Below, one piece after another: positions 1 to 64,000 of a stretch of DNA of 64,000 nucleotides; within the stretch, counting starts at the first letter, position 1, and the number at the start of each line of letters is the position of its first letter. Below the pieces are notes generated by a model. It did not search any database and was not told the origin of the DNA. It saw only the letters and a list, made by a program, of their open reading frames with translations. Location: positions 310,001 through 374,000 of the forward strand of contig NIVC01000978.1 of assembly GCA_002269645.1 (NCBI GenBank), written 5' to 3'. The stretch comes from Macrostomum lignano. Taxonomy: Eukaryota. The position numbers and the translations under genes are program-made.

Positions 1-352
1 CAAGGCGCCTGAGCAGCCTGCTGTTGTTGCGGCTCCTCTGCCCACGGCGGCTGCCACCAAGCGCAGCGTCCATCCGGCGGCCTCTCGTAGCTGCCAGCAG
101 CCGCAAAAAGCGGCAGCCACGAGCGAAGAATGCGGTGGCAGCGGCGGCAGCGGCGTTGTTTATCGACGCCTGCTGCGCTGCAGCATGAACACTCCTGCCG
201 TCAGCGAGTCGTTAATGGACATTGGAGTCGATGCTACCAGCACCCCGTCGCCTAGGAAGCAGCCGATGCTGCGACAGAATGCTGCTGTGAGCACTGTTTA
301 TCTATACTGTCTGTCTGTCTGTCTGTCTGTCTGTCTTTCTGTTTATCTATAC

Positions 353-385
<33 letters not shown>

Positions 386-405
386 GCCTTTCTGTTTATC
401 TATAC

Positions 406-480
<75 letters not shown>

Positions 481-490
481 TTATCTATAC

Positions 491-525
<35 letters not shown>

Positions 526-535
526 TTATCTATAC

Positions 536-586
<51 letters not shown>

Positions 587-612
587 TTGTCTGTCTTTCT
601 GTTTATCTATAC

Positions 613-647
<35 letters not shown>

Positions 648-686
648 TTATCTATACTGTCTGTATGTCTGTCTGTTTATCTATAC

Positions 687-745
<59 letters not shown>

Positions 746-828
746 TTGTCTGTCTTTCTGTTTATCTATACTGTCTGTCTGTCTGTCTGTCTTTCTGCTT
801 ATCTATACTGTCTGTCTGTCTGTCTGCC

Positions 829-873
<45 letters not shown>

Positions 874-940
874 TTCTGCTTATCTATACTGTCTGTCTGT
901 CTGTCTGCCTGTCTGTCTGTCTGTCTGTCTGTTTATCTAT

Positions 941-971
<31 letters not shown>

Positions 972-1679
972 TTCTATACTGTCTGTCTGCCTGATGCCCA
1001 AATGTCACACTGGTTGCTAATCTCATTGCAGCCCGAGCAACAGCAGCAGCCGCAGGAAACTGCAATTAACAGCAATCCACCCGTAGTTGTTATTGACAAC
1101 AGTGCCAATGACAGAAATAGCAGCAAGAACAAAGGCAATAGCACCAATCGTAGCAACTCAGACAAGCCAGCAGGTTCAGGTAACAACAACAACAACAACA
1201 ACAACAGCAGCAGCAGTAGCAGCATCAGCTCGGATGGCATCAGCTCAGATCCCGACGATGTCCAGGTTGTCCAGAGCTCGCCAAATGCCTCGTCAGCGGT
1301 GGCCGCCAGACCCGGCGCCAGCCGTCGCCCAGTCCTGGACCTGTCGCAGGAGATGCGCGGCCGATTCACCAGCTCCGCCTCCTCAGTCAGGCAGCGCCGG
1401 CCTTGGAACGAGCGCGACTCGTTTCTGCTATACATCGGGCACGCGCGCTACGGATCTGACTGGGTGAACATTCGCAACCGGCTGCTGAGCCACGCCGCTC
1501 GCACCAATGTCCAGATTAAAGATCGCTGGCGCAATATGCTGAATCGCAACATCCCAGGCAGAATCAGCCGCCGCCTGCGGCAATTGGGATTTAGCGATGA
1601 GGACATCCGAGCTGTTGAAATTGAGGACCTGATGGAGCAGCTGCGTTCCGACTTGGATTTGCGCTCCATCTTTCTGTGA
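1..1679 (+). CDS. Telomeric repeat-binding factor-like (telobox Myb) protein, 5'-partial; exons <1-286 and 1032-1679
   Basis: Frame open from nt 2; GTGAGC donor at 287, TTGCAG acceptor ending 1031, both phase 0. C-terminal RRPWNERD..LYIGHARYGSDW..I......RTNVQIKDRWRNM matches the TRF1/TRF2 telobox Myb signature (RT.V.LKDRWR.M). Confidence 0.8.
296..990. repeat. (TCTG)n microsatellite interrupted by TTTATCTATAC units, filling the TRF-like intron
   Basis: Directly visible; source of the spurious VCLS ORFs. Confidence 0.97.
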
Positions 1680-3065
1680 CTTGAAGATCAGTTCAGCGTA
1701 CTGGTCATTAGACTCCATGCTTGCGGGACGTGTTTGTTTTGTGTTTGGTTCTGTAGTGTTCAAATTTTCCAAAATATATATGCTATCCATACTATAATAC
1801 ATTGTTGCATTTACCTGTCTGACTTGCGAGACAGGTGTGGCCATTGACAGCACACTCAAATTTCTGACTTAGAGGCCAGCAAACCTAGGATTCGACCAGA
1901 GAATATCGAGTTTAAACTCAGTGTCTATGGCCAAACAGTAGAGTACCGGAAGGAACGAAAATCGGCTTCACTTTAGACCTCTCTCCTCTCTATTGTCATT
2001 CTACGCGTATGTATACTTGATATTCTCTGGATTCGATAGCCAAACTTATCAACAAAACATCGATATCAACATTTTATGTAGAAGATAATGCAACCCGTTA
2101 AAAGGCATGCGTTATCTCACTTGAATTCCTTCCTTTTCTAGGATTCAACCTAATACTCGTAAATTCCGGAACATGTGACGTTTGTCTATGGCACTGCATT
2201 GCGTTGTTAAGGGGGCGGTGAGCCCCCACATATCAAATCTCTTCATATGAAAGTAGTCAAAAAAATATTGGTCGTCTATGGCCTCACCCTAGATACTAGT
2301 CTGTGTGCCACTAGCATAGTGCCGCTTTTTCTAATGCTTTTAATTATTCTCATGTTTCTAAGAGTTTCGGCGTGAAACTATTCGAGGAGGACGTACATCA
2401 TAGAATCTTTGTCTATGTTTTATGAGATTAAGCATGCCTTGTTTAATCTGGTACACACAATTAAAAGTTGCGTGTTGTCTATGGCCGAACCTGTCTTTAT
2501 TCTATTTGCTTCTTAACTCGTCACAAGCGCGTCACGTGAGCTGTAGAATCGTATTAGCGCTTAACTTTTGCTAGAGATGTGACTCATGCATCAATGCGCT
2601 TCAAATCAGTGACTCAGTGACACAACTCAGTGACTCTACAGGGACTCTAGCACGCCTCAGATACGATTCAACGGTCCCAGGGTCACTTGCCTTGTCCCAG
2701 AGTCGTTTCATAGTTGCAGGCAATAAAACGCTTCAAATTGACTCTCACATTTTTAGTGACTTTCACAGGGACATCTTGTCATTTTAGAGTCGTCTAGAGT
2801 TACTTCTTTCCTATGTTACCTGTGTTATCTGCAAACACTCTAAAACGGCTCTGAGTCGACAATTCTTGGCCTGGGAACAGTTTTCATTATTTTTTTGTAT
2901 CTATCAGTGTAAAGCGCGTGTTTGTTTAAAAAAATTGTTAAATAAACTTTGTTTCTCATTCATTGTAATCTTGCCAGGTAGTTTCATTTCTAGATAATTC
3001 TTATTTCAATGTATAGAGATGAATTTTATACAAGATAATTTGTATATTAATCCACCCTCAAAAAT

Positions 3066-3885
3066 GTCTGGACACCTCAAAATCCGCCCGAAAGAATCTC
3101 CGGACACCCTAAAATCCCCGGACACCCAAAATCCGCCCGAAAGAATCTCCGGACACCCTAAAATCCCCGGACACCCAAAATCCGCCCGAAAGAATCTCCG
3201 GACACCCTAAAATACCCGGACATCCAAAATCCGCCCGAAAGAATCTCCGGACACCCTAAAATCCCCGGACACCCAAAATCCGCCCAAAAGAATCTCCGGA
3301 CACCCTAAAATCCCCGGACACCCAAAATCCGCCCGAAAGAATCTCCGGACACCCTAAAATACCCGGACATCCAAAATCTGCCCGAAAGAATCTCCGGACA
3401 CCCTAAAATCCCCGGACACCCAAAATCCGCCCAAAAGAATCTCCGGACACCCTAAAATCCCCGGACACCCAAAATCCGCCCGAAAGAATCTCCGGACACC
3501 CTAAAATACCCGGACATCCAAAATCTGCCCGAAAGAATCTCCGGACACCCTAAAATCCCCGGACACCCAAAATCCGCCCAAAAGAATCTCCGGACACCCT
3601 AAAATCCCCGGACACCCAAAATCCGTCCGGAGAAATCTCCGGACATCCCAGAATCCGCCCGAAAGAATCTCCGGACATCCCAGAATCCGCCCGAAAGAAT
3701 CTCCGGACATCCCAGAATCCGCCCGAAAGAATCTCCGGACATCCCAGAATCCGCCCGAAAGAATCTCCGGACATCCCAGAATCCGTCCGAAAGAATCTCC
3801 GGACATCCCAGAATCCGTCCGAAAGAATCTCCGGACATCCCAGAATCCGCCGGAAAGAATCTTCAGACATCCAAGAATCCGCCCC
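3066..3885. repeat. Composite minisatellite: 49-bp unit (17+32) changing to a 32-bp unit at ~3640
   Basis: AAAATCCCCG recurs at 3111 and 3160 (period 49); CCGGACATCC recurs at 3639 and 3671 (period 32). Confidence 0.95.
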
Positions 3886-4025
3886 AAGTGTCGGTCCTTT
3901 AGAGTGGCCTCATAGTTTTTATGTAAAAAAGCTGGATTAGGCATTGAATCTCACAGAGCTTCCATTGCAACATTCGCTTCGAAAAAAACTTCTTTCATGC
4001 AGAAATTAACTGACAGCTACTTAGC

Positions 4026-5575
4026 ATGGCATTCTGGAAGAAGCCAACAGTGCAGGAACAGATGCGGGCCAACGATCGGGAGCTGAAGAAGACCCAGCGA
4101 GATCTGGAACGCGACCGGGGCCATCTGGAGCGCGAGGAGAAACGCATCGAAGGAGAGATTAAAAAAGCAGCAAAGCAGGGCAACAAGGAGGCCTGCTCGG
4201 TGCTGGCGAAACAGCTGGTCCGCCTGCGGCAGCAGAAGACCCGCAGCTATGCTATGGGCAGCAAAGTGTCCGCTGTTGGCACTCAACAGAAAGTGATGGG
4301 CGCCAATTTGAAAATGGCCGACGCTATGAAGACCACGACAAAGACTATGGGCCAGATGAATAAAGCGATGTCGCCGGAGGACACCATGAAAACTATGCGT
4401 CAGTTTCAGGAGTCCAACATGAAGATGGAGATGTCCGAGGAGACTATGAACGAAGCTTTGGACGACATTTTTGCCGGCTCGGATGATGAAGCTGAGCAGG
4501 ATAAGGTGAGAGGCTGGACTGTGATCCACAGTGATCCCATAGGATTATTAGCAATAGTTTCATGTTTATCCTATTAGATTTCATATTTATCCCAATTGAA
4601 AGTCCATATTTATACCTATTCAAAATTCATATTTATCCCGATTTGGAATCCATATTTATCCTTATTCAGTGAAGAGTTTATATGATGGGTGGTGATGAGT
4701 CACTCAATAACTCCCTACGTCCGAAACGTAACGGATAACTCAATTCAAATCAATAATCCTCTAGGAATGTATCCTAGGAAACAAGGAGGCCTTTCTCAAG
4801 TGTGTCGACAATAAGTGGCTCTCGTAAACTCAATTAATCAACTTAATTATTAGCGCTAGTAACAAATAACTAAATCGGGTAAACGCTTACGAATCGGTCC
4901 GGATTTCTTCTCTCAGAGATGGGTCTTCTCAGTATTCCAAGATATTCCTTAAGACCGCTCCGAGTCTGAAGGGGTCATGCATGTTTGATCATTTCCATAT
5001 ATGGAATTAAGCAAATACAACTCCCGAGAACCGGTTCCTTGATCAAATAAACGTCGGTCCTACGTAGGGCTCTGAGTCACTTCTGTTTGCACGTGACTCA
5101 TTCTAAAAATAGAATTTATAAAAATAGATATGACTCATAATGACTCATTCTAAAAATAGAATTTATAAAAATAGATATGACTCATAATGACTCATTCTAA
5201 AAATAGAATTTATAAAAATAGATATGACTCATCATTACTCTTTCTAAAAATAGATTGCGAGTTTAAATTAATTTTATTAGAATATTATATCAGGTAGTGC
5301 GTTCTGATATGATTTACAGTTCTCTACATCAGAATCCATATTTATCCCACTCAAAATCGAGTTCCCAATCATATTGCACATGACTCCCACACCCATCAAC
5401 CAACTCCCGCCAGGTAGTGGCCCAAGTCCTAGATGAAATCGGCATCGACATGAATGCTCAGATGTCCAAGGCGCCGTCTACGTCGACAGCAACGCCAAGG
5501 GCAGCCGCAGCCTCATCTAGCAAAGACGATGACGAAGAGATGCTGAAAAGGCTAGCCGGACTCTCCGCACCTTGA
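4026..5575 (+). CDS. CHMP2B: ESCRT-III subunit CHMP2B; exons 4026-4505, 5414-5575
   Basis: GNKEACSVLAKQLV, KMEMSEETMNEALDDIFAGSDDE|VVAQVLDEIGI match CHMP2B; phase-0 GTGAG...CCAG intron; AATAAA near 5730. Confidence 0.93.
5094..5250. repeat. 47-bp tandem repeat, ~3 copies, in the CHMP2B intron
   Basis: TGACTCATTCTAAAAATAG at 5094, 5141 and 5188. Confidence 0.9.
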
Positions 5576-6180
5576 GAACAGTGTTTTTGCTCGATTGACT
5601 CAGGTCTAGAAGCAAAGGCTGCCTTTTCAAATCAATATTTTGTATAAATTTAAATAGCAATTTACCTTTTGTCTGTTATAAGTAGTATTGAGCATAAATC
5701 CGCGCGATTTTCGGTCGGAAAGAATTCTAAATAAAAGCAGCCTTTGCGCCGTTTTCTAACCAAAACACATAACTGCTCGCAACCTGCTGATGGTGGTGTA
5801 GAATATTTAATAAAATCTGTGATTTCATGTTTCACTATCATTTATTCTCACTCAGTAAGCGGGTGTCTGAGTCCAATTAAACTAAATCTATCCGGATGTG
5901 AATGTGACATACTTCTGCTATTTGCTGTCTAAAGTGAATGGTTCAAATTTCAAGTGAGTCCCTGTCTTGTGTTTGTAGCAAAATATTTATTCTGTTCAAT
6001 ATTTACTTACTCTGTTTGCCACTGCTTTTTCAATAATAATTTTGCCCCATCATTTTATTCAGACTAAAATAAGTGCATTGCTTTAAGAGATCAGTTTTAT
6101 AAAAATTATCGTACAGTTTTATTAACTTCTTTCTATTTTAAATCAGGTTTATAACGTGTACTCGATTGAAAAAGTTTGAT

Positions 6181-8075
6181 AGATTAGCAATATATTCTAT
6201 TCCTTCAGTGATGTTGGCTAGATTAGCAATCCATTCTATTCCTTAATTGATGTTGGCTAGATTAGCAATCCATTCTATCCCTTCATTGATGTTGGCTAGA
6301 TTAGCAATCCATTCTATTCCTTCATTGATGTTGGCTAGATTAGCAATCCATTCTATTCCTTCAGTGATGTTGGCTAGATTAGCAATCCATTCTGTTCCTT
6401 CATTGATGTTGGCTAGATAAGAAATCCATTCTATTCCTTCAGTGATGTTGGCTAGATAAGAAATCCATTCTATTCCTTCATTGATGTTGGCTAAATTAGC
6501 AATCCATTCTATTCCTTCAGGGATGTTGGCTAGATAAGAAATCCATTCTATTCCTTCATTGATGTTGGCTAAATTAGCAATCCATTCTATTCCTTCATTG
6601 ATGTTGGCTAGATTAGCAATCCATTCTATTCCTTCATTGATGTTGGCTAAATTAGCAATCCATTCTATTCCTTCATTGATGTTGGCTAAATTAGCAATCC
6701 ATTCTATTCCTTCATTGATGTTGGCTAGATAAGAAATCCATTCTATTCCTTCATTGATGTTGGCTAAATTAGCAATCCATTCTATTCCTTCAGGGATGTT
6801 GGCTAGATTAGCAATCCATTCTATTCCTTCATTGATGTTGGCTAAATTAGCAATCCATTCTATTCCTTCATTGATGTTGGCTAGATAAGAAATCCATTCT
6901 ATTCCTTCATTGATGTTGGCTAAATTAGCAATCCATTCTATTCCTTCAGGGATGTTGGCTAGATTAGCAATCCATTCTATTCCTTCATTGATGTAGGCTA
7001 GATAAGCAATCCATTCTATTCCTTCAGGGATGTTGGCTAGATTAGCAATCCATTCTATTCCTTTAGTGATGTTGGCTAGATTAGCAATCCATTCTATTCC
7101 TTCAGGGATGTTGGCTAGATTAGCAATCCATTCTATTCCTTCAGTGATGTTGGCTAGATAAGCAATCCATTCTATTCCTTCAGTAATGTAGGCTAGATTT
7201 GCAATCCATTCTATTCATTCAGTGATGTTGGCTAGATTAGCAATCCATTCTATTCCTTCAGGGATGTTGGCTAGATTAGCAATCCATTCTATTCCTTTAG
7301 TGATGTTGGCTAGATTAGCAATCCATTCTATTCCTTCAGGGATGTTGGCTAGATTAGCAATCCATTCTATTCAATCAGTGATGTTGGCTAGATTAGCAAT
7401 CCATTCTATTTCTCCATTGATGTTTGCTAGATCAGCAATTCAATCTATTCCTTAATTGATGTTGGCTAGATTAGCAATCCATTCTTAATTCCCTCAGTGA
7501 TGTTGGCTAGATTAGCAATCCATTCTATTCCTTAATTGATGTTGGCTAGATTAGCAATCCATTCTTAATTCCCTCAGTGATGTTGGCTAGATTAGCAATC
7601 CATTCTATTCCTTCATTGATGTTGGCTAGATTAGCAATCCATTCTAAATTCCTTCAGTGATGTTGGCTAGATTAGCAATCCATTCTATTCCTTCATTGAT
7701 GTTGGCTAGATTAGCAATCCATTCTATTCCTTTAGTGATGTTGGCTAGATTAGCAATCCATTCTATTCCTTCATTGATGTTGGCTAGATTAGCAATCCAT
7801 TCTATTCCTTCATTGATGTTGGCTAGATTAGCAATCCATTCTAAATTCCTTCAGAGATGTTGGCTAGATTAGCAATCCATTCTATTCCTTCATTGATGTT
7901 GGCTAGATTAGCAATCCATTCTATTCCTTTAGTGATGTTGGCTAGATTAGCAATCCATTCTATTCCTTCATTGATGTTGGCTAGATTAGCAATCCATTCT
8001 ATTCCTCCAGTGATGTTGGCTAGATTAGCAATCCATTCTATTCCTCCATCAGTGATGGCTACATTAGCAATCCAT
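6181..8075. repeat. 39-bp minisatellite, ~48 copies, between CHMP2B and CIAO1
   Basis: Unit TGATGTTGGCTAGATTAGCAATCCATTCTATTCCTTCA(T/G); period 39 (6181, 6220). Confidence 0.97.
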
Positions 8076-8158
8076 TTTACTTCACGAATGTTACCTAGAA
8101 TTTTTTTCCTGAAAATATATTAGGAAAAAATACTTGTAACGTGGTACTCACCCCGCAG

Positions 8159-8741
8159 GCCTCAGTAGTATCATTAGCGCAGACCCTAGACGGCCACTCG
8201 GACAGGGTGTGGTGCGTCGCTTGGTCACCCGACGGCCGATTGTTGGCCACCTGCGGCGGGGATAAAACTATTCGCCTGTGGCAGTGCGAGCTGAGCACAG
8301 ATCAGAGCAACAACAGGCGCTTGAGTCACTGCGACACCCTGAGTGGCGAGCACCACCGAACTATTCGATCTGTCGCCTTCTCGCCCTGCAGTAGACGATT
8401 GGCCTGCGGCAGCTTCGATGCAACTATTACAGTTTATAGCAGGCAGGACGGCGAGGTTGGGAGTCGATTCGAATCCGTGGCCAAGCTGGAGGGTCACGAG
8501 AACGAGGTCAAGGACGTGGCCTGGTCCCCGTCGGGTCACTATCTGGCCACGTGCGGACGGGACAAGAGTCTGTGGGTGTGGGAAAGTGAGTTTTCTCGCC
8601 TGCGTTCGTGTTGCTTCAATGAATTTTTCGCTACATATCGGCTGGCTAGTCTATTGGTTGAGAATGATTGGATTGATTGAGACAGACAGGCAGACAGACA
8701 GACAGACAGACAGACAGACAGGCAGACAGACAGACAGACAA

Positions 8742-8772
<31 letters not shown>

Positions 8773-9437
8773 TGCAGACAGGCAGGCAGACAGACAGACA
8801 AACAAACAGACAGACAGACAGACAGACAGGCATTAGGACAGACAGGCAGACAGACAGACAGACAGACAGACAGACAGGCAGACAGACAGACAAACAAACA
8901 GACGCGCATTTGCCCTATCGAATGTACTTATCAGATTATTTATTAGCTAAGCTAATCTTTTCAAATTTTTGCAGTGGACGACGACTCGGACTTTCAGTGC
9001 CTGAGCGTCACTCAGCCGCACAGTCAGGACATCAAATGCGTGGTCTGGCATCCACAGTCCGAGGTGAGCATCTGCTTTTTCTGTTTTAGTGTCTGTCTGT
9101 CTCTGTGTCTGTCTGCCTGTCTGTCTGTCTGCCTGCCTGTCTGTCTGTCTGTCTATCTGTCTTAGTTTGTTTGTCTGTCTGTCTGTCTGTCTGTCTATCT
9201 GTCTGTCTGTCTGTCTGCCTGCCTGTCTGTCTGTCTGTCTATCTGTCTTAGTTTGTTTGTCTGTCTGTCTGTCTGTCTGTCTATCTGTCTTAGTTTGTTT
9301 GTCTGTCTGTCTATCTGTCTGTCTGTCTGTCTGCCTGCCTGTCTGTCTGCCTGTCTGTCTGCCTGCCTGCCTGTCTGTCTGTCTGTCTGTCTGCCTGTCT
9401 GTCTATCTGTCTTAGTTTGTCTGTCTGTCTTAGTGTA

Positions 9438-9506
<69 letters not shown>

Positions 9507-11259
9507 CACCTGTCCGCCCCTTTACCGCCAGATCCTGGCCACGGCCAGCTACGATGACACGCTGAAGCTACACCGAGAGGACGGCGACGACTGGTGCAGC
9601 TTCGCCACCCTGTCCGGCCACGAGTCCACGGTGTGGCGGGCGGCCTTCAGCCCGGACGGCAAGCGGCTGGCTTCGTGTAGCGCAGATCGAACTCTGCGCG
9701 TCTGGTCAGCGGCTGGCGCGCCTATGGATGGTCCGACAACCTGGCGGTGCGAGGCAACGCTGACGGGCGGACACGAGCTGCCGATTTTCTCTTGCAGCTG
9801 GTGGGTTCCAGCTACTTTTAGTTTATGGTTATTTCCTGGAAAGAATACTGAATTGGTATCTGTCTGTTCATTCTGTGGGTATCTTTTCTTACGCTGGATA
9901 TCTAGCGTCTATAGGTCTCTGGTCTCTCTGCAGATTTCTACTCTCTTTGCAGGTATCTATTCTCTATGCAAGTGTCTACTGTCTAGCCTCTCCTCGGCTG
10001 TCTACTCCATATCTACAGTTATCTACTCTCTATCTACAGTTATCTACTCCCTATCTACAGTTATCTACTCTCTATCTACAGTTATCTACTCCCTATCTAC
10101 AGTTATCTACTCTCTATCTACAGTTATCTACTCCCTATCTACAGTTATCTACTCTCTATCTACAGTTATCTACTCCCTATCTACAGTTATCTGCTCTCTA
10201 TCTGCAGTTATCTACTCCCTATCTACAGTTATCTACTCTCCATCTACAGTTATCTACTCTCCATCTACAGTTATCTACTCTCCATCTACAGTTATCTACT
10301 TCCTATCTACAGTTATCTACTTCCTATCTACAGTTATCTACTCCCTATCTACAGTTACCTACTCCCTATCTACAGTTATCTACTCTCTATCTACAGTTAT
10401 CTACTCTCCATCTACAGTTATCTACTCTCCATCTACAGTTATCTACTCTCCATCTACAGTTATCTACTTCCTATCTACGGTTATCTACTCTCTATCTACA
10501 GTTATCTACTCCCTATCTACAGTTATCTACTCTCTATCTACAGTTATCTACTCTTTATCTACAGTTATCTACTCCCTATCTACAGTTATCTACTCTCCAT
10601 CTACAGTTATCTACTCTCCATCTACAGTTATCTACTTCCTATCTACAGTTATCTACTCTCCATCTACAGTTATCTACTCTCTATCTACAGTTATCTACTC
10701 TCTATCTACAGTTATCTACTCTCTATCTACAGTTATCTACTCTCTATCTACAGCTATCTACTCTCTATCTACAGTTATCTACTTCCTAGATCTACAGTTA
10801 TCTCCTCTCTATCTACAGTTATCTACTCCCTATCTACAGTTATCTACTCTCTATCTACAGTTATCTACTCCCTATCTACAGTTATCTACTTCCTAGATCT
10901 ACAGTTATCTCCTCTCTATCTACAGTTATCTACTCCCTATCTACAGTTATCTACTCTCTATCTGCAGTTATCTACTCCCTATCTACAGCTATCTCTGCAG
11001 CAACAAACACACTGCTCATTCTCATGCCCCAATCCGCAGGCACCCGTCGCGGGACTGGCTCTTGTCAGCTTCCCAGGACAACTCCATCTGCCTGTGGACA
11101 GCCAACACCGACTCCGGCTGCTGGGATCTCGTCGAACGAGTCGCCGACGCGCACTGCGAAGATGTCAACGATGTGAAATGGCATCCAACAATTGACAACC
11201 TGTTTGTCAGTGTTGGCGACGACTGCCTGGTCAAAGCGTGGACTGTTGACTTTCGCTGA
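8159..11259 (+). CDS. CIAO1: Cytosolic Fe-S assembly WD40 protein CIAO1; exons 8159-8585, 8975-9063, 9532-9800, 11040-11259; initiator ATG not found at the locus
   Basis: [63 protein letters not shown]. Junction phases 1/0/2 are consistent; 1005 nt give 334 aa plus stop. Confidence 0.93.
8680..8901. repeat. (GACA)n microsatellite in CIAO1 intron 1
   Basis: Directly visible. Confidence 0.97.
9090..9506. repeat. (TGTC)n microsatellite in CIAO1 intron 2
   Basis: Directly visible; reverse complement of the intron-1 repeat. Confidence 0.97.
10005..11000. repeat. 21-bp minisatellite (TCTACAGTTATCTACTCYCTA) in CIAO1 intron 3
   Basis: 7-aa periodic spurious ORFs (STVIYSL / YLQLSTL). Confidence 0.96.
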
Positions 11260-11811
11260 TCGCTTCTATGGCGTAGTATTGTTTAATCGTAGTTCCGAGG
11301 TTAGATTAGCAATCCACTATTAGTACCGAGCTATCAAGCATATAGCAACTCGACCTGTTTGAAATGCCTTCTCGATTTGTTGCATAAATTTGCATTCAAT
11401 TTAATTATGATTTGCAAATTTTTAATAAATATATTTTAGCATTGTATTTTGCCAGAATACTACTTGTAGCGTGTCTAAGCGTTTATTTTACAACCAAACT
11501 ATAGTCAGAGGTCGCGAGTTCGATGGTGTCCCTTGATATCTGAATTTGAAATGTATTAGTTGAAATGTATTAGATACATTAGAAATATATTAGTAAAATG
11601 CGATGGGAGACTAATTCAGGGGAGGTCTAGAGAGTCCAGAGTTCGATTCCTAAAGTTGCGTAGTTTCAATATCCGACCAAATACCGTAGCAACTACAATA
11701 GAACTTGATTTTGTACAAAATTGATGCGTTCCCTATAACCTCCTATTCGGTGATTAATATAAAAGTGCAAACCGAAAGTTTCCGAAGACAGACAGACAGA
11801 GGCAACAGAAC

Positions 11812-13189
11812 ATGTGCAGCGCGCCCTACAACCCGTCTGATTGGTCGGGAGGATTCCAGATGGATGATCAGCAGCAGCATCAGGCGCCAGTTTACTATGG
11901 CCAGCAGGATATGTAAGAATATAACAAAAATACTTTGCACTTCTTACTTTTCTTGTCCTGTGCAATGTCTTTCTTTCTTCTTTTCAAAAGGAACTTCGCC
12001 TCGTATGACTACGGAGCCGGCAGTCAGCCACAGCCGCAGCAGCAGCAGCAGCAGTTTTACGGCGCCGGCCATCAGCCATATCAGCCACAGCCTACAGCTG
12101 TATTCGATCCGTATGCTAATCACCCGGCCTACTCTGGCCAGATGTTCGTCCCGAGCAGCATTGGGAGTGCCAGCGGCGGCCCACCAGGCGACAAAGGACC
12201 CTCGTCTGGTGGCGACAACTTCGAAGATGAGCCGCCATTACTGGAGGAGCTGGGCATTAATTTTGATCATATTACTCAAAAGGTGGGTGTTTTTTAGACC
12301 TTTTATACTTGATTAGACAGGTTCTGAACAGACAGATAGATTGATTAGACAGGCTCTGAACAGACGGGTAGATTGGTTAGACAGGCTCTGAACAGACGGG
12401 TAGATTGATTAGACAGGCTCTGAACAGACAGGTAGATTGATTAGACAGGCTCTGAACAGACAGGTAGATTGGTTAGTCAGTGTAGACGGGTTTGTTTGAT
12501 AAGAAAAAAGACTCATTTAAATCAACACTTTTGCGTGTTTTCAACTGCTTACTTTAAGTAGCCGCGTCGTATATTTGTCCGCCTTGCAGACCCTGATGGT
12601 GCTGAATCCGTTAAAACAAGCCGATATGGAGGCTGTGAAAGACACGGACTTGGCTGGCCCTTTGGTGTTCTGTTTGGCCTTTGGTGGCGCTTTGCTACTG
12701 GTAATTTCATGTTTTTAAATCCTCACTTCTCTACTTACAGTAATAACAATGCTAGTAGTAAAAAAAATTGATTTTAATTTATAAAACCGCTAAAATTGTC
12801 AGACGGGCAAACTGCATTTTGGCTACATCTACGGCATTGGCGTCACCGGCTGTCTAGCTCTGTACATGCTGCTCAACATGATGAACACCACGACTGTGCA
12901 GCTGACATCCGTCATGTCCACCCTTGGTTATTGTCTGCTGCCAATGTGTCTGCTGTCTTTGATGGCTGTTGTGGTGTCTCTGCGGTTAGTGGCGCTGCTG
13001 TTCTGCAGCCTGTTGGGTTTCTGAATGACAGTTAGATAGATAGATAGATAGATTGATAGATTGATAGATGATAGATAGATAGAAAGATAGATAGATAGAT
13101 ACAGAGATAGATGATAGATAGATAGATAGATGATAGATAGATAGATTGATAGATTGATAGATTGATAGATGATAGATAGATAGATAGAT

Positions 13190-13242
<53 letters not shown>

Positions 13243-13519
13243 GATAGATAGATGGATAGATAGATAGATTGATTGATTGATTTATTTATTGATTGATTGA
13301 TTGGTTTATTGGTGGACAGATTATAACAGTAGAAATCATCTATTTAAACTCTGCAGCAGCCTTGCGGGCATCATACTCACCAGCTTGACGGTGGCCTGGT
13401 GCGCTTACTCGTCTAGTAAATTATTCGTCAATGCCCTATCAATGGATCATCAACGCCTGCTAGTGGCCTATCCCTGCGCTCTGGTCTACGGAGTATTCGC
13501 ACTGCTCACTGTGTTCTAA
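11812..13519 (+). CDS. YIPF5: Yip1-domain Golgi/ER protein YIPF5; exons 11812-11912, 11991-12282, 12590-12700, 12803-12984, 13357-13519
   Basis: [21 protein letters not shown]|[54 protein letters not shown]; all junctions GT-AG and frame-consistent. Confidence 0.92.
12311..12478. repeat. 32-bp tandem repeat, ~5 copies, in YIPF5 intron 2
   Basis: GATTAGACAG at 12311, 12343 and onward. Confidence 0.9.
13034..13300. repeat. (GATA)n/(GATT)n microsatellite in YIPF5 intron 4
   Basis: Directly visible. Confidence 0.95.
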
Positions 13520-13883
13520 AGATTAACTAAATCTAGTTTTTGTTTCGCTGTATGTATTTTTAATTGGGTTTTGCAAATTTTTTTGATGCCGAGATTAGCA
13601 TGACATTGTGCCTGAATGTTATTAACTATCTATATGAATATACTAACTGGTCGTATTGCTCCTCGAATCCCCACCTCAACAACTCTGTTTTGGGCAACTA
13701 TTTTAAAGTAGAAACATCTGGTAATTGTGTAGAGTTTTTCAATTCCATTTATCGTTGTTAAAAATGTATTAAGTTATGGTCAGTACGACTAAGTAGAATA
13801 ATTATTAAAAAGATATAAAGTTTGATATCTCGGATTTGACTACGCTCGTAGTAAAACCAATATAGCTTCCAGCATTGTACAAC

Positions 13884-14258
13884 ACAGCAGCGATAAAGTG
13901 GAGTTTAACTGGGGTAGAAAATAAGGTGGTGGGTGCTAAATGGTCGGCTAGAGAACTGATAAGCCTCGCCCCACTGCGCACAGCAGTGATAAAGTGAGGA
14001 TAGCTGGAATAGGAAATGGGGTGGTGGGTGTCAAATGGTCGGCTAGAGAACTGATAAGCCTCGCCCCACCCCACTGCGCACAGCAGTGATAAAGTGAGGA
14101 TAGCTGGAATAGGAAATGGGGTGGTGGGTGTCAAATGGTCGGCTAGAGAACTGATAAGCCTCGCCCCACTGCGCACAGCAGTGATAAAGTGAGGGTAGCT
14201 GGAGTAGGAAATGGGGTGGTGGGTGTCAAATGGTCGGCTAGAGAACTGATAAGCCTCA
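13884..14258. repeat. 95-100-bp tandem repeat, ~4 copies
   Basis: CAGCAGYGATAAAG...AAATGGTCGGCTAGAGAACTGATAAGCCTC at ~13886, 13981, 14081, 14176. Confidence 0.9.
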
Positions 14259-15135
14259 CCCTGGCTTCTTTAAAAGTTAGCACATACTCTTATCTCAGTA
14301 GTAAGTAGTGTGTTAGGAAAACAATCCCTACTGACTGCTTTAAGCAAATCTCTGATTAATTTCTCCACCGCAATAATTGTTTTGGGCTATTTTAATTAGT
14401 AGCTATGCCTCTACTACTATTCTGCAAATCCTACAGGATTTACTTATTGATTTATTTTATGCTGTGTGTAGAATAATAACAATAAGTTCGTCCCTCAGTC
14501 GCCGGCCCTTCCTGTAGTTGTCATGGTAACAGTTACTTTTTGCCGGTTTCAATGTTAGCTCGTATTTTGCCACTTTGGATTTTGGTAGTGCAAAGAAAGT
14601 GCAGCAAAAATATGCTCTGTGTGAATTCCCGCCGACTTGAATTTGGTCGTTTCTGATCTTCACCATAGAAATTGAACGTGCTTTTTATGCGCTAGTTTTT
14701 TACATAAATAATAGTGTGTAATTGCAGTGTGTGAGTTCCATTCTAAAGTTCAGTGTCGATGTGCATTATTTCGGCACATCTTCGAACACGACTAGATATA
14801 CGAGTATATTCGAGCTAGTTCTATCAAGAAGTTTGAAACCTAAGATAATGTTCAAAGCACTGAAACCTAAGATAATGTTCAAAGCACATAAGAGAGAGAT
14901 TGTACAAATTTCAGTGGAGGCAGGCAAATTTTCGCCACAAATTTCATTGAAGAAGAAGGATGTTCTAGGATTCAAATTTGATGTGCCTTACCTTCTGAAT
15001 CTTAGAATGTCACAATGAAGCAAACATTTTTGCTCTGAACAGCCTTTTTATCTCTCCTTGATCGAGTTAGACTACATGTACGTTAAAACCTATTGTGCAT
15101 TGAACCCATTAGAGCGACTTTCTTGCGCAAAAAGA

Positions 15136-15274
15136 CCATAGACATTAAAATATCAGCCGCTGTCATACATGAAAGAATAAAACTGGATTGCTCACTGCAT
15201 GGGTCGAAAAAGCATTACTTTAATCCATGGCCGCAGTTGAAGTGGAACCTTCCAGTGATTATTATAGTCTATGG
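15136..15274. mobile_element. Putative 139-bp MITE with CCATAGAC...GTCTATGG ends
   Basis: 8-bp inverted termini, the same motif as in the 57160 foldback element; no clear TSD. Confidence 0.4.
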
Positions 15275-16471
15275 CCAGCCAGCCCATACGGAGCTAATTC
15301 TAGCGCAACATGATGGCAAAAATCGTGCTATAGATACTTATCAACAGGCCTGCAGCTTCAACTCGAGAACCCTACGTTGCTCGCAGTCCGACGGCGAAAA
15401 GGTGATGATGTCGAAAGCTACATGTACATTTACAGCCGCCGTCGCACCAACCCAGGTGTGCGCGAGACCAACTCCTCAAATAACCCACCCGCAAGCGTCA
15501 TCAGAATCACCAGGTGTTCTGAAGTCTGTTGTCTTAAAATTCAATTTTAATTCTAGTTATTAGACTTGTTTTCTCTATGTTGATATGCTTACTGTGGAAC
15601 GTTATGTGCATTTATACATGTAAATCATCAGCATCTACCGAGTGAAGGGTGCAGAGATCCATCAGCATCTACCAAATTACCCTGCAGGGCTGGGTTTCGA
15701 AACTTCAAAGAAAATGTGAAGAACTTTTCTGCACAGAATGCATGCACTAGCAGGGTAAAATATAGAGCTGAAACTGAAATTCGGTGGGTGTTACAATTTT
15801 GAGCAGTTTTGGGCGGCCCCTGCAGCAGCTGCATCTTGTGTAGCTCTCAGCATCATTTGTAGCCCTTGGCACAAATAGATTGTTCTTCACGTATTTCATA
15901 TAGGAGAAACTCACAATAGACAATATAGAAAAGCTTTTGTTCATTGACTCACAAGAAATCTACCCTAGCCAATGGCTGCTTCCCACACACTCAACTGGAG
16001 TGTATGCAAAAATTTAGAAACCCTATATTTTTCTGCCTCATCATTCCTCGGTGAAAAAAAACAGACAGCAACTCAACTGTCTCGTATGGAGTTTTCCGTC
16101 CACTCGCTCGCCCCATTAAAACTGCGGCATGCAGACCAGCTGCCACTAATAAAGTTTTCCACGTTGCAACGATGCAATTTGGGCACAGAGATGAGCCGCT
16201 GGCTGCAGGGGGGGGGGGGCACCGCACCAGCTCACACCGTGCCAACTCTGCGTTCACTGCACACAATAGGGTCAATGTACAGTCAGAGAGAAACATGAGA
16301 AAGGGTGGATAGAAGGACAGCGAAAACAACTCCTTCGCCTTCACACAGTTGCACGAACGATTTTATTTAAGTAAGCCCCCACCGCTCCAGAGCGCAATAA
16401 GCTCCCCCCTGACTCTGTGCCTTCACTTGCAGCCACAGCTCAGACTTCTTACAGTGCAACTCCCATCAGCC

Positions 16472-16810
16472 ATGCAGCTGCTGCTTATCTCGCTGTTGCT
16501 GCCGTCCTTGGCGGCTGCCCAGAGCACCATGGAAACCACCACCAAGCCGATGGAGGCTACAACCACGCCGAATATCGGTGGCTTCACCAGCGACCAGCTG
16601 GGCGTGCTCATCGGGATCCCAGTTGCCCTGGTTATCATCATCATCATCGGTGTAATAATCGGCTGCGTGGTGCAGCACAAGGTGCACCAGGAGGACAAGC
16701 TGCTGGAGGGCAAGCCCTACCAGGATCAGGGAGACGTTGGGACCGGCGGCAGCCAGGCCATGGGCCGCAGCCCGTACTACAACGACTATCTGAGCCAGAC
16801 GAAGAACTAA
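16472..16810 (+). CDS. Orphan 112-aa type I membrane protein (signal peptide, Thr-rich stalk, one TM helix, Tyr-containing tail)
   Basis: MQLLLISLLLPSLAAAQ signal; ETTTKPMEATTT; LGVLIGIPVALVIIIIIGVIIGCVV TM; GC3-rich codons; acceptor TTCTTACAG just upstream; AATAAA near 16992. Confidence 0.75.
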   Translation: MQLLLISLLLPSLAAAQSTMETTTKPMEATTTPNIGGFTSDQLGVLIGIPVALVIIIIIGVIIGCVVQHKVHQEDKLLEGKPYQDQGDVGTGGSQAMGRSPYYNDYLSQTKN

Positions 16811-17365
16811 GCACTAATGGAAGACACTTTTGTAACAACTATTCACATTTTTACAGCCAAAAATTACAATTCGTGATTTGAAAATGACTGATATTATTCT
16901 ATGAAAACAACAATTACCTGACCAGCTCGTGTAATTCTGCACTTAATCCATTATTTTTTTAAACTATTTTTAACCATATTATTCCTACTAAATAAACGTT
17001 GAAAAGTAACAAACAAAACAATAACGGTTTTATGTAACAAATTGAGATTGTTTTATTGCAAAATCGCTCTCATAGAGTCATATATAGAAGACACAAAATC
17101 AAGTTATTTTTTCTTTGCGTGTATTTCTTCATAACCAAGCGAAAATGTCGAATAATAAACGTCAAAGCCTACTTAAATTATGGATAGCAGTAGAGTATAC
17201 TGTATTTTTATTCAAATTGACAGTCGACCGGAAAAACCATTGAAGAGAGGAAACTATAATGCTGACAATATGCGCATAATTCTACTTCCAAACGCCAAGT
17301 TGCTAAAAGTAGTGCAGTTAGCAAATTTAGAAGTCGGTGACTGATTTTATATATTAAACTATTTA

Positions 17366-20300
17366 TTAGGTCTCGGCGGCCAAGTAGCGGCGCAGCTCGG
17401 CATCCTCCTGATCGCGGACAAACTTATCAAACGCCTGCAAGCGTTGATGACGCTGCGGGTCGCTTTGAGTCTCATCATCATCATCAGCCTCCTCAGCTGC
17501 CAGCGCCGCCAGGCCGCTCTGCAATACAGAACAGAAAATATCTGCCTTATTGATGACTAATCGTCATTAAGATTTAAGATTAATCAACTGAGCTCCTCAC
17601 CTGCATGGTTGCATAATTTCTCTGGTAATTAAACACCGCCCACATCAGGTGCCAAACGGAGAAGTCCGGCCACATTGCGTTAACAAAGTGCACGCAGGTG
17701 AACTGGGTCTGCAATTGGATTAACGAAATTGAACTTGAAATTGAGCAGAGCCAGCTCAAAGTCTGAGGTAAACGTGACCCCTGGTTAGATTCCTGGTTCG
17801 GCTTGTATGTGCACGGTCGCCGAAGGCGTTGCGCTGGGTGCCTACAGGTCTTCTACGTAGTTATTTTGCTGTTATCTAAAATTGAGTACTAATGCCGATA
17901 TGTATCGAAAAAAACAATATACACTGAGCATTGTTTCCGAATATGAGAAGTTTGAAGCAGCCATCTTCATTTCATTGACTCCATAGCATACACAAGGGCA
18001 CAAGGCAAACACTCACACAGCAGTGTATACTGTTTAGCAGCCCTGGAATTATTTATCATCAGATATCTACAATGTACTACTACTAGTAAAAATGCTAGTT
18101 CTTTTTATAAATTAACCAGCAGCCATACCTGCCACAGGAGAAAGTCAGACAGTCTGGTTTCGCCAGAGGTTCGTATCAACAGGTCGGGCGGCCCCGGGGA
18201 CAGGTAGGTGCGAGCGCACCGGTCTAGCAGGCGCGGCGTGACGTCATCTGGGAGCAGGAGGCCGGACCGGACAGCCTGGCCTGCCAAGGACACCGCGTGG
18301 GCCATGTCGTCGCGCGAGGTGTACGCGAAGCACACGTTTAGGCGGGCCTTGCTGTGCGAGCTGAGGGCGGCGAGGTGCGGATACGGGGAGGTGATAGCAG
18401 TATTGTTGATGAGTGCCGACTTCTAATTCTGCGCTGAAGTAAACATTGCAGACCTGATTCGTTTGAATTTATCCACTCTATGTGTCATTCTTGAACTGTT
18501 TCAACTGAAGAAACACACAATCTCCCAACCCACAACTTCCCAACCCAGAATGACCACCAACCCACAACCTCCCAAACCAAGATCACCAAACCCAGAATAT
18601 CCTAACTCAATCTCCCAAACGACAAACTTCCAACTCAGAATGACCCCAAGCCACAATCTCCCAACCCAGAGTGACCCCAAGCTACAATCTCTCAACCCAG
18701 AGTGACCCCCAGCTACAATCTCCCAACCCAGAGTGACCCCAAGCTACAATCCCCCAACCCAGAGTGACCCCAAGCCACAATCTCCCAACCCAGAGTGACC
18801 CCAACCCACAATCTCCCAACCCAGAATGACCCCAAGCTACAATCTCCCAACCCAGAATGACCCCAACCCACAATCTCCCAACCCAGAGTGACCCCAAGCT
18901 ACAATCTCCCAACCCAGAGGGACCCCAAGCTACAATCTCCCAACCCAGAATGACCCCAACCCATAATCTCCCAACCCAGAATGACCCCAAGCCACAATCT
19001 CCCAACCCAGAATGACCCCAAGCTACAATCTCCCAACCCAGAGTGACCCCAAGCCACAATCTCCCAACCCAGAGTGACCCTAAGCCACAATCTCCCAACC
19101 CAGAGTGACCCTAAGCCCAATCTCCCAACCCAGAGTGACCCCAAGCCACAATCTCCCAACCCAGAGTGACCCCAAGCCACAATCTCCCAACCCAGAGTGA
19201 CCCTAAGCCACAATCTCCTTACCCAGAAGGACCCCAAGCCACAATCTCCTAACCCAGAGTGACCCCAAGCCACAATCTCCCAACCCAGAGTGACCCCAAG
19301 CTACAATCTCCTAACCCAGAGTGACCCCAAGCTACAATCTCCCAACCCAGAATGACCCCAAGCTACAATCTCCCAACCCAGAGTGACCCCAAGTCACAAT
19401 CTCTTAACCCAGAGAGTGACCCCAAGCTACAATCTCCCAACCCAGAATGACCCCAAGCTACAATCTCCCAACCCAGAATGACCCTAAGCCACAATCTCCT
19501 AACCCAGAAGGACCCCAAGCCACAATCTCCTAACCCAGAGTGACCCCAAGCCACAATCTCCCAACCCAGAGTGACCCCAAGCTACAATCTCTCAACCCAG
19601 AGTGACCCCAAGCTACAATCTCCCAACCCAGAATGACCCCAAGCTACAATCTCCCAACCCAGAGTGACCCCAAGCCACAATCTCCCACCCAGAGTGACCC
19701 CAACCCACAATCTCCCAACCCAGAGTGACCCCAAGCTACAACCTCCCAACCCAGAATGACCCCAAGCTACAATCTCCCAACCCAGAATGACCCCAAGCTA
19801 CAATCTCCCAACCCAGTATGACCCCAAGCTACAATCTCCCAACCTAGAATGACCCCAAGCTACAATCTCCCAACCCAGAATGACCCTAAGCCACAATCTC
19901 CTAACCCAGAAGGACCCCAAGCCACAATCTCCTAACCCAGAGTGACCCCAAGCCACAATCTCCCAACCCAGAGTGACCCCAAGCTACAATCTCCTAACCC
20001 AGAGTGACCCCAAGCTACAATCTCCCAACCCAGAATGACCCCAAGCTGCAATCTCTCAACCCAGAGTGACCCCAAGCTACAATCTCTCAACCCAGAATGA
20101 CCCCAAGCTACAATCTCCCAACCCAGAGTGACCCCAAGCCACAATCTCCCAACCCAGAGTGACCCCAAGCCACAATCTCCCAACCCAGAATGACCCCAAG
20201 CCACAATCTCCCAAACCAGAATGACGCCAGGCCGCAGACCTGGTGGCCTGCATGACCCTGGCTGCAGCGGCCCTCAGATCGGCAGGCAGCAGTTGCAGAT

Positions 20301-20763
20301 TGCCCAGCACCCGGACGCAGACCCCGTAGGCCCGGAGCCGGTCTAACTCCTGCAATAGTCGGTCGAATTTCTGCCTGGCCAGCTGCAAGAGGCCGGCCAC
20401 CTCCTCGGCGCTCCTGTTGAAATTCTCGATGCTAAAAGCGTAGACGGTCACTTCGTTAATGCCCAGGTCGCGGCACCATTCCAGCACTTCGCCAACTTTT
20501 TGAAAGCCGCGCAGATGGCCCTGCGATTTCTGCAGGCCGTGACATCTGGCGAATCGCCTATTGCCGTCCATGATAATGGCCAGGTGGTTCGGCAGGGGTC
20601 CCTGACCCAGCATGGTCATGGACAGGCGCTGCATAGCTGTGTACTGCGCCCCAGTGCGAATCCATTCGTCCTCAGGGATGGCTGCGGAGTCTTGGCTGGT
20701 GTCCTTGGGCGGCTCCGCTGGCACAGGAGAGGGGCCGGCAGTGGGCAATGGTTGGGATTGCAT
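17366..20763 (-). CDS. DHDDS: Dehydrodolichyl diphosphate synthase (cis-prenyltransferase); exons 20763-20240, 18360-18129, 17708-17601, 17518-17366
   Basis: PNHLAIIMDGNRRFAR, VYAFSIENFNRS, LNVCFAYTSR, PDLLIRTSGETRLSDFLLWQ, MWPDFSVW; junction phases 2/0/0. The exact N-terminus is uncertain. Confidence 0.92.
18520..20226. repeat. 31-bp minisatellite, ~55 copies, in DHDDS intron 1 (G-rich on the sense strand)
   Basis: GTGACC at 18671 and 18702; unit AGTGACCCCAAGCTACAATCTCCCAACCCAG. Confidence 0.96.
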
Positions 20764-20847
20764 GAAGTTAAACAGATACAGATAGATAGCTTAGTTAATG
20801 GCATTTTTGTAGGCAAAAACTGAGATGGCTATGCCTATGTAAAGTGG

Positions 20848-21060
20848 GAGCAGTAGCCCAGTGTTCCAGGGTGGCGCTCTGCTGTGCCAGCAGCCCAGGC
20901 TCGATTCCAAGTGCAGTCACATTAAATTTGGGGCTGAATTAGAATCTTGGCTTGGCTCTGCTCGTGCAATTAACACCCAGCTTGAGGGCCAACCAGCCAA
21001 CCCCCAAGGCACAGTGAAGTGTACATGCCTAACAATTAATAAAGTGCCTTAATAAAGTAA
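20848..21060 (+). mobile_element. tRNA-derived SINE, family A, CpG-decayed copy
   Basis: TAGCCCAG A-box-like, GCTCGATTC B-box-like, and body CTTGGCTCTGCTCGTGCAAT...GTGTACATGCCTAAC shared with the 34555 and 38965 copies. Confidence 0.75.
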
Positions 21061-23329
21061 AAAGGGCTTGTGCTTGCTCAGGGAGTTGGTAGAATATGCA
21101 ATAATGCCTATTGCCAGTTGTGACAATATTGCTTGTTAAAGTGCGCCAGGGTACACACAGCCCCTGTCTCTAATGACTTTATAAATTTAGTAGTTTAAAT
21201 AAAGCATTTCTTGCAATTTTCCATAGGTCATCATTTTCAAATTATAATAATCTTAAAGTTTAATACAAAAATAAATACTCAAACCAGTAGTATAGATTGA
21301 TGATTGATAGATTGAAGCTAAAAATAATGCAGTAAAAAAAACTTCTCTAAATGCTATGAGTGCAGAAATATGGCAATTTAAAAAATTGCCTAAAGCACTA
21401 GAACTAGAAACAGTCAATATAGTAAGTGCAGAAAATTCAATCCTATATACTAAAAATTCAATTCTAAAAATGAAACCCATTTAGAGATCATGCTAAATAT
21501 ACTCAGATAAAAAGTAATTAGTCATAATTTTATGCTAACTAATGCCAAGTTTTTATTACAATTATTTTAAACATTATGTGAATACAAAGTTCATGTTAAC
21601 TATATATAACTTTATTGTTATTAGTTCAAATTTTCTAGCATATAAGTATCTTCTATGATCTTTATGGGAAAAGGTGCCAGGTGGATTATCCTAATTTGCA
21701 ATAATTCTACATGGCTATTATCTATCCTTTGATAATGATCATGGCCCTCTCAAGTCATGGATATTTTGCTAGGCATTGTTATTTCTAGGCAAAATCTATA
21801 TTAAAGTAAGATATACCTATCCTGCCTTTTTAGTGTTAAGAATATAAAGCTTTTTATTTATGAATGCTTAGGCTATGAATGCTTAGGCTTAAGCAACTTT
21901 TACTTATTTAGGCCCTATATATTATTAATAGAAGGCATAGCGCCATAAGCATTGCAATTAGGCTGCCTTTATATAGGACAGGCTTATTTTCCTTAGCCCA
22001 AATTTAGACCTTTCTAAAAATTTTAGGCTTGAGAATCTCTGCCAGCTTATCTATTAATATTGGATGCTTAATATCTATATATATATATATTAGTATATAG
22101 TACATGAATCAATCTGGCCCCTATGATAGCAGAACAAAATGCTAACAAAGGTTTCAATGGTATCTTAAGTCTATTAGTTGTATAACTATCCAATTACTAG
22201 CCCTAAACTTTTATTTAGTAAATTTTTATTATTAGGCTATTAATTAGATATTCATATATTATTATTAACATAGTTTTAAATCAAAGATAAAGCCTAGGTA
22301 CTTTATAAAAGATAAAATATCTTAATAAATTAAAAAATATAGGCCATTAAAAGTCTAAGGGCTAATTCAATCCTATACTATGGGTCTATCCAATTTAACC
22401 TTTTGTAAAAACCATTTAATCTATTAGGCCTAGGCCTAATATTGAAACCTTTAATATTAGGGCCTACATTAGGCCTAATTATGCAATTTAGTTTTGATCA
22501 AAAATATGACCTAGGCCTAGTCTTAAGACAAATGTTTGTCTTATCTATCAATAGAAACTTAAATATTAGGCCCTAGCCATTGAAATTGTTGGACTGATAG
22601 GGCCTATATAATATTTAATATTGAACAAAATTTTGATTGTATTGCATCATATATCACCATGGCATTATTTATTACTCTTATAATTATATAGCTACAAAAT
22701 TAGACCTAGCATTAAAAATAAAATAATATAACTATATGTATAAGTATGCCTAGGCTTATAGGCCTACTTTTTTTACTAAATTTCAGAATCTTACACAGGA
22801 TAGGACATGGTCCTTAGCTATATAGGCCATATTCCTAAGCGTAGGGCCTAAGCCTACTGCCTACCAAAAATACTTATTTGGTTTGGTGTTCATTGTTTAA
22901 TAGGATAGGCCTAGGAGCCATGGCTAAGCTTTATGCCCTTAGGCCTTAAGGCCTAGCCAAAAAAGCAGTCAGTAGGCCAATATCTAGGTAAGCTAATGTG
23001 GTTATTTCAGCCATTGGAGTCCGCAGACCGCAGGTGGAGAAGAGGAGCTTGCAAGCTTGTTGCTTGAATCTCCATCGTTAATTTGCATTATTGCCACGTG
23101 TCTCAAAGGTAATCACACTAACTTTATGTGCAGAAATTATAAACCAAAATATGTCAATACTTTCTTCCTTTCTATTTAACTAAAAACATTTCGTGTTATA
23201 GCATTTCGCATTATATCGCAAATCATTTTCGTGTTTTTGTTAGTTTAGCTAGTGTACATTATCTCATTTTAACTTGTTTTTTTATTTGTATTTGTATTTG
23301 TATTTAGTCAATTCAAAACGAACCGGGAA

Positions 23330-23465
23330 ATTCCGGCCCGCGGGCCACATTGATATGTGCGCTTAGCTCACACAGAAAGCTCACTCAGCCCTCAAATTTC
23401 CCGCCGGGCGGCCAGCCAGCGAAGCCTCTTTATCCGGCCCTCGCATGTCCTTTTAAACTTCACAA
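23330..23465. mobile_element. Possible fragment of a non-autonomous hAT-like element
   Basis: CCGGCCCGCGGGCCACAT and a later CCGGCCCTCG resemble subterminal motifs of hAT MITEs; termini not found. Confidence 0.3.
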
Positions 23466-23487
23466 CAGCAATCCGACCCGCTCAAGC

Positions 23488-24131
23488 TCTCCTCTCTCCT
23501 CTCTCCCCTCCTCTCTCCCCTCCTCTCTTTTCTCTTCTCTCCTCTCTCCCCTCCTCTCTTTTCTCTTCTCTCCTCTCTCCCCTCCTCTCTTTTCTCTTCT
23601 CTCCTCTCTCCCCTCCTCTCTTTTCTCTTCTCTCTTCTCTTCTCTCCTCTCTCCCCTCCTCTCTTTTCTCTTCTCTCCTCTCTCCCTCCTCTCTTCTCTT
23701 CTCTCCTCTCTCCCCTACTCTCTTTTCTCTTCTCTCCTCTCTCCCCTCCTCTCTTTTCTCTTCTCTCCTCTCTCCCCTACTCTCTTTTCTCTTCTCTCCT
23801 CTCTCCCCTCCTCTCTTTTCTCTTCTCTCTTCTCTTCTCTCCTCTCTCCCCTCCTCTCTTTTCTCTTCTCTCTTCTCTTCTCTCCTCTCTCCCCTCCTCT
23901 CTTTTCTCTTCTCTCCTCTCTCCCTCCTCTCTTCTCTTCTCTCCTCTCTCCCCTCCTCTCTTTTCTCTTCTCTCCTCTCTCCCCTACTCTCTTTTCTCTT
24001 CTCTCCTCTCTCCCCTCCTCTCTTCTCTTCTCTCCACTACACTCTCCTCTTTTTTCTCTTCTCTCCTCTCTCCCCTCCTCTCTTCTCTTCTCTCTTCTCT
24101 TCCCTCCTCTCTTTTCTCTTCTCTCCTCTCA
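23488..24131. repeat. Homopyrimidine (CT-rich) compound repeat
   Basis: Nearly pure C/T for ~640 bp. Confidence 0.97.
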
Positions 24132-24209
24132 GCTCGACCCCTCATCATATTCTTGAATTTGTAAATCGTAAATATTCAGTAGCGCAACCAAAAATTTGTT
24201 GCAGCTGAG

Positions 24210-24455
24210 GGGGCGCGGATTCTAGAGGGTAAAGATCCAAGGGGCGGATTCTAGAGGGTAAAGATCCAAGGGGCGAATTCTAGAGGGTAAAGATCCAAGG
24301 GGCGGATTCTAGAGGGTAAAGATCCAAGGGGCGAATTCTAGAGGGTAAAGATCCAAGGGGGCGGATTCTAGAGGGTAAAGATCTAAGGGGGCGTATTCTG
24401 GAGGGAAAGATCCAAGGGGGCGGATTCTGGAGGGTAGAGATCCAAGGGGGGCGGA
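24210..24455. repeat. 29-30-bp tandem repeat, ~8 copies
   Basis: GGGGCGGATTCTAGAGGGTAAAGATCCAA; TCTAGAG at 24221, 24250, 24279. Confidence 0.92.
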
Positions 24456-25377
24456 GGGGGTGGCTCTGGCTGTTAAAGCGGTAACTATTGTACTTTCAGT
24501 TATTGTTTGTGGCCCCAATCTGCAGGGGGTACATGTAACTAAGGACTCAAGGAGTAAACTATAGCCGTAGGCCATACTTCTACGATCATATCCCTTGGCA
24601 AACGCTTGCATATGTACGCGCGGTGCCCCAGCTTACAGTGTCGTGCAATAAGTGTCCATATTGGACTGTATTGTCTTAAAGTTTATCTTATAGCCTAATC
24701 AATATAATTATACTGTTGGATAGTACCAAAATTCAAATTTATAAACTATATTTACCTGTATGTACAATGCATAGATAAGACTTAGCACGGCTGTAGCTAC
24801 TAACTGACTTCTACATTGGACATTAAATTTACAGTAATTTCATCCGAGATATGCCCCGCAGTTAATATCTATATCTGCGCGTAGTCACATATATTTATCT
24901 CCTATACCTATATATACAGGCCCAGGGTACGAATGTGTTTTACATGTAGTTGCTAGAACTGTACATTCTCGATGTCTTTCGGTGACTTGTACATCTGTGA
25001 GTGTTCCTATTCCTACCCCCCCCCCCGGTGCCTCTCAGTGCTGCGTGTGGCTCTCTACGAAAAGCTGCTTCTAGCTCGGGGCGCAACCCAAGTAAGTGTG
25101 CAACCAACCCCCCCCCCCTCCCTCCGACAAATGCTGAATGCACAGACCGCAGGCGGGGCAGAGACGCACAGTAAGAAGACAGACACAGTAAGAGCAAGTG
25201 ACACCAGCCACTACCCCCCCCCCCCGGTCTAAACACGATCTGCAAATTCAACCTAAGCTTGGAAGCTATATCGCTCTGCATATAAATATTATTTTCCAAA
25301 TTATTTTTGACTGACCTTTTAGCCGCTCAATTTTGAATGACTCTACAAGTATTTACCGGGATTCTGATTGCCCAATA

Positions 25378-28300
25378 ATGAATCTAAGCAAGCAGACTGG
25401 ATTTGTTACAATCGGACCGGATGATCACGACGAAAATGGTGAGTAATCTAACCTGATTGCCCAACCAATGCAATATTGTTAGATAGTAAACTGGAGCACG
25501 AAAGAGATGATAGACAAGAGATCTGAACTAAGAGGCAGATTGGTCTAAGGAACTGAATCGCATAAAAAGAGAAGGGGAGTGAGAGAAAGGGAGTGAGATG
25601 GAGAGACCGGGAGTGAGATGGAGAGACCGGGAGTGAGATGGAGAGACCGGGAATGAGATGGAGAGACCGGGAGTGAGATGGAGAGAATGGAGTGAGATAA
25701 AGAGAAAGGGGTGAGATGAAGAGAAAAGGAGGGAGATGAGAGAGACAGGGGTGAGATTAGATAAAAAATACAGGGGGTGAGATTAGATGAAAAGACAGGG
25801 GTGAGATGGTGAGAAAGACAGTGAGATGGAGAGAAGGGGAGAGAGAAGGAGAGAGAGGGAGAGAAGGGGGAGAGAGAAGGGGAGAGAGGAAGAGAAGGGG
25901 AGAGAGAAGGGGAGAGAGAAGGAAGAGAGAAGGGGAGAGAGAAGGGGAGAGAGAAGGGGAGAGAGAAGGGGAGAGAGAAGGGGGGAGAGAAGGGGAGAGA
26001 GGAAGAGAAGGGGAGAGAGAAGGGGGAGAGAGAAGGGGAGAGAGGAAGAGAAGGGGAGAGAGAAGGGGAGAGAGAAGGGGAGAGAGAAGGGGAGAGAGAA
26101 GGGGAGAGAGAAGGGGAGAGAGAAGGGGAGAGAGAAGGGGAGAGAGAAGGGGAGAGAGAAGGGGAGAGAGAAGGGGAGAGAGAAGGGGAGAGAGAAGGGG
26201 AGAGAGAAGGGGAGAGAAAAGGGGAGAGAGAAGGGGAGAGAGAAGGGGAGAGAGAAGGGGAGAGAGAAGGGGAGAGAGAAGGGGAGAGAGAAGGGGAGAG
26301 AGAAGGGGAGAGAAGGGGAGAGAGAAGGGGAGAGAGAAGGGGAGAGAGAAGGGGAGAGAAAAGGGGAGAGAGAAGGGGAGAGAGAAGGGGAGAGAGAAGG
26401 GGAGAGAGAAGGGGAGAGAGAAGGGGAGAGAGAAGGGGAGAGAGAAGGGGAGAGAGAAGGGGAGAGAGAAGGGGAGAGAGAAGGGGAGAGAGAAGGGGAG
26501 AGAAAAGGGGAGAGAGAAGGGGAGAGAGAAGGGGAGAGAGAAGGGGAGAGAGAAGGGGAGAGAGAAGGGGAGAGAGAAGGGGAGAGAAAAGGGGAGAGAG
26601 AAGGGGAGAGAGAAGGGGAGAGAGAAGGGGAGAGAGAAGGGGAGAGAGAAGGGGAGAGAGAAGGGGAGAGAGAAGGGGAGAGAAAAGGGGAGAGAAAGGG
26701 GAGAGAGAAGGGGAGAGAGAAGGGAGAGAGAAGGGGAGAGAGAAGGGGAGAGAGAAGGGGAGAGAGAAGGGGAGAGAGAAGGGGAGAGAGAAGGGGAGAG
26801 AGAAGGGGAGAGAAAAGGGGAGAGAGAAGGGGAGAGAGAAGGGGAGAGAGAAGGGGAGAGAGAAGGGAGAGAGAAGGGGAGAGAGAAGGGGAGAGAGAAG
26901 GGGAGAGAGAAGGGGAGAGAGAAGGGGAGAGAGAAGGGGAGAGAGAAGGGGAGAGAAAAGGGGAGAGAGAAGGGGAGAGAGAAGGGGAGAGAGGGAGAGC
27001 AGCTAGATGAGTAAGGATACAAAAGGAAAGAAAAAAGGATTGAGAGATATATGAAAATGATAGTAAAACTGAACTATCTGTAGTTGGGCGTGCCAGAAGA
27101 TCAAGAAACTTAGCTAACACTGAAATTGCACTAATTAGTATGTTTATGGTTGCCTTTCACCGAATTTTAAGTACGTGTAACTGAGGAGGCGCCAACTCAA
27201 GCTACCGAAGCTAGCGATGAAGCTGCTCACGCTCCTGATGAAGGTGGAACCGACGGTCAGATTGCTGCAGAGCAGTCGAACACATCTAGAACTGCTGATG
27301 GTGCCATTTTGAGCTCGTCAACTACTCTCAGTAGATCGGGTATGTTGAAGTTGAGCGCCTCAAAGTGCTAGCTAAAAGTACAAATTTTTATAACTTATTC
27401 ATGGCAACTAGCTTCTAACATTGCCAGCAGGCAGCATTGACGGAGACCTCTCCGAAGGTGAAGCCTTCGTACCCGAGATGACCGAGATGGAGCAGTCCAG
27501 CGCATGGGCGCCCCACAGCAACGAGAAATCTATCAACGAATTGCACGATTATTTCAAAAATTTCTATAGCACAAGACGCATTGTTAAGCAAACTTATCAC
27601 GAGCTCAAGCGGGCTTGTCAGGGCATCCAGGAGCTTCTGATTGGCAGCAGCAGCAACAGCGCTTCGGGACTCTTCGAACTGTCCGCCACGGACCGCGGCA
27701 CAGAGGCTTGGCTGTCGCACAGCGAAGAGCAAACCATCATGAGCGTCCTGCGCACCGACCCAATACTGCTGGTGCTGGGCGGCAAAGGCAGCGGTAAATC
27801 GTCCGTCATCAATGGGATCCTGGGCGCAGATATTTTGCCTAGCAGCGCCGCGATGCTGAAGCATCCGTGCAACGGAATCGTGCATTTGAAATACGATGAA
27901 TCCGGCTACGTTAAAATTGCTAAAAGCACCACCGAGAGGCCTTTGGAGCTGGAACAGATCAAGGGCGACCTGCAACAGCCGGCTCAAATGCTGGTGAGTT
28001 TTCGACTGTGGCTTTTGTGTTAGTGTCTATGGCTTTTGTGGCTGTGTCTATGGCTTTTGTGGCTTTGTCTATGGCTTTTGTGGCTGTGTCTATGGCTTTT
28101 GTGGCTTTTTCTATGGCTTTTGTGGCTGTGTCTATGGCTTTTGTGGCTTTTTCTATGGCTTTTGTGACTGTTTCTATGGCTTTTGTGGCTTTGTCTATGG
28201 CTTTTGTGGCTTTGTCTATGGCTTTGTGGCTGTTTCTATGGCTTTTGTGGCTGTGTCTATGGCTTTTGTGGCTTTGTCTATGGCTTTGTGGCTGTTTCTA

Positions 28301-31300
28301 TGGCTTTTGTGGCTGTGTCTATGGCTTTTGTGGCTGTGTCTATGGCTTTTGTGGCTTTGTCTATGGTTTTTGTGGCTGTGTCTATAGCTTTTGTGGCTGT
28401 GTCTATGGCTTTTGTGGCTTTGTCTATGGCTTTTGATGGCTTTCGTGGCTGCATGTGTCTCTTCTCAAATCTGATATGTTACTTCGAACTAACAATTATT
28501 TAATACTTGCTATCTAAACATTATTACATCTATTTTATCATTTGGACTGTAGCGTCACCGCACATCGAATCAGGTGCGCGAGTTTATTGAGGAAGTGATG
28601 AGCGACGAAGAGCGTGCAGCCTGGGGCAGCCTTGACAACTGTGTGCTGGAGATTGGAGTCAAGAATCCCATATTGAGAACCCGGGTGCAGTTCCTGGAGA
28701 TACCGGGCGACTGTTTTGATCCTAAGCTGCGGGAACGGCTGCTGAGACAGCTGTTCGGATTTAACCACCAGACTGTGGTGTACATCATCGACGGCAATAA
28801 GGGCTTGGGGAACTCGGTGAGTCCGTTTTTTAATGTATTTTCAATTTTTTTAAAGTTCGCAAGAGGGTTGTGGTCACCCTGGCGCAGCCCCTTTTGGCCA
28901 CATCACCGCACAACCGGCGGCTCATTTAAACTGTACAACAGCCCTGACTTTCTCATCGTTAGTCGTGCACACTCTCTGGGCCTTGGAGTTGACTCTCGCG
29001 GTCGTGAGTCGTTTGACAAACGAACCGAGTGACTTTGGTAGAGTCTGACGCATAATCGCTCACTTAATAGTCTTATTTTAACTGATCTGCATACACGAGC
29101 AACAAGTACATGCAAGTTGGTTAATTGGGGTCTTAAGATTTACGTTTATGTTACAGATAAATAAATTAATTGATTGATGACACCTGTCTCAATGGGCTAT
29201 TGCGCGGTGCATCTGAAGGCTGCGTACGGCTGTTCAGTCCAAGTACGGGGGGGGGTCGCCACACACCCTGAATTTATTACCCCTGCTAAAGCTGATACCC
29301 ATTTTTCAGCTGGGTGAACTGAAACAATGCAGAGTTAAGTGTCTTGCTTAAGGACACAAATTGTTCCGAGTTGGGACGGGATTCGAACCCCCGACCTTTC
29401 AGTCGTGAGTCCGACGCTCTTACTGCAAGACTAAAGGCTACAATAGGTTGTTGCTGTTAGCAAAAAAAGCTATAGTTTGCTTCCCTCATTAACCACTGGT
29501 AATACAGACTGCTTTGACTTTCGCCTTCAGTACTCACTGTTGCCAGGGGCGTCTCCATTGGATTTTATGGTGGGGGGACAAAGCCAAGAATTCATGTACA
29601 TGTACATGTACATGACAAAATTCCTACATGTTTATTATTTTGAGAATCAGTGTTGTCAGCGCTCACTTTAGCGCCGCAAGCACTCATTTTGGCGCCGTAG
29701 GCATTCCTTTTGGCGCCGCAAGCACTCATTTTGGCGCCGTAGGCATTCCTTCTAGCGCCACAGGCACTCATTTTGGCTCCGTAGGCATTCCTTCTAGCGC
29801 CACAGACACTCATTTTGGCGCCGCAGGCATTCCTTCTAGCGCCACAGGCACTCATTTTGGCGCCGCAGGCACTCATTTTGGCGCCGCAAGCACTCATTTT
29901 GGCGCCGCAAGCACTCATTTTGGCGCCGCAAGCACTCATTTTGGCGCCGTAGGCATTCCTTCTAGCGCCACAGGCACTCATTTTGGCGCCGTAGGCATTC
30001 CTTCTAGCGCCACAGGCACTCATTTTGGCGCCGTAGGCATTCCTTCTAGCGCCACAGGCACTCATTTTGGCGCCGCAGGCACTCATTTTGGCGCCGCAAG
30101 CACTCATTTTGGCGCCGCAAGCACTCATTTTGGCGCCGCAAGCACTCATTTTGGCGCCGTAGGCATTCCTTCTAGCGCCACAGGCACTCATTTTGGCGCC
30201 GCAAGCACTCATTTTGGCGCCGCAAGCACTCATTTTGGCGCCGTAGGCATTCCTTCTAGCGCCACAGGCACTCATTTTGGCTCCGTAGGCATTCCTTTTA
30301 GCGCCACAGGCACTCATTTTGGCGCCGCAGGCACTCATTTTGGCGCCGCAAGCACTCATTTTGGCGCCGCAAGCACTCATTTTGGCGCCGTAGGCATTCC
30401 TTTTAGCGCCACAGACACTCATTTTGGCGCCGTAGGCATTCCTTTTAGCGCCACAGACACTCATTTTGGCGCCGTAGGCATTCCTTTTGGCGCCACAGGC
30501 ACTCATTTTGGCGCCGCAGGCACTCATTTTAGCGCCACAGACACTCATTTTGGCGCCGCAGGCACTTATTTTGGCGCCGCAAGCACTCATTTTGGCGCCG
30601 CAGGCACTCATTTTGGCGCCGCAAGCACTCATTTTGGCGCCGTAGGCATTCCTTTTAGCGCCACAGGCACTCATTTTGGCGCCGTAGGCATTCCTTTTAG
30701 CGCCACAGGCACTCATTTTGGCGCCGCAGGCACTCATTTTGGCGCCGCAGGCGCTATATTTTGCGCCCTGAAGAAAAAATTATTGATTTCCAAATATTTT
30801 TTCGGCTCGCATGACTTTCAGAATTAGGAAATTTAATTCGCTACCTTGCCAGCCGGGGCTGCTAATCCGGTCTGAATTGTATTGTTCTTGTAGAGTAAAA
30901 CAATTTTATCGGATGGAATATCTATGGAAATTCGCTTCGGTTTAAATCTGCAAGAGGGTCTGACTCTTTGGAAGGTAAACAATATCAGGCTACAACCCAA
31001 TATTGCCTTGAAGAGTATTTATCTAATGACCCCCCGTATTTGATTATTCATAAATCTAACCGTCCGTAATTTTTGAGCATTAAAATCTCCAGAATCTCGA
31101 GAGACATTTTTGTACATTTAAGCTGCTTAGGCAGCGATTAGATTTTTTCGTAGATTTCCAACGTAAGCATTCACTGGTGGCAAATCCATAAATGTGTATG
31201 TCTGGCACCCTCCGCCCACGCAGGATCGCGAGTTTCTCTTCTTTCTCAAAGCCAGTATTCCGGATATTCGCATATTCTTCGTCATCAACAAAGTTGACTA

Positions 31301-33553
31301 CGATCCCGAGGCCGAGGAGATGGACGGCGACTCGGACCTGGAGGACTCGGAGCCGTCGGACTCTCGCTTCCACGACAGCGGCTTGCAGACGCAGCGGAGA
31401 AAGCAGAGACTTGTGGTGGACCAGCTGGCCAAGTACAAGCTGACGGGCGGCAGCGGCAGGCAGACAGTTTATCCCGTGTCCGTGCTGCGCCAGCGCTTCC
31501 CCCTCGATGGCGACTCGGAGCAGATCAGCCAGCTCAACAAAGACTACGAGGCGCAGTACCAGGTGATGGTGGCAGCGCTCAAGGACTGCCTACTGGAGAC
31601 TGGACGAAGTCGGATGGAGCTGGCCCTCTCTACACTCTTCCTGGTGTCCGTGCGCACATTCGACGCCTTCACTCGAGACTCCGGCGCCGAGGCGGAGGAA
31701 GGAGCCCAGCTGGCCGAGCAGGCCTCTAAGGAGCGCATCCTGCAGAGCTTCCGAGACACCAAAACCAAGCTGAAAGAGTGCAAATCGAAATTTCTACAGG
31801 AGCTGACGGATATCCACAAGCGCAGCGAGAAGGCCATTATTGACGAGTGCCGACGACTGGAGTTCGGGCCGCTGCGGTTGTACAGCAGGATCAGGAACAA
31901 CGAGGTTGAGCAGCAATACCGGGAGCAGATTAATAACTACGTGTTGCACCTGCTCAATGTGGAGATTCAAGAGTCGCTTGAAAGACAGATCAACGATCTG
32001 AGGACGGTGCTGTTCAACGAGGTTGAAAAGCTTAAAAAGATGTTCTCGAACGCGTCGAAAGACCAGCCGTCAAGTCCTTGGCAGGATCTAATTCGTACTC
32101 ACGCCGACGAGCTCGTCATGAACATTGTTAAGCTTAATTTTAGCGTCGAATGGAAATCCGAGGCCGGCTTCATCAAATGGGTCAGGAAGCTGTGGACGGC
32201 CGCCACGGTCAACAAGAACAAAGGCGTGAACCCCAACACTCCCGAGTGGAAGAGCGAAGTGGCCAAAGAGTTCTACTCGAGCATCGATCTGAACGCAGTG
32301 GTTCGCCGGATGTTCGCAGGCGTGGACTACACGCTGAAGCAGGCCGAGGCCTGTCTGCTCAACCTGTCCCAGTCGCGGCACAAGTTTGCCGCCAAACTGC
32401 AGAAACTGCTGGCCAAAGAGAGTCCAGCCGCGCGCAGCGTGTGGCTGAGCGTCCAGTTCTGCTTAGTGTCCGCTGAAGCACTTCGAAACGTTCAAGCCTA
32501 CGGCCACCTGCCGTCCGCGAACCTGACGGAGCCAATCGCGTCCACCTGCCTGGGCCAACTTTGCCACTTAACCAGCGGCTACGCCAAATTTGAGCGCACA
32601 CAGGACTCCGGCATTGGCGTCACAGTGACGCAGCTTTGTAGCAGCGCTGGAGGGGGTCCGGACAACTCGGGGATTGGCTCAACGCTTTGCCTCGGCGGCA
32701 TCCCGAATCACCATCTGATGAAGGGCAATGTAGTTAGAAACCAGCGCTGCGTGGCCATCACTCTGATGGTCACGTTCAACGACAAGTTCGAGCTGTGCGT
32801 ACTGCATTCCGCGTACAACAGTTCGCTGCAAGATTTCATCGAGGCTGAGCAGGGCCGGGCGTACACCAAACTGCAAGGCTTTAAAATGATAAAAGATTTG
32901 CTGCAAATCTGGAAACTCTTCGGCCAGGAGACCGCCACTCTGCCCTGGTCGTTGACGCCGAAAAATCTCAAGGTTTGTAGTTTAATTTTTCCTGGAAAGT
33001 CTGCGAGAAGCAGATGCTCAGTCAAGAGTAAACGGTTTACCAGAAAGGTCGTTAGGGCTTTTAGATGTCAGAGTTTCTATTGTCCAACTGTCATATGAAT
33101 TTCTCGTATTGTGTCCCCAAACTCCAGACGTCCCACCGACCTGGCGCATCGATTGTCTACGACTACCTGGAGAGCCCGCTGCCGACCCTGCGGAAGGGCC
33201 ACACATTCGGCGGCCTGCTGTTCACTAAATCCGAGTCCGAGGTTCGCGTCCAAAAGCAGGAAACGGAGTTGAACAACCTGCTGCAGGTGACCTTAATGAT
33301 CCTGGTCCGTAGCCCCGTACAGTTCGAGCCCGACGAACTCGACCGGATCGCCGAGCGTGAGCACCCGCAGGAGCGTCACCGCGAGTTCAAAGCTTACATT
33401 GTGTCGCAGATTAGCGGTCTGAAGCATTCGCGCGAACTCGACCCGATCCCGGCCGACACGATCGCGAACCTCTGGCACACGGCCGCTGAACGCAAAGTCC
33501 GCGACATCGAGGAATGGATCGAGAGGGGAATCAAGAAGTGGCAGAATTGTTGA
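25378..33553 (+). CDS. DSTYK (Dusty)-like protein: dynamin-like P-loop domain, helical region, degenerate kinase domain; exons 25378-25438, 27172-27339, 27428-27993, 28553-28816, 30894-30974, 31224-32972, 33128-33553 (1104 aa)
   Basis: Exons sum to 3315 nt with consistent phases. LVLGGKGSGKSSVIN, FLEIPG, FVINKVD, WKSEVAKEFYSS...HKFAAKLQKL (cf. DSTYK WKRKVAQEAIES...HEAFAASLRQL), LPWSLTPKNL (cf. VHRDIKLKNV). Exons 1, 2 and 5 are less certain. Confidence 0.72.
25570..27000. repeat. Homopurine array in DSTYK-like intron 1: 20-bp units, then (GGGGAGAGAGAA)n 12-mers
   Basis: Directly visible; source of the spurious REGE/SLSP ORFs. Confidence 0.97.
28022..28445. repeat. 21-bp minisatellite GTGTCTATGGCTTTTGTGGCT (intron 3)
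   Basis: 7-aa periodic spurious ORF SMAFVAV. Confidence 0.95.
29160..29440 (-). mobile_element. tRNA-derived SINE with a CORE-like central domain
   Basis: Minus strand: tRNA-like head with GGTTCGAATCCC B-box, then TGTGTCCTTAAGCAAGACACTTAACTCTGCATTGTTTCAGTT...CTGAAAAATGGGTAT, which aligns by eye to the MIR/CORE consensus. Confidence 0.65.
29655..30752. repeat. 21-bp minisatellite with two interspersed unit variants (intron 4)
   Basis: GCACTCATTTTGGCGCCGCAA and GGCATTCCTTCTAGCGCCACA. Confidence 0.96.
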
Positions 33554-34554
33554 GCAGTGATCACTGTCAGACTTGAGCACGCTCTTGATTATGGATGAGT
33601 CTGAAATTACGTAGTGCTTGTTCAACATTTTTTTTACCTAGAGAGTCATTCATTATCTGCGCGGTCTATCTGATTGCGCCCACCGATTGGTGTGTGTTAA
33701 CTTAATGTTTTATTGTGACGTAATTGCTCGATTTTACGTGCAAATTCTTATCGATTTTGATTTCGAATCAGTTTAATTCCACAAATCATGATTTACCAGT
33801 TGCAAGTTGCAAAGAAACCCTCAGTAAAACGGTGTCATTAGACTGAACTCATCTGAGTTTCATCTTGCCTTAGGAATTCTTAATTCGTATCTGTTGCAAT
33901 CCAGTGACAAGAATAATTCTGAACCTCTTTTTAGATTCAAACCCTTTTTCCTGAATATTGAACTCAAGATCGAGACGAAATTAAAATAAAATTTGCTTTA
34001 ACAACTCACAAGAGTCAGTGAGAGATTTGCTAAGCTATGCAGTTCTATTATTTCAAACCTTGAATTCGATTTAGCCATTCGGTCCATTTTGACCTTCGAT
34101 CATGTTTGTTTAGTGTGATACCGTTTTTCAATTTACACACAACATCAGAAATGGTCTCGCTTAAAAAAGCAGATCTTTAATGTAAAATTTCGTTTTCAAA
34201 ACTTCATTTACGAATAAAACTCTTCAACAACTTTTCAAGATGGGCTTATCCAAAGACTGCCGCTTTGAAGTATTGTAAATTCAATTAGTAAGTTGTGGAG
34301 AATTTCATATTTCAGCTTTAAAATAAACAAAAGAGTTTTAAAAACGGTAGCTGAAAAAGCAAGTTATGCTAGATCTGAAACTAAGCATGCAGACAACTTG
34401 AGATGGCGCACAACCAGTGTCGAAGGGAAATGGGCCACGAAAAGGAAAGCGGAGCCGTTAATTCAACTTTCCTTTTTGATTGGTAAGATGGTTGCAACTT
34501 CAGGCTATTTCTGTTTCGACAGTCAATGGAACTTTTTTATTGGAGACAGGCGGT

Positions 34555-34795
34555 GTGACCTTGAGCAGGCACACAAGCGCGCGGATACGCACGCAGTCAT
34601 ACGCACAGGCACACACTCACACTGGAGTGTACATCGGCCCTAACTTTATTTACCGTTAGGCATGTACACTTCATTGCACGAGCAGAGCCAAGCCGAGATT
34701 CCAATTTAACCCCAAATTTAATGCGACTTTGAATCGAGCTTGGGCCGCTGGCACATTAGCACTCCGCGCTCGACCACTAGGGTGCGGCCCCCCAA
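34555..34795 (-). mobile_element. tRNA-derived SINE, family A
   Basis: Shares body and GCTCGATTC box with the 38965 and 20848 copies; lacks the internal segment GGGTTGGCTCTCAAGGCC. Confidence 0.75.
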
Positions 34796-34829
34796 TGTAA
34801 CTTATATAAGCCATAATGCCGCAATCTCA

Positions 34830-35518
34830 ACAACAATAACAACAACAACAATAACAACAACAACAATAACAACAACAATAACAACAACAACAACAACAAC
34901 AACAACAAAATACGCGTTCAGCGTCACAGGGCGCGCCTCAAGGCCAAGTCGCGAATGAACGCCACGTCGCCAGCCGAATCCGGGGCGCCGGCGTCAGCCA
35001 GCAGGCAGACGGTGCCTGCAACGGTGCCTGCAGCGTCAGCAGCAGCACCTGCTGCATCGGCTCTGTGCAGTACAACTCGGCGCGGATGATGTGGCCTGCC
35101 AGCTGGAGTCGCCGACGGCGCAACAGGTCGCTTGGACGGACCAGGCCGGTGCGGTGATACAAAGCCGCGTTAGTCACTCGCTCGTAGCCGATCTTGAAGG
35201 CAGCGCGCAGCTGGCCAGCGTGCGCCGCGTCAACTTGTTGCTCGAGCGACTCCGTCAGCGTCCAGGTCTCGGCGTTGTATAGCAGGACGGTCTCGATCAC
35301 CGCCTAGAACAACGCCTTTCTCTGGTCTCGGACTGCAGGACTGCCCTCACAGAACGAAAGGCAGCCCAGGCAAGCCCGCGGCGACGCCGCAAATCCCCGC
35401 GGACGCCGGGAACCAGACCGCTGAGGTAGACGAACTGCTGAGAACGCGGAAGCTCTGTCGCCTGTCCATCAGCGCCTCGGCACAAAATCGCAGCCTCGAT
35501 GTCGTCCGGCACGCAGAG
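34830..35518 (-). mobile_element. 5'-truncated RTE-clade non-LTR retrotransposon with a (TTG/TTA)n tail
   Basis: FVYLSGL...RRRRGLAWAAF, VLLYNAETWTLT, LQLAGHIIR (RTE RT C-terminus) across frame breaks; AAC/AAT run 34828-34908; TSD-like CGCAATCTCA (34820) and CGCAATATCA (35519). Confidence 0.85.
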
Positions 35519-35995
35519 CGCAATATCAGAAACATAAACTTGAAATCAACAAGCTAATACGAGCTATTTACCCATTTTTAATCCTTAGCGGAGTTTAATC
35601 TTTAATCCTAAGGACAGCTAACTTCATGTCGACTAAAACCAGACGCAACGAATATTTTCGCAGCATTTACATGTAAGCCCAACGAGACTATTTCCACAGG
35701 TGAGCTTTATGAAGTTTACTCGTGGACAGCCTAAGGTGAAGCGTAAAGGTGCTCGCTGTTTTTGATCAAGTTCTCGCGGCCAATTTTGGGCATCAACTAA
35801 TTAGGCATGTATATAAATAAGTAAATGAAACAAAACCGTAATTAGCGAAGTAAAATGTTTTATTTATTATATACTCTTTTCCTCTAGTATATATTAGCCG
35901 TGATTGGAATTAACGGCTGCATCAATTAGCTATAATTCAACCTGGTGGTTCACATTCTCTATATCGATGGTCAATGCACCGCTCTCCAAGCCAGC

Positions 35996-36814
35996 TTAGG
36001 TGTACCGGTTGATGAAGCTGGCGTAGCGCACAACATTGGCATACAGGGAGGTGGTGGAGCTGATGCCAGAGTTCACGCCCAGCTGGTAGTAGGTGCTGCC
36101 GCTCTTGTACACCATCGGGCCGCCGCTGTCGCCGAAGTAGATGGAGTTGGGCTGGCGGGAGCTGCAGAAGTAGGCGGATCCGCAGCCAGACCGGGTCAGT
36201 GTGGTCTCGGCGTAGTTCAGAACGTTTGAAATGCCGTTGTGGTCGCCGCCGAAGCCCATGCTGATGATGGGGGTGCCGGCACCGGGCTCGGAGCTGCTGA
36301 ACAGCGCGATCGGCTGGACATTGGTGTTGAAGGCGATGTCGCTGCTGGTCTTCAGGACGGCCAGATCGTAGTCGCGAACGACGGCGCAGCCGCTGCCGGT
36401 GGGGTAGCCGGGGTAGATGTAGGTGTTGGACACCCGGTAGCTGGTGCCACGGCCAGCGCGGACGGTGCCGACCTGTCAAAGAGTCACGCGAACAGCTGCT
36501 TGAAAGCTTCTAAATATATGCTGCCAGCTGGAACTAAGGAACTCAAGCACTACAAATTCTTACTCAATACAAGTTACTCCGCCGTATCAATTTTACTGTT
36601 GACTCACCTCAACGCTGCTCGGCGCCCGGTTGCAGACGCAGTGAGCGGCAGTCAGAATGGTTCTCTTGTTGAGAACAGAGGCGGAGCAGCCGGAGATCTT
36701 GGCCATCCAGGGGAATTGGCCCAACCTGGCATTCTGTCCGTTGAGGATGTAGCTGTCCAGAGGGTTGGCAGCAGCCACCGCCAGCAGGCAGGCGAGCGCA
36801 ATCAGAAACTTCAT
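35996..36814 (-). CDS. Secreted S1A serine protease (chymotrypsin/elastase-like); exons 36814-36608, 36472-35996 (227 aa)
   Basis: Signal peptide, ILNG N-terminus, TAAHC, YDLAV, GDSGGP; phase-0 intron. Confidence 0.92.
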
Positions 36815-37819
36815 TTCCGGTTTGATTGAACCAGTGTGCGACACCGAGATTGAAGAACGAACCGATTCACTGTTGCTGTTCGAATTGCTTCTCCCAGCCA
36901 CACGCAGGCATATTTATTTAGAAATTGCCGACGTGAGGAAAGCAGGTTTTCGCTTGGGAACAAAGCACGCGTCAACGGCGACAACTTTGCAATTCAGATA
37001 AGCTGCTTGCAATAGCTCAATTGTGCTATTCGAATTTTCTATTGAAGCATTGTAACGGCCCATGGCTTACATTGGATAAATTTTTAACACTCTTATCGCT
37101 GGTTCGAGTAGCGCGTGCGCTTCTCGGTTCGTTTTTCGAAACGTTTCCCAGCTTTTGATTGAATAAGCGAATACAGTTTGCGTGTGTTTTGAATTTTTGC
37201 TGAATAATGCTCGTAGCTTTGAAGTTGATGGTTTCTGCAGAGTTTAAACATTCTGCTTTTTATAGAATTCTGCTATTAATGTTCAATTTTTAAGTTAGCT
37301 TTCGCGTGTCCATCTCATCTTATTCTAATTCGGTGCATGGAAAACAAAAGTACATGTATATTTCACATTATGGCATGCGTCCTATTTGTGATTTCTGTGT
37401 TTTATTTAACTTAGACTGGTGCGGAGGAGCAACATCAGCCCCAGAATCGTGGAACATATGCTAGGCCCATGGGCTTGTGATCGAAGCAAATAGACAAAGG
37501 TGAACACCCAAAGGACATTGCGATATTGTTGAATATAAAAGAAAAGACGGTTTACAGCATCCGTCAGCGCGTTGAAACCACTGCAGCAGAGATCCTCTGC
37601 GAAGGGGCGGCAATCGCCAAAGCAAGTTGCCTAATGAATATCTAATGGTCTATTTTCGATTCGCTGATGGATGGAGAGCTGAGCCATAAACTAAATTTCA
37701 TGAGAAGAAGGCGAGAAAGAAATTGTTCACTTTAATATGGGGCGAGGGTCTCGAGGCGAGCGAAGCCATTACATGCAACCCCTGACTTTCTGACCACAGA
37801 ATGCGCATTATAAGGCCAT

Positions 37820-38310
37820 TATCTTATACTCTCGTAATTGTAATTCAACCCTTTGTTGTGAAGGCCGACCTACAACTGAAAGCTACAGCTTCCAAGATCA
37901 TCCAGGGAAGTGGCTCGGTGAAGCGGCGTTGTGCAAATGCGAAAGCAGACCTAGAGAAATTGCGCGTCTACTTTGACAAGAGTGGACCGGTAAAATTGCA
38001 ACAGGAAATGTACTTTGTGTTGGCATTTCAACTCTGGACTGCGAGGACGCAAATGGCTCCGTAAGCTGAAGGTAAGTTAAATGAGATGTACAACCTATGG
38101 GGCGATGCGCATTTAGACTGGCACCTATGAAGACAAAAAAATGTCCGTGGAAGTTTAGAGACGCGGACTTCAGAAGATCGGAAGCAGAGCGTGCTTATTG
38201 CAAAGTTTGAAAGCAGATGTCCCAATGAGTGCGTGAATCTCTACCTGAAGAAGATTGAAGAGGCGAAGAGCAAAGGCTTGATCCGCATACCTCTAAATAC
38301 CCGTCCAGAA
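37820..38310 (+). pseudogene. Decayed Crypton-type tyrosine-recombinase (DUF3504-like) fragment
   Basis: DLEKLRVYFDKSGPVKLQQEMYFVLAFQL(+1 nt)GLRGRKWLRKLK and RCPNECVNLYLKKI resemble DUF3504 motifs (P..LQ..V.F...F.RRGRE..R.L; RCPV..F..YL.K); needs frameshifts. Confidence 0.55.
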
Positions 38311-38651
38311 TGATGCAATCAACAAAGCACGTCGAGCCTCTCTTTGCTCTCTGGATTAACCATGGCCACATTTTATTCCACACAAACCACATATCGACAA
38401 AATACAGCATTCATGAACACATTGGTATATTTATTTAATCAATAGAACAAACTTACTATTTACTACGAGCATTAGAGCTGATAAGTAAGCTAACTACTTC
38501 TATTCAAGAAGTTAGCTTAAGAATTCTAGAAGAACAATACATATTTGGGGAAGTCAGCAGAAAGTGCTCCATACATATGCACATACAGTACACTGATAAG
38601 CAAATGCTCTGACGATCTGGCAAATCAATTAGAGTTCTACCCATACGAGTA

Positions 38652-41600
38652 TCAGGTGCAGAACGCCTTGGACACGGTGCAGGCGTCGCAGACAACTCGA
38701 AACGGTTGCCGCAGCAGCCGGCAAGTCTTCCTCTTGCACTCCGGATGCGTGCCTGGGTAAGTGACCGAGCGAACGCTGTACGGCCTGCCGCAGCACATCA
38801 CGCTGCAGAGAACCTCCCTGCGGTACTGGCTGCTGTCTTCACTTGGCAGGCCCTTCAGCAGGCTCTGACCGACAGGCGTGTTATCTGGGAGGCACTCTCT
38901 GTGACGGGTTAGGCAGTGTGACAATGCTAGATTGTTGAACAAGTTCAACTCAGCCACGTACTAAACAAATGAGCGCGCGGATACGTACGCAGGCACACTC
39001 ACACATGAGTGTACAATGGCCCTAACTTTATATTATCGTTAGGCATGTACACTTCACTGCGCCTTGCGGGGTTGGCTCTCAAGGCCGTTAATTGCACGAG
39101 CAGAGCCAAGCCGAGATTCCAATTCAGCCCCAAATTAATGTGACTGCACTTGGAATCGAGCCTGGGTCGCTGGCACACCAGAGCAGCTGCGCTACCGCTG
39201 GGCTACGGCCCCCTATGTATCAAGGACTACTCAAGTAGAAAGTTTTCAAGCCTGGCGCACCTTCCATGCGTGACGGAGCAGTAATCCAGCGAGTGTTCAT
39301 GAAATAGTAAAAGCGTCTTCTTTGGCAGCCCTTTGACAATCCGGTGACCAATGCATCGGGGACCAAGCGACAGAGGGTTCGTTGGCTGATGGTTACCGAA
39401 AGCGGCGTCCGGACAGAGCTCCTCGTATCCTGCGTAGCCTGAGCGATCGAATATGGCCCTGCGCATCTGGTGCTTGAAGTGAGGGACGAATTTTCGGAGG
39501 TGATTATAGCTGCCATTTCTGATGCAGAGTGACAAGAGCCGCGGATCTCTACAGGCGGATCAGTACAGATGCAGACTGACAAGATCATAAAGCCCCGGAT
39601 CTCTGCATACGGATCAGTACAGATGCAGAGTGACAAGATCATAGAGCCGCGGATCTCTCAGGCGAATCAGTAAATATGCAGACTGACAAGATCACAGAGC
39701 CGGATCTCTGTGCATGCGGATCAGTACAGATGCAGAGTGACAAGATCATAGAGCCCTGGATCTCTGCATGCGGGTCAGTACAGATGCAGACTGACAAGAT
39801 CATAGAGCCCCAGATCTCTGCATGTGGATCAGTACAGATGCAAAGTGACAAGATCATAGAGCCCCAGATCTCTGCATGTGGATCAGTACAGATAGATGTA
39901 GAGTGACAAGATCATAGAGCCGGATCTCTGCATGCGGATCAGTACAGATGCAGAGTGAAAAGATCATAGAGCCCCAGATCTCTGCATGTGGATCAGTACA
40001 GATAGATGTAGAGTGACAAGATCATAGAGCAGGATCTCTGCATGCGGATCAGTACAGATGCAGAGTGACAAGATCATAGAGCCCCGGATCTCTGCATGCG
40101 GATCAGTACAGATAGATGTAGAGTGACAAGATCATAGAGCAGGATCTCTGCATGCGGATCAGTACAGATGCAGAGTGACAAGATCATAGAGCGGGATCTC
40201 TGCATGCGGATCAGTACAGATAGATGTAGAGTGACAAGATCATAGAGCCCCGGATCTCTGCATGCGGATCAGTACAGATAGATGTAGAGTGACAAGATCA
40301 TAGAGCCGGATCTCTGCATATGGGTCAAGTCACAACTCCAAAACCGAAAAAAACTATCACTGTCACTCACCGTGTCATAAATTCGCATCAAAACGTCCAA
40401 AGGATTTTTCCCAGTCCTATGAAACAGACTACCAGCCAGGAGCAGGGGCTTCTCCTGCTGCTGATTCTCCAGCTGCTGCCACCAGGAGCCTCCGACAGCT
40501 CCGTAGTGCAGCACTCGATGACAGGTGCGCACAGAACAGGCTGCACTAGTGCCGTGGCATTTGCACCTCACTGCCTCGGCGTGTCGAGTCGCCCTTATCC
40601 CGACCTGATAGTTGTGACCGTTCACCAGCTCAGTGAACTGCTCGAAGGCTTCCTCTACTGGCACGTCTGTCGATGTTGATGACCAAGAAGGCGTCTTTAA
40701 GCTTCGTTTAAGTCGACCAAGCGACAGGAATTTTCTGGCCAGATGGGTTCCAGCTCGAAGGCTCCTGTCGCAACCGTTGGACTTGAAACTGTCAAGCCGG
40801 AAGCCGGCGGGAAGTTTGGCAGCAAGCCAGCGAGGCGGCGCAACTGCAGTGGCCGCTGAACTCTGCTGACGGCCCCGGCATGAGCACCGGCTGATGCGTC
40901 CTTTGGCGCACTCCCCCGCCATGGTGAGGGTCAGGACGAAGCCGGACAGAGCTCGGACCATGGCGTGCTCCGCTGTCACTGGAAATGCATGAGGCTAATG
41001 TACATATGCATACAACTATGCTTTTGACTCAGCAGCTCAGCGGTAAACTAATCTGGCTCTCTCGGGCTGCGACCCCTGGTTCGATTCAACACGAAAATTG
41101 ACCGATATAGGTTGTCGTTAGATTCACAACCCATTAGGGCCGACCCCCAGGACACAGAGACTGTACATGCCTGACGATTAGAAAGTCAGGGTCGCTGTAC
41201 ACCCTGAGTGAGCGTGTGCATGAGTGCGTGCATCGGTAGGAGTCACCGAAGGCGTTACGTCAGGATGCGCAAATTAATGCGAGCGTATTATTATTAGGTA
41301 CCTAATTAATGCTTCTGTAGTTGAACCGAACTACGAGTAATCTAATATTGCAGGTTGTTCCTCAGCAATGTCTCCAGAAATATTCACGACAAACTATAAA
41401 ATTACCGTTGAAATATTGAACTGTATTTGACAGTTTCAGCAGAACTTACGCGCTTGCAGCTCCGGCGACAGTCGCGGCAGCTGGTGCAGCGAGCTGCAGT
41501 TCCAGCGGCAGTGCCGAAACTGCAGGCCGCACAGAGACACGGTGGCTTTGGCAGCTTCGGTCAGCGCCGCCAGTGCAGCCGGGCTCTGAGCCGATCGCTG

Positions 41601-41703
41601 GCAGAACCGCGCCTGAGCCCGGCTGAAGATCCGGTGCCGCCGCATAGCCGAGCAGGTGGAGGCGCCGCTGCTTGATGACGGCCTGTCCAGCTTGTGCAGG
41701 GCT
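38652..41703 (-). CDS. Divergent Wnt ligand (Wnt11-like by eye), first exon not located; exons 41703-41450, 40978-40371, ~39466-39397, 38926-38652
   Basis: CGLQFRHCRWNCSS, ECAKGRISRCSC, VRCKCHGTSAACSVRTC, VMCCGRPY, VVCDAC. The third exon boundary is tentative. Confidence 0.85.
38965..39212 (-). mobile_element. tRNA-derived SINE, family A, most intact copy (Wnt intron)
   Basis: Minus strand begins GGGGCCGTAGCCCAGCGGTAGCGC...GGCTCGATTCC. Confidence 0.8.
39525..40320. repeat. ~54-bp minisatellite (52-58-bp variants) in a Wnt intron
   Basis: GGATCAGTAC at 39557 and 39611. Confidence 0.95.
41028..41290 (+). mobile_element. tRNA-derived SINE with a 3' part related to family A
   Basis: CAGCTCAGCGGTAA A-box, GGTTCGATTC B-box, TGTACATGCCT...TGTACAC...GTGTGC block, ATT tail. 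Confidence 0.65.
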
Positions 41704-41869
41704 CTGAGCGCGCGATAGTGTGTCGAAAAATTGAAAGATTACCAGTAAAAAATAGATTTTACCGAATTTCAGACAGATATCAGCAATTGATATATTTGTA
41801 TTTGTATCTGGGGACAGGGGTGTCAAGGGAATTTCGGCATGCGGTGAGACTTCTTCCAGTCGTATAACC

Positions 41870-41935
41870 CCTTGGTGCTGGCGGCCCTTGGTGCTGGCGG
41901 CCCTTGGTGCTGGCGCCCCTTGGTGCTGGCGCCCC
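41870..41935. repeat. Short 17-bp array CTTGGTGCTGGCGCCCC
   Basis: Same unit as 42885-43590. Confidence 0.9.
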
Positions 41936-42884
41936 CCCCCATCAGAAAATTCTTGCTTCAAGCTATGAAGTCCCAAAATAAAAATCCGAAACTTGTCAGT
42001 GAATTGTTTTCAATATTTTAAGCAATAAAATGCTTGAATAATCAAGCTTACAGTTATAACTTACAGCCATTTGATCCCAAGGCAGTAATGTTGCTGAATT
42101 CCAATTGTTAAAAATATTATCAATAATTTTTTAGCAACAGTCATATTGTTAGGCTTTGTTATCTGTGTTATTTAGCTAGAAACACAAAGGAAAAGATAAA
42201 CACAAAGTTCTGAAACCTGATTCTCTTTCAGTTGCTTTGCGCTGTCTCTGCAATGGTCTGCTTACGTGTATATATATTCTTGAAAAATTATACGACCAAT
42301 GGTGTCGGCGGCGCTGCCTTTTGATCTCGCCGACTTGCTAGGATAGCACCTGAACAGTACGCCAAACTGTATAATTGCGCCCCCCTCTCTTCTTCTTTGT
42401 GACGCTGCTTCTAAAAGAAGAAAACCTCGGACAAAGAGACAACCGTGTGCGTGCGGTCAAAAGTTCCAATTTCGGAATGGACACACGATCGCCAGCGCCA
42501 GGTTCCAACCGGGAATGCTTCATCCAGCACAAGTGGTGTTCAGCCTGCGCCCTATTGGTTTTTGGTTTACGAACGCAATAAATCATTCACTCGGTAAGGA
42601 CGCGGGCCTCCGGGTTTAACGACTGAAGTCGCTGGCCGCGAGAGATGAAAGCTGCAGGGGGGAGGGGGTTTAGATTTGCCGACTTTGAAAAGTAAAGCTT
42701 AAGTGGAGCGAAGGTCTGATTGCCCGCCTACGCAGTCACCTGACGGGAATCCGTGATTTTTTCTTTCTAATAAAGAGACTGAGAGGGTGTTAATTATATC
42801 TAAACTCAATTTTTGATTGTCTACACAAGAAATGGATCATACTTACATGTATAACGTCTTATTGAGAACTGAATGCTGAAGGTG

Positions 42885-43590
42885 CTGGCGCTGGCGCTCG
42901 GTGCTGGCGCCCCTTGATGCTGGCGCCCCTTGGTGCTGGCGCCCCTTGGTGCTGGCGCCCCTTGGTGCTAAAGCCCCTTGGTGCTGGCGCCCCTTGGTGC
43001 TAAAGCCCCTTGGTGCTAAAGCCCCTTGGTGCTGGCGCCCCTTGGTGCTAAAGCCCCTTGGTGCTAAAGCCCCTTGGTGCTGGCGCCCCTTGGTGCTGGC
43101 GCCCCTTGGTGCTAAAGCCCCTTGGTGCTGGCGCCCCTTGGTGCTAAAGCCCCTTGGTGCTAAAGCCCCTTGGTGCTAAAGCCCCTTGGTGCTAAAGCCC
43201 CTTGGTGCTAAAGCCTCTTGGTGCTAAAGCCCCTTGGTGCTAAAGCCCCTTGGTGCTAAAGCCCCTTGGTGCTAAAGCCCCTTGGTGCTAAAGCCCCTTG
43301 GTGCTAAAGCCCCTTGGTGCTAAAGCCCCTTGGTGCTAAAGCCCCTTGGTGCTAAAGCCCCTTGGTGCTAAAGCCCCTTGGTGCTAAAGCCCCTTGGTGC
43401 TAAAGCCCCTTGGTGCTAAAGCCCCTTGGTGCTAAAGCCCCTTGGTGCTAAAGCCCCTTGGTACTAAAGCCCCTTGGTACTAAAGCCCCTTGGTACTAAA
43501 GCCCCTTGGTACTAAAGCCCCAATTGGTACTAAAGCCCCGTAATTGGTGCTAAAGCCCCTTGGTGCTGGCGTCCCCCTTGTGCCTGGCGC
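42885..43590. repeat. 17-bp minisatellite switching from the GGC variant to the AAA variant
   Basis: CTTGGTGCTGGCGCCCC changes to CTTGGTGCTAAAGCCCC and then to GTACTAAAG. Confidence 0.96.
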
Positions 43591-43686
43591 CCACTGGATC
43601 GTGCGGCGCCCGCTGGTGTATTTACATGAAATATGGCACCACTCCAATCACGCATCACTTCATTACCCCAATATTGGAGATATTAC

Positions 43687-46355
43687 TGTTGTGTATTGCA
43701 AAGGCATGCAATGCGTAGGGATAGTTCGGGGACAGGGTTTCTAGAAACTTCCACAGCAGGACTTGTTTACGCATTGTTCGAGAAGTTTCCTCCCCCGGTC
43801 TTTCTAGAACTTTCCTTCCCCACATGCATAAATATACGAGCCGCCCTCCTATTGGCCAAGCCCTCTTTTGGTGCCACTGAGCGCCCGGATAATTATCTAT
43901 CTTGTTTCTGCGTTCGTTAATTCAACAACAGAACATTGGCGACGAGGATGGCGGCTAGCATCCCCGCACCCACGCCCTTCCTGGCGAACTGCGGATCACC
44001 GACAGTACCATGGAGCCGATGGATTGAGGCCTTTGAATTTTATTACGAGGCGGCCCAATTCAAGGAGCCCGAAGGGAAGGAAGAGGCGAAACCGCTGAAG
44101 AAGAGCCTTCTGCTCCATCTGCTTGGATTCGAAGGTCAGCGGGTTGCTCGAGCACGCCAAGCAATCAAGGAGAACGACACGTTCGCAGCAACTAAGGCGG
44201 AGCTCGAGAAGATCTTCGGCGAGAAGCCCAACGTGATAGTAGCCAGATATCGCTTCCGCCAGCGCCAGCAGCTACCCGGCGAGGACGTCAAGACCTTCGT
44301 GGCAGCCCTGAGGGAGCTGACGGAGCTGTGCAACTACGGCGCGATACAGGACGATCTCATCAGAGACCAGCTGGCTGAGAAGACCAGTAACCCCAGAATC
44401 CGAGAGAGGCTGCTGACGGAGAAGGTGGAGGACCTCAACCTGGCGAAAGCACTCAGCATCGCGGTCTCCATCGAGGAAGCCTCCAAAGAAGCCAAGGCGA
44501 TGGCGCCATCAACCTCGAGCACGGCAGCCGTCCAATCGATCCGACAGCCGAGGGGCCAGAAGGTCGCTGCAAAGGGGAGGCACCGCCCAGCACCAGCTGG
44601 CAGGACGGCCAAACCCGGCGGCGCCTGCACGCGCTGTGGGCGAGACCACGGACCGACGACCCACTGTCCGGCCAAGGGCAAGACATGCGAGGCCTGTGGC
44701 AAGAAGAACCACTTCCGGAGTTGCTGTCGCAGCCAGCAGGCTGCTGTCAATGCCGCGGACGAGGTGATCACAGTCTACGCAGTGCCGGGTGGCGACAGGG
44801 AGGTCCGGGCGACGCTGGAACTCGGACCGGACAGGACCGCTGTCAGCCTGATGGTGGACTGCGGCGCAAGGGTGTCGCTGCTGTCCCGACAGACCGCCGA
44901 CCGGATCTCAGGTGCAGTCACCTCTCCCACTACGACGAAGCTGCGTGCCTACGGCGGACTGCCGATCCAGCTAAGTGGTGTCACCGAGCTGGAGGTGCGC
45001 TACGGCGACAAGGCGATGCAGCACCGGTTCTTCGTTGCGCCAGGCGGCGACAACATCGTCGGTAGAGACCTGATGGAGAAGCTGGGCTTCCGAGTCGACC
45101 TTAGCGGGCAGCCGCTCAGAATCGCGAAAGTCAGCGACTTGACGGCGGACTTGCAGGCGCGGTACCCAACGACCTTCAGCGGTGCGATAGGATGCTGCGC
45201 CGGCGCTGTACACCAGCCCAAGGTCGACCCAGCAGTGCGACCCGTCCAGCAGCCACTCCGCCGCCTGCCCCTCATGCGACAGGAGCAGGTCGGTGCCGAA
45301 CTCGACAAGATGGAGAAGGACGGCATCATCGAGCGAGTTCTCGGACTTCCTGGCCGAGCAGGGCATCCGGCACGTCAAGACCAGCCTCTACCATCCGCAG
45401 ACCAACGGCCAGACGGAGCGTCTCAATCGGTCGCTGCTCGCCAGCATCAGAGCGGCCATGGCGGAGAACAGGCCGTTTCAAGACGCCGTGACCAACTTCT
45501 TGTCTGCCTACCGGAGCTCCAAGCACAGCCTGACGGGCAAGTCACCGGCCGAGCTCATGCTGGGTCGGAAGTGGCGCACCGCGATCACCATGCTGTCTCC
45601 CGGAGGGGGAATGACAACGACCGAGGCGACGCCTCAGGCACTGCGGCAGCAAATCGAGGCGCGGCAGCAGCAGATCAAGGCCTACACCGATGCCAGACGA
45701 AGGGCCCGCCCCGAGACGTTCCACCCCGGCGAGTGGGTGAAAATCCGACGGCCCACCAAGAAGGGCAAACTGGGTACCCGCCTCTCACAGCCACTAGAAG
45801 TGCTCCGCCAGGCGGGACACCACGCGTTCGAGCTCAGCGACGGCACCAGGTGGAACCAGCAGCGGCTGACCCGAACGCCGCACCCGGCACAGCCGAGAGA
45901 GCGGTTCGACCCACTGGTGGACTCGGCGCCAACGACCGGAGCCGGCACGGCGGCACCGGCGGCACCGGCGGCGGAGCCTCCGGCAAGAACAGCAGCGCCC
46001 CGCCGATCTGAGCGAGCCAGGCACCCGCCGATACGCTACATGAACTGCCGCTGGGACCGATCAAAGTGAAGCTTGGGGACTTTTGGACTCCTTGAAGGAG
46101 GGGAAGAATGTTGTGTATTGCAAAGGCATGCAATGCGTAGGGATAGTTCGGGGACAGGGTTTCTAGAAACTTCCACAGCAGGACTTGTTTACGCATTGTT
46201 CGAGAAGTTTCCTCCCCCGGTCTTTCTAGAACTCCTTCCCCGCGTGCATAAATATACTAGCCGCCCTCCTATTGGCCAAGCCCTCTTTTGGTGCCACTGA
46301 GCGCCCGGATAATTATCTATCTTGTTTCTGCGTTCGTTAATTCAACAACAGAACA
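43687..46355 (+). mobile_element. Internally deleted Ty3/Gypsy LTR retrotransposon (2669 bp)
   Basis: LTRs 43687-43935 and 46109-46355 (TG...CA); TSD ATTAC; PBS TGGCGACGAGGATGG 43937-43951 (complementary to the tRNA-Ser(GCU) 3' end); PPT GAAGGAGGGGAAGAA; gag with two CCHC-like knuckles, protease MVDCGA, RT start, integrase C-terminal half. Confidence 0.96.
43948..46011 (+). CDS. Gag-protease-truncated RT fusion ORF of the Gypsy element
   Basis: LLLHLLGFEG, YRFRQRQQLPGEDV, IRDQL, CEACGKKNHFRSCC, PVQQPLRRLP; reads out of frame after ~45338. Confidence 0.85.
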   Translation: MAASIPAPTPFLANCGSPTVPWSRWIEAFEFYYEAAQFKEPEGKEEAKPLKKSLLLHLLGFEGQRVARARQAIKENDTFAATKAELEKIFGEKPNVIVARYRFRQRQQLPGEDVKTFVAALRELTELCNYGAIQDDLIRDQLAEKTSNPRIRERLLTEKVEDLNLAKALSIAVSIEEASKEAKAMAPSTSSTAAVQSIRQPRGQKVAAKGRHRPAPAGRTAKPGGACTRCGRDHGPTTHCPAKGKTCEACGKKNHFRSCCRSQQAAVNAADEVITVYAVPGGDREVRATLELGPDRTAVSLMVDCGARVSLLSRQTADRISGAVTSPTTTKLRAYGGLPIQLSGVTELEVRYGDKAMQHRFFVAPGGDNIVGRDLMEKLGFRVDLSGQPLRIAKVSDLTADLQARYPTTFSGAIGCCAGAVHQPKVDPAVRPVQQPLRRLPLMRQEQVGAELDKMEKDGIIERVLGLPGRAGHPARQDQPLPSADQRPDGASQSVAARQHQSGHGGEQAVSRRRDQLLVCLPELQAQPDGQVTGRAHAGSEVAHRDHHAVSRRGNDNDRGDASGTAAANRGAAAADQGLHRCQTKGPPRDVPPRRVGENPTAHQEGQTGYPPLTATRSAPPGGTPRVRAQRRHQVEPAAADPNAAPGTAERAVRPTGGLGANDRSRHGGTGGTGGGASGKNSSAPPI

Positions 46356-47015
46356 ATTACCCCAATATCGACTAAAAATTAAGTGCGGTACACATTCATT
46401 GAGCAAAATCCATACAGACTCGGCCATGCATATTTTCGATACTCAAAAAAGTAGGCTTTAGCCCGCCCTGATCCCAACCCCTTCTCTCCACTCACGTTCA
46501 GCTCTTTGATCCCCGCGTTGGTCACGACTCTGTCACCACCCCATACAGCAATCCGATGTTGAGGTTCGACGTACGTCAGCAACATGCGTGTATACATCCG
46601 CGTCGACGTTTAATTTCGACGTCTTACATGTGTATTGACGCCGCGCTGGCAAATGGGTACTTTTGATCAGTTCAGTGCTACAGTTTCAGTAGTTTTATTT
46701 GTTTAACCAGTCTTAATTACTGCCAACAATGCAATGTACATTAACATAAAGTTAAAATTCGTACAGTTTTAATTACATTTGCATAAAATTATAGTGCTGA
46801 TCATATATGGGAAGGATTTTATTGCCTAGTTTATAGGGAAAACGTACGCTACACCGTGTTAATCTCACCATGCAAAAACTGCTTTTGGCCTGAAGTAGCT
46901 ACTGTATGCATGGTGTTGGGTCTAACTACGACTTTACATGTATCTCGTATCCGGGTCTACATGTATATATTGCGGGTCTATGAAAATTGACTGGCACAAT
47001 TTTCCCCATTTTCCT

Positions 47016-47098
47016 ACGACAATTGACTGGCACAATTCACTCAAGAAATTGTCCCCAGTCAAATTAAAAAAAGTCTAATTGTGCCAGTCAATTGTCGT
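47016..47098. repeat. Perfect 22-bp inverted repeat with a 39-bp spacer
   Basis: ACGACAATTGACTGGCACAATT 47016-47037 and AATTGTGCCAGTCAATTGTCGT 47077-47098. Confidence 0.9.
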
Positions 47099-48902
47099 GC
47101 ACCCACATCTATTTTAATTATCAAATTATAGGGTTTTTTGCTAAACAGCGGTTGGTGGCAGAATGCTACTCATAGTACCATGGTCCGGGACGTACATCCA
47201 GAAGGACCAGAATATAGGATCAGAATGATTTGATCAAAACGCAGAGTAAAACCGTCTTCATGAAAACAGCCCCTCTGCTCAGATCTTTACGAACTTCTAT
47301 AGTTTTACTCACATATTTAAATGCTCTATTTACTTTATTTAGCGTTACTTCAAAATGTAACAGGCCTAAATTAAACAAGTACATGCTTAAATAAATCCGT
47401 TTGAAACAGATTTAGGTTTTAAACCATAGGGTTCAAAATTTATTTTCATCGATAAAGAGAATTAGTTTAAATATTTGAACTGCTTGCTTGCAGCAGCAGC
47501 GGGACGACAGATTCAATTTTTCAGTTATTGTGAATTGTATGTGTGGTAGGCCGGTCTACCACTGGGGCTTCGGCAACAGTTGGCGACGCGCGGAACGCCT
47601 CCACCCGGCGGACGATTCTTTGACGTCATTTCGGCTCCCCCGGTTGAACTATCTTCTCCCCCCCGTTGTTCCCACCCCCGCGGTCCATCAGTTGCCCCTT
47701 CCCTTGGTCCCGCTTTGTTTTGCCGTTTTCCACCCGGGTTTGTCCACTTTTTCCCACCGGTGTTCCCCCCTGTGTTCCCCCTGGTGTCCCCCTGATTGTT
47801 TTTTGCGTTCTTTTGGTATTTAATCCTTGGCGTTGCTTTAGTTTGTCAACCCCCCTTTTCCATCTTTTCCTTCTTTCTTCTTGGTTGTTTTAGTTTGATC
47901 TTATAGGCCGAGACTTAACTTAGCCTTATTATAGTTTTCTGATAGTTGCACGGCACTGTCTCGTAATCATCCGTCTAATTGTAGTGTGTAACAATTACTC
48001 TATCGCCTAACTTCATTTAAGTCAATTAGCTTGTCTTTTATTCAATTAACTTCGTGAGTAATAATAATTTTCTTAATCACTGACTACCGCAAAATAAATC
48101 GATATAATAAATAACGAGCAATAATAATAAGTTTTATATTAAATTTATCCAGTTAAACTTCATCGAAGCCGTTAGTTTATATTGAGTTTTTTGCCCGCGG
48201 GGCGTAAAATAACCAATCAGTCTCAACTCAAAGAAAGCTCTGAGACCCTCAACGTTCCGTAAAACGACATTTACGGTGGTGGCAGCGCTACTTTACTACC
48301 GAGAGTAACACAACTAGCAATCTCGACGAATTACGAGTTTACGGTGTCTGAGGACCCATTCTGAACGACTCGGGCCGCTACTAGACCGCTCGACTGCGAT
48401 TACGACTACCCTCCCCCCGGAATTGAGGACCCGGCAGACGGAGTAACCAAGGAGAAGAATCAGCGCATGAATTCGTGCATTTTCCGGCTTTATTCGTGCT
48501 TCTACAACGCCGGCGGCAATTCAAACGAGGAATCCGCCCCACCTCACTGGTGTCAGCAAATTTTCGAAACCGAGAGTTTCCAAGAAAAATTCTTCTCCAC
48601 CCCAGCTCATATGACCGCGCACACGCGCACGCACGCACGTTAACTGTAGTGGTAAGCTTGTTGACCTTAGCCCTCCGTCTCCGGTAACCAGTCACAACCA
48701 CGACAAATCCCAGATCTCTCTGTCCTCGTCTTGGCTTCGGATTACTTCTAACCAGCCCTCCAGAATCAGCATTGAGTTAGACTGAGAGCTTGACGAGTTT
48801 TAAACTTGAATTAAGGTTAAGCAGCATAGATTGCTATAGAAAAGTTTTATTAATATAGGATAGGATTTTAAGCCTACTAAAGTATCCTGAGAAATTCAGA
48901 CA

Positions 48903-51900
48903 ATGTCATTTTTTATTATTTCTTTCTTTGTCTTGGTTGCAATGTGTGTTGGGTTATATTTTTATTCAAGAAAGAGTGGGACTAAAATTGAAGGCAGCAG
49001 TGATCCAGGATTTGTATACTTTAGAAATCTCTACTTGGTTGTTTATCTTCTTGGAATGGGTAAGTGTACTTATTTTATTTTTTATTATATAGCCTAGCTA
49101 GGACCTATTCTGACCATTTAATAGTTCACTATTGACTTGACCTAGGCCTAAGCCAGAGCCATCCTGGCTAATTTGATTATATAAAAGATCTTTTAATCCC
49201 CTATATTATACACCACACTTATAGACACGGCCGCCATGTCTATTTAAGTTTCTGCATTAGATATAGCCACCATGTCTAAGTATGAATATAGACCTAGTCA
49301 CTATTAGAGACATGGCCGCCGTGTCAATGAAACTTGCATGGCAGCCGTGTCATTAATATTGAATGGGTTCACACTTAGAGACATGGTGGGTGGCTGTATA
49401 ATTGCTGATATACATGTAAGCACATTAAATTCAACTTTAATTATTACAATATGGCATAATTCCATTGTTACTAATAGCCTTTTTTATTATAATATAAAAT
49501 ATAACCAATACTTATCAATAGTATATTTATAATGACTTTTTGATATATAGTAAGCTCTATAAGGTTCCTGATAGAAGAAACAAATTAATTTAAAATGGTT
49601 CTTTGACATGGCTACCCTAGAAGACATTGACATTGATGTATTGATTCTTAATAGATCTTATTTATCTTCTTAGGTTGCTCCACAAGTACTTGCAAGAATG
49701 TGCAAGTTTGACTTACAGATATAGCTACATATATAATTGTGGCTGCACTTTAAGATTTAGTGTTACTCTTATTAAAAATTTAATTTAATTTAATTGTAAT
49801 ATTTTATTTTAATTAAAAAACTTTAAAAGTTTAGGATGCAAAAATTTCTGTTTACTAAAAAAATTTCAAATAAAAAAACTGAGTACTTGAGATTTAAACC
49901 TTGCTATATGCAATCACAAGGCAATTGAGACATATCTACTAAGCTATCATTTGCTTATAAGAGAGCCTTATAGAACATGCATTTTATATCAATGATTATA
50001 GCCATGCCTATAAGCTCCAATATTATAGGCACGGCTACTGTGCCATGCTTATAAACTCTAATATTATAGATACAGCTGCCGTGCCATGCCTATAAACTCC
50101 AATATTAGAGACACGGCCGCCATGCCATGCCTATAAGCTCTAATATTATAGACATGGCTGCCATGCCTATAAGCTCCAATATTATAGACACGGCTGCCAT
50201 GCCTATAAGCTCCAATATTATAGACACGGCTGCCATGCCTATAAGCTCCAATATTATAGACACGGCTGCCGTGCCTATAAGCTCCAATATTATAGACATG
50301 GCTGCCATGTCATGCCTATAAGCTCCAATATTATAGACAGGGCTGCCATGCCATGCCTATAAGCTCCAATATTATAGACACGGCTGCCATGCCTATAAGC
50401 TCCAATATTATAGACATGGCTGCCATGCCCTTAAGCTCCAATATTATAAACACGGCTGTCGTGCCTATAAGCTCCAATATTATAGACACGGCTGCCATGC
50501 TGTGCCTATAAGCTCCAATATTATAGACAAGGCTGCCATTGAAACGAAAAATTATATGGCTTTTTCCCATATTATCGTTTCCTTCTGCCAACAGTTCAGG
50601 AAGACAACGAACAATGGACCTCGATGGTAACTTTCTCTGTGTGATCTCTAGAGTCACATTCTCAAACTTCAGGCGAGGATCTTTCCTCTTCAATCAGTAT
50701 ATTTTATAAGCTAGCACACTGTACGCAAGCAACGAGGAATAGGAGCAGTAGGGGGAGAGAGTGGGATTTCAAGGCCCAATAGGCAGTGTCGGTCAGAGGT
50801 TGTGCATGCATCACGCGAGGGTCGCATGGCTGGGCTTCTTGCTCGCCGATCATCAGGACTATTTTTAGGCATGCAGATCTTGTGCATCTGGGGAGTTGCT
50901 GCCAAGGCTGGATGCTTGTTCACGCATCACGCGCGTGTCGGCTGATTTCTCCCATCCTCTTGCTATCGGCGCCTTCGTTTCACTTCAGTCGCTCTTTTTT
51001 CAGGGAAGCGAGGCCCTCCAAGCTCTGTTGAAAATAAGCTTGGAGCAATGATGACATGGCGTACAGTTGTGCATTTGCTTGCGATACGCAGTCCTACTTG
51101 GTAACTTGCAATTGAGTTGATGTTGTTGAAACACGAAACTTGGTCAAGGGGCAAAGTGAACTTGTGACAACAGTGGATGAATTGTACCAGCATATCCTCT
51201 TGACTATTTAATCAGATCTGAGAGGGGGTTGACGTGAACTCGGAAACTCGACAAATTGAATGGGCTTTTCGATGCCCTAAACAGTGACGCAAATAGGACT
51301 GGACACGGAGACTCGACAAATTGAAACAGCGTCTGGTAGACAGTCAGATCGGGATGCTGGCTGAAGGTACATTGCAGTTAAATAGGACGTCGAAAAATAC
51401 CGTCTTGACCAAATTGATTGTGTAGATCTCTCAACGAGAGTTTCTTCTTGGAAGGGTAAACTGCGTCGCTTCTTGATCTTCGTCCATTGGTCTTGTTTAG
51501 TTCGAAGTTTTCCTTTACTGAAGGCAGGAAAGTCTCAGTTCTCGATTCATTCGAATGGCTGTTGAAGACATGCAGCAGAGCGATAACTGCATGGGGTATC
51601 TGAGACTTCTGTCTAGCGGCGACTCACGCAGTCAGTGGAACCAATTGAAACGAAAAATTATATGGCTTTTTCCCATATTATCGTTTCCTTCTGCCAACAG
51701 TTCAGGAAGACAACGAACAATGGACCTCAATGGTAACTTTCTCTGTGTGATCTCTAGAGTCACATTCTCAAACTTCAGGTGAGGATCTTTCCTCTTCAAT
51801 CAGTATATTTTATAAGCTAGCACACTGTACGCAAGCAACGAGGAATAGGAGCAGTAGGGGGAGAGAGTGGGATTTCAAGGCCCAATAGGCAGTGTCGGTC

Positions 51901-54900
51901 AGAGGTTGTGCATGCATCACGTGAGGGTCGCATGGCTGGGCTTCTTGCTCGCCGATCATCAGGACTATTTTTAGGCATGCAGATCTTGTGCATCTGGGGA
52001 GTTGCTGCCAAGGCTGGATGCTTGTTCACGCATCACGCGCGTGTCGGCTGATTTCTCCCATCCTCTTGCTATCGGCGCCTTCGTTTCACTTCAATTTTAA
52101 TAAATTGCCTAAATTATCTCTTATTCATGGTTAACAGTGATTTTGTCTAATTTTTTATTTGCCTTTTGTTTTGCCATCTTTTTGTTACACTAATTTTTAT
52201 AGTAGGTTATTTTGTTTGCCAATTTGGTTATTTTGGTTGCTATTAGTTTGAGTCTCAATTGGACTTTTCCAAATTGTAATAAAATGTATACAATAATATA
52301 TGCTTAGGCACAACCTAGGGATTCAGCTGGCCATTTCTATTGGCAATACACATAAGTCACTATTGGACAGAATAATAGTCACATGACTGCTTTCAGCCAA
52401 TAGTGATTTACATGTGTGTTGCCAATGGAAATGGCCAAGTGATTCCCAAGGTTGTGCATGTAAATATAAGGGGTATCCCAAAAGTTCTTGGAATGTCTGA
52501 TGTAGCTCTTCAATGGAGCCGGGAAATTTCCTGCCCATGGTGTCAAATTAAAGGAAATTTTGTCACAAAGAAAACAAAGTTAAAATCATGTTGATAATAT
52601 TGATATCTTTTTTTATTTAGGAGCTGCAGCAAAAAAACATGTGCAAAGGTCAGGGGTAGTGTTACACAATCTCAAAAATCTATGGCAATGATTTTAAACA
52701 ATAAACACAGAACAGTTCATACCATTGATGAATCCTTGGGGCATGCACCAATTAAAAATTCAAAGCAAATCATCAAGCTCAACCTGTGGCTTCTCTATGT
52801 AGTCCCCATTCAGTTGGACACACCTCTGCCACCTTGAAAGCATGCTGTTGATGGCCTGGCCAAAAACAGTTTCAATCTGTTGATAGGATGTCTCGCCACC
52901 CAACGTGCAAGAATGGCCAGAGCGTGGCTGATAATTCATAGCAGACTGGCCATCTCTAAAGTGTTCGATCCATCTATAAATGGCAGCTTTTTCAGGCTGT
53001 TCTTGATGAGAGATTAGACATTTTAACTTTGTTTTCTTTGTGACAAGATTTATTTTCATTTGACACCATGGGCATGAAATTTCACGGCTCCATTGAAGAG
53101 CTATATTAGACATTCCGGAAACTTTTGGGACAACCCTCGTAATAGTAAAATGTGCTATGCAAAAATTGTAAATATAACTCTATAGTATATAATTTAGTAG
53201 ATTCTTAGTTTTGTGCTTTGCAATATTATTTATTAATCTAGATATTGATCTAACAGGGATTTTGTTATTCTAGAAGCCCCATCATGAAAAGTATTATCCC
53301 ATTTAGATTAGTATTGCAATGGGATGGTTGATTTTAGGTCTTAGGGCATTATTTTTAAATAGATTTTAGTAGATGTTGATCTAAGGGGGTGTACTAGAAA
53401 AGTAGGATGCATTTTTTGTCCCAAAAATTTGCAGAGAATTTGCACCAGAAGCCTCTGTCTTTACAAGCATGCTTTTTTCCTAAAAAAATTGCAGAAAGAA
53501 TTTGCACCAGAAGCCCTATCTTGACAACTACTATGTAGCTAAGCCTAAAAGACAAAAGGCAGTTTAATCAGAAAAAAAGAAACAAGCAAACAAAAAGAAA
53601 AACATAATAATAAAACAAAAAAACAAGCTAAAAATTAACCAATTATAATCCAAAGCTGGCTAATCTAGCTAGCTAGTGAAAAGCAAAAAGTTGCAAAAGT
53701 TGCAAAAATGCACACCTGAAAGAGTATAAACTTTACTACTAGTTACTAATTAGATGATGAGGCATTTAGCCTCAATATAGATATAGTTGCTTTTGCCATC
53801 ATTATTATTGCTAGCATATGATAAAATATATTTTTTCTATTTGTTTAATTTATAAAGAGCTTCAGGTAATGGTCTATTATAATTATTATTTTATTTTACA
53901 GATAATTCATTAGAACAAAAATATTTTTATCTATTCTAGTCTTGGGCCCAAGCAACTAATAATATATAATTGTTAATATGGCCCATTTATTTAACTCCCA
54001 ACTCTTATTTGCTATGATTTAATTTTATGAAAAATACTACTAAAATCATAATGCCATTTGGCACCTGGAGCCAAAAAAAGCAGGATGCTACCCTAATCAC
54101 TTAAGAGTTAAATTTAAGAATTTTTCCATACCCTTTTACATTGCTAAAATAAACTCATAGCAGTATAACATAAAGCTAAAGTAAATGATAATTGTTATAT
54201 AAAATGCTTCATCTTCACACCCAATTATGTTAGCTGGCGACTGGCTGCAAGGCCCCTATGTGTACGCCCTGTATGAGCACTACAAGCTGTCCAAGCGGGA
54301 TATTGAGTTCCTATTCGTTGCCGGATTCGGAGCCAGCATGCTGTTTGGCACTGTTGTCGGCTCTTTTTCCGATAAATTTGGTCGCCAACGTAACTGCATT
54401 CTGTATGGCATTATCTACAGCTTGTCCTGTCTGACTAAGCACTCCAGCAATTTCTGGGTACTGTTGCTAGGCAGGTTGCTAGGCGGCACAGCTACTAGTA
54501 TACTGTGGAGTGGCTTTGAAACCTGGCTGATACACGAGCATCATAGTAGAGGCTACAGCGATAGGCTACTAGAAGAGATTTTTAGTTGGGCCACTATCGG
54601 CAATAGCATCGTAGCCATTGTGTGCGGCGTTGCTGCCCAATACGCTGTAGACCTATTCGGCTATGTTGCTCCATTCGATATGGCTCTGATCATTCTAGTC
54701 ATTATGACCGTCATTGTTTGGCTAAAATGGCCGGAAAACTACGGCGATGCCAGTGCAGATTTGAAGAAGAACTTCTCTGACGCTTTGACAACTGTGCGCA
54801 CTGATAGGAGAGTCTTGTGTCTGGGCGTTGTACAGTCCCTGTTCGAGGGCAGCATGTACTGCTTTGTACTGGAATGGACTCCGGCGCTGACTCCGTCTGC

Positions 54901-57900
54901 TGCCTGTGAGATATTCTCACCCCTATTGGAATAAGTGTTAAAAACCCGCGGACGCGCGCTTTAGAAAAGAGTCAAACTATTTTACCGCGCTTTAGGATTA
55001 TTAGAGATGTTCCGAAAGATCTGCAGTTCTTTCGGAAATTTTGAAATCAAAATTCGCTAACTTTCCAAAATCAAAATTGAAATTTCCCGAAATCATAATT
55101 CAGAAAAACAAAGTTTAAAATGATCAACACTCACTTTTTTACTTTCAATTTACTGCTTAAGCAAAAAGTAATACATGTATATGTAGTAGAAAGTAGTTTA
55201 TTTTTAGCAACTTTTTAGACACTACCAAAATTTTCACTTCTAAATTATTTCGAAATTGAAATTCGCTCTAAAAAATTTCAAATTTTGGAAAATTGAAATT
55301 GAATTTTTGGAACATCTCTAAGCTTAATAAATTACGAGTGTATAAGCCCCTTCAACAGAGGTATTATACCCATTTCCATGTATATGTATTTGCTAGAGCA
55401 GCAGCCAGTAAGAAAGGGCAGCGCACGCAGGCGCTGCGCCTGTGCGCGCGCTGCGCTTTAGAAAAATTTCAAAAGTGCGCTGGACACCGTCCGCGGTTTT
55501 ACAACTTTTTCCTATAGGGATTCTCACTTCTTTGGGGGGGTGGAATTTCCCAAAATACTGAGATAATTTGCGTACTTAATATTGTATTTGGTTAAATGTC
55601 AGTGGAATAAACATACCAGCTTGCCTCTTCGGTGATCATTGGGTGGTGACGTCATTCCTATTACACTTTCTGTCGCGTAATATAACTATAACTTCCTCAT
55701 CATTGGTCTTTTTCGTCCTACCATCCGTTTTTCACAATTTGCTTTCCATCATGCGCTCAAACTGATCAGAGTCTAATCTTTTTAATATCTGTCCCTCAAA
55801 TAACTTTTCCATATCCTGTTCTTTCCCAGTTCCCTTTCCTCTCTCTCCTGACCTAACCTCCCTCTCACCCTCTCCCCCCCCCTTTGTCTCTCCATCTCCC
55901 TTTCCCTCTCTCACTCTCCCTCTCACTCTCCCTCTCTCTCTCCTTCCCTCCTCTCTTTCTGTCTGCCTCTCTCTCCTTCCCTTCCCTCTCTATCTCCCAC
56001 TTTTCTCTCCCTCTCCCTCTTAACCTCTCCGTCATTTCTACGTCTTCGTCAATGCACAGCTCTCATACTGTGACTGTCCCGCCCTACCCAGCCACCATGA
56101 GCAGCGGTCACGCGGGCAAAATCCCGCACGGCTACATCTTCGCGGCCTACATGGTTAGCCTGATGATTGGCGGCCAGTTGTTCTCGTTCTGCTGCAACCG
56201 GTCCAAGCCGGAGTCCTTCATGCGCTGGGTGTTTGGCCTGAGCTCAGTCTGTCTGGTTCAGCCAGCCCTGATGCGCAGTGATTCGCTGATCCCAATCACC
56301 TTTGTTGGCTTCCTTGTGTTCGAGTGCTGCGTTGGACTGTTCTGGCCGGCTATTGGCACTATGAGGAGCAAATATGTGCCGGATTCCAGTGAGTTTGGGC
56401 TTTGGATAAAGACTTGATTGATTAAAACACATAGATTGTCTAAACTATGTTAAGATTTGTGGTCAGACAAAGACCTGAAATGTGTGTCTTATGAGATCAT
56501 CTGAATGGACAAAGACCTGGAATTTCTGTTGAGTTATCTGAGATCATCTGAATTGACAAAGACCTGGAATTTCTGTTGAGTTATCAGAGATTATCTGAAT
56601 GGACAAAGACCTGGAATGTTTGTTGAGTCATCAGAAATCATCTGAATGGACAAAGACCTGGAATGTCTGTTGAATCATCAGAGATCATCTGAATGGACAA
56701 AGACCTGGAATGTCTGTTGAGTTATCAGAGATCATCTGAATGGACAAAGACCTGATATGTCTGTTGAGTGATCAGAGATCATCTGAATGGACAAAGACCT
56801 GAAATGTCTGTTGATTGATCAGAGATCATCTGAATGGACAAAGACCTGATATGTCTGTTGATTGATCAGAGATCATCTGAATGGACAAAGACCTGGAATT
56901 TCTGTTTGGATTATCAGAGATCATTTGAATGGACAAAGACCTGGAATGTCTGTTGAGTTAGTAATGAGGTAATCGTACCGCACAACCCGCAGTTCGCGCC
57001 ACCATCATGAACCTGTTCCGTATCCCGCTCAACCTGGTTGTGGTGATTATTCTAACTCAGAATTTTCCAATCGTGTTCATCTTCAAGTGCTGCGTATTTT
57101 TCCTGATCATCTGCTGCGGCATTCAGTTCTACTTGGAACGGTGAGCCGAGTTCGCGTTTAGTATTGCTTTTGTCAGCCTAACTGAGAATAAAGCCACCCA
57201 AAATGAGAATCCTGCCTACGCTGACTGCGAAGGGCCTGGCTGCGTGCAGCCTTAGTCTATGGGCCATAGACAATAAAGGACAAGCAAAGTGATAAAAAGC
57301 CATCCAGTGTGAGAATCGATTGGTCTATGCGTCGTATTCTTTTATTTTTATACCTTCTGAGCTTCTGAGCCATATGACTAGCCAATCCTAGCTTATCCTT
57401 TATAGTCTATGGCTCATAGACTAGGCTGGACCCAGCTAGGCCCTTCGTATTCAGCGTAGGCAGGATTCTCACATTGAATGGTTTTTTATCACTTTGCTTA
57501 TCCTTTATAGTCTATGGCCCATAGACTAAGGCTGCACGCAGCCAGGCCCTTCGCAGTCAGCGTAGGCAGGATTCTCACTTTGGATGGCTTTATTCTCAGT
57601 TAGGCTGACAAAACCAATACTGATGCCAATGAGTTCAGTGGGCTATAATCTCTGTTTACATGAGTTCTGCTAAGTAGCTTTGCGCGTCTGGGCCTTAAGC
57701 CTAACAAAATCCATTAGGACTAAGGCATGTTTTTTTCTCGTGGGCAAACACACTCTGCACTATTGAAATGGATAACAGCTGTGCAAAATGCATTTCCTGC
57801 TTTTCGCAAAATTGGCATTCGTTAAGTAGCATTTAGAATTGACTTAATCTGTCTATTTTATGGCTAGGAAACTCAATAAACTTCTAATCTCTCTGAATCT

Positions 57901-59720
57901 CAATCGGTAGTTTCAGAATCTCAATCGGTAGTTTCTGAATCTCAATCGGTAGTTTCTGAATCTCAATCGGTAGTTTCTGAATCTCAATCGGTAGTTTCTG
58001 AATCTAAATCGGTAGTTTCTGAATCTCAATCGGTAGTTTCTGAATCTCAATCGGTAGTTTCTGAATCTCAATCGGCAGCTTCTGAATCTCAATCGGTAGT
58101 TTCTGAATCTCAATCGGTAGTTTCTGAATCTCAATCGGTAGTTTCTGAATCTCAATCGGTAGTTTCTGAATCTCAATCGGCAGCTTCTGAATCTCAATCG
58201 GTAGTTTCTGAATCTCAATCGGTAGTTTCTGAATCACAATCGGTAGTTTCTTAATCACGATCGGTAGTTTCTAAATCACAATCGGTAGTTTCTAAATCAC
58301 AATCGGTAGTTTCAGAATCTCAATCGGTAGTTTCTGAATCTCAATCGGTAGTTTCTGAATCTCAATCGGCAGCTTCTGAATCTCAATCGGTAGTTTCTGA
58401 ATCTCAATCGGTAGTTTCTGAATCACAATCGGTAGTTTCTGAATCTCAATCGGTAGTTTCTGAATCTCAATCGGTAGTTTCTGAATCTCAATCGGTAGTT
58501 TCTGAATCTCAATCGGTAGTTTCTGAATCTCAATCGGTAGTTTCAGAATCTCAATCGGTAGTTTCAGAATCTCAATCGGTAGTTTTTGAATCTCAATCGG
58601 TAGTTTCTGAATCTCAATCGGTAGTTTCTGAATCTCAATCGGTAGTTTCTGAATCTCAATCGGCAGCTTTTGAATCTCAATCGGTAGTTTCTGAATCTCA
58701 ATCGGTAGTTTCTGAATCACAATCGGTAGTTTCTTAATCACGATCGGTAGTTTCTAAATCACAATCGGTAGTTTCTAAATCACAATCGGTAGTTTCAGAA
58801 TCTCAATCGGTAGTTTCTGAATCTAAATCGGTATAGTTTCTGAATCTCAATCGGTAGTTTCTGAATCACAATCGGTAGTTTCTGAATCTAAATCGGTAGT
58901 TTCTGAATCTCAATCGGTAGTTTCAGAATCTCAATCGGTAGTTTCTGAATCACAATCGGTAGTTTCTGAATCTAAATCGGTAGTTTCAGAATCTCAATCG
59001 GTAGTTTCTGAATCTAAATCGGTAGTTTCAGAATCTCAATCGGTAGCTTCTGAATCTCAATCGGTAGTTTCTGAATCTCAATCGGTAGTTTCTGAATCTA
59101 AATCGGTAGTTTCTGAATCTCAATCGGCAGCTTCTGAATCTCAATCGGTAGTTTCTGAATCTCAATCGGCAGCTTCTGAATCTCAATCGGTAGTTTCTGA
59201 ATCTCAATCGGCAGCTTCTGAATCTCAATCGGTAGTTTCTGAATCTCAATCGGTAGTTTCTGAATCACAATCAGTAGTTTCTTAATCACGATCGGTAGTT
59301 TCTAAATCACAATCGGTAGTTTCTGAATCACAATCGGTAGTTTCTGAATCACAATCGGTAGTTTCTGAATCACAATCGGTAGTTTCTGAATCACAATCAG
59401 TAGTTTCTGAATCACAATCGGTAGTTTCTGAATCAAAATCAGTAGTTTCTGAATCACAATCGGTAGTTTCTAAATCACAATCGGTAGTTTCTGAATCTCA
59501 ATCGGTAGTTTCTGAATCACAATCAGTAGTTTCTGAATCACAATCGGTAGTTTCTGAATCAAAATCATTAGTTTCTGAATCTCAGCCAGTCTTGAGTGCA
59601 TTTCAAATAAATTTGTTTTCCAGGCTCACTCGTGATGAAGCCCCGGTGGAGTCTGCAGATAGTCAGACGGGAGCGAAGTCTACGGAAAATGACCAAGGAG
59701 AGTTTCAGGGCATCGCCTGA
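48903..59720 (+). CDS. MFSD5: Molybdate-anion transporter MFSD5 (MFS); exons 48903-49058, 54234-54905, 56092-56388, 56993-57140, 59624-59720
   Basis: YLLGM|AGDWLQGPYVYALY, LFVAGFGASMLFG, GRLLGGTATSILWSGFETW, QSLFEGSMYCFVLEWTP, IPHGYIFAAYM, IRATIMNLFRIPLN; phases 1/1/1/2 are consistent. The exon 1 end lies within 1 nt of the stated position. Confidence 0.9.
50000..50539. repeat. 36-bp minisatellite (41-bp variants) in MFSD5 intron 1
   Basis: ATAGACACGGCTGCCATGCCTATAAGCTCCAATATT. Confidence 0.93.
50540..52093 (-). mobile_element. TRIM-like non-coding LTR element (448-bp LTRs, 658-bp interior)
   Basis: Direct repeats 50540-50987 and 51646-52093 with TG...CA ends and 3 mismatches; on the minus strand a TGG-initiated PBS-like TGGTTCCACTGAC follows one LTR and purine-rich AAAAAAGAGCGAC precedes the other. 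No TSD found. Confidence 0.75.
52467..53139 (-). mobile_element. Internally deleted mariner-type DNA transposon
   Basis: ~130-bp inverted ends flanked by TA; right end reads TA|CGAGGGTTGTCCCAAAAGT; remnant AIYRWIEHFRDG...PRSG fused to RWQRCVQLNGDYIEK. Confidence 0.85.
56490..56958. repeat. 47-bp minisatellite, ~10 copies, in MFSD5 intron 3
   Basis: TCTGAATGG at 56641 and 56688. Confidence 0.94.
57160..57621. mobile_element. Foldback/MITE-like element with ~158-bp inverted arms, MFSD5 intron 4
   Basis: Arms 57160-57317 and 57464-57621 are near-perfect reverse complements; internal GTCTATGG(G/C)CCATAGAC palindromes. Confidence 0.8.
57890..59582. repeat. 21-bp minisatellite TTTCTGAATCTCAATCGGTAG, ~80 copies, MFSD5 intron 4
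   Basis: 7-aa periodic spurious ORFs (IEIQKLP). Confidence 0.97.
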
Positions 59721-60579
59721 ATCCGAGATAAGGTTTTCAAGAACGATTTTTAGGCCTATGCTCTTTTTCTGTTGGCTAGCTGTCCTATATGATTTCTAAA
59801 ATTTTCTTCGGTTTTTAAAAGAAATCTTTTGCTTGAGTTTTTATTGTTATTAAATAAACGTTTGCTTCTACCTGAAGAATGGGACTTTATTAAGACAGAC
59901 AAATAGACAGACAGACAGACAGACAGACAGATGGAGTGATTGTCTGACAGTTATAAACTGAATAACCAATATTTATTATTATATTTTATCATCAGTGCCT
60001 GTTATATATTCTACTATAAATAGCACAGTGTGATAATTATGACATTCCATTACGTCTGTTTTTGTTAAAGTACCATTTTTCAATAATCTGTCTATCAATA
60101 GTACGTAACTTATTTTATTTTTTATTCAAAAAATCACCACGTTCCTGGTTAGCTACTGACAAGTATGCGGAAAGTAGTATAATATGTAAATTAGCTGAAT
60201 GGGTGATAGCTAATATTTGAAATTAGCGCTGATATAATCGGAATTGGCTTACCCTATACACACACTATACTCGCTGTCATTTCATCATTTCATCTGTTTA
60301 GCTAGATTTTGTAGTTTCACGTTCTTAATAGTATGTAAAAATGCACGCGTGCTGTTTATTGATGCGTGTGCGTACTTTACTTTTCTATTGTTTCATTTTT
60401 TAACGAACTATCAAAACGTTGTTGGAGTTTTTACGGTTTTTTTGTCTAAGTTTGTTTTTGCTGCTCTTAGTAATGCCTTAATAAAATCGTTCTGTTTTCT
60501 GAAAAATTGACTCTTGAGATACTTTAACCTTTTAATTTCAAGTCCAGAATCACCTTTCAGCTAATACTCAGAAGTGTAG

Positions 60580-60724
60580 CCTACCCCATAGAATCTCCCC
60601 TGATACCCAACAGCCTGCCCCATAGAATCTCCCCTGATACCCAACAGCCTGCCCCATAGAATCTCCCCTGATACCCAACAGCCTGCCCCATAGAATCTCC
60701 CCTGATACCCAACAGCCTGCCCCA
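60580..60724. repeat. 34-bp tandem repeat, ~4 copies
   Basis: GCCTGCCCCATAGAATCTCCCCTGATACCCAACA at 60613, 60647 and onward. Confidence 0.93.
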
Positions 60725-60850
60725 AATCGATAAATCGATAGCAACATCAGTTGAAGCTTTGCCAACCCTCATTGCAGCGCAGTTGCAGACCGCTCGCCAC
60801 GCTACATATGTACTGGGACATAAAAGGCCACTTACCTATCTAAATACGCA

Positions 60851-62311
60851 ATGCACGTGTCTACAGAGAAAGGCTCTCGCAGACGAATTTTTAACACTGA
60901 TGAAGATTCACCAGATGCTGCACTGCAATCCTTGCCGGCCAGCGCAGTTACAATGTGTGTAAAAGAAAACTGCTACTATTATCCGCTTGGTTGCACTCTT
61001 AATTGCGTCGAGAATAATCGCTACGAGTTCAAGGGACATTGCTCGCTTACCTGGGCGAAAATCACCGGCGATGCTTCTGTTGTAAAAACGCCTCACAATG
61101 ACGACTTGCCAAACACAGTTTTAAATCCCAAGTACACAGGTAAAAAGCCAATCAGTCGCAGTCTGTGCGCAATGGCAAATTCGCCAGATGGCGGGGTTGT
61201 TCTCTGCGGCGTCACCGACAGCGGTCGGGTTGGCGGGTTGCCTTTCTCCGAACCCGAGAAGGAGCACGTGATGCTGGCGCTTAATAAATTGTTTAGCGAA
61301 TTCCGACCGCCAGTTGGTCCGGAACGGTATCGGGTGCACTTTGTGCCCGTTCTGGCCCCGGGCGAGGTCGACGAGTACATTAGTTGTCACGCTCCTCCAG
61401 ACTTAGAATCTTCAGCGAGTCCTGTTGTTGAAGCTTCTAAATCTGACCAAGTTGACCAGTCTAGCTTGTTTGGCTCTTTGTCAAACAATAATGGCCCTAA
61501 CGATGGTTTAAGCAGCTCATCGCCAGTTAAAACTTGGATGGATTCCCCATTTTCAAGCGAGCATCAGACCGCTTCAGACAGTTTACTGTCAAAGCCTTTG
61601 CTAACTCTTGCAAAGAATGCCTCATCGGATTCAATGCTTAATTACAAATCTGACAGTCAAAGCGATTTAATGAATCAGCCTCTGATGTCTGATCTTGATT
61701 CTGAGTTAAAGACTCCGTTGCCAACCAAAGAGAACAAAGACTCCGAGTTGCCACCAACCAAAGAAGCAAACAAAAATTCCGAGGAGTCGTCTTTGTCGGA
61801 AACTCAGTCGGGTAGTAACGAGTCCAGGCCGCACCGGTTGCACGACTTTATGCACTGCTGGTGCTTCTTGCTTCGTGTGGACAGATATACCGACGGCGTG
61901 TCCACTAGAAGATACGTATTGCGAATTGAGATGCTGCCCCAGGTATTTACTACTATTTCTGTTGACCGTTATTTGGCTTTAAGCGACGATTATTCAACCG
62001 TAGACGACGAGGATAATGACGGCACTGATAAAGCTGATTGCAGCGATGCTGAGGATTCCATTGACTGTGAAGAAGAAGATGAGTTCTTATCTATGGAGCC
62101 GTTGTCAATTAAAATGCCGGTGTTTGTGTGCAACGAAGAGGGTCTTTGCCAGGTGCGCTGTCTTGGCGCCAACAGGTGCTTGTCTGCGCTGCAGGTGCAG
62201 CAGCTGGCCGAGGAGCGGGCTCTGTCCGCCCTGCAGGATGAGCTTGTTGAACTGCGTCGCGATGTCAGACAGTTGCGGCAGTTGCGCGATCAAGTATTCG
62301 GAGATACCTGA
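60851..62311 (+). CDS. Intronless Schlafen/AlbA_2-domain (SLFNL1-like) protein with a C-terminal coiled coil
   Basis: ENNRYEFK; LCAMANSPDGGVVLCGVTDSG; FRPPVGPERYRVHFVPV (cf. SLFNL1 FKPQIFPDAYTLTFIPV); terminal LQDELVELRRDVRQL; AATAAA near 62408. The start could be 60851 or 60953. Confidence 0.8.
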   Translation: MHVSTEKGSRRRIFNTDEDSPDAALQSLPASAVTMCVKENCYYYPLGCTLNCVENNRYEFKGHCSLTWAKITGDASVVKTPHNDDLPNTVLNPKYTGKKPISRSLCAMANSPDGGVVLCGVTDSGRVGGLPFSEPEKEHVMLALNKLFSEFRPPVGPERYRVHFVPVLAPGEVDEYISCHAPPDLESSASPVVEASKSDQVDQSSLFGSLSNNNGPNDGLSSSSPVKTWMDSPFSSEHQTASDSLLSKPLLTLAKNASSDSMLNYKSDSQSDLMNQPLMSDLDSELKTPLPTKENKDSELPPTKEANKNSEESSLSETQSGSNESRPHRLHDFMHCWCFLLRVDRYTDGVSTRRYVLRIEMLPQVFTTISVDRYLALSDDYSTVDDEDNDGTDKADCSDAEDSIDCEEEDEFLSMEPLSIKMPVFVCNEEGLCQVRCLGANRCLSALQVQQLAEERALSALQDELVELRRDVRQLRQLRDQVFGDT

Positions 62312-62537
62312 AAGCAAAGCTAATCCAGATTTCATTCTGCATGTATATTGCCAATCCTGCGTCGTGTTAATGACTTTCTCATTATTGGCTGGCATGAAAA
62401 TATTATATAATAAAATCTAGCACTTTGTGGAAATAGGAGTACTATACTCGTACTCGTATATTTCGTTGAGGTCAGTTAGACACTTCTCTAGAGGCAGCTG
62501 TTGGGCATCATTGTAAGGTGGATTGGGGCAGTTCGAC

Positions 62538-63695
62538 ATCACATGACTCTTGGAAGCAGTCAGACATGACTCTTGGAGGCAGTCAGACATGACTCTATGG
62601 AGGCAGTTAGACATGACTCTATGGAGGCAGTTAGACATGACTCTATGGAGGCAGTCAGACATGACTCTATGGAGGCAGTCAGACATCACTCTTGGAGGCA
62701 GTCAGACATGACTCTATGGAGGCAGTCAGACATGACTCTATGGAGGCAGTTAGACATGACTCTATGGAGGCAGTCAGACATGACTCTATGGAGGCAGTCA
62801 GACATCACTCTTGGAGGCAGTCAGACATCACTCTTGGAGGCAGTCAGACATGACTCTATGGAGGCAGTCAGACATCACTCTTGGAGGCAGTCAGACATGA
62901 CTCTATGGAGGCAGTCAGACATGACTCTATGGAGGCAGTTAGACATGACTCTATGGAGGCAGTTAGACATGACTCTATGGAGGCAGTCAGACATGACTCT
63001 ATGGAGGCAGTCAGACATGACTCTATGGAGGCAGTCAGACGTGACTCTTGGAGGCAGTTACACATGACTCTATGGAGGCAGTTACACATGACTCTTGGAG
63101 GCAGTTAGACATGACTCTTGGAGGTAGTTAGACATGACTCTAGGAGGGAGTTAGACATGACTCTAGGAGAGAGTTAGACATGACTCTAGGAGGGAGTTAG
63201 ACATGACTCTAGGAGGGAGTGAGACATGACTCTAGGAGGGAGTTAGACATGACTCTAGGAGGGAGTTAGACATGACTCTAGGAGGGAGTTAGACATGACT
63301 CTAGGAGGGAGTGAGACATGACTCTAGGAGGGAGTTAGACATGACTCTAGGAGGGAGTTAGACATGACTCTAGGAGGGAGTTAGACATGACTCTAGGAGG
63401 GAGTTAGACATGACTCTAGGAGGGAGTGAGACATGACTCTAGGAGGGAGTTAGACATGACTCTAGGAGGGAGTTAGACATGACTCTAGGAGGGAGTTAGA
63501 CATGACTCTAGGAGGGAGTGAGACATGACTCTAGGAGGGAGTTAGACATGACTCTAGGAGGGAGTGAGACATGACTCTAGGAGGGAGTTAGACATGACTC
63601 TAGGAGGGAGTTAGACATGACTCTAGGAGGGAGTTAGACATGACTCTAGGAGGGAGTTAGACATGACTCTAGGAGGGAGTTAGACATGGCTCTTG
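62538..63695. repeat. 23/24-bp minisatellite with a polarised change of unit
   Basis: GACATGACTCTATGGAGGCAGTCA (24 bp) changes to GACATGACTCTAGGAGGGAGTTA (23 bp) near 63130. Confidence 0.96.
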
Positions 63696-64000
63696 GAGGA
63701 CCTTAATATTCTCACTGTCTTCACTTTGTTTTGTTTTATTTTTGCACATCTTTTGTTTTAGTCTGTATGTTTTACGTCTTGCATGCTTACCTTTTTTACA
63801 ATAGCTTCATTGCTTCATATTGTTACGCTTTTATACGCTTGTTCAGTACTCACAAAAGTACATGTGCAGCCATTTTTGCATTGCATGTACATTTAGATGT
63901 ACTTTTATCGCCGTGTTTTACTTCTTAAACTTCCTAGAAATTCATACGACCGAATGAATGATGCCCCGCCCCCCTAAATCTTTGTTGTGCATTTTCAAAT

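Follow-up and report, generated by a model that had tools for sequence, protein, structure and literature searches.

Where does translation of a conserved gene begin when its first coding exon carries no ATG? The question is raised by a locus of the flatworm Macrostomum lignano, located within a stretch of 64,000 nucleotides that was analyzed as a whole (contig NIVC01000978.1, forward strand, positions 310,001 to 374,000; hereafter the window, to which all coordinates refer unless stated otherwise). Judged from its sequence, the product of the locus is clearly CIAO1/Cia1, a predicted full-length protein of seven WD40 blades. CIAO1/Cia1 is the WD40 subunit of the cytosolic iron-sulfur assembly targeting complex, and by analogy with other organisms the gene may be regarded as essential in M. 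lignano. Here, we argue from the gene model, the register of the protein against its orthologs, the divergence between paralogous copies and the annotation records that the start codon of CIAO1 is very probably donated by the trans-spliced leader (SL), with use of the acceptor and initiation at the leader AUG both predicted.

Results

A complete CIAO1 reading frame without a genomic start codon

CIAO1 is modeled on the plus strand as four exons, at 8159..8585 (427 nt), 8975..9063 (89 nt), 9532..9800 (269 nt) and 11040..11259, the last of which includes the TGA stop and ends where the NCBI coding sequence also ends. Together the exons comprise 1005 nt, or 334 codons plus the stop, every intron is bounded by GT..AG, and AATAAA at 11424..11429 (+) is the probable poly(A) signal. 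By exact look-up, the protein translated from the assembled exons is, minus its first residue, PAA74076.1 (BOX15_Mlig004576g2, labeled 'partial'), which is placed on contig NIVC01000978.1 of assembly GCA_002269645.1 (Mlig_3_7), position 8162 of the window being 318162 of the record. The closest database match of the assembled protein is BOX15_Mlig014354g2, a 'hypothetical protein, partial' of M. lignano, at 99% identity, and the remaining strong named matches are all CIAO1. Aligned with 30 named metazoan orthologs, the protein is 44-50% identical over its full length, and the resulting 31-sequence alignment contains 56 invariant columns. Structure matches comprise 3fm0 (E = 1.9e-84 over query residues 12-331), 6tbl and 9uky (both over query 7-332) and 2hes (over query 5-333). 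The M. lignano protein is collinear with CIAO1/Cia1 of known structure (3fm0, 6tbl, 2hes) from residue 4-12 to the C-terminus, and differs from it only in the apparent origin of the start codon and in a small insertion after blade 1. The best match outside Macrostomum (P0002) lies on a contig from an unrelated sample.

Upstream, the CIAO1 frame is closed by an in-frame TAG at 8096..8098 (+), and no ATG occurs from there to 8159. The open reading frame that a mechanical search returns, 8141..8680, begins with GTG, as the initial annotation had pointed out for its start at 8141. Within this open reading frame, at 8145..8158 (+), lies a 3′ splice acceptor region, TACTCACCCCGCAG, with its AG at 8157-8158, which we take as the putative SL trans-splice acceptor. 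Directly behind it exon 1 begins with GCC TCA GTA (A S V), in phase 0 to the leader AUG, and the same frame reads through all four exons, in agreement with the phase that had been assigned to the acceptor beforehand. The earliest in-frame ATG is codon 143, which is split as A/TG across 8585/8975-8976; the earlier statement that no methionine occurs before exon 2 is essentially right, with the codon straddling the junction of exons 1 and 2. Initiation at codon 143 would cost about three of the seven WD40 blades.

One detail of the initial annotation has to be revised, without consequence for the finding itself. In the branch point proposed there, TACTCAC, the A and the AG are only 8 nt apart, while the three cis acceptors of CIAO1 have CTNAY-like motifs about 17-25 nt upstream. 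TTGTAAC at 8134-8140, with its A about 19-20 nt upstream, appears the likelier branch site.

An N-terminus of ortholog length

A single added methionine had been predicted to give a protein of 335 residues with an N-terminus as long as that of its orthologs, and the alignments bear this out. In M+ASVV..., 13 residues precede the invariant histidine of the first WD repeat, which is both the median and the mode among the orthologs (10-14 residues in 27 of the 30 metazoan CIAO1 proteins). The register against the structures is equally close: query 12-331 falls on residues 12-332 of human CIAO1 (3fm0), query 7-332 on residues 7-334 of 9uky_B, and query 5-333 on residues 4-327 of yeast Cia1 (2hes). 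Length and register together leave neither room nor need for a further coding exon.

This bears on the explanation that the gene is conventional and its annotation incomplete, an unrecognized cis-spliced upstream exon providing a phase-0 ATG to the acceptor at 8158. The acceptor by itself cannot separate cis- from trans-splicing, and 35 phase-0 ATG...GT combinations are present in 5576-8158, the range that was searched; an exon farther upstream, or one shared with the neighboring gene CHMP2B, would lie outside it. However, a GT[AG]AG donor is found in 0 of the 35 combinations, most of which are satellite copies reading TCA/GTGATG, and the exact ortholog length is already reached with one methionine. 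Both candidate exons named in the initial annotation fall away on comparison with the paralogous copies described below: in both paralogs a 3-nt deletion takes out the ATG/GTGGTG at 5790, and ATG/GTTCAA at 5938 has a poor donor, next to a GTGAGT that stands in the wrong phase and is ATGAGT in the paralogs. Furthermore, the RNA-seq-guided annotation shows no upstream exon in any of the three copies. We consider a missed cis-spliced exon unlikely, and favor a start codon from the leader.

Coding constraint begins at the acceptor

The genome contains two more copies of CIAO1, L001 (NIVC01000906.1) and L002 (NIVC01000440.1), both of which encode a near-identical protein (P0001). In both, the TACTCACCCCGCAG acceptor is identical and stands in the same phase, and both are likewise without an ATG. 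Among the three copies the coding sequence differs at 6 of 1005 sites (0.6%; three of the differences are synonymous and three are not), compared with 8 of 107 aligned positions, including a 3-nt indel, directly 5′ of the acceptor at 8055-8158 (Fisher p = 1e-5). In the open in-frame stretch alone (8099-8158) 4 of 60 sites differ (p = 0.0015), and three of these changes would be non-synonymous in the frame. Inter-copy divergence falls about tenfold at the acceptor, the non-coding flanks of the copies being 92-97% identical overall. This shift indicates that coding begins at 8159, and a constraint that starts there speaks against the GTG at 8141 or any other contiguous N-terminal extension.

Could CIAO1 nevertheless be translated from a codon other than AUG in the sequence directly upstream, such as this GTG, and be trans-spliced either not at all or not constantly? 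The GTG is in frame and conserved in the paralogs, and near-cognate initiation is known in eukaryotes. Yet the stretch that would then be translated diverges like non-coding DNA, and within it lies a CAG acceptor of canonical, pyrimidine-rich type. Moreover, the transcript as annotated starts downstream of 8141, and efficient GUG initiation would be unusual for a housekeeping protein. Such a start seems very unlikely to us.

The copies also address the explanation that the locus is a decaying or truncated gene, which would be untranslated, or started at the methionine of codon 143, or lacking its ATG through an assembly error. M. lignano has many duplicated genes, and the NCBI record is flagged as partial. 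However, reading frames and splice sites are intact in all three copies, which were assembled separately and have the ATG-less 5′ end in common, and the constraint on them is strong, with a divergence in the coding sequence far below the roughly 3-7% of non-coding DNA. In addition, protein database searches found no ATG-bearing CIAO1 for M. lignano, and conserved blades would be missing from a protein begun at codon 143. Decay, truncation or misassembly is, in our judgment, extremely improbable.

A leader AUG in phase with the CIAO1 frame

The SL of M. lignano is a single leader of 35 nt, CGGTCTCTTACTGCGAAGACTCAATTTATTGCATG, which ends in ...TTGCATG and is followed by GTAAG in the SL RNA gene; about 30% of the genes are trans-spliced, conserved genes preferentially, and the enriched trans-acceptor motif is [T/C]TNCAG (PMC8629364). 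The premise of the initial annotation, that flatworm leaders end in AUG, holds for this published leader, and the acceptor stands in phase 0 to it. At CIAO1 the acceptor motif is partly matched, as CCGCAG shares with YTNCAG the CAG and an upstream pyrimidine. A genomic SL RNA gene is carried by an environmental contig (L008), where it reads ...TTGCATG/GTAAGA, with the AUG directly before the GU donor. Searches of the window for an SL RNA gene, Rfam families and tRNAs returned none.

Joined at 8159, the leader gives ...UUGCAUG/GCCUCAGUA, in which the AUG is in phase 0, the +4 position is G, and 335 codons run to the TGA without an intervening stop; the SL supplies a pyrimidine at the -3 position of the Kozak context. 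We propose that the 5′ part of the CIAO1 pre-mRNA, an outron consisting mostly of a 39-bp satellite, would be removed by SL trans-splicing at the acceptor ending at 8158, and that the capped leader would be joined to GCCTCAGTAGTA... at 8159. Leader nucleotides 33-35 would then serve as the initiating AUG and continue in frame into the 334 genomic codons, and the product would be a CIAO1 of 335 residues (MASVV...) translated from an mRNA with a 5′ UTR of 32 nt. The expected junction links the SL 3′ end, ...TTATTGCATG, to GCCTCAGTAGTA at NIVC01000978.1:318159 (window 8159), with TTATTGCATGGCCTCAGTAGTATCATTAGC as the junction string. Since CIAO1 has no usable genomic start, its expression would depend on trans-splicing. 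The central claim of the initial annotation, that the start AUG comes from the SL, is in this way supported by phase, length, paralog divergence, the annotations and the lack of a genomic alternative, trans-splicing itself being the predicted step. The 21-mer spanning the SL-CIAO1 junction is absent from JGI metagenome contigs, the exact 335-residue protein is absent from a collection of 15 billion proteins, and a search with the N-terminal exon yielded no Macrostomum fragments.

The 5′ end in annotation records

All three M. lignano CIAO1 protein records lack a methionine, and the two from NCBI begin with SVV. The NCBI coding sequence is 5′-partial and begins at 8162, 3 nt past the acceptor, and the same is the case in all three copies. 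We attribute the 'partial' label to the gene having no genomic start codon of its own. The Mlig_3_7 annotation was made by TBONE, which cuts transcriptional units at peaks of SL reads and at poly(A) sites, followed by TransDecoder calling of open reading frames (PMC5730564). A 5′-partial frame, the TAG at 8096 and a protein starting from the serine at 8162 together confine the 5′ end of the annotated transcript to 8099-8162, close to the acceptor. The 'g2' suffix of the gene name reflects a transcriptional unit that was cut upstream of CIAO1.

The third record, UniRef A0A1I8GKD2 (P0122), is an older, independent model of 555 residues that starts with QASVV at the acceptor CAG and in which CIAO1 is fused to the downstream gene Yip1. 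It is an annotation chimera over two genes of the cluster. Its QASVV start may represent the projection onto the genome of a transcript reading frame that opens with the leader ATG.

Adjacent genes are also annotated as 5′-partial, with starts 3-6 nt past an AG, in the case of CHMP2B 3-6 nt after gacag/. A rule by which the first codon is dropped would explain a 3-nt offset of the coding sequence and fits CIAO1, CHMP2B in L002 and a gene of 161 residues, but it fails for CHMP2B in L001 (6 nt) and for a prenyltransferase gene in L002 (24 nt), and we rejected it. The 161-residue gene (16325-16810, +) is 5′-partial with its start 4 nt after gacag/. Its real start is probably an internal methionine at a signal peptide (MQLLLISLLLPSLAAAQS) that is followed by a transmembrane segment; an SL AUG would miss this frame and open a uORF of 18 codons. 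This case indicates that the 'partial' flag alone is no proof of SL-AUG use. For CIAO1, PAA74076.1, PAA75053.1 and PAA82934.1 are very probably complete save for the N-terminal M-A, and not truly partial. More generally, annotation pipelines for flatworms should add the leader ATG when calling open reading frames on trans-spliced genes, and the same applies to BUSCO-style scores.

Discussion

Use of the terminal AUG of a flatworm SL as initiator was established by Cheng et al (2006) in Schistosoma mansoni, according to later papers (PMC9851317, PMC12582326, PMC5832876), one of which gives the number of S. mansoni cDNAs that need the SL AUG as more than 40 (PMC9851317). For Macrostomum, Wiberg et al (2023) described the final ATG of the leader as a start codon for translation and did not trim it off the reads used for annotation (PMC10468722). 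CIAO1 resembles the S. mansoni class in its leader with a terminal AUG, in an acceptor at phase 0, in the lack of any genomic AUG that would give a full-length protein, and in being a conserved gene of housekeeping type. It differs in being another gene in a free-living member of the Macrostomorpha, and in that the case for it is built from the genome, the paralogs and the annotation rather than from cDNAs or reporters. With the SL trans-spliced and operonic genes known in M. lignano (PMC5730564, PMC8629364) CIAO1 shares the single 35-nt SL, the preference for conserved genes and the 'g2' suffix; the two papers describing them (Wudarski et al, 2017; Ustyantsev & Berezikov, 2021, respectively) did not analyze the SL AUG as a start codon, and in the M. 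lignano annotation such genes are simply left '5′-partial'. No paper returned by our literature search names CIAO1 or gives a list of M. lignano genes that depend on the SL AUG. What CIAO1 contributes is a new example and an annotation fix, the mechanism being already known in flatworms.

How general is the use of the leader AUG? A scan of JGI contigs for the leader returned five SL-bearing transcripts in the metatranscriptome Ga0316592 and one genomic SL RNA gene; on these environmental contigs (L004-L009; JGI Ga0316592 and Ga0302322) the Macrostomum leader is identical over at least 23-35 nt. In the five transcripts the SL AUG opens a uORF of 2-41 codons, and the main reading frame starts from a genomic AUG 20-110 nt downstream. 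The base at +4 after the SL AUG is C, C, T, C and A in these five, compared with G in CIAO1. The leader AUG is thus often skipped, or re-initiation follows it, and its proposed use in CIAO1 is deduced from the lack of an alternative and not from a general rule. Judged by eye from their N-termini, four of the transcripts appear VDAC-like, IDH-like, CNBP-like and GAPDH-like, with one more besides.

The neighborhood of CIAO1 is compatible with an operon. In M. lignano, operons have been defined by genes on the same strand at a repeat-adjusted distance below 1 kb, with the downstream gene trans-spliced (PMC8629364). CHMP2B (Snf7; CDS 4026-5575), CIAO1 and Yip1 are on the same strand and, as far as the genome sequence indicates, lie at repeat-adjusted spacings below 1 kb: about 2.4 kb separate the AATAAA of CHMP2B (5730..5735, +) from the CIAO1 acceptor, with 1.9 kb taken up by satellite and about 0.5 kb left without it, and the AATAAA of CIAO1 is about 0.38 kb from the ATG of Yip1. 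The CHMP2B gene upstream of the L001 copy is assigned to a unit of another name, Mlig010417g1.

Two neighbors show further arrangements of start codon and acceptor. At 4012-4028 (+) CHMP2B reads gacag/CTACTTAGC ATG; trans-splicing at this point, should it occur, would put the SL AUG in frame and three codons ahead of the genomic one, with MLLS-MAFWKK... as the product. The CHMP2B paralogs at NCBI are 5′-partial and begin with SMAFW... and LSMAFW.... In a prenyltransferase gene (PF01255; about 17366-20763, minus strand) the ATG at 20763-20761 lies directly before CAATCCCAACC... (ttcATG/CAA), and the copy of this gene in L002 (at about 22447) has a consensus acceptor, ttgCAG/CAA, at the very position of the window's ATG. 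Upstream of this acceptor the L002 frame is closed by a TAA at a distance of 33 nt, without an ATG in between, and the next in-frame methionine follows about 43 codons on. Were the SL AUG used there, L002 would yield MQSQPLPTAGP..., as would the window copy from its own ATG. The pair may record an instance in which a genomic start codon and one supplied by the leader have been swapped.

With CIAO1, a class so far documented mainly in Schistosoma would gain a member that is conserved, of housekeeping type and found in a free-living flatworm of an early branch. Such a member would favor the view that the terminal AUG, invariant among flatworm leaders, has been kept since some genes depend on it. 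CIAO1 offers a clean and testable case, and transgenesis exists in M. lignano. One may speculate further, as a tentative idea that we think could well be wrong, that three CIAO1 copies irreversibly without a start codon act as a 'ratchet' that helps to explain why trans-splicing and the leader AUG are kept, with the prenyltransferase pair caught in interconversion, and that G at +4 might mark the leader AUGs that are used.

Finally, the locus is rich in repeats. The 39-bp satellite, TAGATTAGCAATCCATTCTATTCCTTCATTGATGTTGGC, occupies 6180..8076 in 48 copies with 92% matches and makes up most of the space between CHMP2B and the CIAO1 acceptor, the putative outron; the paralogous copies have about 17 units. 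As its period is a multiple of 3, it produces long spurious reading frames (MLARLAIHSIPS...). A fragment of the unit, TTAGATTAGCAATCCA, is found again in the CIAO1 3′ UTR at 11300-11320. Intron 3 of CIAO1 is filled by a 21-bp satellite, TCTACTCTCTATCTACAGTTA (47 copies, 10001-10994), each unit of which has an acceptor-like CTACAG motif, giving dozens of decoys upstream of the real acceptor at 11039. The 89-nt exon 2 is flanked by complementary microsatellites, (AGAC)n in intron 1 (8680-8903) and (GTCT)n in intron 2 (9090-9506), with a perfect complementary stretch of 34 nt. Pairing between them in the pre-mRNA could loop out exon 2 and lead to its skipping or to back-splicing; the arrangement is present in all three copies, with varying lengths.

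Follow-up and report, generated by a model that had tools for sequence, protein, structure and literature searches.

A strongly diverged DSTYK-family protein of Macrostomum lignano with a dynamin-like GTPase region and a degenerate kinase domain

In vertebrate DSTYK the kinase is active, and the G motifs, including the P-loop, are degenerate. In the ROCO family (LRRK1 and LRRK2, Roc-COR plus kinase), a G domain and a kinase are likewise joined in one polypeptide at endolysosomal membranes. The protein described here resembles the ROCO proteins in general logic. Their G domain, however, is a Ras-like Roc with no relation to the dynamin-like type, their domains stand in another order and context, and homology to the ROCO family was not detected. 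In zebrafish, carriers need Dstyk to fuse with the notochord vacuole (PMC7012607), and mammalian DSTYK is located on late endosomes (PMC11933320).

The gene fills positions 25378-33553 of the + strand of the window, the 64,000-nucleotide stretch of Macrostomum lignano DNA that was analysed, from an ATG at 25378 to a stop codon at 33551-33553. Six exons, all on the + strand and separated by five GT-AG introns, give a CDS of 3213 nt that encodes 1070 amino acids. The product matches, at 99% identity along its whole length, an uncharacterised 'Dynamin_N domain-containing protein' of M. lignano (UniRef A0A1I8GKD9, here P0001), the model of which has the same exons but takes alternative acceptors for two of them (27431 and 28553). 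Exon 1 (25378-25438, followed by a GTGAGT donor at 25439) contains the start codon and encodes residues 1-20 plus one nucleotide, with an N-terminus identical to that of P0001; exon 2 (27172-27339, with an AG acceptor, a GTATGT donor and 100% identity to P0001 by tblastn) encodes residues 21-77. Residues 1-102 have pLDDT below 40 in the AlphaFold2 (AF2) model; exon 1 belongs to an acidic, disordered tail at the N-terminus, which continues in exon 2. Exon 3 (27428-27993, residues 77-265) supplies an N-terminal helix together with the first half of a dynamin-type GTPase domain, and begins at a NAGNAG site where the UniRef model uses the alternative acceptor 27431. Exon 4 (28574-28816, residues 266-346) continues the GTPase domain with its second part; use of the acceptor at 28553, 21 nt upstream, as in the UniRef model, adds RHRTSNQ. 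Exon 5 (31224-32972, residues 347-929) covers the rest of the GTPase domain, all of the helical stalk and a kinase-derived N-lobe as far as a remnant of the catalytic loop, and exon 6 (33128-33553, residues 930-1070 plus the stop codon) encodes a kinase-derived C-lobe. The gene is no chance ORF: the Pfam model Dynamin_N matches residues 191-369 above its cut-off (34.7 bits versus 27), and a library of 1.84 billion proteins yielded 46 homologues.

Dynamin_N is present in 43 of the 46 homologues, and 21 of them have Dynamin_N and Pkinase together; none of those retrieved from the library is a vertebrate sequence. The best matches outside Macrostomum are proteins named DSTYK or DSTYK-like by NCBI, from Nematostella, hemichordates, amphioxus, Lingula and Tubulanus. 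Residues ~107-780 align to such proteins with E values down to 1e-26, and colinearity reaches about residue 776. The gene is therefore supported as a strongly diverged M. lignano member of the DSTYK/DSTYK-like family, as the first-pass annotation had proposed. The common plan of this family is shown to be a fusion-type dynamin-like protein (a GTPase with helical bundles like those of BDLP and mitofusins) followed by a C-terminal protein kinase domain.

Within the family, the closest likeness is to invertebrate proteins of a pseudokinase class (for example Nematostella XP_032222785 or UniRef A7RGQ2, Glandiceps XP_077984882, Tubulanus XP_074643235 and Lingula XP_013414054), which have the same order of GTPase, helical stalk and kinase-derived domain without full HRD or DFG, supply the best non-Macrostomum matches (E values of 1e-26 to 1e-18) and share two intron positions and phases with the M. 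lignano gene. These relatives keep the G2 threonine and the G3 aspartate, whereas the M. lignano protein keeps neither; most of them also keep the catalytic-loop aspartate and a PYPDGxxPFH segment that are absent from it, and Pfam kinase models still detect some of these relatives but not the M. lignano protein. The M. lignano gene differs further in its three extra 5′ introns and its disordered N-terminal tail of ~100 residues. Family members with a canonical kinase share the architecture, the two introns and a homologous GTPase region (E values of 2e-8 to 6e-5); they possess G1-G3 together with GxGxxG, HRD and DFG, so that by their motifs both centres look competent.

In the N-terminal part, residues ~105-780 are modelled by AF2 with pLDDT of 80-92, and a Foldseek search with this model found BDLP (2j69), IniA, SynDLP, mitofusins 1 and 2 and Fzo1 as the best matches. 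BDLP (2j68/2j69) is the best match both in structure (E value of 1.8e-14 over 731 aligned columns for 2j69) and in sequence among PDB entries (E value of 0.002, with G1, G3 and G4 aligned), at an identity of about 12%. Together with the Pfam match, these results bear out the earlier description of the N-terminus as dynamin-like and place it in the BDLP/mitofusin type. In both proteins the GTPase is followed by neck and trunk helical bundles, which in M. lignano span residues ~398-780 (31377-32525, + strand) as long helices with pLDDT mostly of 80-92. Whereas BDLP has a hydrophobic paddle and mitofusins have transmembrane segments, the M. lignano protein has only a basic, tryptophan-rich loop, WKSEAGFIKWVRKLWTAATVNKNKG (residues 656-680; 32151-32225, + strand), of low pLDDT between stalk helices; no transmembrane segments were found in a scan of the whole protein, and net charge reaches up to +5 in 18-residue windows. 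The phmmer alignment of the loop with the BDLP paddle is non-significant; by this placement the loop would lie at about the position of the paddle, and it is a candidate peripheral membrane-binding element. BDLP also differs in having no kinase domain and in keeping the G2 threonine and the G3 aspartate.

The nucleotide-binding motifs are a mixture of intact and altered. G1, the P-loop GGKGSGKS (residues 194-201; 27778-27801, + strand), is intact, and its glycine and lysine are invariant in 29 of 29 aligned family members. In the switch I or G2 region, HPCNG (residues 222-226; 27862-27876, + strand), the family motif PCT reads PCN and HPCNGIV aligns with NPCTAVL of BDLP, so the G2 threonine is truly absent, replaced by Asn225. 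G3 is EIPG (residues 307-310; 28697-28708, + strand), aligned with VDSPG of BDLP; compared with the family motif DxPG, the aspartate has become glutamate and the glycine is kept. Glutamate can sometimes stand in for aspartate in metal coordination. The guanine-specificity motif G4, NKVD (residues 368-371; 31287-31298, + strand), is intact and aligns with VNAWD of BDLP. Among 27 relatives outside Macrostomum, the G1 lysine is present in all 27, the G2 threonine in 24 and the G3 aspartate in 25. The motifs originally listed (GGKGSGKS, NKVD, EIPG, the missing G2 threonine, and in the C-terminus PWS and the missing glycine-rich loop) are all confirmed, but the term "canonical" given to its P-loop fits G1 and G4 only, because of the substitutions in G2 and G3.

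The C-terminal domain (residues ~781-1070; 32526-33550, + strand, split by its only intron, intron 5, at 32973-33127) is assigned as a degenerate kinase domain from its position in the architecture, an intron anchor and the spacing of its motifs. Its LPWSLTPKN (residues 919-927) aligns to the HRD catalytic loop of relatives; in the remnant LPWSLTPKNLK (residues 919-929; 32940-32972, + strand), Pro920, Trp921 and Ser922 correspond to H, R and D, and Asn927 (D+5) is kept. This alignment was made ahead of any look at introns. The intron that follows the remnant is in phase 0, seven residues past the position of the HRD aspartate, exactly as in six of the six DSTYK-family genes compared, from four phyla (two of Nematostella, two of Lingula, and one each of Branchiostoma and Glandiceps). 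The 5′ boundary of exon 5 (GLGNS/DREFLF, phase 0) is likewise an intron common to five of the six, the junction in Lingula P0015 being one that could not be read, so two introns of the gene match family-wide introns in position and phase. Because position and phase coincide, PWS is anchored to HRD, and the C-terminus is therefore read as a dead kinase domain.

Sequence statistics gave no such answer: Pfam found nothing in the C-terminus at E ≤ 10, a PDB profile search with it returned nothing relevant, hhalign gave an E value of 0.28, and a family kinase HMM scored -2.1 bits, the level of shuffled sequences. An anchored-score test was marginal and leans positive (p ~0.02-0.045). AF2 predicted the C-terminus from Macrostomum sequences alone as all-helical with pLDDT of 34; an MSA-guided model (pLDDT of 30-60) matches tyrosine kinase domains with an E value of ~1e-3, but is biased because its input alignment included real kinases. 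Thus the earlier reading of a dead kinase with PWS for HRD is upheld by the conserved intron position and phase rather than by sequence statistics. Of the other catalytic elements, the beta3 strand may tentatively be read off alignments as VTVTQL (residues 812-817; 32619-32636, + strand; ATVTCL and ATVTSL in paralogues), with Thr815 at the position of the VAIK lysine. DYL (residues 941-943; 33161-33169, + strand), the proposed DFG remnant, keeps the aspartate and has lost the glycine; it lies 19 residues past Ser922, one more than the 18 of canonical family members, for which Lingula P0040, HRDIKPENVLLDSEKKAKLADFG, served as the reference. With serine for the HRD aspartate, threonine for the proposed beta3 lysine, DYL for DFG and no glycine-rich loop, the domain is shown by its residues to be a kinase predicted to be catalytically dead.

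In its kinase the M. lignano protein is the opposite of vertebrate DSTYK, and in its GTPase it is intermediate. The "reversed" activity logic first attributed to it holds only in part. Contrary to what had been suggested, this state is not lineage-specific. Full HRD occurs in only four of the 27 relatives outside Macrostomum, and nearly all invertebrate relatives have G1-G4; judged by these motifs, the most common combination among invertebrate relatives is an intact GTPase joined to a degenerate kinase, and since such proteins range from sea anemones to amphioxus, the M. lignano protein is not unique. Nematostella carries paralogues of the two kinds, canonical and pseudokinase, so the class of pseudokinases is of ancient origin.

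If the reversed logic were taken literally, the protein would remodel or fuse membranes as a dynamin-like GTPase with full activity, and its dead kinase would be an appendage with a regulatory role. The intact G1 and G4, the G3 glycine, the confidently modelled BDLP/mitofusin-like architecture and the complete G1-G4 sets of most relatives fit this reading, but it is rather unlikely, given that both altered residues lie at positions conserved in 24-25 of 27 relatives and that Macrostomum paralogues are more eroded still (in P0002, G2 has glutamine and G3 reads VEVPS; in P0067, the second copy has lost its P-loop), which suggests relaxed constraint on catalysis in the Macrostomum clade. With its G2 and G3 substitutions the protein is more derived than its relatives, which contradicts the suggestion that it displays an ancestral GTPase-like state. 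Vertebrate DSTYK lacks the intact P-loop and NKVD that an especially informative living fossil with a GTPase-competent N-terminus would have kept, as this protein has; that reading is nonetheless highly improbable and already contradicted by the motif table, in which fuller GTPase motifs are seen in relatives from cnidarians, brachiopods, nemerteans, hemichordates and amphioxus, members with canonical HRD and DFG included. The branch that leads to the Macrostomum pair is also long.

Another view, that the last 290 residues descend from no kinase and that an unrelated or novel domain took the place of the kinase in the flatworm lineage, would agree with the negative sequence-based tests and the unconfident all-helical model obtained without bias. 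The exact coincidence with the catalytic-loop intron of the family makes this improbable, as do LxPxN after the aspartate position, an aspartate at +19, the conserved domain order and length, and the anchored-score test. There is a still more slender case for a functionless duplicate decaying into a pseudogene in a recently polyploid, paralogue-rich genome: both catalytic centres are eroded, several divergent M. lignano paralogues exist and the introns are swollen by minisatellites, but the 3.2-kb ORF is intact over six exons with canonical splice sites, and both the GTPase and the stalk are predicted to fold with confidence. Furthermore, three other M. lignano paralogues share conserved blocks with the protein at only ~31% identity, C-terminal domain included, a pattern that appears to speak for maintenance by selection.

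Overall, the best explanation, and a reasonably probable one, is a GTP-binding, hydrolysis-impaired, membrane-scaffold protein of the DSTYK family with a dead kinase. From the roles of the corresponding residues in dynamin-superfamily GTPases, guanine nucleotide would still be bound but hydrolysed poorly or not at all; the predicted impairment depends on two substitutions, Asn225 and the G3 glutamate. Binding without effective hydrolysis would make the protein a nucleotide-dependent scaffold or tether rather than a mechanochemical enzyme. Its attachment to membranes may be provided by the helical bundles and the basic, tryptophan-rich loop, and the former kinase domain may serve as a docking module. 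By extrapolation from vertebrate DSTYK, the likely site of action would be endolysosomal membranes.

The DSTYK-like gene lies on the plus strand at window coordinates 25378-33553, in sequence that is recognizably eukaryotic, with abundant introns and repeats. The spliced model consists of six exons (25378-25438, 27172-27339, 27428-27993, 28574-28816, 31224-32972 and 33128-33553) joined across five GT-AG introns, and its start and stop coincide exactly with the limits assigned to the gene by the first-pass annotation; the 3213-nucleotide coding sequence specifies a protein of 1070 residues. Three of the introns are largely minisatellite, with a 12-mer repeated about 99 times (25829-26993), a 21-mer about 21 times (28009-28441) and a 42-mer about 26 times (29662-30767), and these repeats give rise to long spurious open reading frames on both strands. 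A search for tandem paralogues within the window found none, and the gene is single-copy there. The UniRef entry A0A1I8GKD9 ('Dynamin_N domain-containing protein' of Macrostomum lignano) is 99% identical to the window protein over its full length; besides a few substitutions, its exons differ only at two acceptors, 27431, which with 27428 makes up a NAGNAG shift of three nucleotides, and 28553, which is 21 nucleotides upstream of 28574 and adds RHRTSNQ to a loop of the GTPase domain. These differences fit allelic or homeologous copies in a paralogue-rich genome. UniProt already contains the protein, named for its Dynamin_N domain but uncharacterised, and the family's annotation is automatic.

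Elsewhere in the window, open reading frames with a Myb DNA-binding domain (579-1679) and with WD40 repeats (9253-10896) are on the plus strand, and one of the cis-prenyltransferase/undecaprenyl-diphosphate-synthase type (Prenyltransf, E = 9e-34; 20077-20763, minus strand) probably belongs to a DHDDS-like gene. A Wnt-family fragment (PF00110, E = 2.5e-19; 40269-40979, minus strand) probably represents a single wnt-gene exon, an MFS_5 match (E = 3e-101; 54227-54934, plus strand) is an exon of an MFSD5-type transporter, and a 486-residue frame matches the Schlafen AlbA_2 domain (E = 2e-8; 60851-62311, plus strand). A possible retroelement remnant is the unusually GC-rich stretch at 43936-46011 (plus strand; 64% versus about 45% in the flanks), whose 691-residue open reading frame matches an aspartyl protease weakly and below threshold.

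The relatives of the window protein were identified with HMMER, run exhaustively over 1.84 billion representative proteins, which yielded 46 homologues, 43 with a Dynamin_N domain and 21 with a Pkinase domain as well. They represent Nematostella, Glandiceps, Ptychodera, Saccoglossus, Branchiostoma, Lingula and Tubulanus, and one Ptychodera fragment bears the name 'bacterial dynamin-like protein'; vertebrates and other flatworms are absent from the 46 matches. A DSTYK-like protein of Glandiceps matches residues 167-774 (E = 1.2e-26) and DSTYK of Nematostella matches residues 168-726 (E = 2.4e-25), and colinear homology runs from approximately residues 107-170 to about residue 776, where an anchored HMM alignment ends and the kinase domain of the relatives begins. 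The designation 'DSTYK-like' is borne out both by this colinearity of the N-terminal two-thirds with DSTYK-annotated proteins and by two introns held in common with the family. Word-indexed homologue searches returned only the protein's own UniRef entry for the full-length query, no match for the C-terminal 326 residues and, for a profile of 30 family sequences, generic kinases and one bacterial dynamin, missing the DSTYK family.

The N-terminal module was correctly described as dynamin-like. Dynamin_N (PF00350) matches residues 191-369 with E = 2.3e-8 and 34.7 bits, above the gathering cut-off of 27, and the top sequence match in the PDB is the bacterial dynamin-like protein (BDLP) of a cyanobacterium (E = 0.002), with G1, G3 and G4 aligned. 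When AlphaFold2 was run on the window protein with a 30-sequence family alignment, residues 1-102 were disordered, and a GTPase domain followed by a long helical stalk was modelled over approximately residues 105-780 with pLDDT mostly 80-92. Foldseek placed BDLP (2j69) first among PDB structures (E = 1.8e-14, 731 columns, TM 0.53 on the target), followed by IniA, SynDLP, mitofusins 1 and 2, Fzo1 and OPA1, which identifies the N-terminal module as a dynamin-like protein of the fusion type. No transmembrane-grade hydrophobic segment was found in the window protein. A basic, tryptophan-rich loop (residues 656-680) is located roughly at the position of the BDLP paddle and is a candidate for membrane binding.

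Every motif listed by the first-pass annotation was found again in the protein, but calling the GTPase canonical overstates its condition. G1 (GGKGSGKS, residues 194-201) and G4 (NKVD, residues 368-371) are intact and fit the patterns GxxxxGK[ST] and [NT]KxD. At G3, however, the family's DxPG has become EIPG (residues 307-310, with E307 in place of aspartate), which does not fit DxxG, and at G2 the threonine is missing, the family's P-C-T having become P-C-N (N225), so that NPCTAVL of BDLP is paired with HPCNGIV of the window protein. The placement of G2 and G3 is unambiguous in the alignment to BDLP and 27 relatives.

Recognition of the C-terminus as kinase-derived is much harder. Pfam searches with the C-termini of the window protein and its Macrostomum paralogues (four tested) find no family at E ≤ 10, a PDB profile search gives only spurious proteasome matches (E = 0.11), local and global hhalign comparisons with the family kinase region reach E = 0.28, and with the family kinase HMM the score is -2.1 bits, no better than for 2000 shuffled sequences. 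An anchored chimera test is marginal, with the real score reached by 22 and 45 of 1000 shuffles (p of about 0.02-0.045). An earlier global hhalign alignment (E = 3.8e-5 but probability 44%) included the conserved stalk and was discounted for the kinase part. The fold check gave a divided answer: the family-guided AlphaFold2 model is kinase-like at the C-terminus (pLDDT 30-60; Abl, Met and FGFR1 matched with E of about 1e-3 and TM 0.45-0.50), but it is biased by the real kinases in its alignment, and with a kinase-free alignment of Macrostomum sequences the C-terminus has no confident fold (pLDDT 33.8). Sequence statistics say nothing about kinase ancestry, and structure prediction is weak evidence as well.

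The decisive evidence for a kinase-derived C-terminus is the structure of the gene. Introns were mapped exactly in six family genes whose genomic loci were recovered: the canonical and pseudokinase-type genes of both Nematostella and Lingula, the canonical gene of Branchiostoma and the pseudokinase-type gene of Glandiceps. Three introns recur (a slash marks the position): one of phase 0 in the G domain, after IDGxxxxxxx/D, which was mapped in every gene except that of the Lingula protein P0015 (5/6); one of phase 2 in the kinase N-lobe (6/6); and one of phase 0 exactly seven residues past the position of the HRD aspartate (6/6), as in HRDIKPENVL/L, HRDVKLQNVL/V, IDPRLTNVK/L and APDLRITNVL/L. 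The gene in the window keeps two of these three. Its intron 4 (GLGNS/DREFLF) is the G-domain intron, and its sole C-terminal intron (WSLTPKNLK/TSH), of phase 0 and seven residues past S922, is the catalytic-loop intron; the N-lobe intron is absent. Both coincidences hold in a MAFFT alignment that was built before the introns were inspected.

Anchored by the third intron, P920-W921-S922 of the sequence LPWSLTPKN (residues 919-927), which occupies the place of the relatives' catalytic loop, corresponds to H-R-D, and Asn927 is the conserved catalytic-loop asparagine. Asp941, in DYL at the DFG place, is at +19, versus +18 for the DFG aspartate of canonical members. No GxGxxG is present in the C-terminus, and VTVTQL is probably the β3 strand, with threonine replacing lysine. 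Asn927 and Asp941 are the only kinase catalytic residues left. Residues 781-1070 (approximately) are thus very probably a kinase domain that is catalytically dead and degraded beyond sequence recognition, and the 'dead kinase' of the first-pass annotation stands, with PWS for HRD, no glycine-rich loop and an intron that anchors its kinase origin.

The window protein has paralogues in Macrostomum lignano (P0002, P0009/P0050/P0051 and P0067). Conservation between paralogues is about 31% identity and extends to blocks of the C-terminal domain, an argument that the window gene is still under selection. P0067 (PAA92483.1, 1953 residues) has this architecture twice in tandem, both times complete, and in the second copy the P-loop is degenerate, VTGCSRRLQFGVI; the protein is probably two adjoining genes merged by the gene caller. 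The UniRef name of P0009, P0050 and P0051, 'PI3K/PI4K domain-containing', was not accepted, as none of the three matches a Pfam family at E ≤ 10; a weak profile match to the degenerate kinase-derived region is the probable source of the name.

The first-pass annotation had considered the combination of a live GTPase and a dead kinase to be lineage-specific, and possibly a view of the ancestral state; neither idea survives comparison with the family. Among 27 aligned relatives outside Macrostomum, the G1 lysine is present in all 27, the G2 threonine in 24 and the G3 aspartate in 25, while the catalytic aspartate is present in 19 and HRD is complete in only 4; most lack DFG as well. The four members with canonical kinases (of Branchiostoma, Tubulanus, Ptychodera and Lingula) have intact G motifs too. 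Nematostella encodes a canonical DSTYK (with GxGxxG, HRD and DFG in addition to G1-G3) and also a pseudokinase-type paralogue (without full HRD/DFG), and therefore both classes are older than the cnidarian-bilaterian split. A live GTPase with a dead kinase is the most frequent state among the invertebrate relatives, and the window protein, which has lost the G2 threonine and changed the G3 aspartate that its relatives keep, is a derived member and no ancestral relic.

In a crude neighbor-joining tree of invertebrate members, the canonical members group together, and the Macrostomum pair falls outside this HRD clade; its branch is long, and by distance it is nearest to the pseudokinase class. 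In Lingula, the pseudokinase-type and canonical genes are adjacent, about 3 kb apart (LFEI02000064.1, 201603-206655 and 209754-222520; L003 and L004), which suggests a tandem origin for the ancient duplication, or else a preserved linkage. The P-loop of vertebrate DSTYK is probably degenerate, as the first-pass annotation held. A tentative and rather doubtful history would have the whole family, human DSTYK included, descend from a protein of the BDLP/mitofusin class joined to a kinase, with two classes established before the cnidarian-bilaterian split, one with both activities and one with the GTPase only, and with later loss of the GTPase in vertebrates and of the kinase and part of the GTPase in Macrostomum.

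In the dynamin superfamily, the P-loop and NKxD confer nucleotide binding and guanine specificity, while the switch-I threonine and the G3 aspartate organise Mg2+ and the γ-phosphate for hydrolysis. With G1 and G4 intact and G2 and G3 altered, the window protein may accordingly be predicted to bind nucleotide and to hydrolyse it weakly or not at all, in which case it would act as a nucleotide-dependent scaffold or tether instead of a motor, and the former kinase domain would serve as an interaction surface. The setting would likely be endolysosomal membranes, by analogy with vertebrate DSTYK, which may or may not be an orthologue of the window protein, and this is the weakest step of the proposal.

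DSTYK is a human disease gene (urinary-tract malformations and the spastic paraplegia SPG23), and the kinase domain makes up only one-third of its product. For RNAi, Macrostomum lignano is a tractable model. In the papers searched, DSTYK is handled simply as a kinase; none was found that ties it to the dynamin, mitofusin or BDLP fold, and none on invertebrate DSTYK pseudokinase paralogues. The PDB contains no DSTYK structure. The window gene, a divergent DSTYK-like dynamin-pseudokinase at one extreme of the family series, is by itself a modest addition. More interesting is the family-level picture of a BDLP/mitofusin-like GTPase with motifs intact in invertebrates, two ancient paralogue classes and repeated loss of one catalytic centre, which offers a concrete hypothesis for the requirement of zebrafish Dstyk in vacuole membrane fusion (PMC7012607) and for the location of mammalian DSTYK on late endosomes (PMC11933320). 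If the tentative history of fusion and reciprocal loss is true, the endolysosomal membrane-fusion role would belong to the dynamin-like module of the DSTYK family, and the flatworm would have a naturally 'kinase-free, hydrolysis-poor' variant, in which nucleotide binding and scaffolding alone suffice for the retained function.

What the first reader, a model, noticed from the sequence alone, without database searches (positions are those of the whole stretch)
60851..62311. Schlafen-like putative RNase with intact catalytic motif and a large acidic/Ser-rich insert
Seen: E-x4-E-F-K (codons at 61010, 61025, 61031) and G-V-T-D (61217), then an ~150-aa low-complexity insert splitting the domain, an acidic tract and a coiled coil; no introns, unlike all neighbouring conserved genes. 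Known: Schlafen RNases use E-x4-E-x-K plus a downstream Asp to cut tRNA/rRNA, and nematode Schlafen-like proteins (PUCH) process piRNA precursors. Inference: an uncharacterised RNA-cleaving defence or small-RNA factor, possibly a retrocopy.
Basis: partly seen in the sequence, partly recalled or inferred. Interest (0 to 1): 0.75.

Follow-up and report, generated by a model that had tools for sequence, protein, structure and literature searches.

The report
Divergent flatworm Schlafen-like (TOFU-2-like) nuclease gene
This is a real, intron-less gene of the flatworm Macrostomum lignano for a fast-evolving member of an animal-wide family of single-domain Schlafen-like proteins (the family of the worm piRNA nuclease subunit TOFU-2); it keeps the RNA-cutting residues but has two unusually large floppy inserts, and its substrate is unknown.

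Summary
Window 60851-62311 (+) is an intact 486-aa ORF with E54-x4-E59-F-K61 and G-V-T-D123 at the stated codons. It has a 145-aa Ser/acid-rich disordered insert, an acidic loop and a C-terminal amphipathic helix.

It passes Pfam SLFN_AlbA_2 (35 bits; cut-off 25.3). Its AlphaFold model matches only Schlafen N-domains and the SAMD9 tRNase in the PDB.

A scan of 1.84 billion proteins places it in a pan-metazoan family of about 200-340-aa single-Schlafen-domain proteins. NCBI names these 'tofu-2-like' or 'schlafen-like protein 2' (SLFL-2 = TOFU-2, catalytic subunit of C. elegans PUCH). E59 aligns with TOFU-2 E216, rat SLFN13 E210 and SAMD9 E196. D123 aligns with SLFN13 D248 and SAMD9 D241.

The inserts are record-size expansions of two loops that vary across the family. 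The protein is the second most divergent of 65 members and has lost four other conserved acidic residues.

A 97%-identical copy is already in GenBank (BOX15_Mlig006233g1, hypothetical protein). The two copies differ with dN/dS 0.23 and in-frame indels only.

No parent copy or retrocopy hallmark was found. Function and substrate are untested. Verdict: a divergent new member of a known kind, of modest interest.

The parts
60851..62311 (+). Single-exon ORF of 486 aa plus stop: Macrostomum lignano SLFL-2/TOFU-2-like Schlafen-domain protein
   Evidence: It is 97% identical to GenBank BOX15_Mlig006233g1. The locus is collinear with NIVC01004006.1.
60851..60952 (+). N-terminal extension, residues 1-34, predicted disordered; possibly not translated if Met35 (60953) is the true start
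   Evidence: pLDDT is below 50. Relatives' N-termini align from about residue 37. A TATA-like CATAAAAGG lies about 25 nt before ATG 60851. Which start is used is unresolved.
60959..61390 (+). First half of the Schlafen/AlbA_2 domain (residues about 37-180)
   Evidence: Pfam PF04326 scores 35.2 bits over residues 98-164. phmmer hits cover residues 37-180. pLDDT is above 90 for 41-70 and 100-180.
61010..61039 (+). Catalytic-motif strand E54-NNRY-E59-F60-K61-G-H63
   Evidence: Family columns: E54 63/64, E59 63/64, F60, K61 and H63 64/64. The motif aligns to SLFN11 PESQSIEFK, SAMD9 HEFK (E196, K198) and TOFU-2 EEDVHNE216FRMH.
61208..61219 (+). G120-V-T-D123, the third acidic residue of the triad
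   Evidence: D123 is Asp in 60/64 relatives. It aligns with rat SLFN13 D248 and SAMD9 D241 (PMC5862951; PMC10246899).
61391..61825 (+). Ser/acid-rich disordered insert, residues 181-325: an expansion of the family's variable linker
   Evidence: pLDDT is below 50. The linker from F164 to H328 is 163 aa, against a median of 30 and a maximum of 96 in 64 relatives. There are no tandem DNA repeats. The frame is open, and the indel against the second copy is in frame.
61826..61933 (+). Family-specific His/Cys module and helix (H328, C336-W337-C338) followed by the YVLRI strand; probable structural metal site (inferred)
   Evidence: H328, C336, W337 and C338 are invariant in 64/64 relatives. The module is absent from SLFNL1 and SAMD9. 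pLDDT is 91-97.
61973..62104 (+). Acidic loop, residues 375-418 (19 D/E in 44): an expansion of the second variable loop
   Evidence: The loop from I359 to E429 is 69 aa, against a median of 27 and a maximum of 59. pLDDT is 53-68.
62105..62182 (+). Last beta-hairpin of the domain (PVFVCNEEGLCQVRCLG), with conserved E429 and R436
   Evidence: E429 is conserved in 52/64 and R436 in 54/64 relatives. Strands 432-437 and 440-444 have pLDDT above 90.
62186..62299 (+). C-terminal amphipathic helix, residues 446-483 (coiled-coil candidate); a family feature
   Evidence: Helix 446-483 has pLDDT above 90. The equivalent helix 219-237 appears in the Daphnia relative's model and in SLFNL1.
62409..62414 (+). 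AATAAA polyadenylation signal, 98 nt after the stop codon
60578..60724 (.). 34-bp tandem array bounding the gene upstream
62541..63699 (.). 23-bp tandem array (about 50 copies) bounding the gene downstream

Best explanation
This is a functional, intron-less M. lignano gene. It encodes a fast-evolving member of the pan-metazoan single-Schlafen-domain family, to which NCBI's names tie C. elegans SLFL-2/TOFU-2. The folded core is one AlbA_2/Schlafen domain of about 230 residues. I infer that E54, E59 and D123 hold a divalent metal for endonucleolytic RNA cleavage, as in SLFN13, SLFN11, SAMD9 and TOFU-2. K61 would contact the RNA backbone, like SAMD9 K198. The invariant His/Cys module (H328, C336, C338, with H139 or H63) would form a structural metal site. 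The C-terminal amphipathic helix would mediate self-association. Two surface loops have grown into long acidic, Ser-rich disordered segments. I infer these are regulatory or localisation elements, not part of the catalytic machinery. Shown here: the gene, its family, the fold and the retained residues. Inferred: nuclease activity, metal binding and oligomerisation. The substrate is unknown. I lean towards tRNA or another structured RNA rather than PUCH-type capped piRNA precursors. Most characterised relatives cut tRNA, and PUCH's specificity needs partner SLFL subunits and a TOFU-2 SPRY domain, neither of which was seen here.
For: Gene reality:
- The ORF is intact in this window and in the 97%-identical copy on NIVC01004006.1.
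- dN/dS is 0.23, and all indels (9 + 3 nt) are in frame.
- The ORF is 97.4% identical between copies, against 89.7% for the 3' flank.
- An AATAAA signal lies downstream.
- The deposited gene model comes from a genome annotation built on a genome-guided transcriptome (PMC5816591).

Fold:
- Pfam SLFN_AlbA_2 scores above its gathering cut-off.
- The family profile hits SLFN11, SAMD9, SLFN13, SLFN12, SLFN14 and SLFN5 in the PDB.
- The top 14 Foldseek hits of the query model are all SLFN or SAMD9.
- The compact Daphnia relative's model (pLDDT 92) gives 32 top hits, all SLFN, SAMD9 or AlbA_2, with TM 0.50 to the SAMD9 tRNase.

Family:
- 198 hits were found, and the best named ones are 'tofu-2-like' or 'schlafen-like protein 2'.
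- SLFL-2 is TOFU-2.
- All 10 invariant and 12 near-invariant family residues are present in the query.

Catalytic equivalences come, together with PMC5862951, PMC10246899 and PMC10567574.
Against: - No activity, transcript or localisation data were available for this copy.
- The model's coordinates could not be read, so clustering of E54, E59 and D123 in three dimensions rests on alignment to solved relatives and not on measured distances.
- The protein has lost four acidic positions that most relatives keep: E/D53 to V, D55 to N (D in 51/64), D339 to F (D in 51/64) and E358 to R (E in 52/64).
- It is the second most divergent of 65 members, which fits relaxed or changed function.
- Full-length TOFU-2 could not be retrieved. 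The link to TOFU-2 rests on database names and a 17-residue stretch recovered from published primers.
Confidence: 0.6

Rival explanations
1. The protein has the Schlafen fold but is catalytically dead or strongly impaired. It would act as an RNA-binding or scaffolding subunit, as TOFU-1 and SLFL-3/4 do in PUCH, with the long disordered acidic or phospho-Ser segments recruiting partners or targeting granules.
For: - Four well-conserved acidic positions are lost (53, 55, 339, 358), along with several other consensus residues: H58Y, R64C, L109A, G112P, Q136E, Y/F434Q.
- It sits on a long branch.
- Its loop expansions are the largest in the family.
- In PUCH, two of the three SLFL subunits lack catalytic residues (PMC10567574).
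Against: - The three residues whose mutation kills SLFN13, and the equivalent of TOFU-2 E216, are all retained, as are K61 and H63.
- The N-terminal half carrying them shows only 1 non-synonymous against 3 synonymous differences between the two copies.
- D339 is also non-Asp in 13 of 64 relatives, so it is not essential to the family.
Confidence: 0.22
2. It is the flatworm counterpart of the PUCH catalytic subunit: a small-RNA (piRNA) precursor 5'-end processing nuclease acting in germline cells or neoblasts.
For: - Its closest named relatives carry TOFU-2-derived names.
- The motif around TOFU-2 E216 matches the family motif, including the His that SLFNL1 and SAMD9 lack.
- M. lignano has an active PIWI/piRNA system in neoblasts and germline (general knowledge).
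Against: - PUCH needs TOFU-1 and a transmembrane SLFL-3/4. It acts on nematode-specific capped 21U precursors of about 27 nt (PMC10567574).
- Only one family member was detected for M. lignano in the searches.
- Pfam finds no SPRY domain.
- The family is present in sponges, cnidarians, molluscs, crustaceans and amphioxus, which make piRNAs by the Zucchini/PIWI-slicing route (general knowledge).
- No expression data were found.
Confidence: 0.1
3. It is a non-functional retrocopy or decaying pseudogene lying among satellite arrays.
For: - The gene is intron-less, while the Nematostella orthologue (275 aa over 3.5 kb) and the neighbouring genes have introns.
- It is flanked on both sides by tandem arrays.
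- The insert has lower GC3 (0.42 against 0.53-0.58).
Against: - The 486-codon frame is open in both copies, indels are in frame only, and dN/dS is 0.23.
- All invariant family residues are kept.
- No parent paralogue, poly(A) tract or target-site duplication was found.
- The second copy has a transcriptome-derived gene model.
Confidence: 0.05

Closest known systems
C. elegans SLFL-2/TOFU-2 (catalytic subunit of PUCH) and its 'tofu-2-like' / 'schlafen-like protein 2' homologues in Daphnia, molluscs, termites, sponge, Saccoglossus and amphioxus
   Same: - It has a single Schlafen/AlbA_2 domain.
- The motif E-[ED]-D-x2-x-E-F-[KR]-x-H contains the equivalent of the essential TOFU-2 E216 (query E59).
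- It shares GV-x-D, the invariant H...C-W-C module, a C-terminal helix, and variable linkers at the same two positions.
   Different: - The query reads ENNRYEFKGH and CWCF instead of EED..HEFKGH and CWCD, and YVLRI instead of YVIEI.
- Its two loops are 163 and 69 aa, against medians of 30 and 27.
- It has no SPRY domain, which TOFU-2 has.
- No partner SLFL subunits were identified.
Vertebrate Schlafen RNases (SLFN11, 12, 13, 14; rat SLFN13 N-domain, PDB 5YD0)
   Same: - The three-carboxylate site E-x4-E...D is shared: E205/E210/D248 in rat SLFN13 correspond to E54/E59/D123.
- The query has the same fold as the C-lobe.
- These structures are the top Foldseek and profile hits (PMC5862951).
   Different: - SLFNs have a pseudo-dimeric two-lobe core with a bridging domain and a CCCH zinc finger, and often a helicase domain.
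- The query has one domain only.
- The query's His/Cys pattern is different (H...H-x7-C-x-C).
- Sequence identity is 12-23%.
SAMD9/SAMD9L tRNase SA (AlbA_2 effector domain, PDB 7KSP and 9O0D)
   Same: - Both have a single AlbA_2 domain.
- Both halves of the family profile align to it.
- It is the best structural match for the compact relative (TM 0.50).
- E196, K198 and D241 correspond to E59, K61 and D123, and the H139 equivalent is conserved (PMC10246899).
   Different: - The SAMD9 site uses E184 (x11 spacing) and E218. The query has E-x4-E, and Pro100 sits at the E218 position.
- SAMD9 lacks the H...CWC module.
- In SAMD9 the domain is embedded in a protein of about 1,600 aa with SAM, P-loop NTPase and other domains.
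SLFNL1 (vertebrate and cnidarian Schlafen-like protein 1)
   Same: - It is a single-domain Schlafen-like protein with E-x4-E-F-K, GV-x-D and a C-terminal helix.
- hhalign probability against the family profile is 98.8%.
   Different: - SLFNL1 lacks H63, H139 and H328 and the whole CWC module of about 40 aa.
- It has a long N-terminal region and often a CaaX-like C-terminus.
- It scores much lower against the query (E of 1e-5 to 1e-9, against 4e-22 for the Daphnia tofu-2-like protein).

Membership tests
Schlafen / AlbA_2 fold (Pfam PF04326) | Significant match to the SLFN_AlbA_2 profile | tested here: met
   35.2 bits against a gathering score of 25.3, E = 2e-8, residues 98-164. The N-half alone scores 38.2 bits.
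Schlafen / AlbA_2 fold (Pfam PF04326) | Predicted structure superposes on solved Schlafen/AlbA_2 domains | tested here: met
   Query model: the top 14 PDB hits are all SLFN13, 12, 11, 5 or SAMD9, probability 0.96-1.0, but E is only about 3e-3 because 40% of the chain is disordered. Relative P0002 model: the top 32 hits are all of this fold, E down to 3e-6, TM 0.50.
Schlafen-type nuclease active site | E-x4-E on the first strand plus a downstream Asp (rat SLFN13 E205/E210/D248) | tested here: met
   E54, E59 and D123 are present and aligned.
SLFL-2/TOFU-2-like metazoan single-domain family | Best sequence relatives are members of this family | tested here: met
   The top hit is the Daphnia 'protein tofu-2-like' at 4e-22. 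Sponge, amphioxus and Saccoglossus 'schlafen-like protein 2' also hit. SLFL-2 = TOFU-2.
SLFL-2/TOFU-2-like metazoan single-domain family | Family-invariant residues F60, K61, H63, N110, G120, H139, H328 and C336-W337-C338 | tested here: met
   All are present in the query.
SLFL-2/TOFU-2-like metazoan single-domain family | Consensus acidic positions EED (53-55), CWCD (339) and YVIEI (358) | tested here: not met
   The query has V53, N55, F339 and R358. These positions are 78-81% conserved and not invariant, so this marks divergence and does not exclude membership.
SLFL-2/TOFU-2-like metazoan single-domain family | Direct full-length alignment to C. elegans TOFU-2 | not tested
   The TOFU-2 sequence was not retrievable with the tools. 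Only the stretch FAVEEDVHN-E216-FRMHTKL was recovered from published primers, and it matches the family motif.
PUCH holoenzyme (C. elegans) | Trimer with TOFU-1 and a transmembrane SLFL-3/4; SPRY domain in TOFU-2 | tested here: inconclusive
   The query has no SPRY domain. No second M. lignano family member appeared in three searches, but those searches are not a complete scan of the M. lignano genome.
PUCH holoenzyme (C. elegans) | m7G-cap- and U3-dependent cleavage of piRNA precursors | not testable with these tools
   This needs biochemistry.
Vertebrate SLFN groups I-III | Two-lobed pseudo-dimeric core with a bridging domain | tested here: not met
   The model has one AlbA_2 domain only. 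Profile alignments cover only the C-lobe region of SLFN11 and SLFN13.
SLFNL1 | Single domain without the H...CWC module | tested here: not met
   The query has the module. SLFNL1 sequences lack it.
SAMD9 tRNase SA | Four-carboxylate site E184/E196/E218/D241 | tested here: not met
   Only the E196 and D241 equivalents are present. Pro100 sits at the E218 position, and the first Glu has SLFN-type spacing (PMC10246899).
Processed retrocopy | An intron-bearing parent gene, a poly(A) remnant and flanking target-site duplication | tested here: not met
   No parent paralogue was found. There is no A-tract after the 3' UTR and no flanking direct repeat. An old retrocopy that replaced its parent cannot be excluded.

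The most novel reading that the evidence does not exclude
TOFU-2-like single-Schlafen-domain nucleases would be an ancestral metazoan RNA-processing or genome-defence activity, with PUCH as one nematode specialisation. The M. lignano copy would then be an active germline or neoblast nuclease whose giant acidic, Ser-rich loops are phospho-regulated modules. These modules would target it to germ or chromatoid granules, linking it to small-RNA or tRNA-fragment biogenesis in flatworm stem cells.
Probability: 0.12. Interest if true: 0.65.

Novelty: new member of a known kind. Interest (0 to 1): 0.33.

Why it matters
Outside C. elegans, nobody has tested what the animal-wide TOFU-2-like Schlafen proteins do. 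They occur from sponges to amphioxus. They keep the residues that make SLFN11/13, SAMD9 and PUCH RNA-cutting enzymes. They also carry a family-specific His/Cys module that none of the solved relatives has. M. lignano is transgenic- and RNAi-tractable, and no second family member turned up in the searches run here. That would make it a practical organism for asking whether this family acts on tRNA, small-RNA precursors or something else. As it stands, the locus is a correct but unsurprising domain annotation of a divergent family member that is already in GenBank.

Tried and rejected
- **phmmer of the protein against PDB sequences:** no hit. A family profile was needed.
- **NCBIfam and PADLOC:** nothing meaningful, so there is no specific tie to prokaryotic defence Schlafens.
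- **Word-indexed homologue search with the query, and with an alignment containing it:** both returned only the M. lignano protein. The second was flooded by low-complexity words. A search with loop-free fragments gave 60 hits but no nematode TOFU-2 and no second M. lignano protein.
- **Exact-sequence look-up of the window's protein:** not on record. Only the 97% copy is.
- **tblastn of the protein against the window:** no paralogue here.
- **Insert as a retained intron or a DNA microsatellite expansion:** rejected. The frame stays open for 145 codons (chance about 2e-4 at this composition, my estimate). The indel against the second copy is in frame. TRF finds no tandem repeat in the ORF.
- **Retrocopy hallmarks:** none found.
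- **Literature and supplement searches for Mlig006233, Schlafen or AlbA in M. lignano expression tables:** nothing found, and the held table is truncated, so this is inconclusive.
- **BFVD viral structure search:** one giant-virus AlbA_2 protein only.
- **Measuring distances between the acidic residues in the model:** not possible, because coordinates are not exposed.
Full report
**1. The observation**

Window 60851-62311 (+) is an uninterrupted ATG-to-TGA frame of 486 codons. An in-frame stop lies at 60821 and an AATAAA at 62409.
- E54, E59 and K61 at 61010, 61025 and 61031, in VENNRYEFKGH.
- D123 at 61217, in GVTD.

Residues 181-325 are Ser-rich (35 of 145) and acidic. Residues 375-418 hold 19 Asp/Glu in 44. 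Residues 446-483 form one long amphipathic helix. No other ORF of weight lies on either strand. The window holds no paralogue.

**2. Organism and gene status**

The only close relative in 5.8 billion clustered proteins is Macrostomum lignano BOX15_Mlig006233g1. It is 482 aa, 97% identical, a 'hypothetical protein' that UniRef labels 'Schlafen AlbA-2 domain-containing'. Its contig NIVC01004006.1 is collinear with window 49759-64000 at 94-98% identity. The collinear stretch includes the upstream multi-exon MFS_5 transporter gene and the flanking minisatellites. The window is therefore a second haplotype, homeologue or assembly of the same locus.

Comparison of the two copies:
- The ORF is 97.4% identical. 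The unique 3' flank is 89.7% identical.
- The only indels (9 and 3 nt) keep the frame.
- NG86 dN/dS is 0.012/0.051 = 0.23.
- The N-terminal domain half has 3 synonymous and 1 non-synonymous differences.

The M. lignano annotation was built from a genome-guided transcriptome (PMC5816591). The deposited model therefore implies a transcript, but I found no expression table entry for it. I conclude it is a real gene under purifying selection. Direct transcript evidence for this copy is still missing.

**3. Fold**

- Pfam SLFN_AlbA_2 is the only family hit: 35.2 bits against a cut-off of 25.3. It aligns only residues 98-164, so the E-x4-E-F-K motif needed independent support.
- An exhaustive phmmer scan of 1.84 billion representatives gave 198 hits, 36 of them below 1e-10. 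Many align from residue about 37 to about 180, that is, through the motif.
- A 65-sequence alignment gave an AlphaFold model with 191 residues at pLDDT of 90 or more. These cover 41-70, 100-180, 325-365 and 420-483. The insert is below 50.
- Foldseek against the PDB returned only SLFN13, SLFN12, SLFN11, SLFN5 and SAMD9 tRNase in the first 14 places. Probabilities were 0.96-1.0, with weak E-values and TM scores because 40% of the chain is disordered.
- The compact Daphnia relative, modelled at pLDDT 92 and pTM 0.88, gave 32 consecutive hits of this fold. The best was the SAMD9 tRNase, at E = 3e-6 and TM 0.50.
- The family profile also finds SLFN11, SAMD9, SLFN13, SLFN12, SLFN14 and SLFN5 by sequence.

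**4. Family**

The relatives are proteins of about 200-340 aa from these groups:
- Daphnia, gastropods, termites and locusts ('protein tofu-2-like')
- a dragonfly and a sea spider
- Nematostella
- the sponge Halichondria, Saccoglossus and amphioxus ('schlafen-like protein 2')

The PUCH paper defines SLFL-2 as TOFU-2 (PMC10567574), so both database names point to the same Swiss-Prot relative.

The family consensus, in order along the chain, is:
- EEDxxHEFKGH
- iSr.lCgFLNTG.GGt.YlGV.D.G.V.G..Lt.yQkDH
- PpV...y.v.FVPV
- a variable linker
- pH.LR...yCWCD
- YViEI.I.pW
- a variable loop
- P.y.nEeG..y.R
- a C-terminal helix

In relatives the Pfam profile starts exactly at the first Glu and runs across the linker.

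The E216A mutagenesis primers of the PUCH paper translate to FAVEEDVHN[E216]FRMHTKL. TOFU-2's essential Glu therefore sits in the same EED..xEF[K/R]xH motif and equals query E59.

Vertebrate SLFNL1 proteins are weaker hits. By hhalign they are homologous at 98.8% probability. They lack H63, H139, H328 and the whole H...CWC module of about 40 aa. SAMD9 lacks that module too.

**5. Residue equivalences**

From the HMM alignments and the cited papers:

| Query | Rat SLFN13 | SAMD9 | TOFU-2 |
|---|---|---|---|
| E54 | E205 | no equivalent | not recovered |
| E59 | E210 | E196 | E216 |
| K61 | not assessed | K198 (tRNA binding) | not recovered |
| D123 | D248 | D241 | not recovered |

- SLFN13 E205A and E210A are inactive (PMC5862951).
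- SAMD9 E196A and D241A abolish tRNA-Phe cleavage (PMC10246899).
- TOFU-2 E216A abolishes piRNA precursor cleavage (PMC10567574).

The query keeps every invariant and near-invariant family residue.

It also departs from consensus at several well-conserved places: E/D53V, D55N, H58Y, R64C, L109A, G112P, Q136E, D339F, E358R and Y/F434Q. It is the second most divergent of the 65 sequences. The 'intact catalytic motif' is therefore true for the SLFN-type triad. Loss of four other conserved carboxylates leaves real room for altered or reduced activity.

**6. The inserts**

- The F164-to-H328 linker is 163 aa, against a family median of 30 and a maximum of 96.
- The I359-to-E429 loop is 69 aa, against a median of 27 and a maximum of 59.

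Both are expansions of loops that vary throughout the family; a dragonfly protein also has a long Ser/Lys-rich linker. They contain no DNA tandem repeats. Between the two copies the linker insert shows 4 synonymous and 5 non-synonymous changes plus one in-frame indel, which fits weakly constrained coding sequence. Their function as regulatory or localisation elements is inference only.

**7. Introns and the retrocopy idea**

The ORF needs no intron. The Nematostella orthologue spans 3.5 kb for 275 aa. The neighbouring MFS_5 and prenyltransferase genes are split. No other M. lignano family member, poly(A) remnant or target-site duplication was found. Intron loss, or an old retrocopy that replaced its parent, remains possible. 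Nothing positively supports a retrocopy.

**8. Mechanism and rivals**

My best reading (0.6) is an active, metal-dependent endoribonuclease of the SLFL-2/TOFU-2-like family. It would probably self-associate through its C-terminal helix and carry a structural His/Cys metal site.

The substrate is unknown. I lean towards tRNA or another structured RNA, for three reasons:
- The SLFNs, SAMD9 and prokaryotic Schlafens cut tRNA.
- PUCH's specificity needs partners that were not seen here.
- PUCH acts on nematode-specific precursors.

Rivals:
- a catalytically impaired RNA-binding or scaffold subunit (0.22)
- a PUCH-like piRNA processor (0.10)
- a dead retrocopy (0.05)

**9. Verdict**

The functional guess is plausible but untested, and the retrocopy suggestion is unsupported. 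The gene is a divergent new member of a known kind and is already present in GenBank under an uninformative name. Interest is modest. Its value lies in the whole TOFU-2-like family being uncharacterised outside nematodes, and in M. lignano being a tractable organism in which the searches run here found no second family member.

Noticed in passing
window 18524-20233, 23487-24130, 25829-26993, 28009-28441, 29662-30767, 39535-40319, 42909-43567, 56493-56960, 57892-59584, 60578-60724, 62541-63699: The window is crowded with long minisatellite arrays (periods 12-110 bp, up to about 100 copies). The 12-bp GAGAGAAGGGGA array at 25829-26993 explains the long overlapping ORFs on both strands there and the GC/AT-skew spike.
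   Followed up: partly
window 29592-30737 (-): An ORF with a Pfam DUF6944 hit (70.9 bits) lies entirely on a 42-bp tandem array of 26 copies. The hit is probably a repeat artefact and not a gene.
   Followed up: partly
window 43936-46011 (+): A 691-aa ORF in a 64% GC stretch has a sub-threshold Asp_protease_2 match (22.4 bits against a cut-off of 24.3). It may be a retroelement gag-pol remnant.
   Followed up: no
window 60775-60787 and 60940-60952: A 13-nt element CAGCGCAGTT[G/A]CA occurs upstream of ATG 60851 and again directly before the second in-frame ATG (Met35, 60953). Family N-termini align from about Met35, residues 1-34 are predicted disordered, and a TATA-like CATAAAAGG lies only about 25 nt before the first ATG. 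The true start codon is therefore uncertain.
   Followed up: partly
window 49759-57800 (+): The upstream neighbour is a multi-exon MFS_5 (MFSD5-like) transporter gene. One exon, 54227-54934, covers profile positions 46-275 of 356. The gene is collinear with NIVC01004006.1.
   Followed up: partly
window 579-1679 (+), 9253-10896 (+), 20077-20763 (-): Other conserved coding pieces are a Myb-like DNA-binding domain, WD40 repeats, and the first half of a cis-prenyltransferase (DHDDS-like) domain, which implies further exons.
   Followed up: no
proteins P0058, P0076, P0125, P0126, P0132, P0140, P0142-P0144 (SLFNL1-type hits): Most SLFNL1-type proteins from fish, platypus and a jellyfish end in a CaaX-like C-[VIT]-[IV]-[LM] tetrapeptide. 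Several begin with an RRM-like FVGNLNP motif. This suggests prenylation and an RNA-binding N-domain in that sister family.
   Followed up: no
locus L002 3001-3990 (ENA metagenome contig ctg118570l): Another family member (P0033, 329 aa) is also encoded without introns and shares the query's CWCF variant. The organism is unknown.
   Followed up: no
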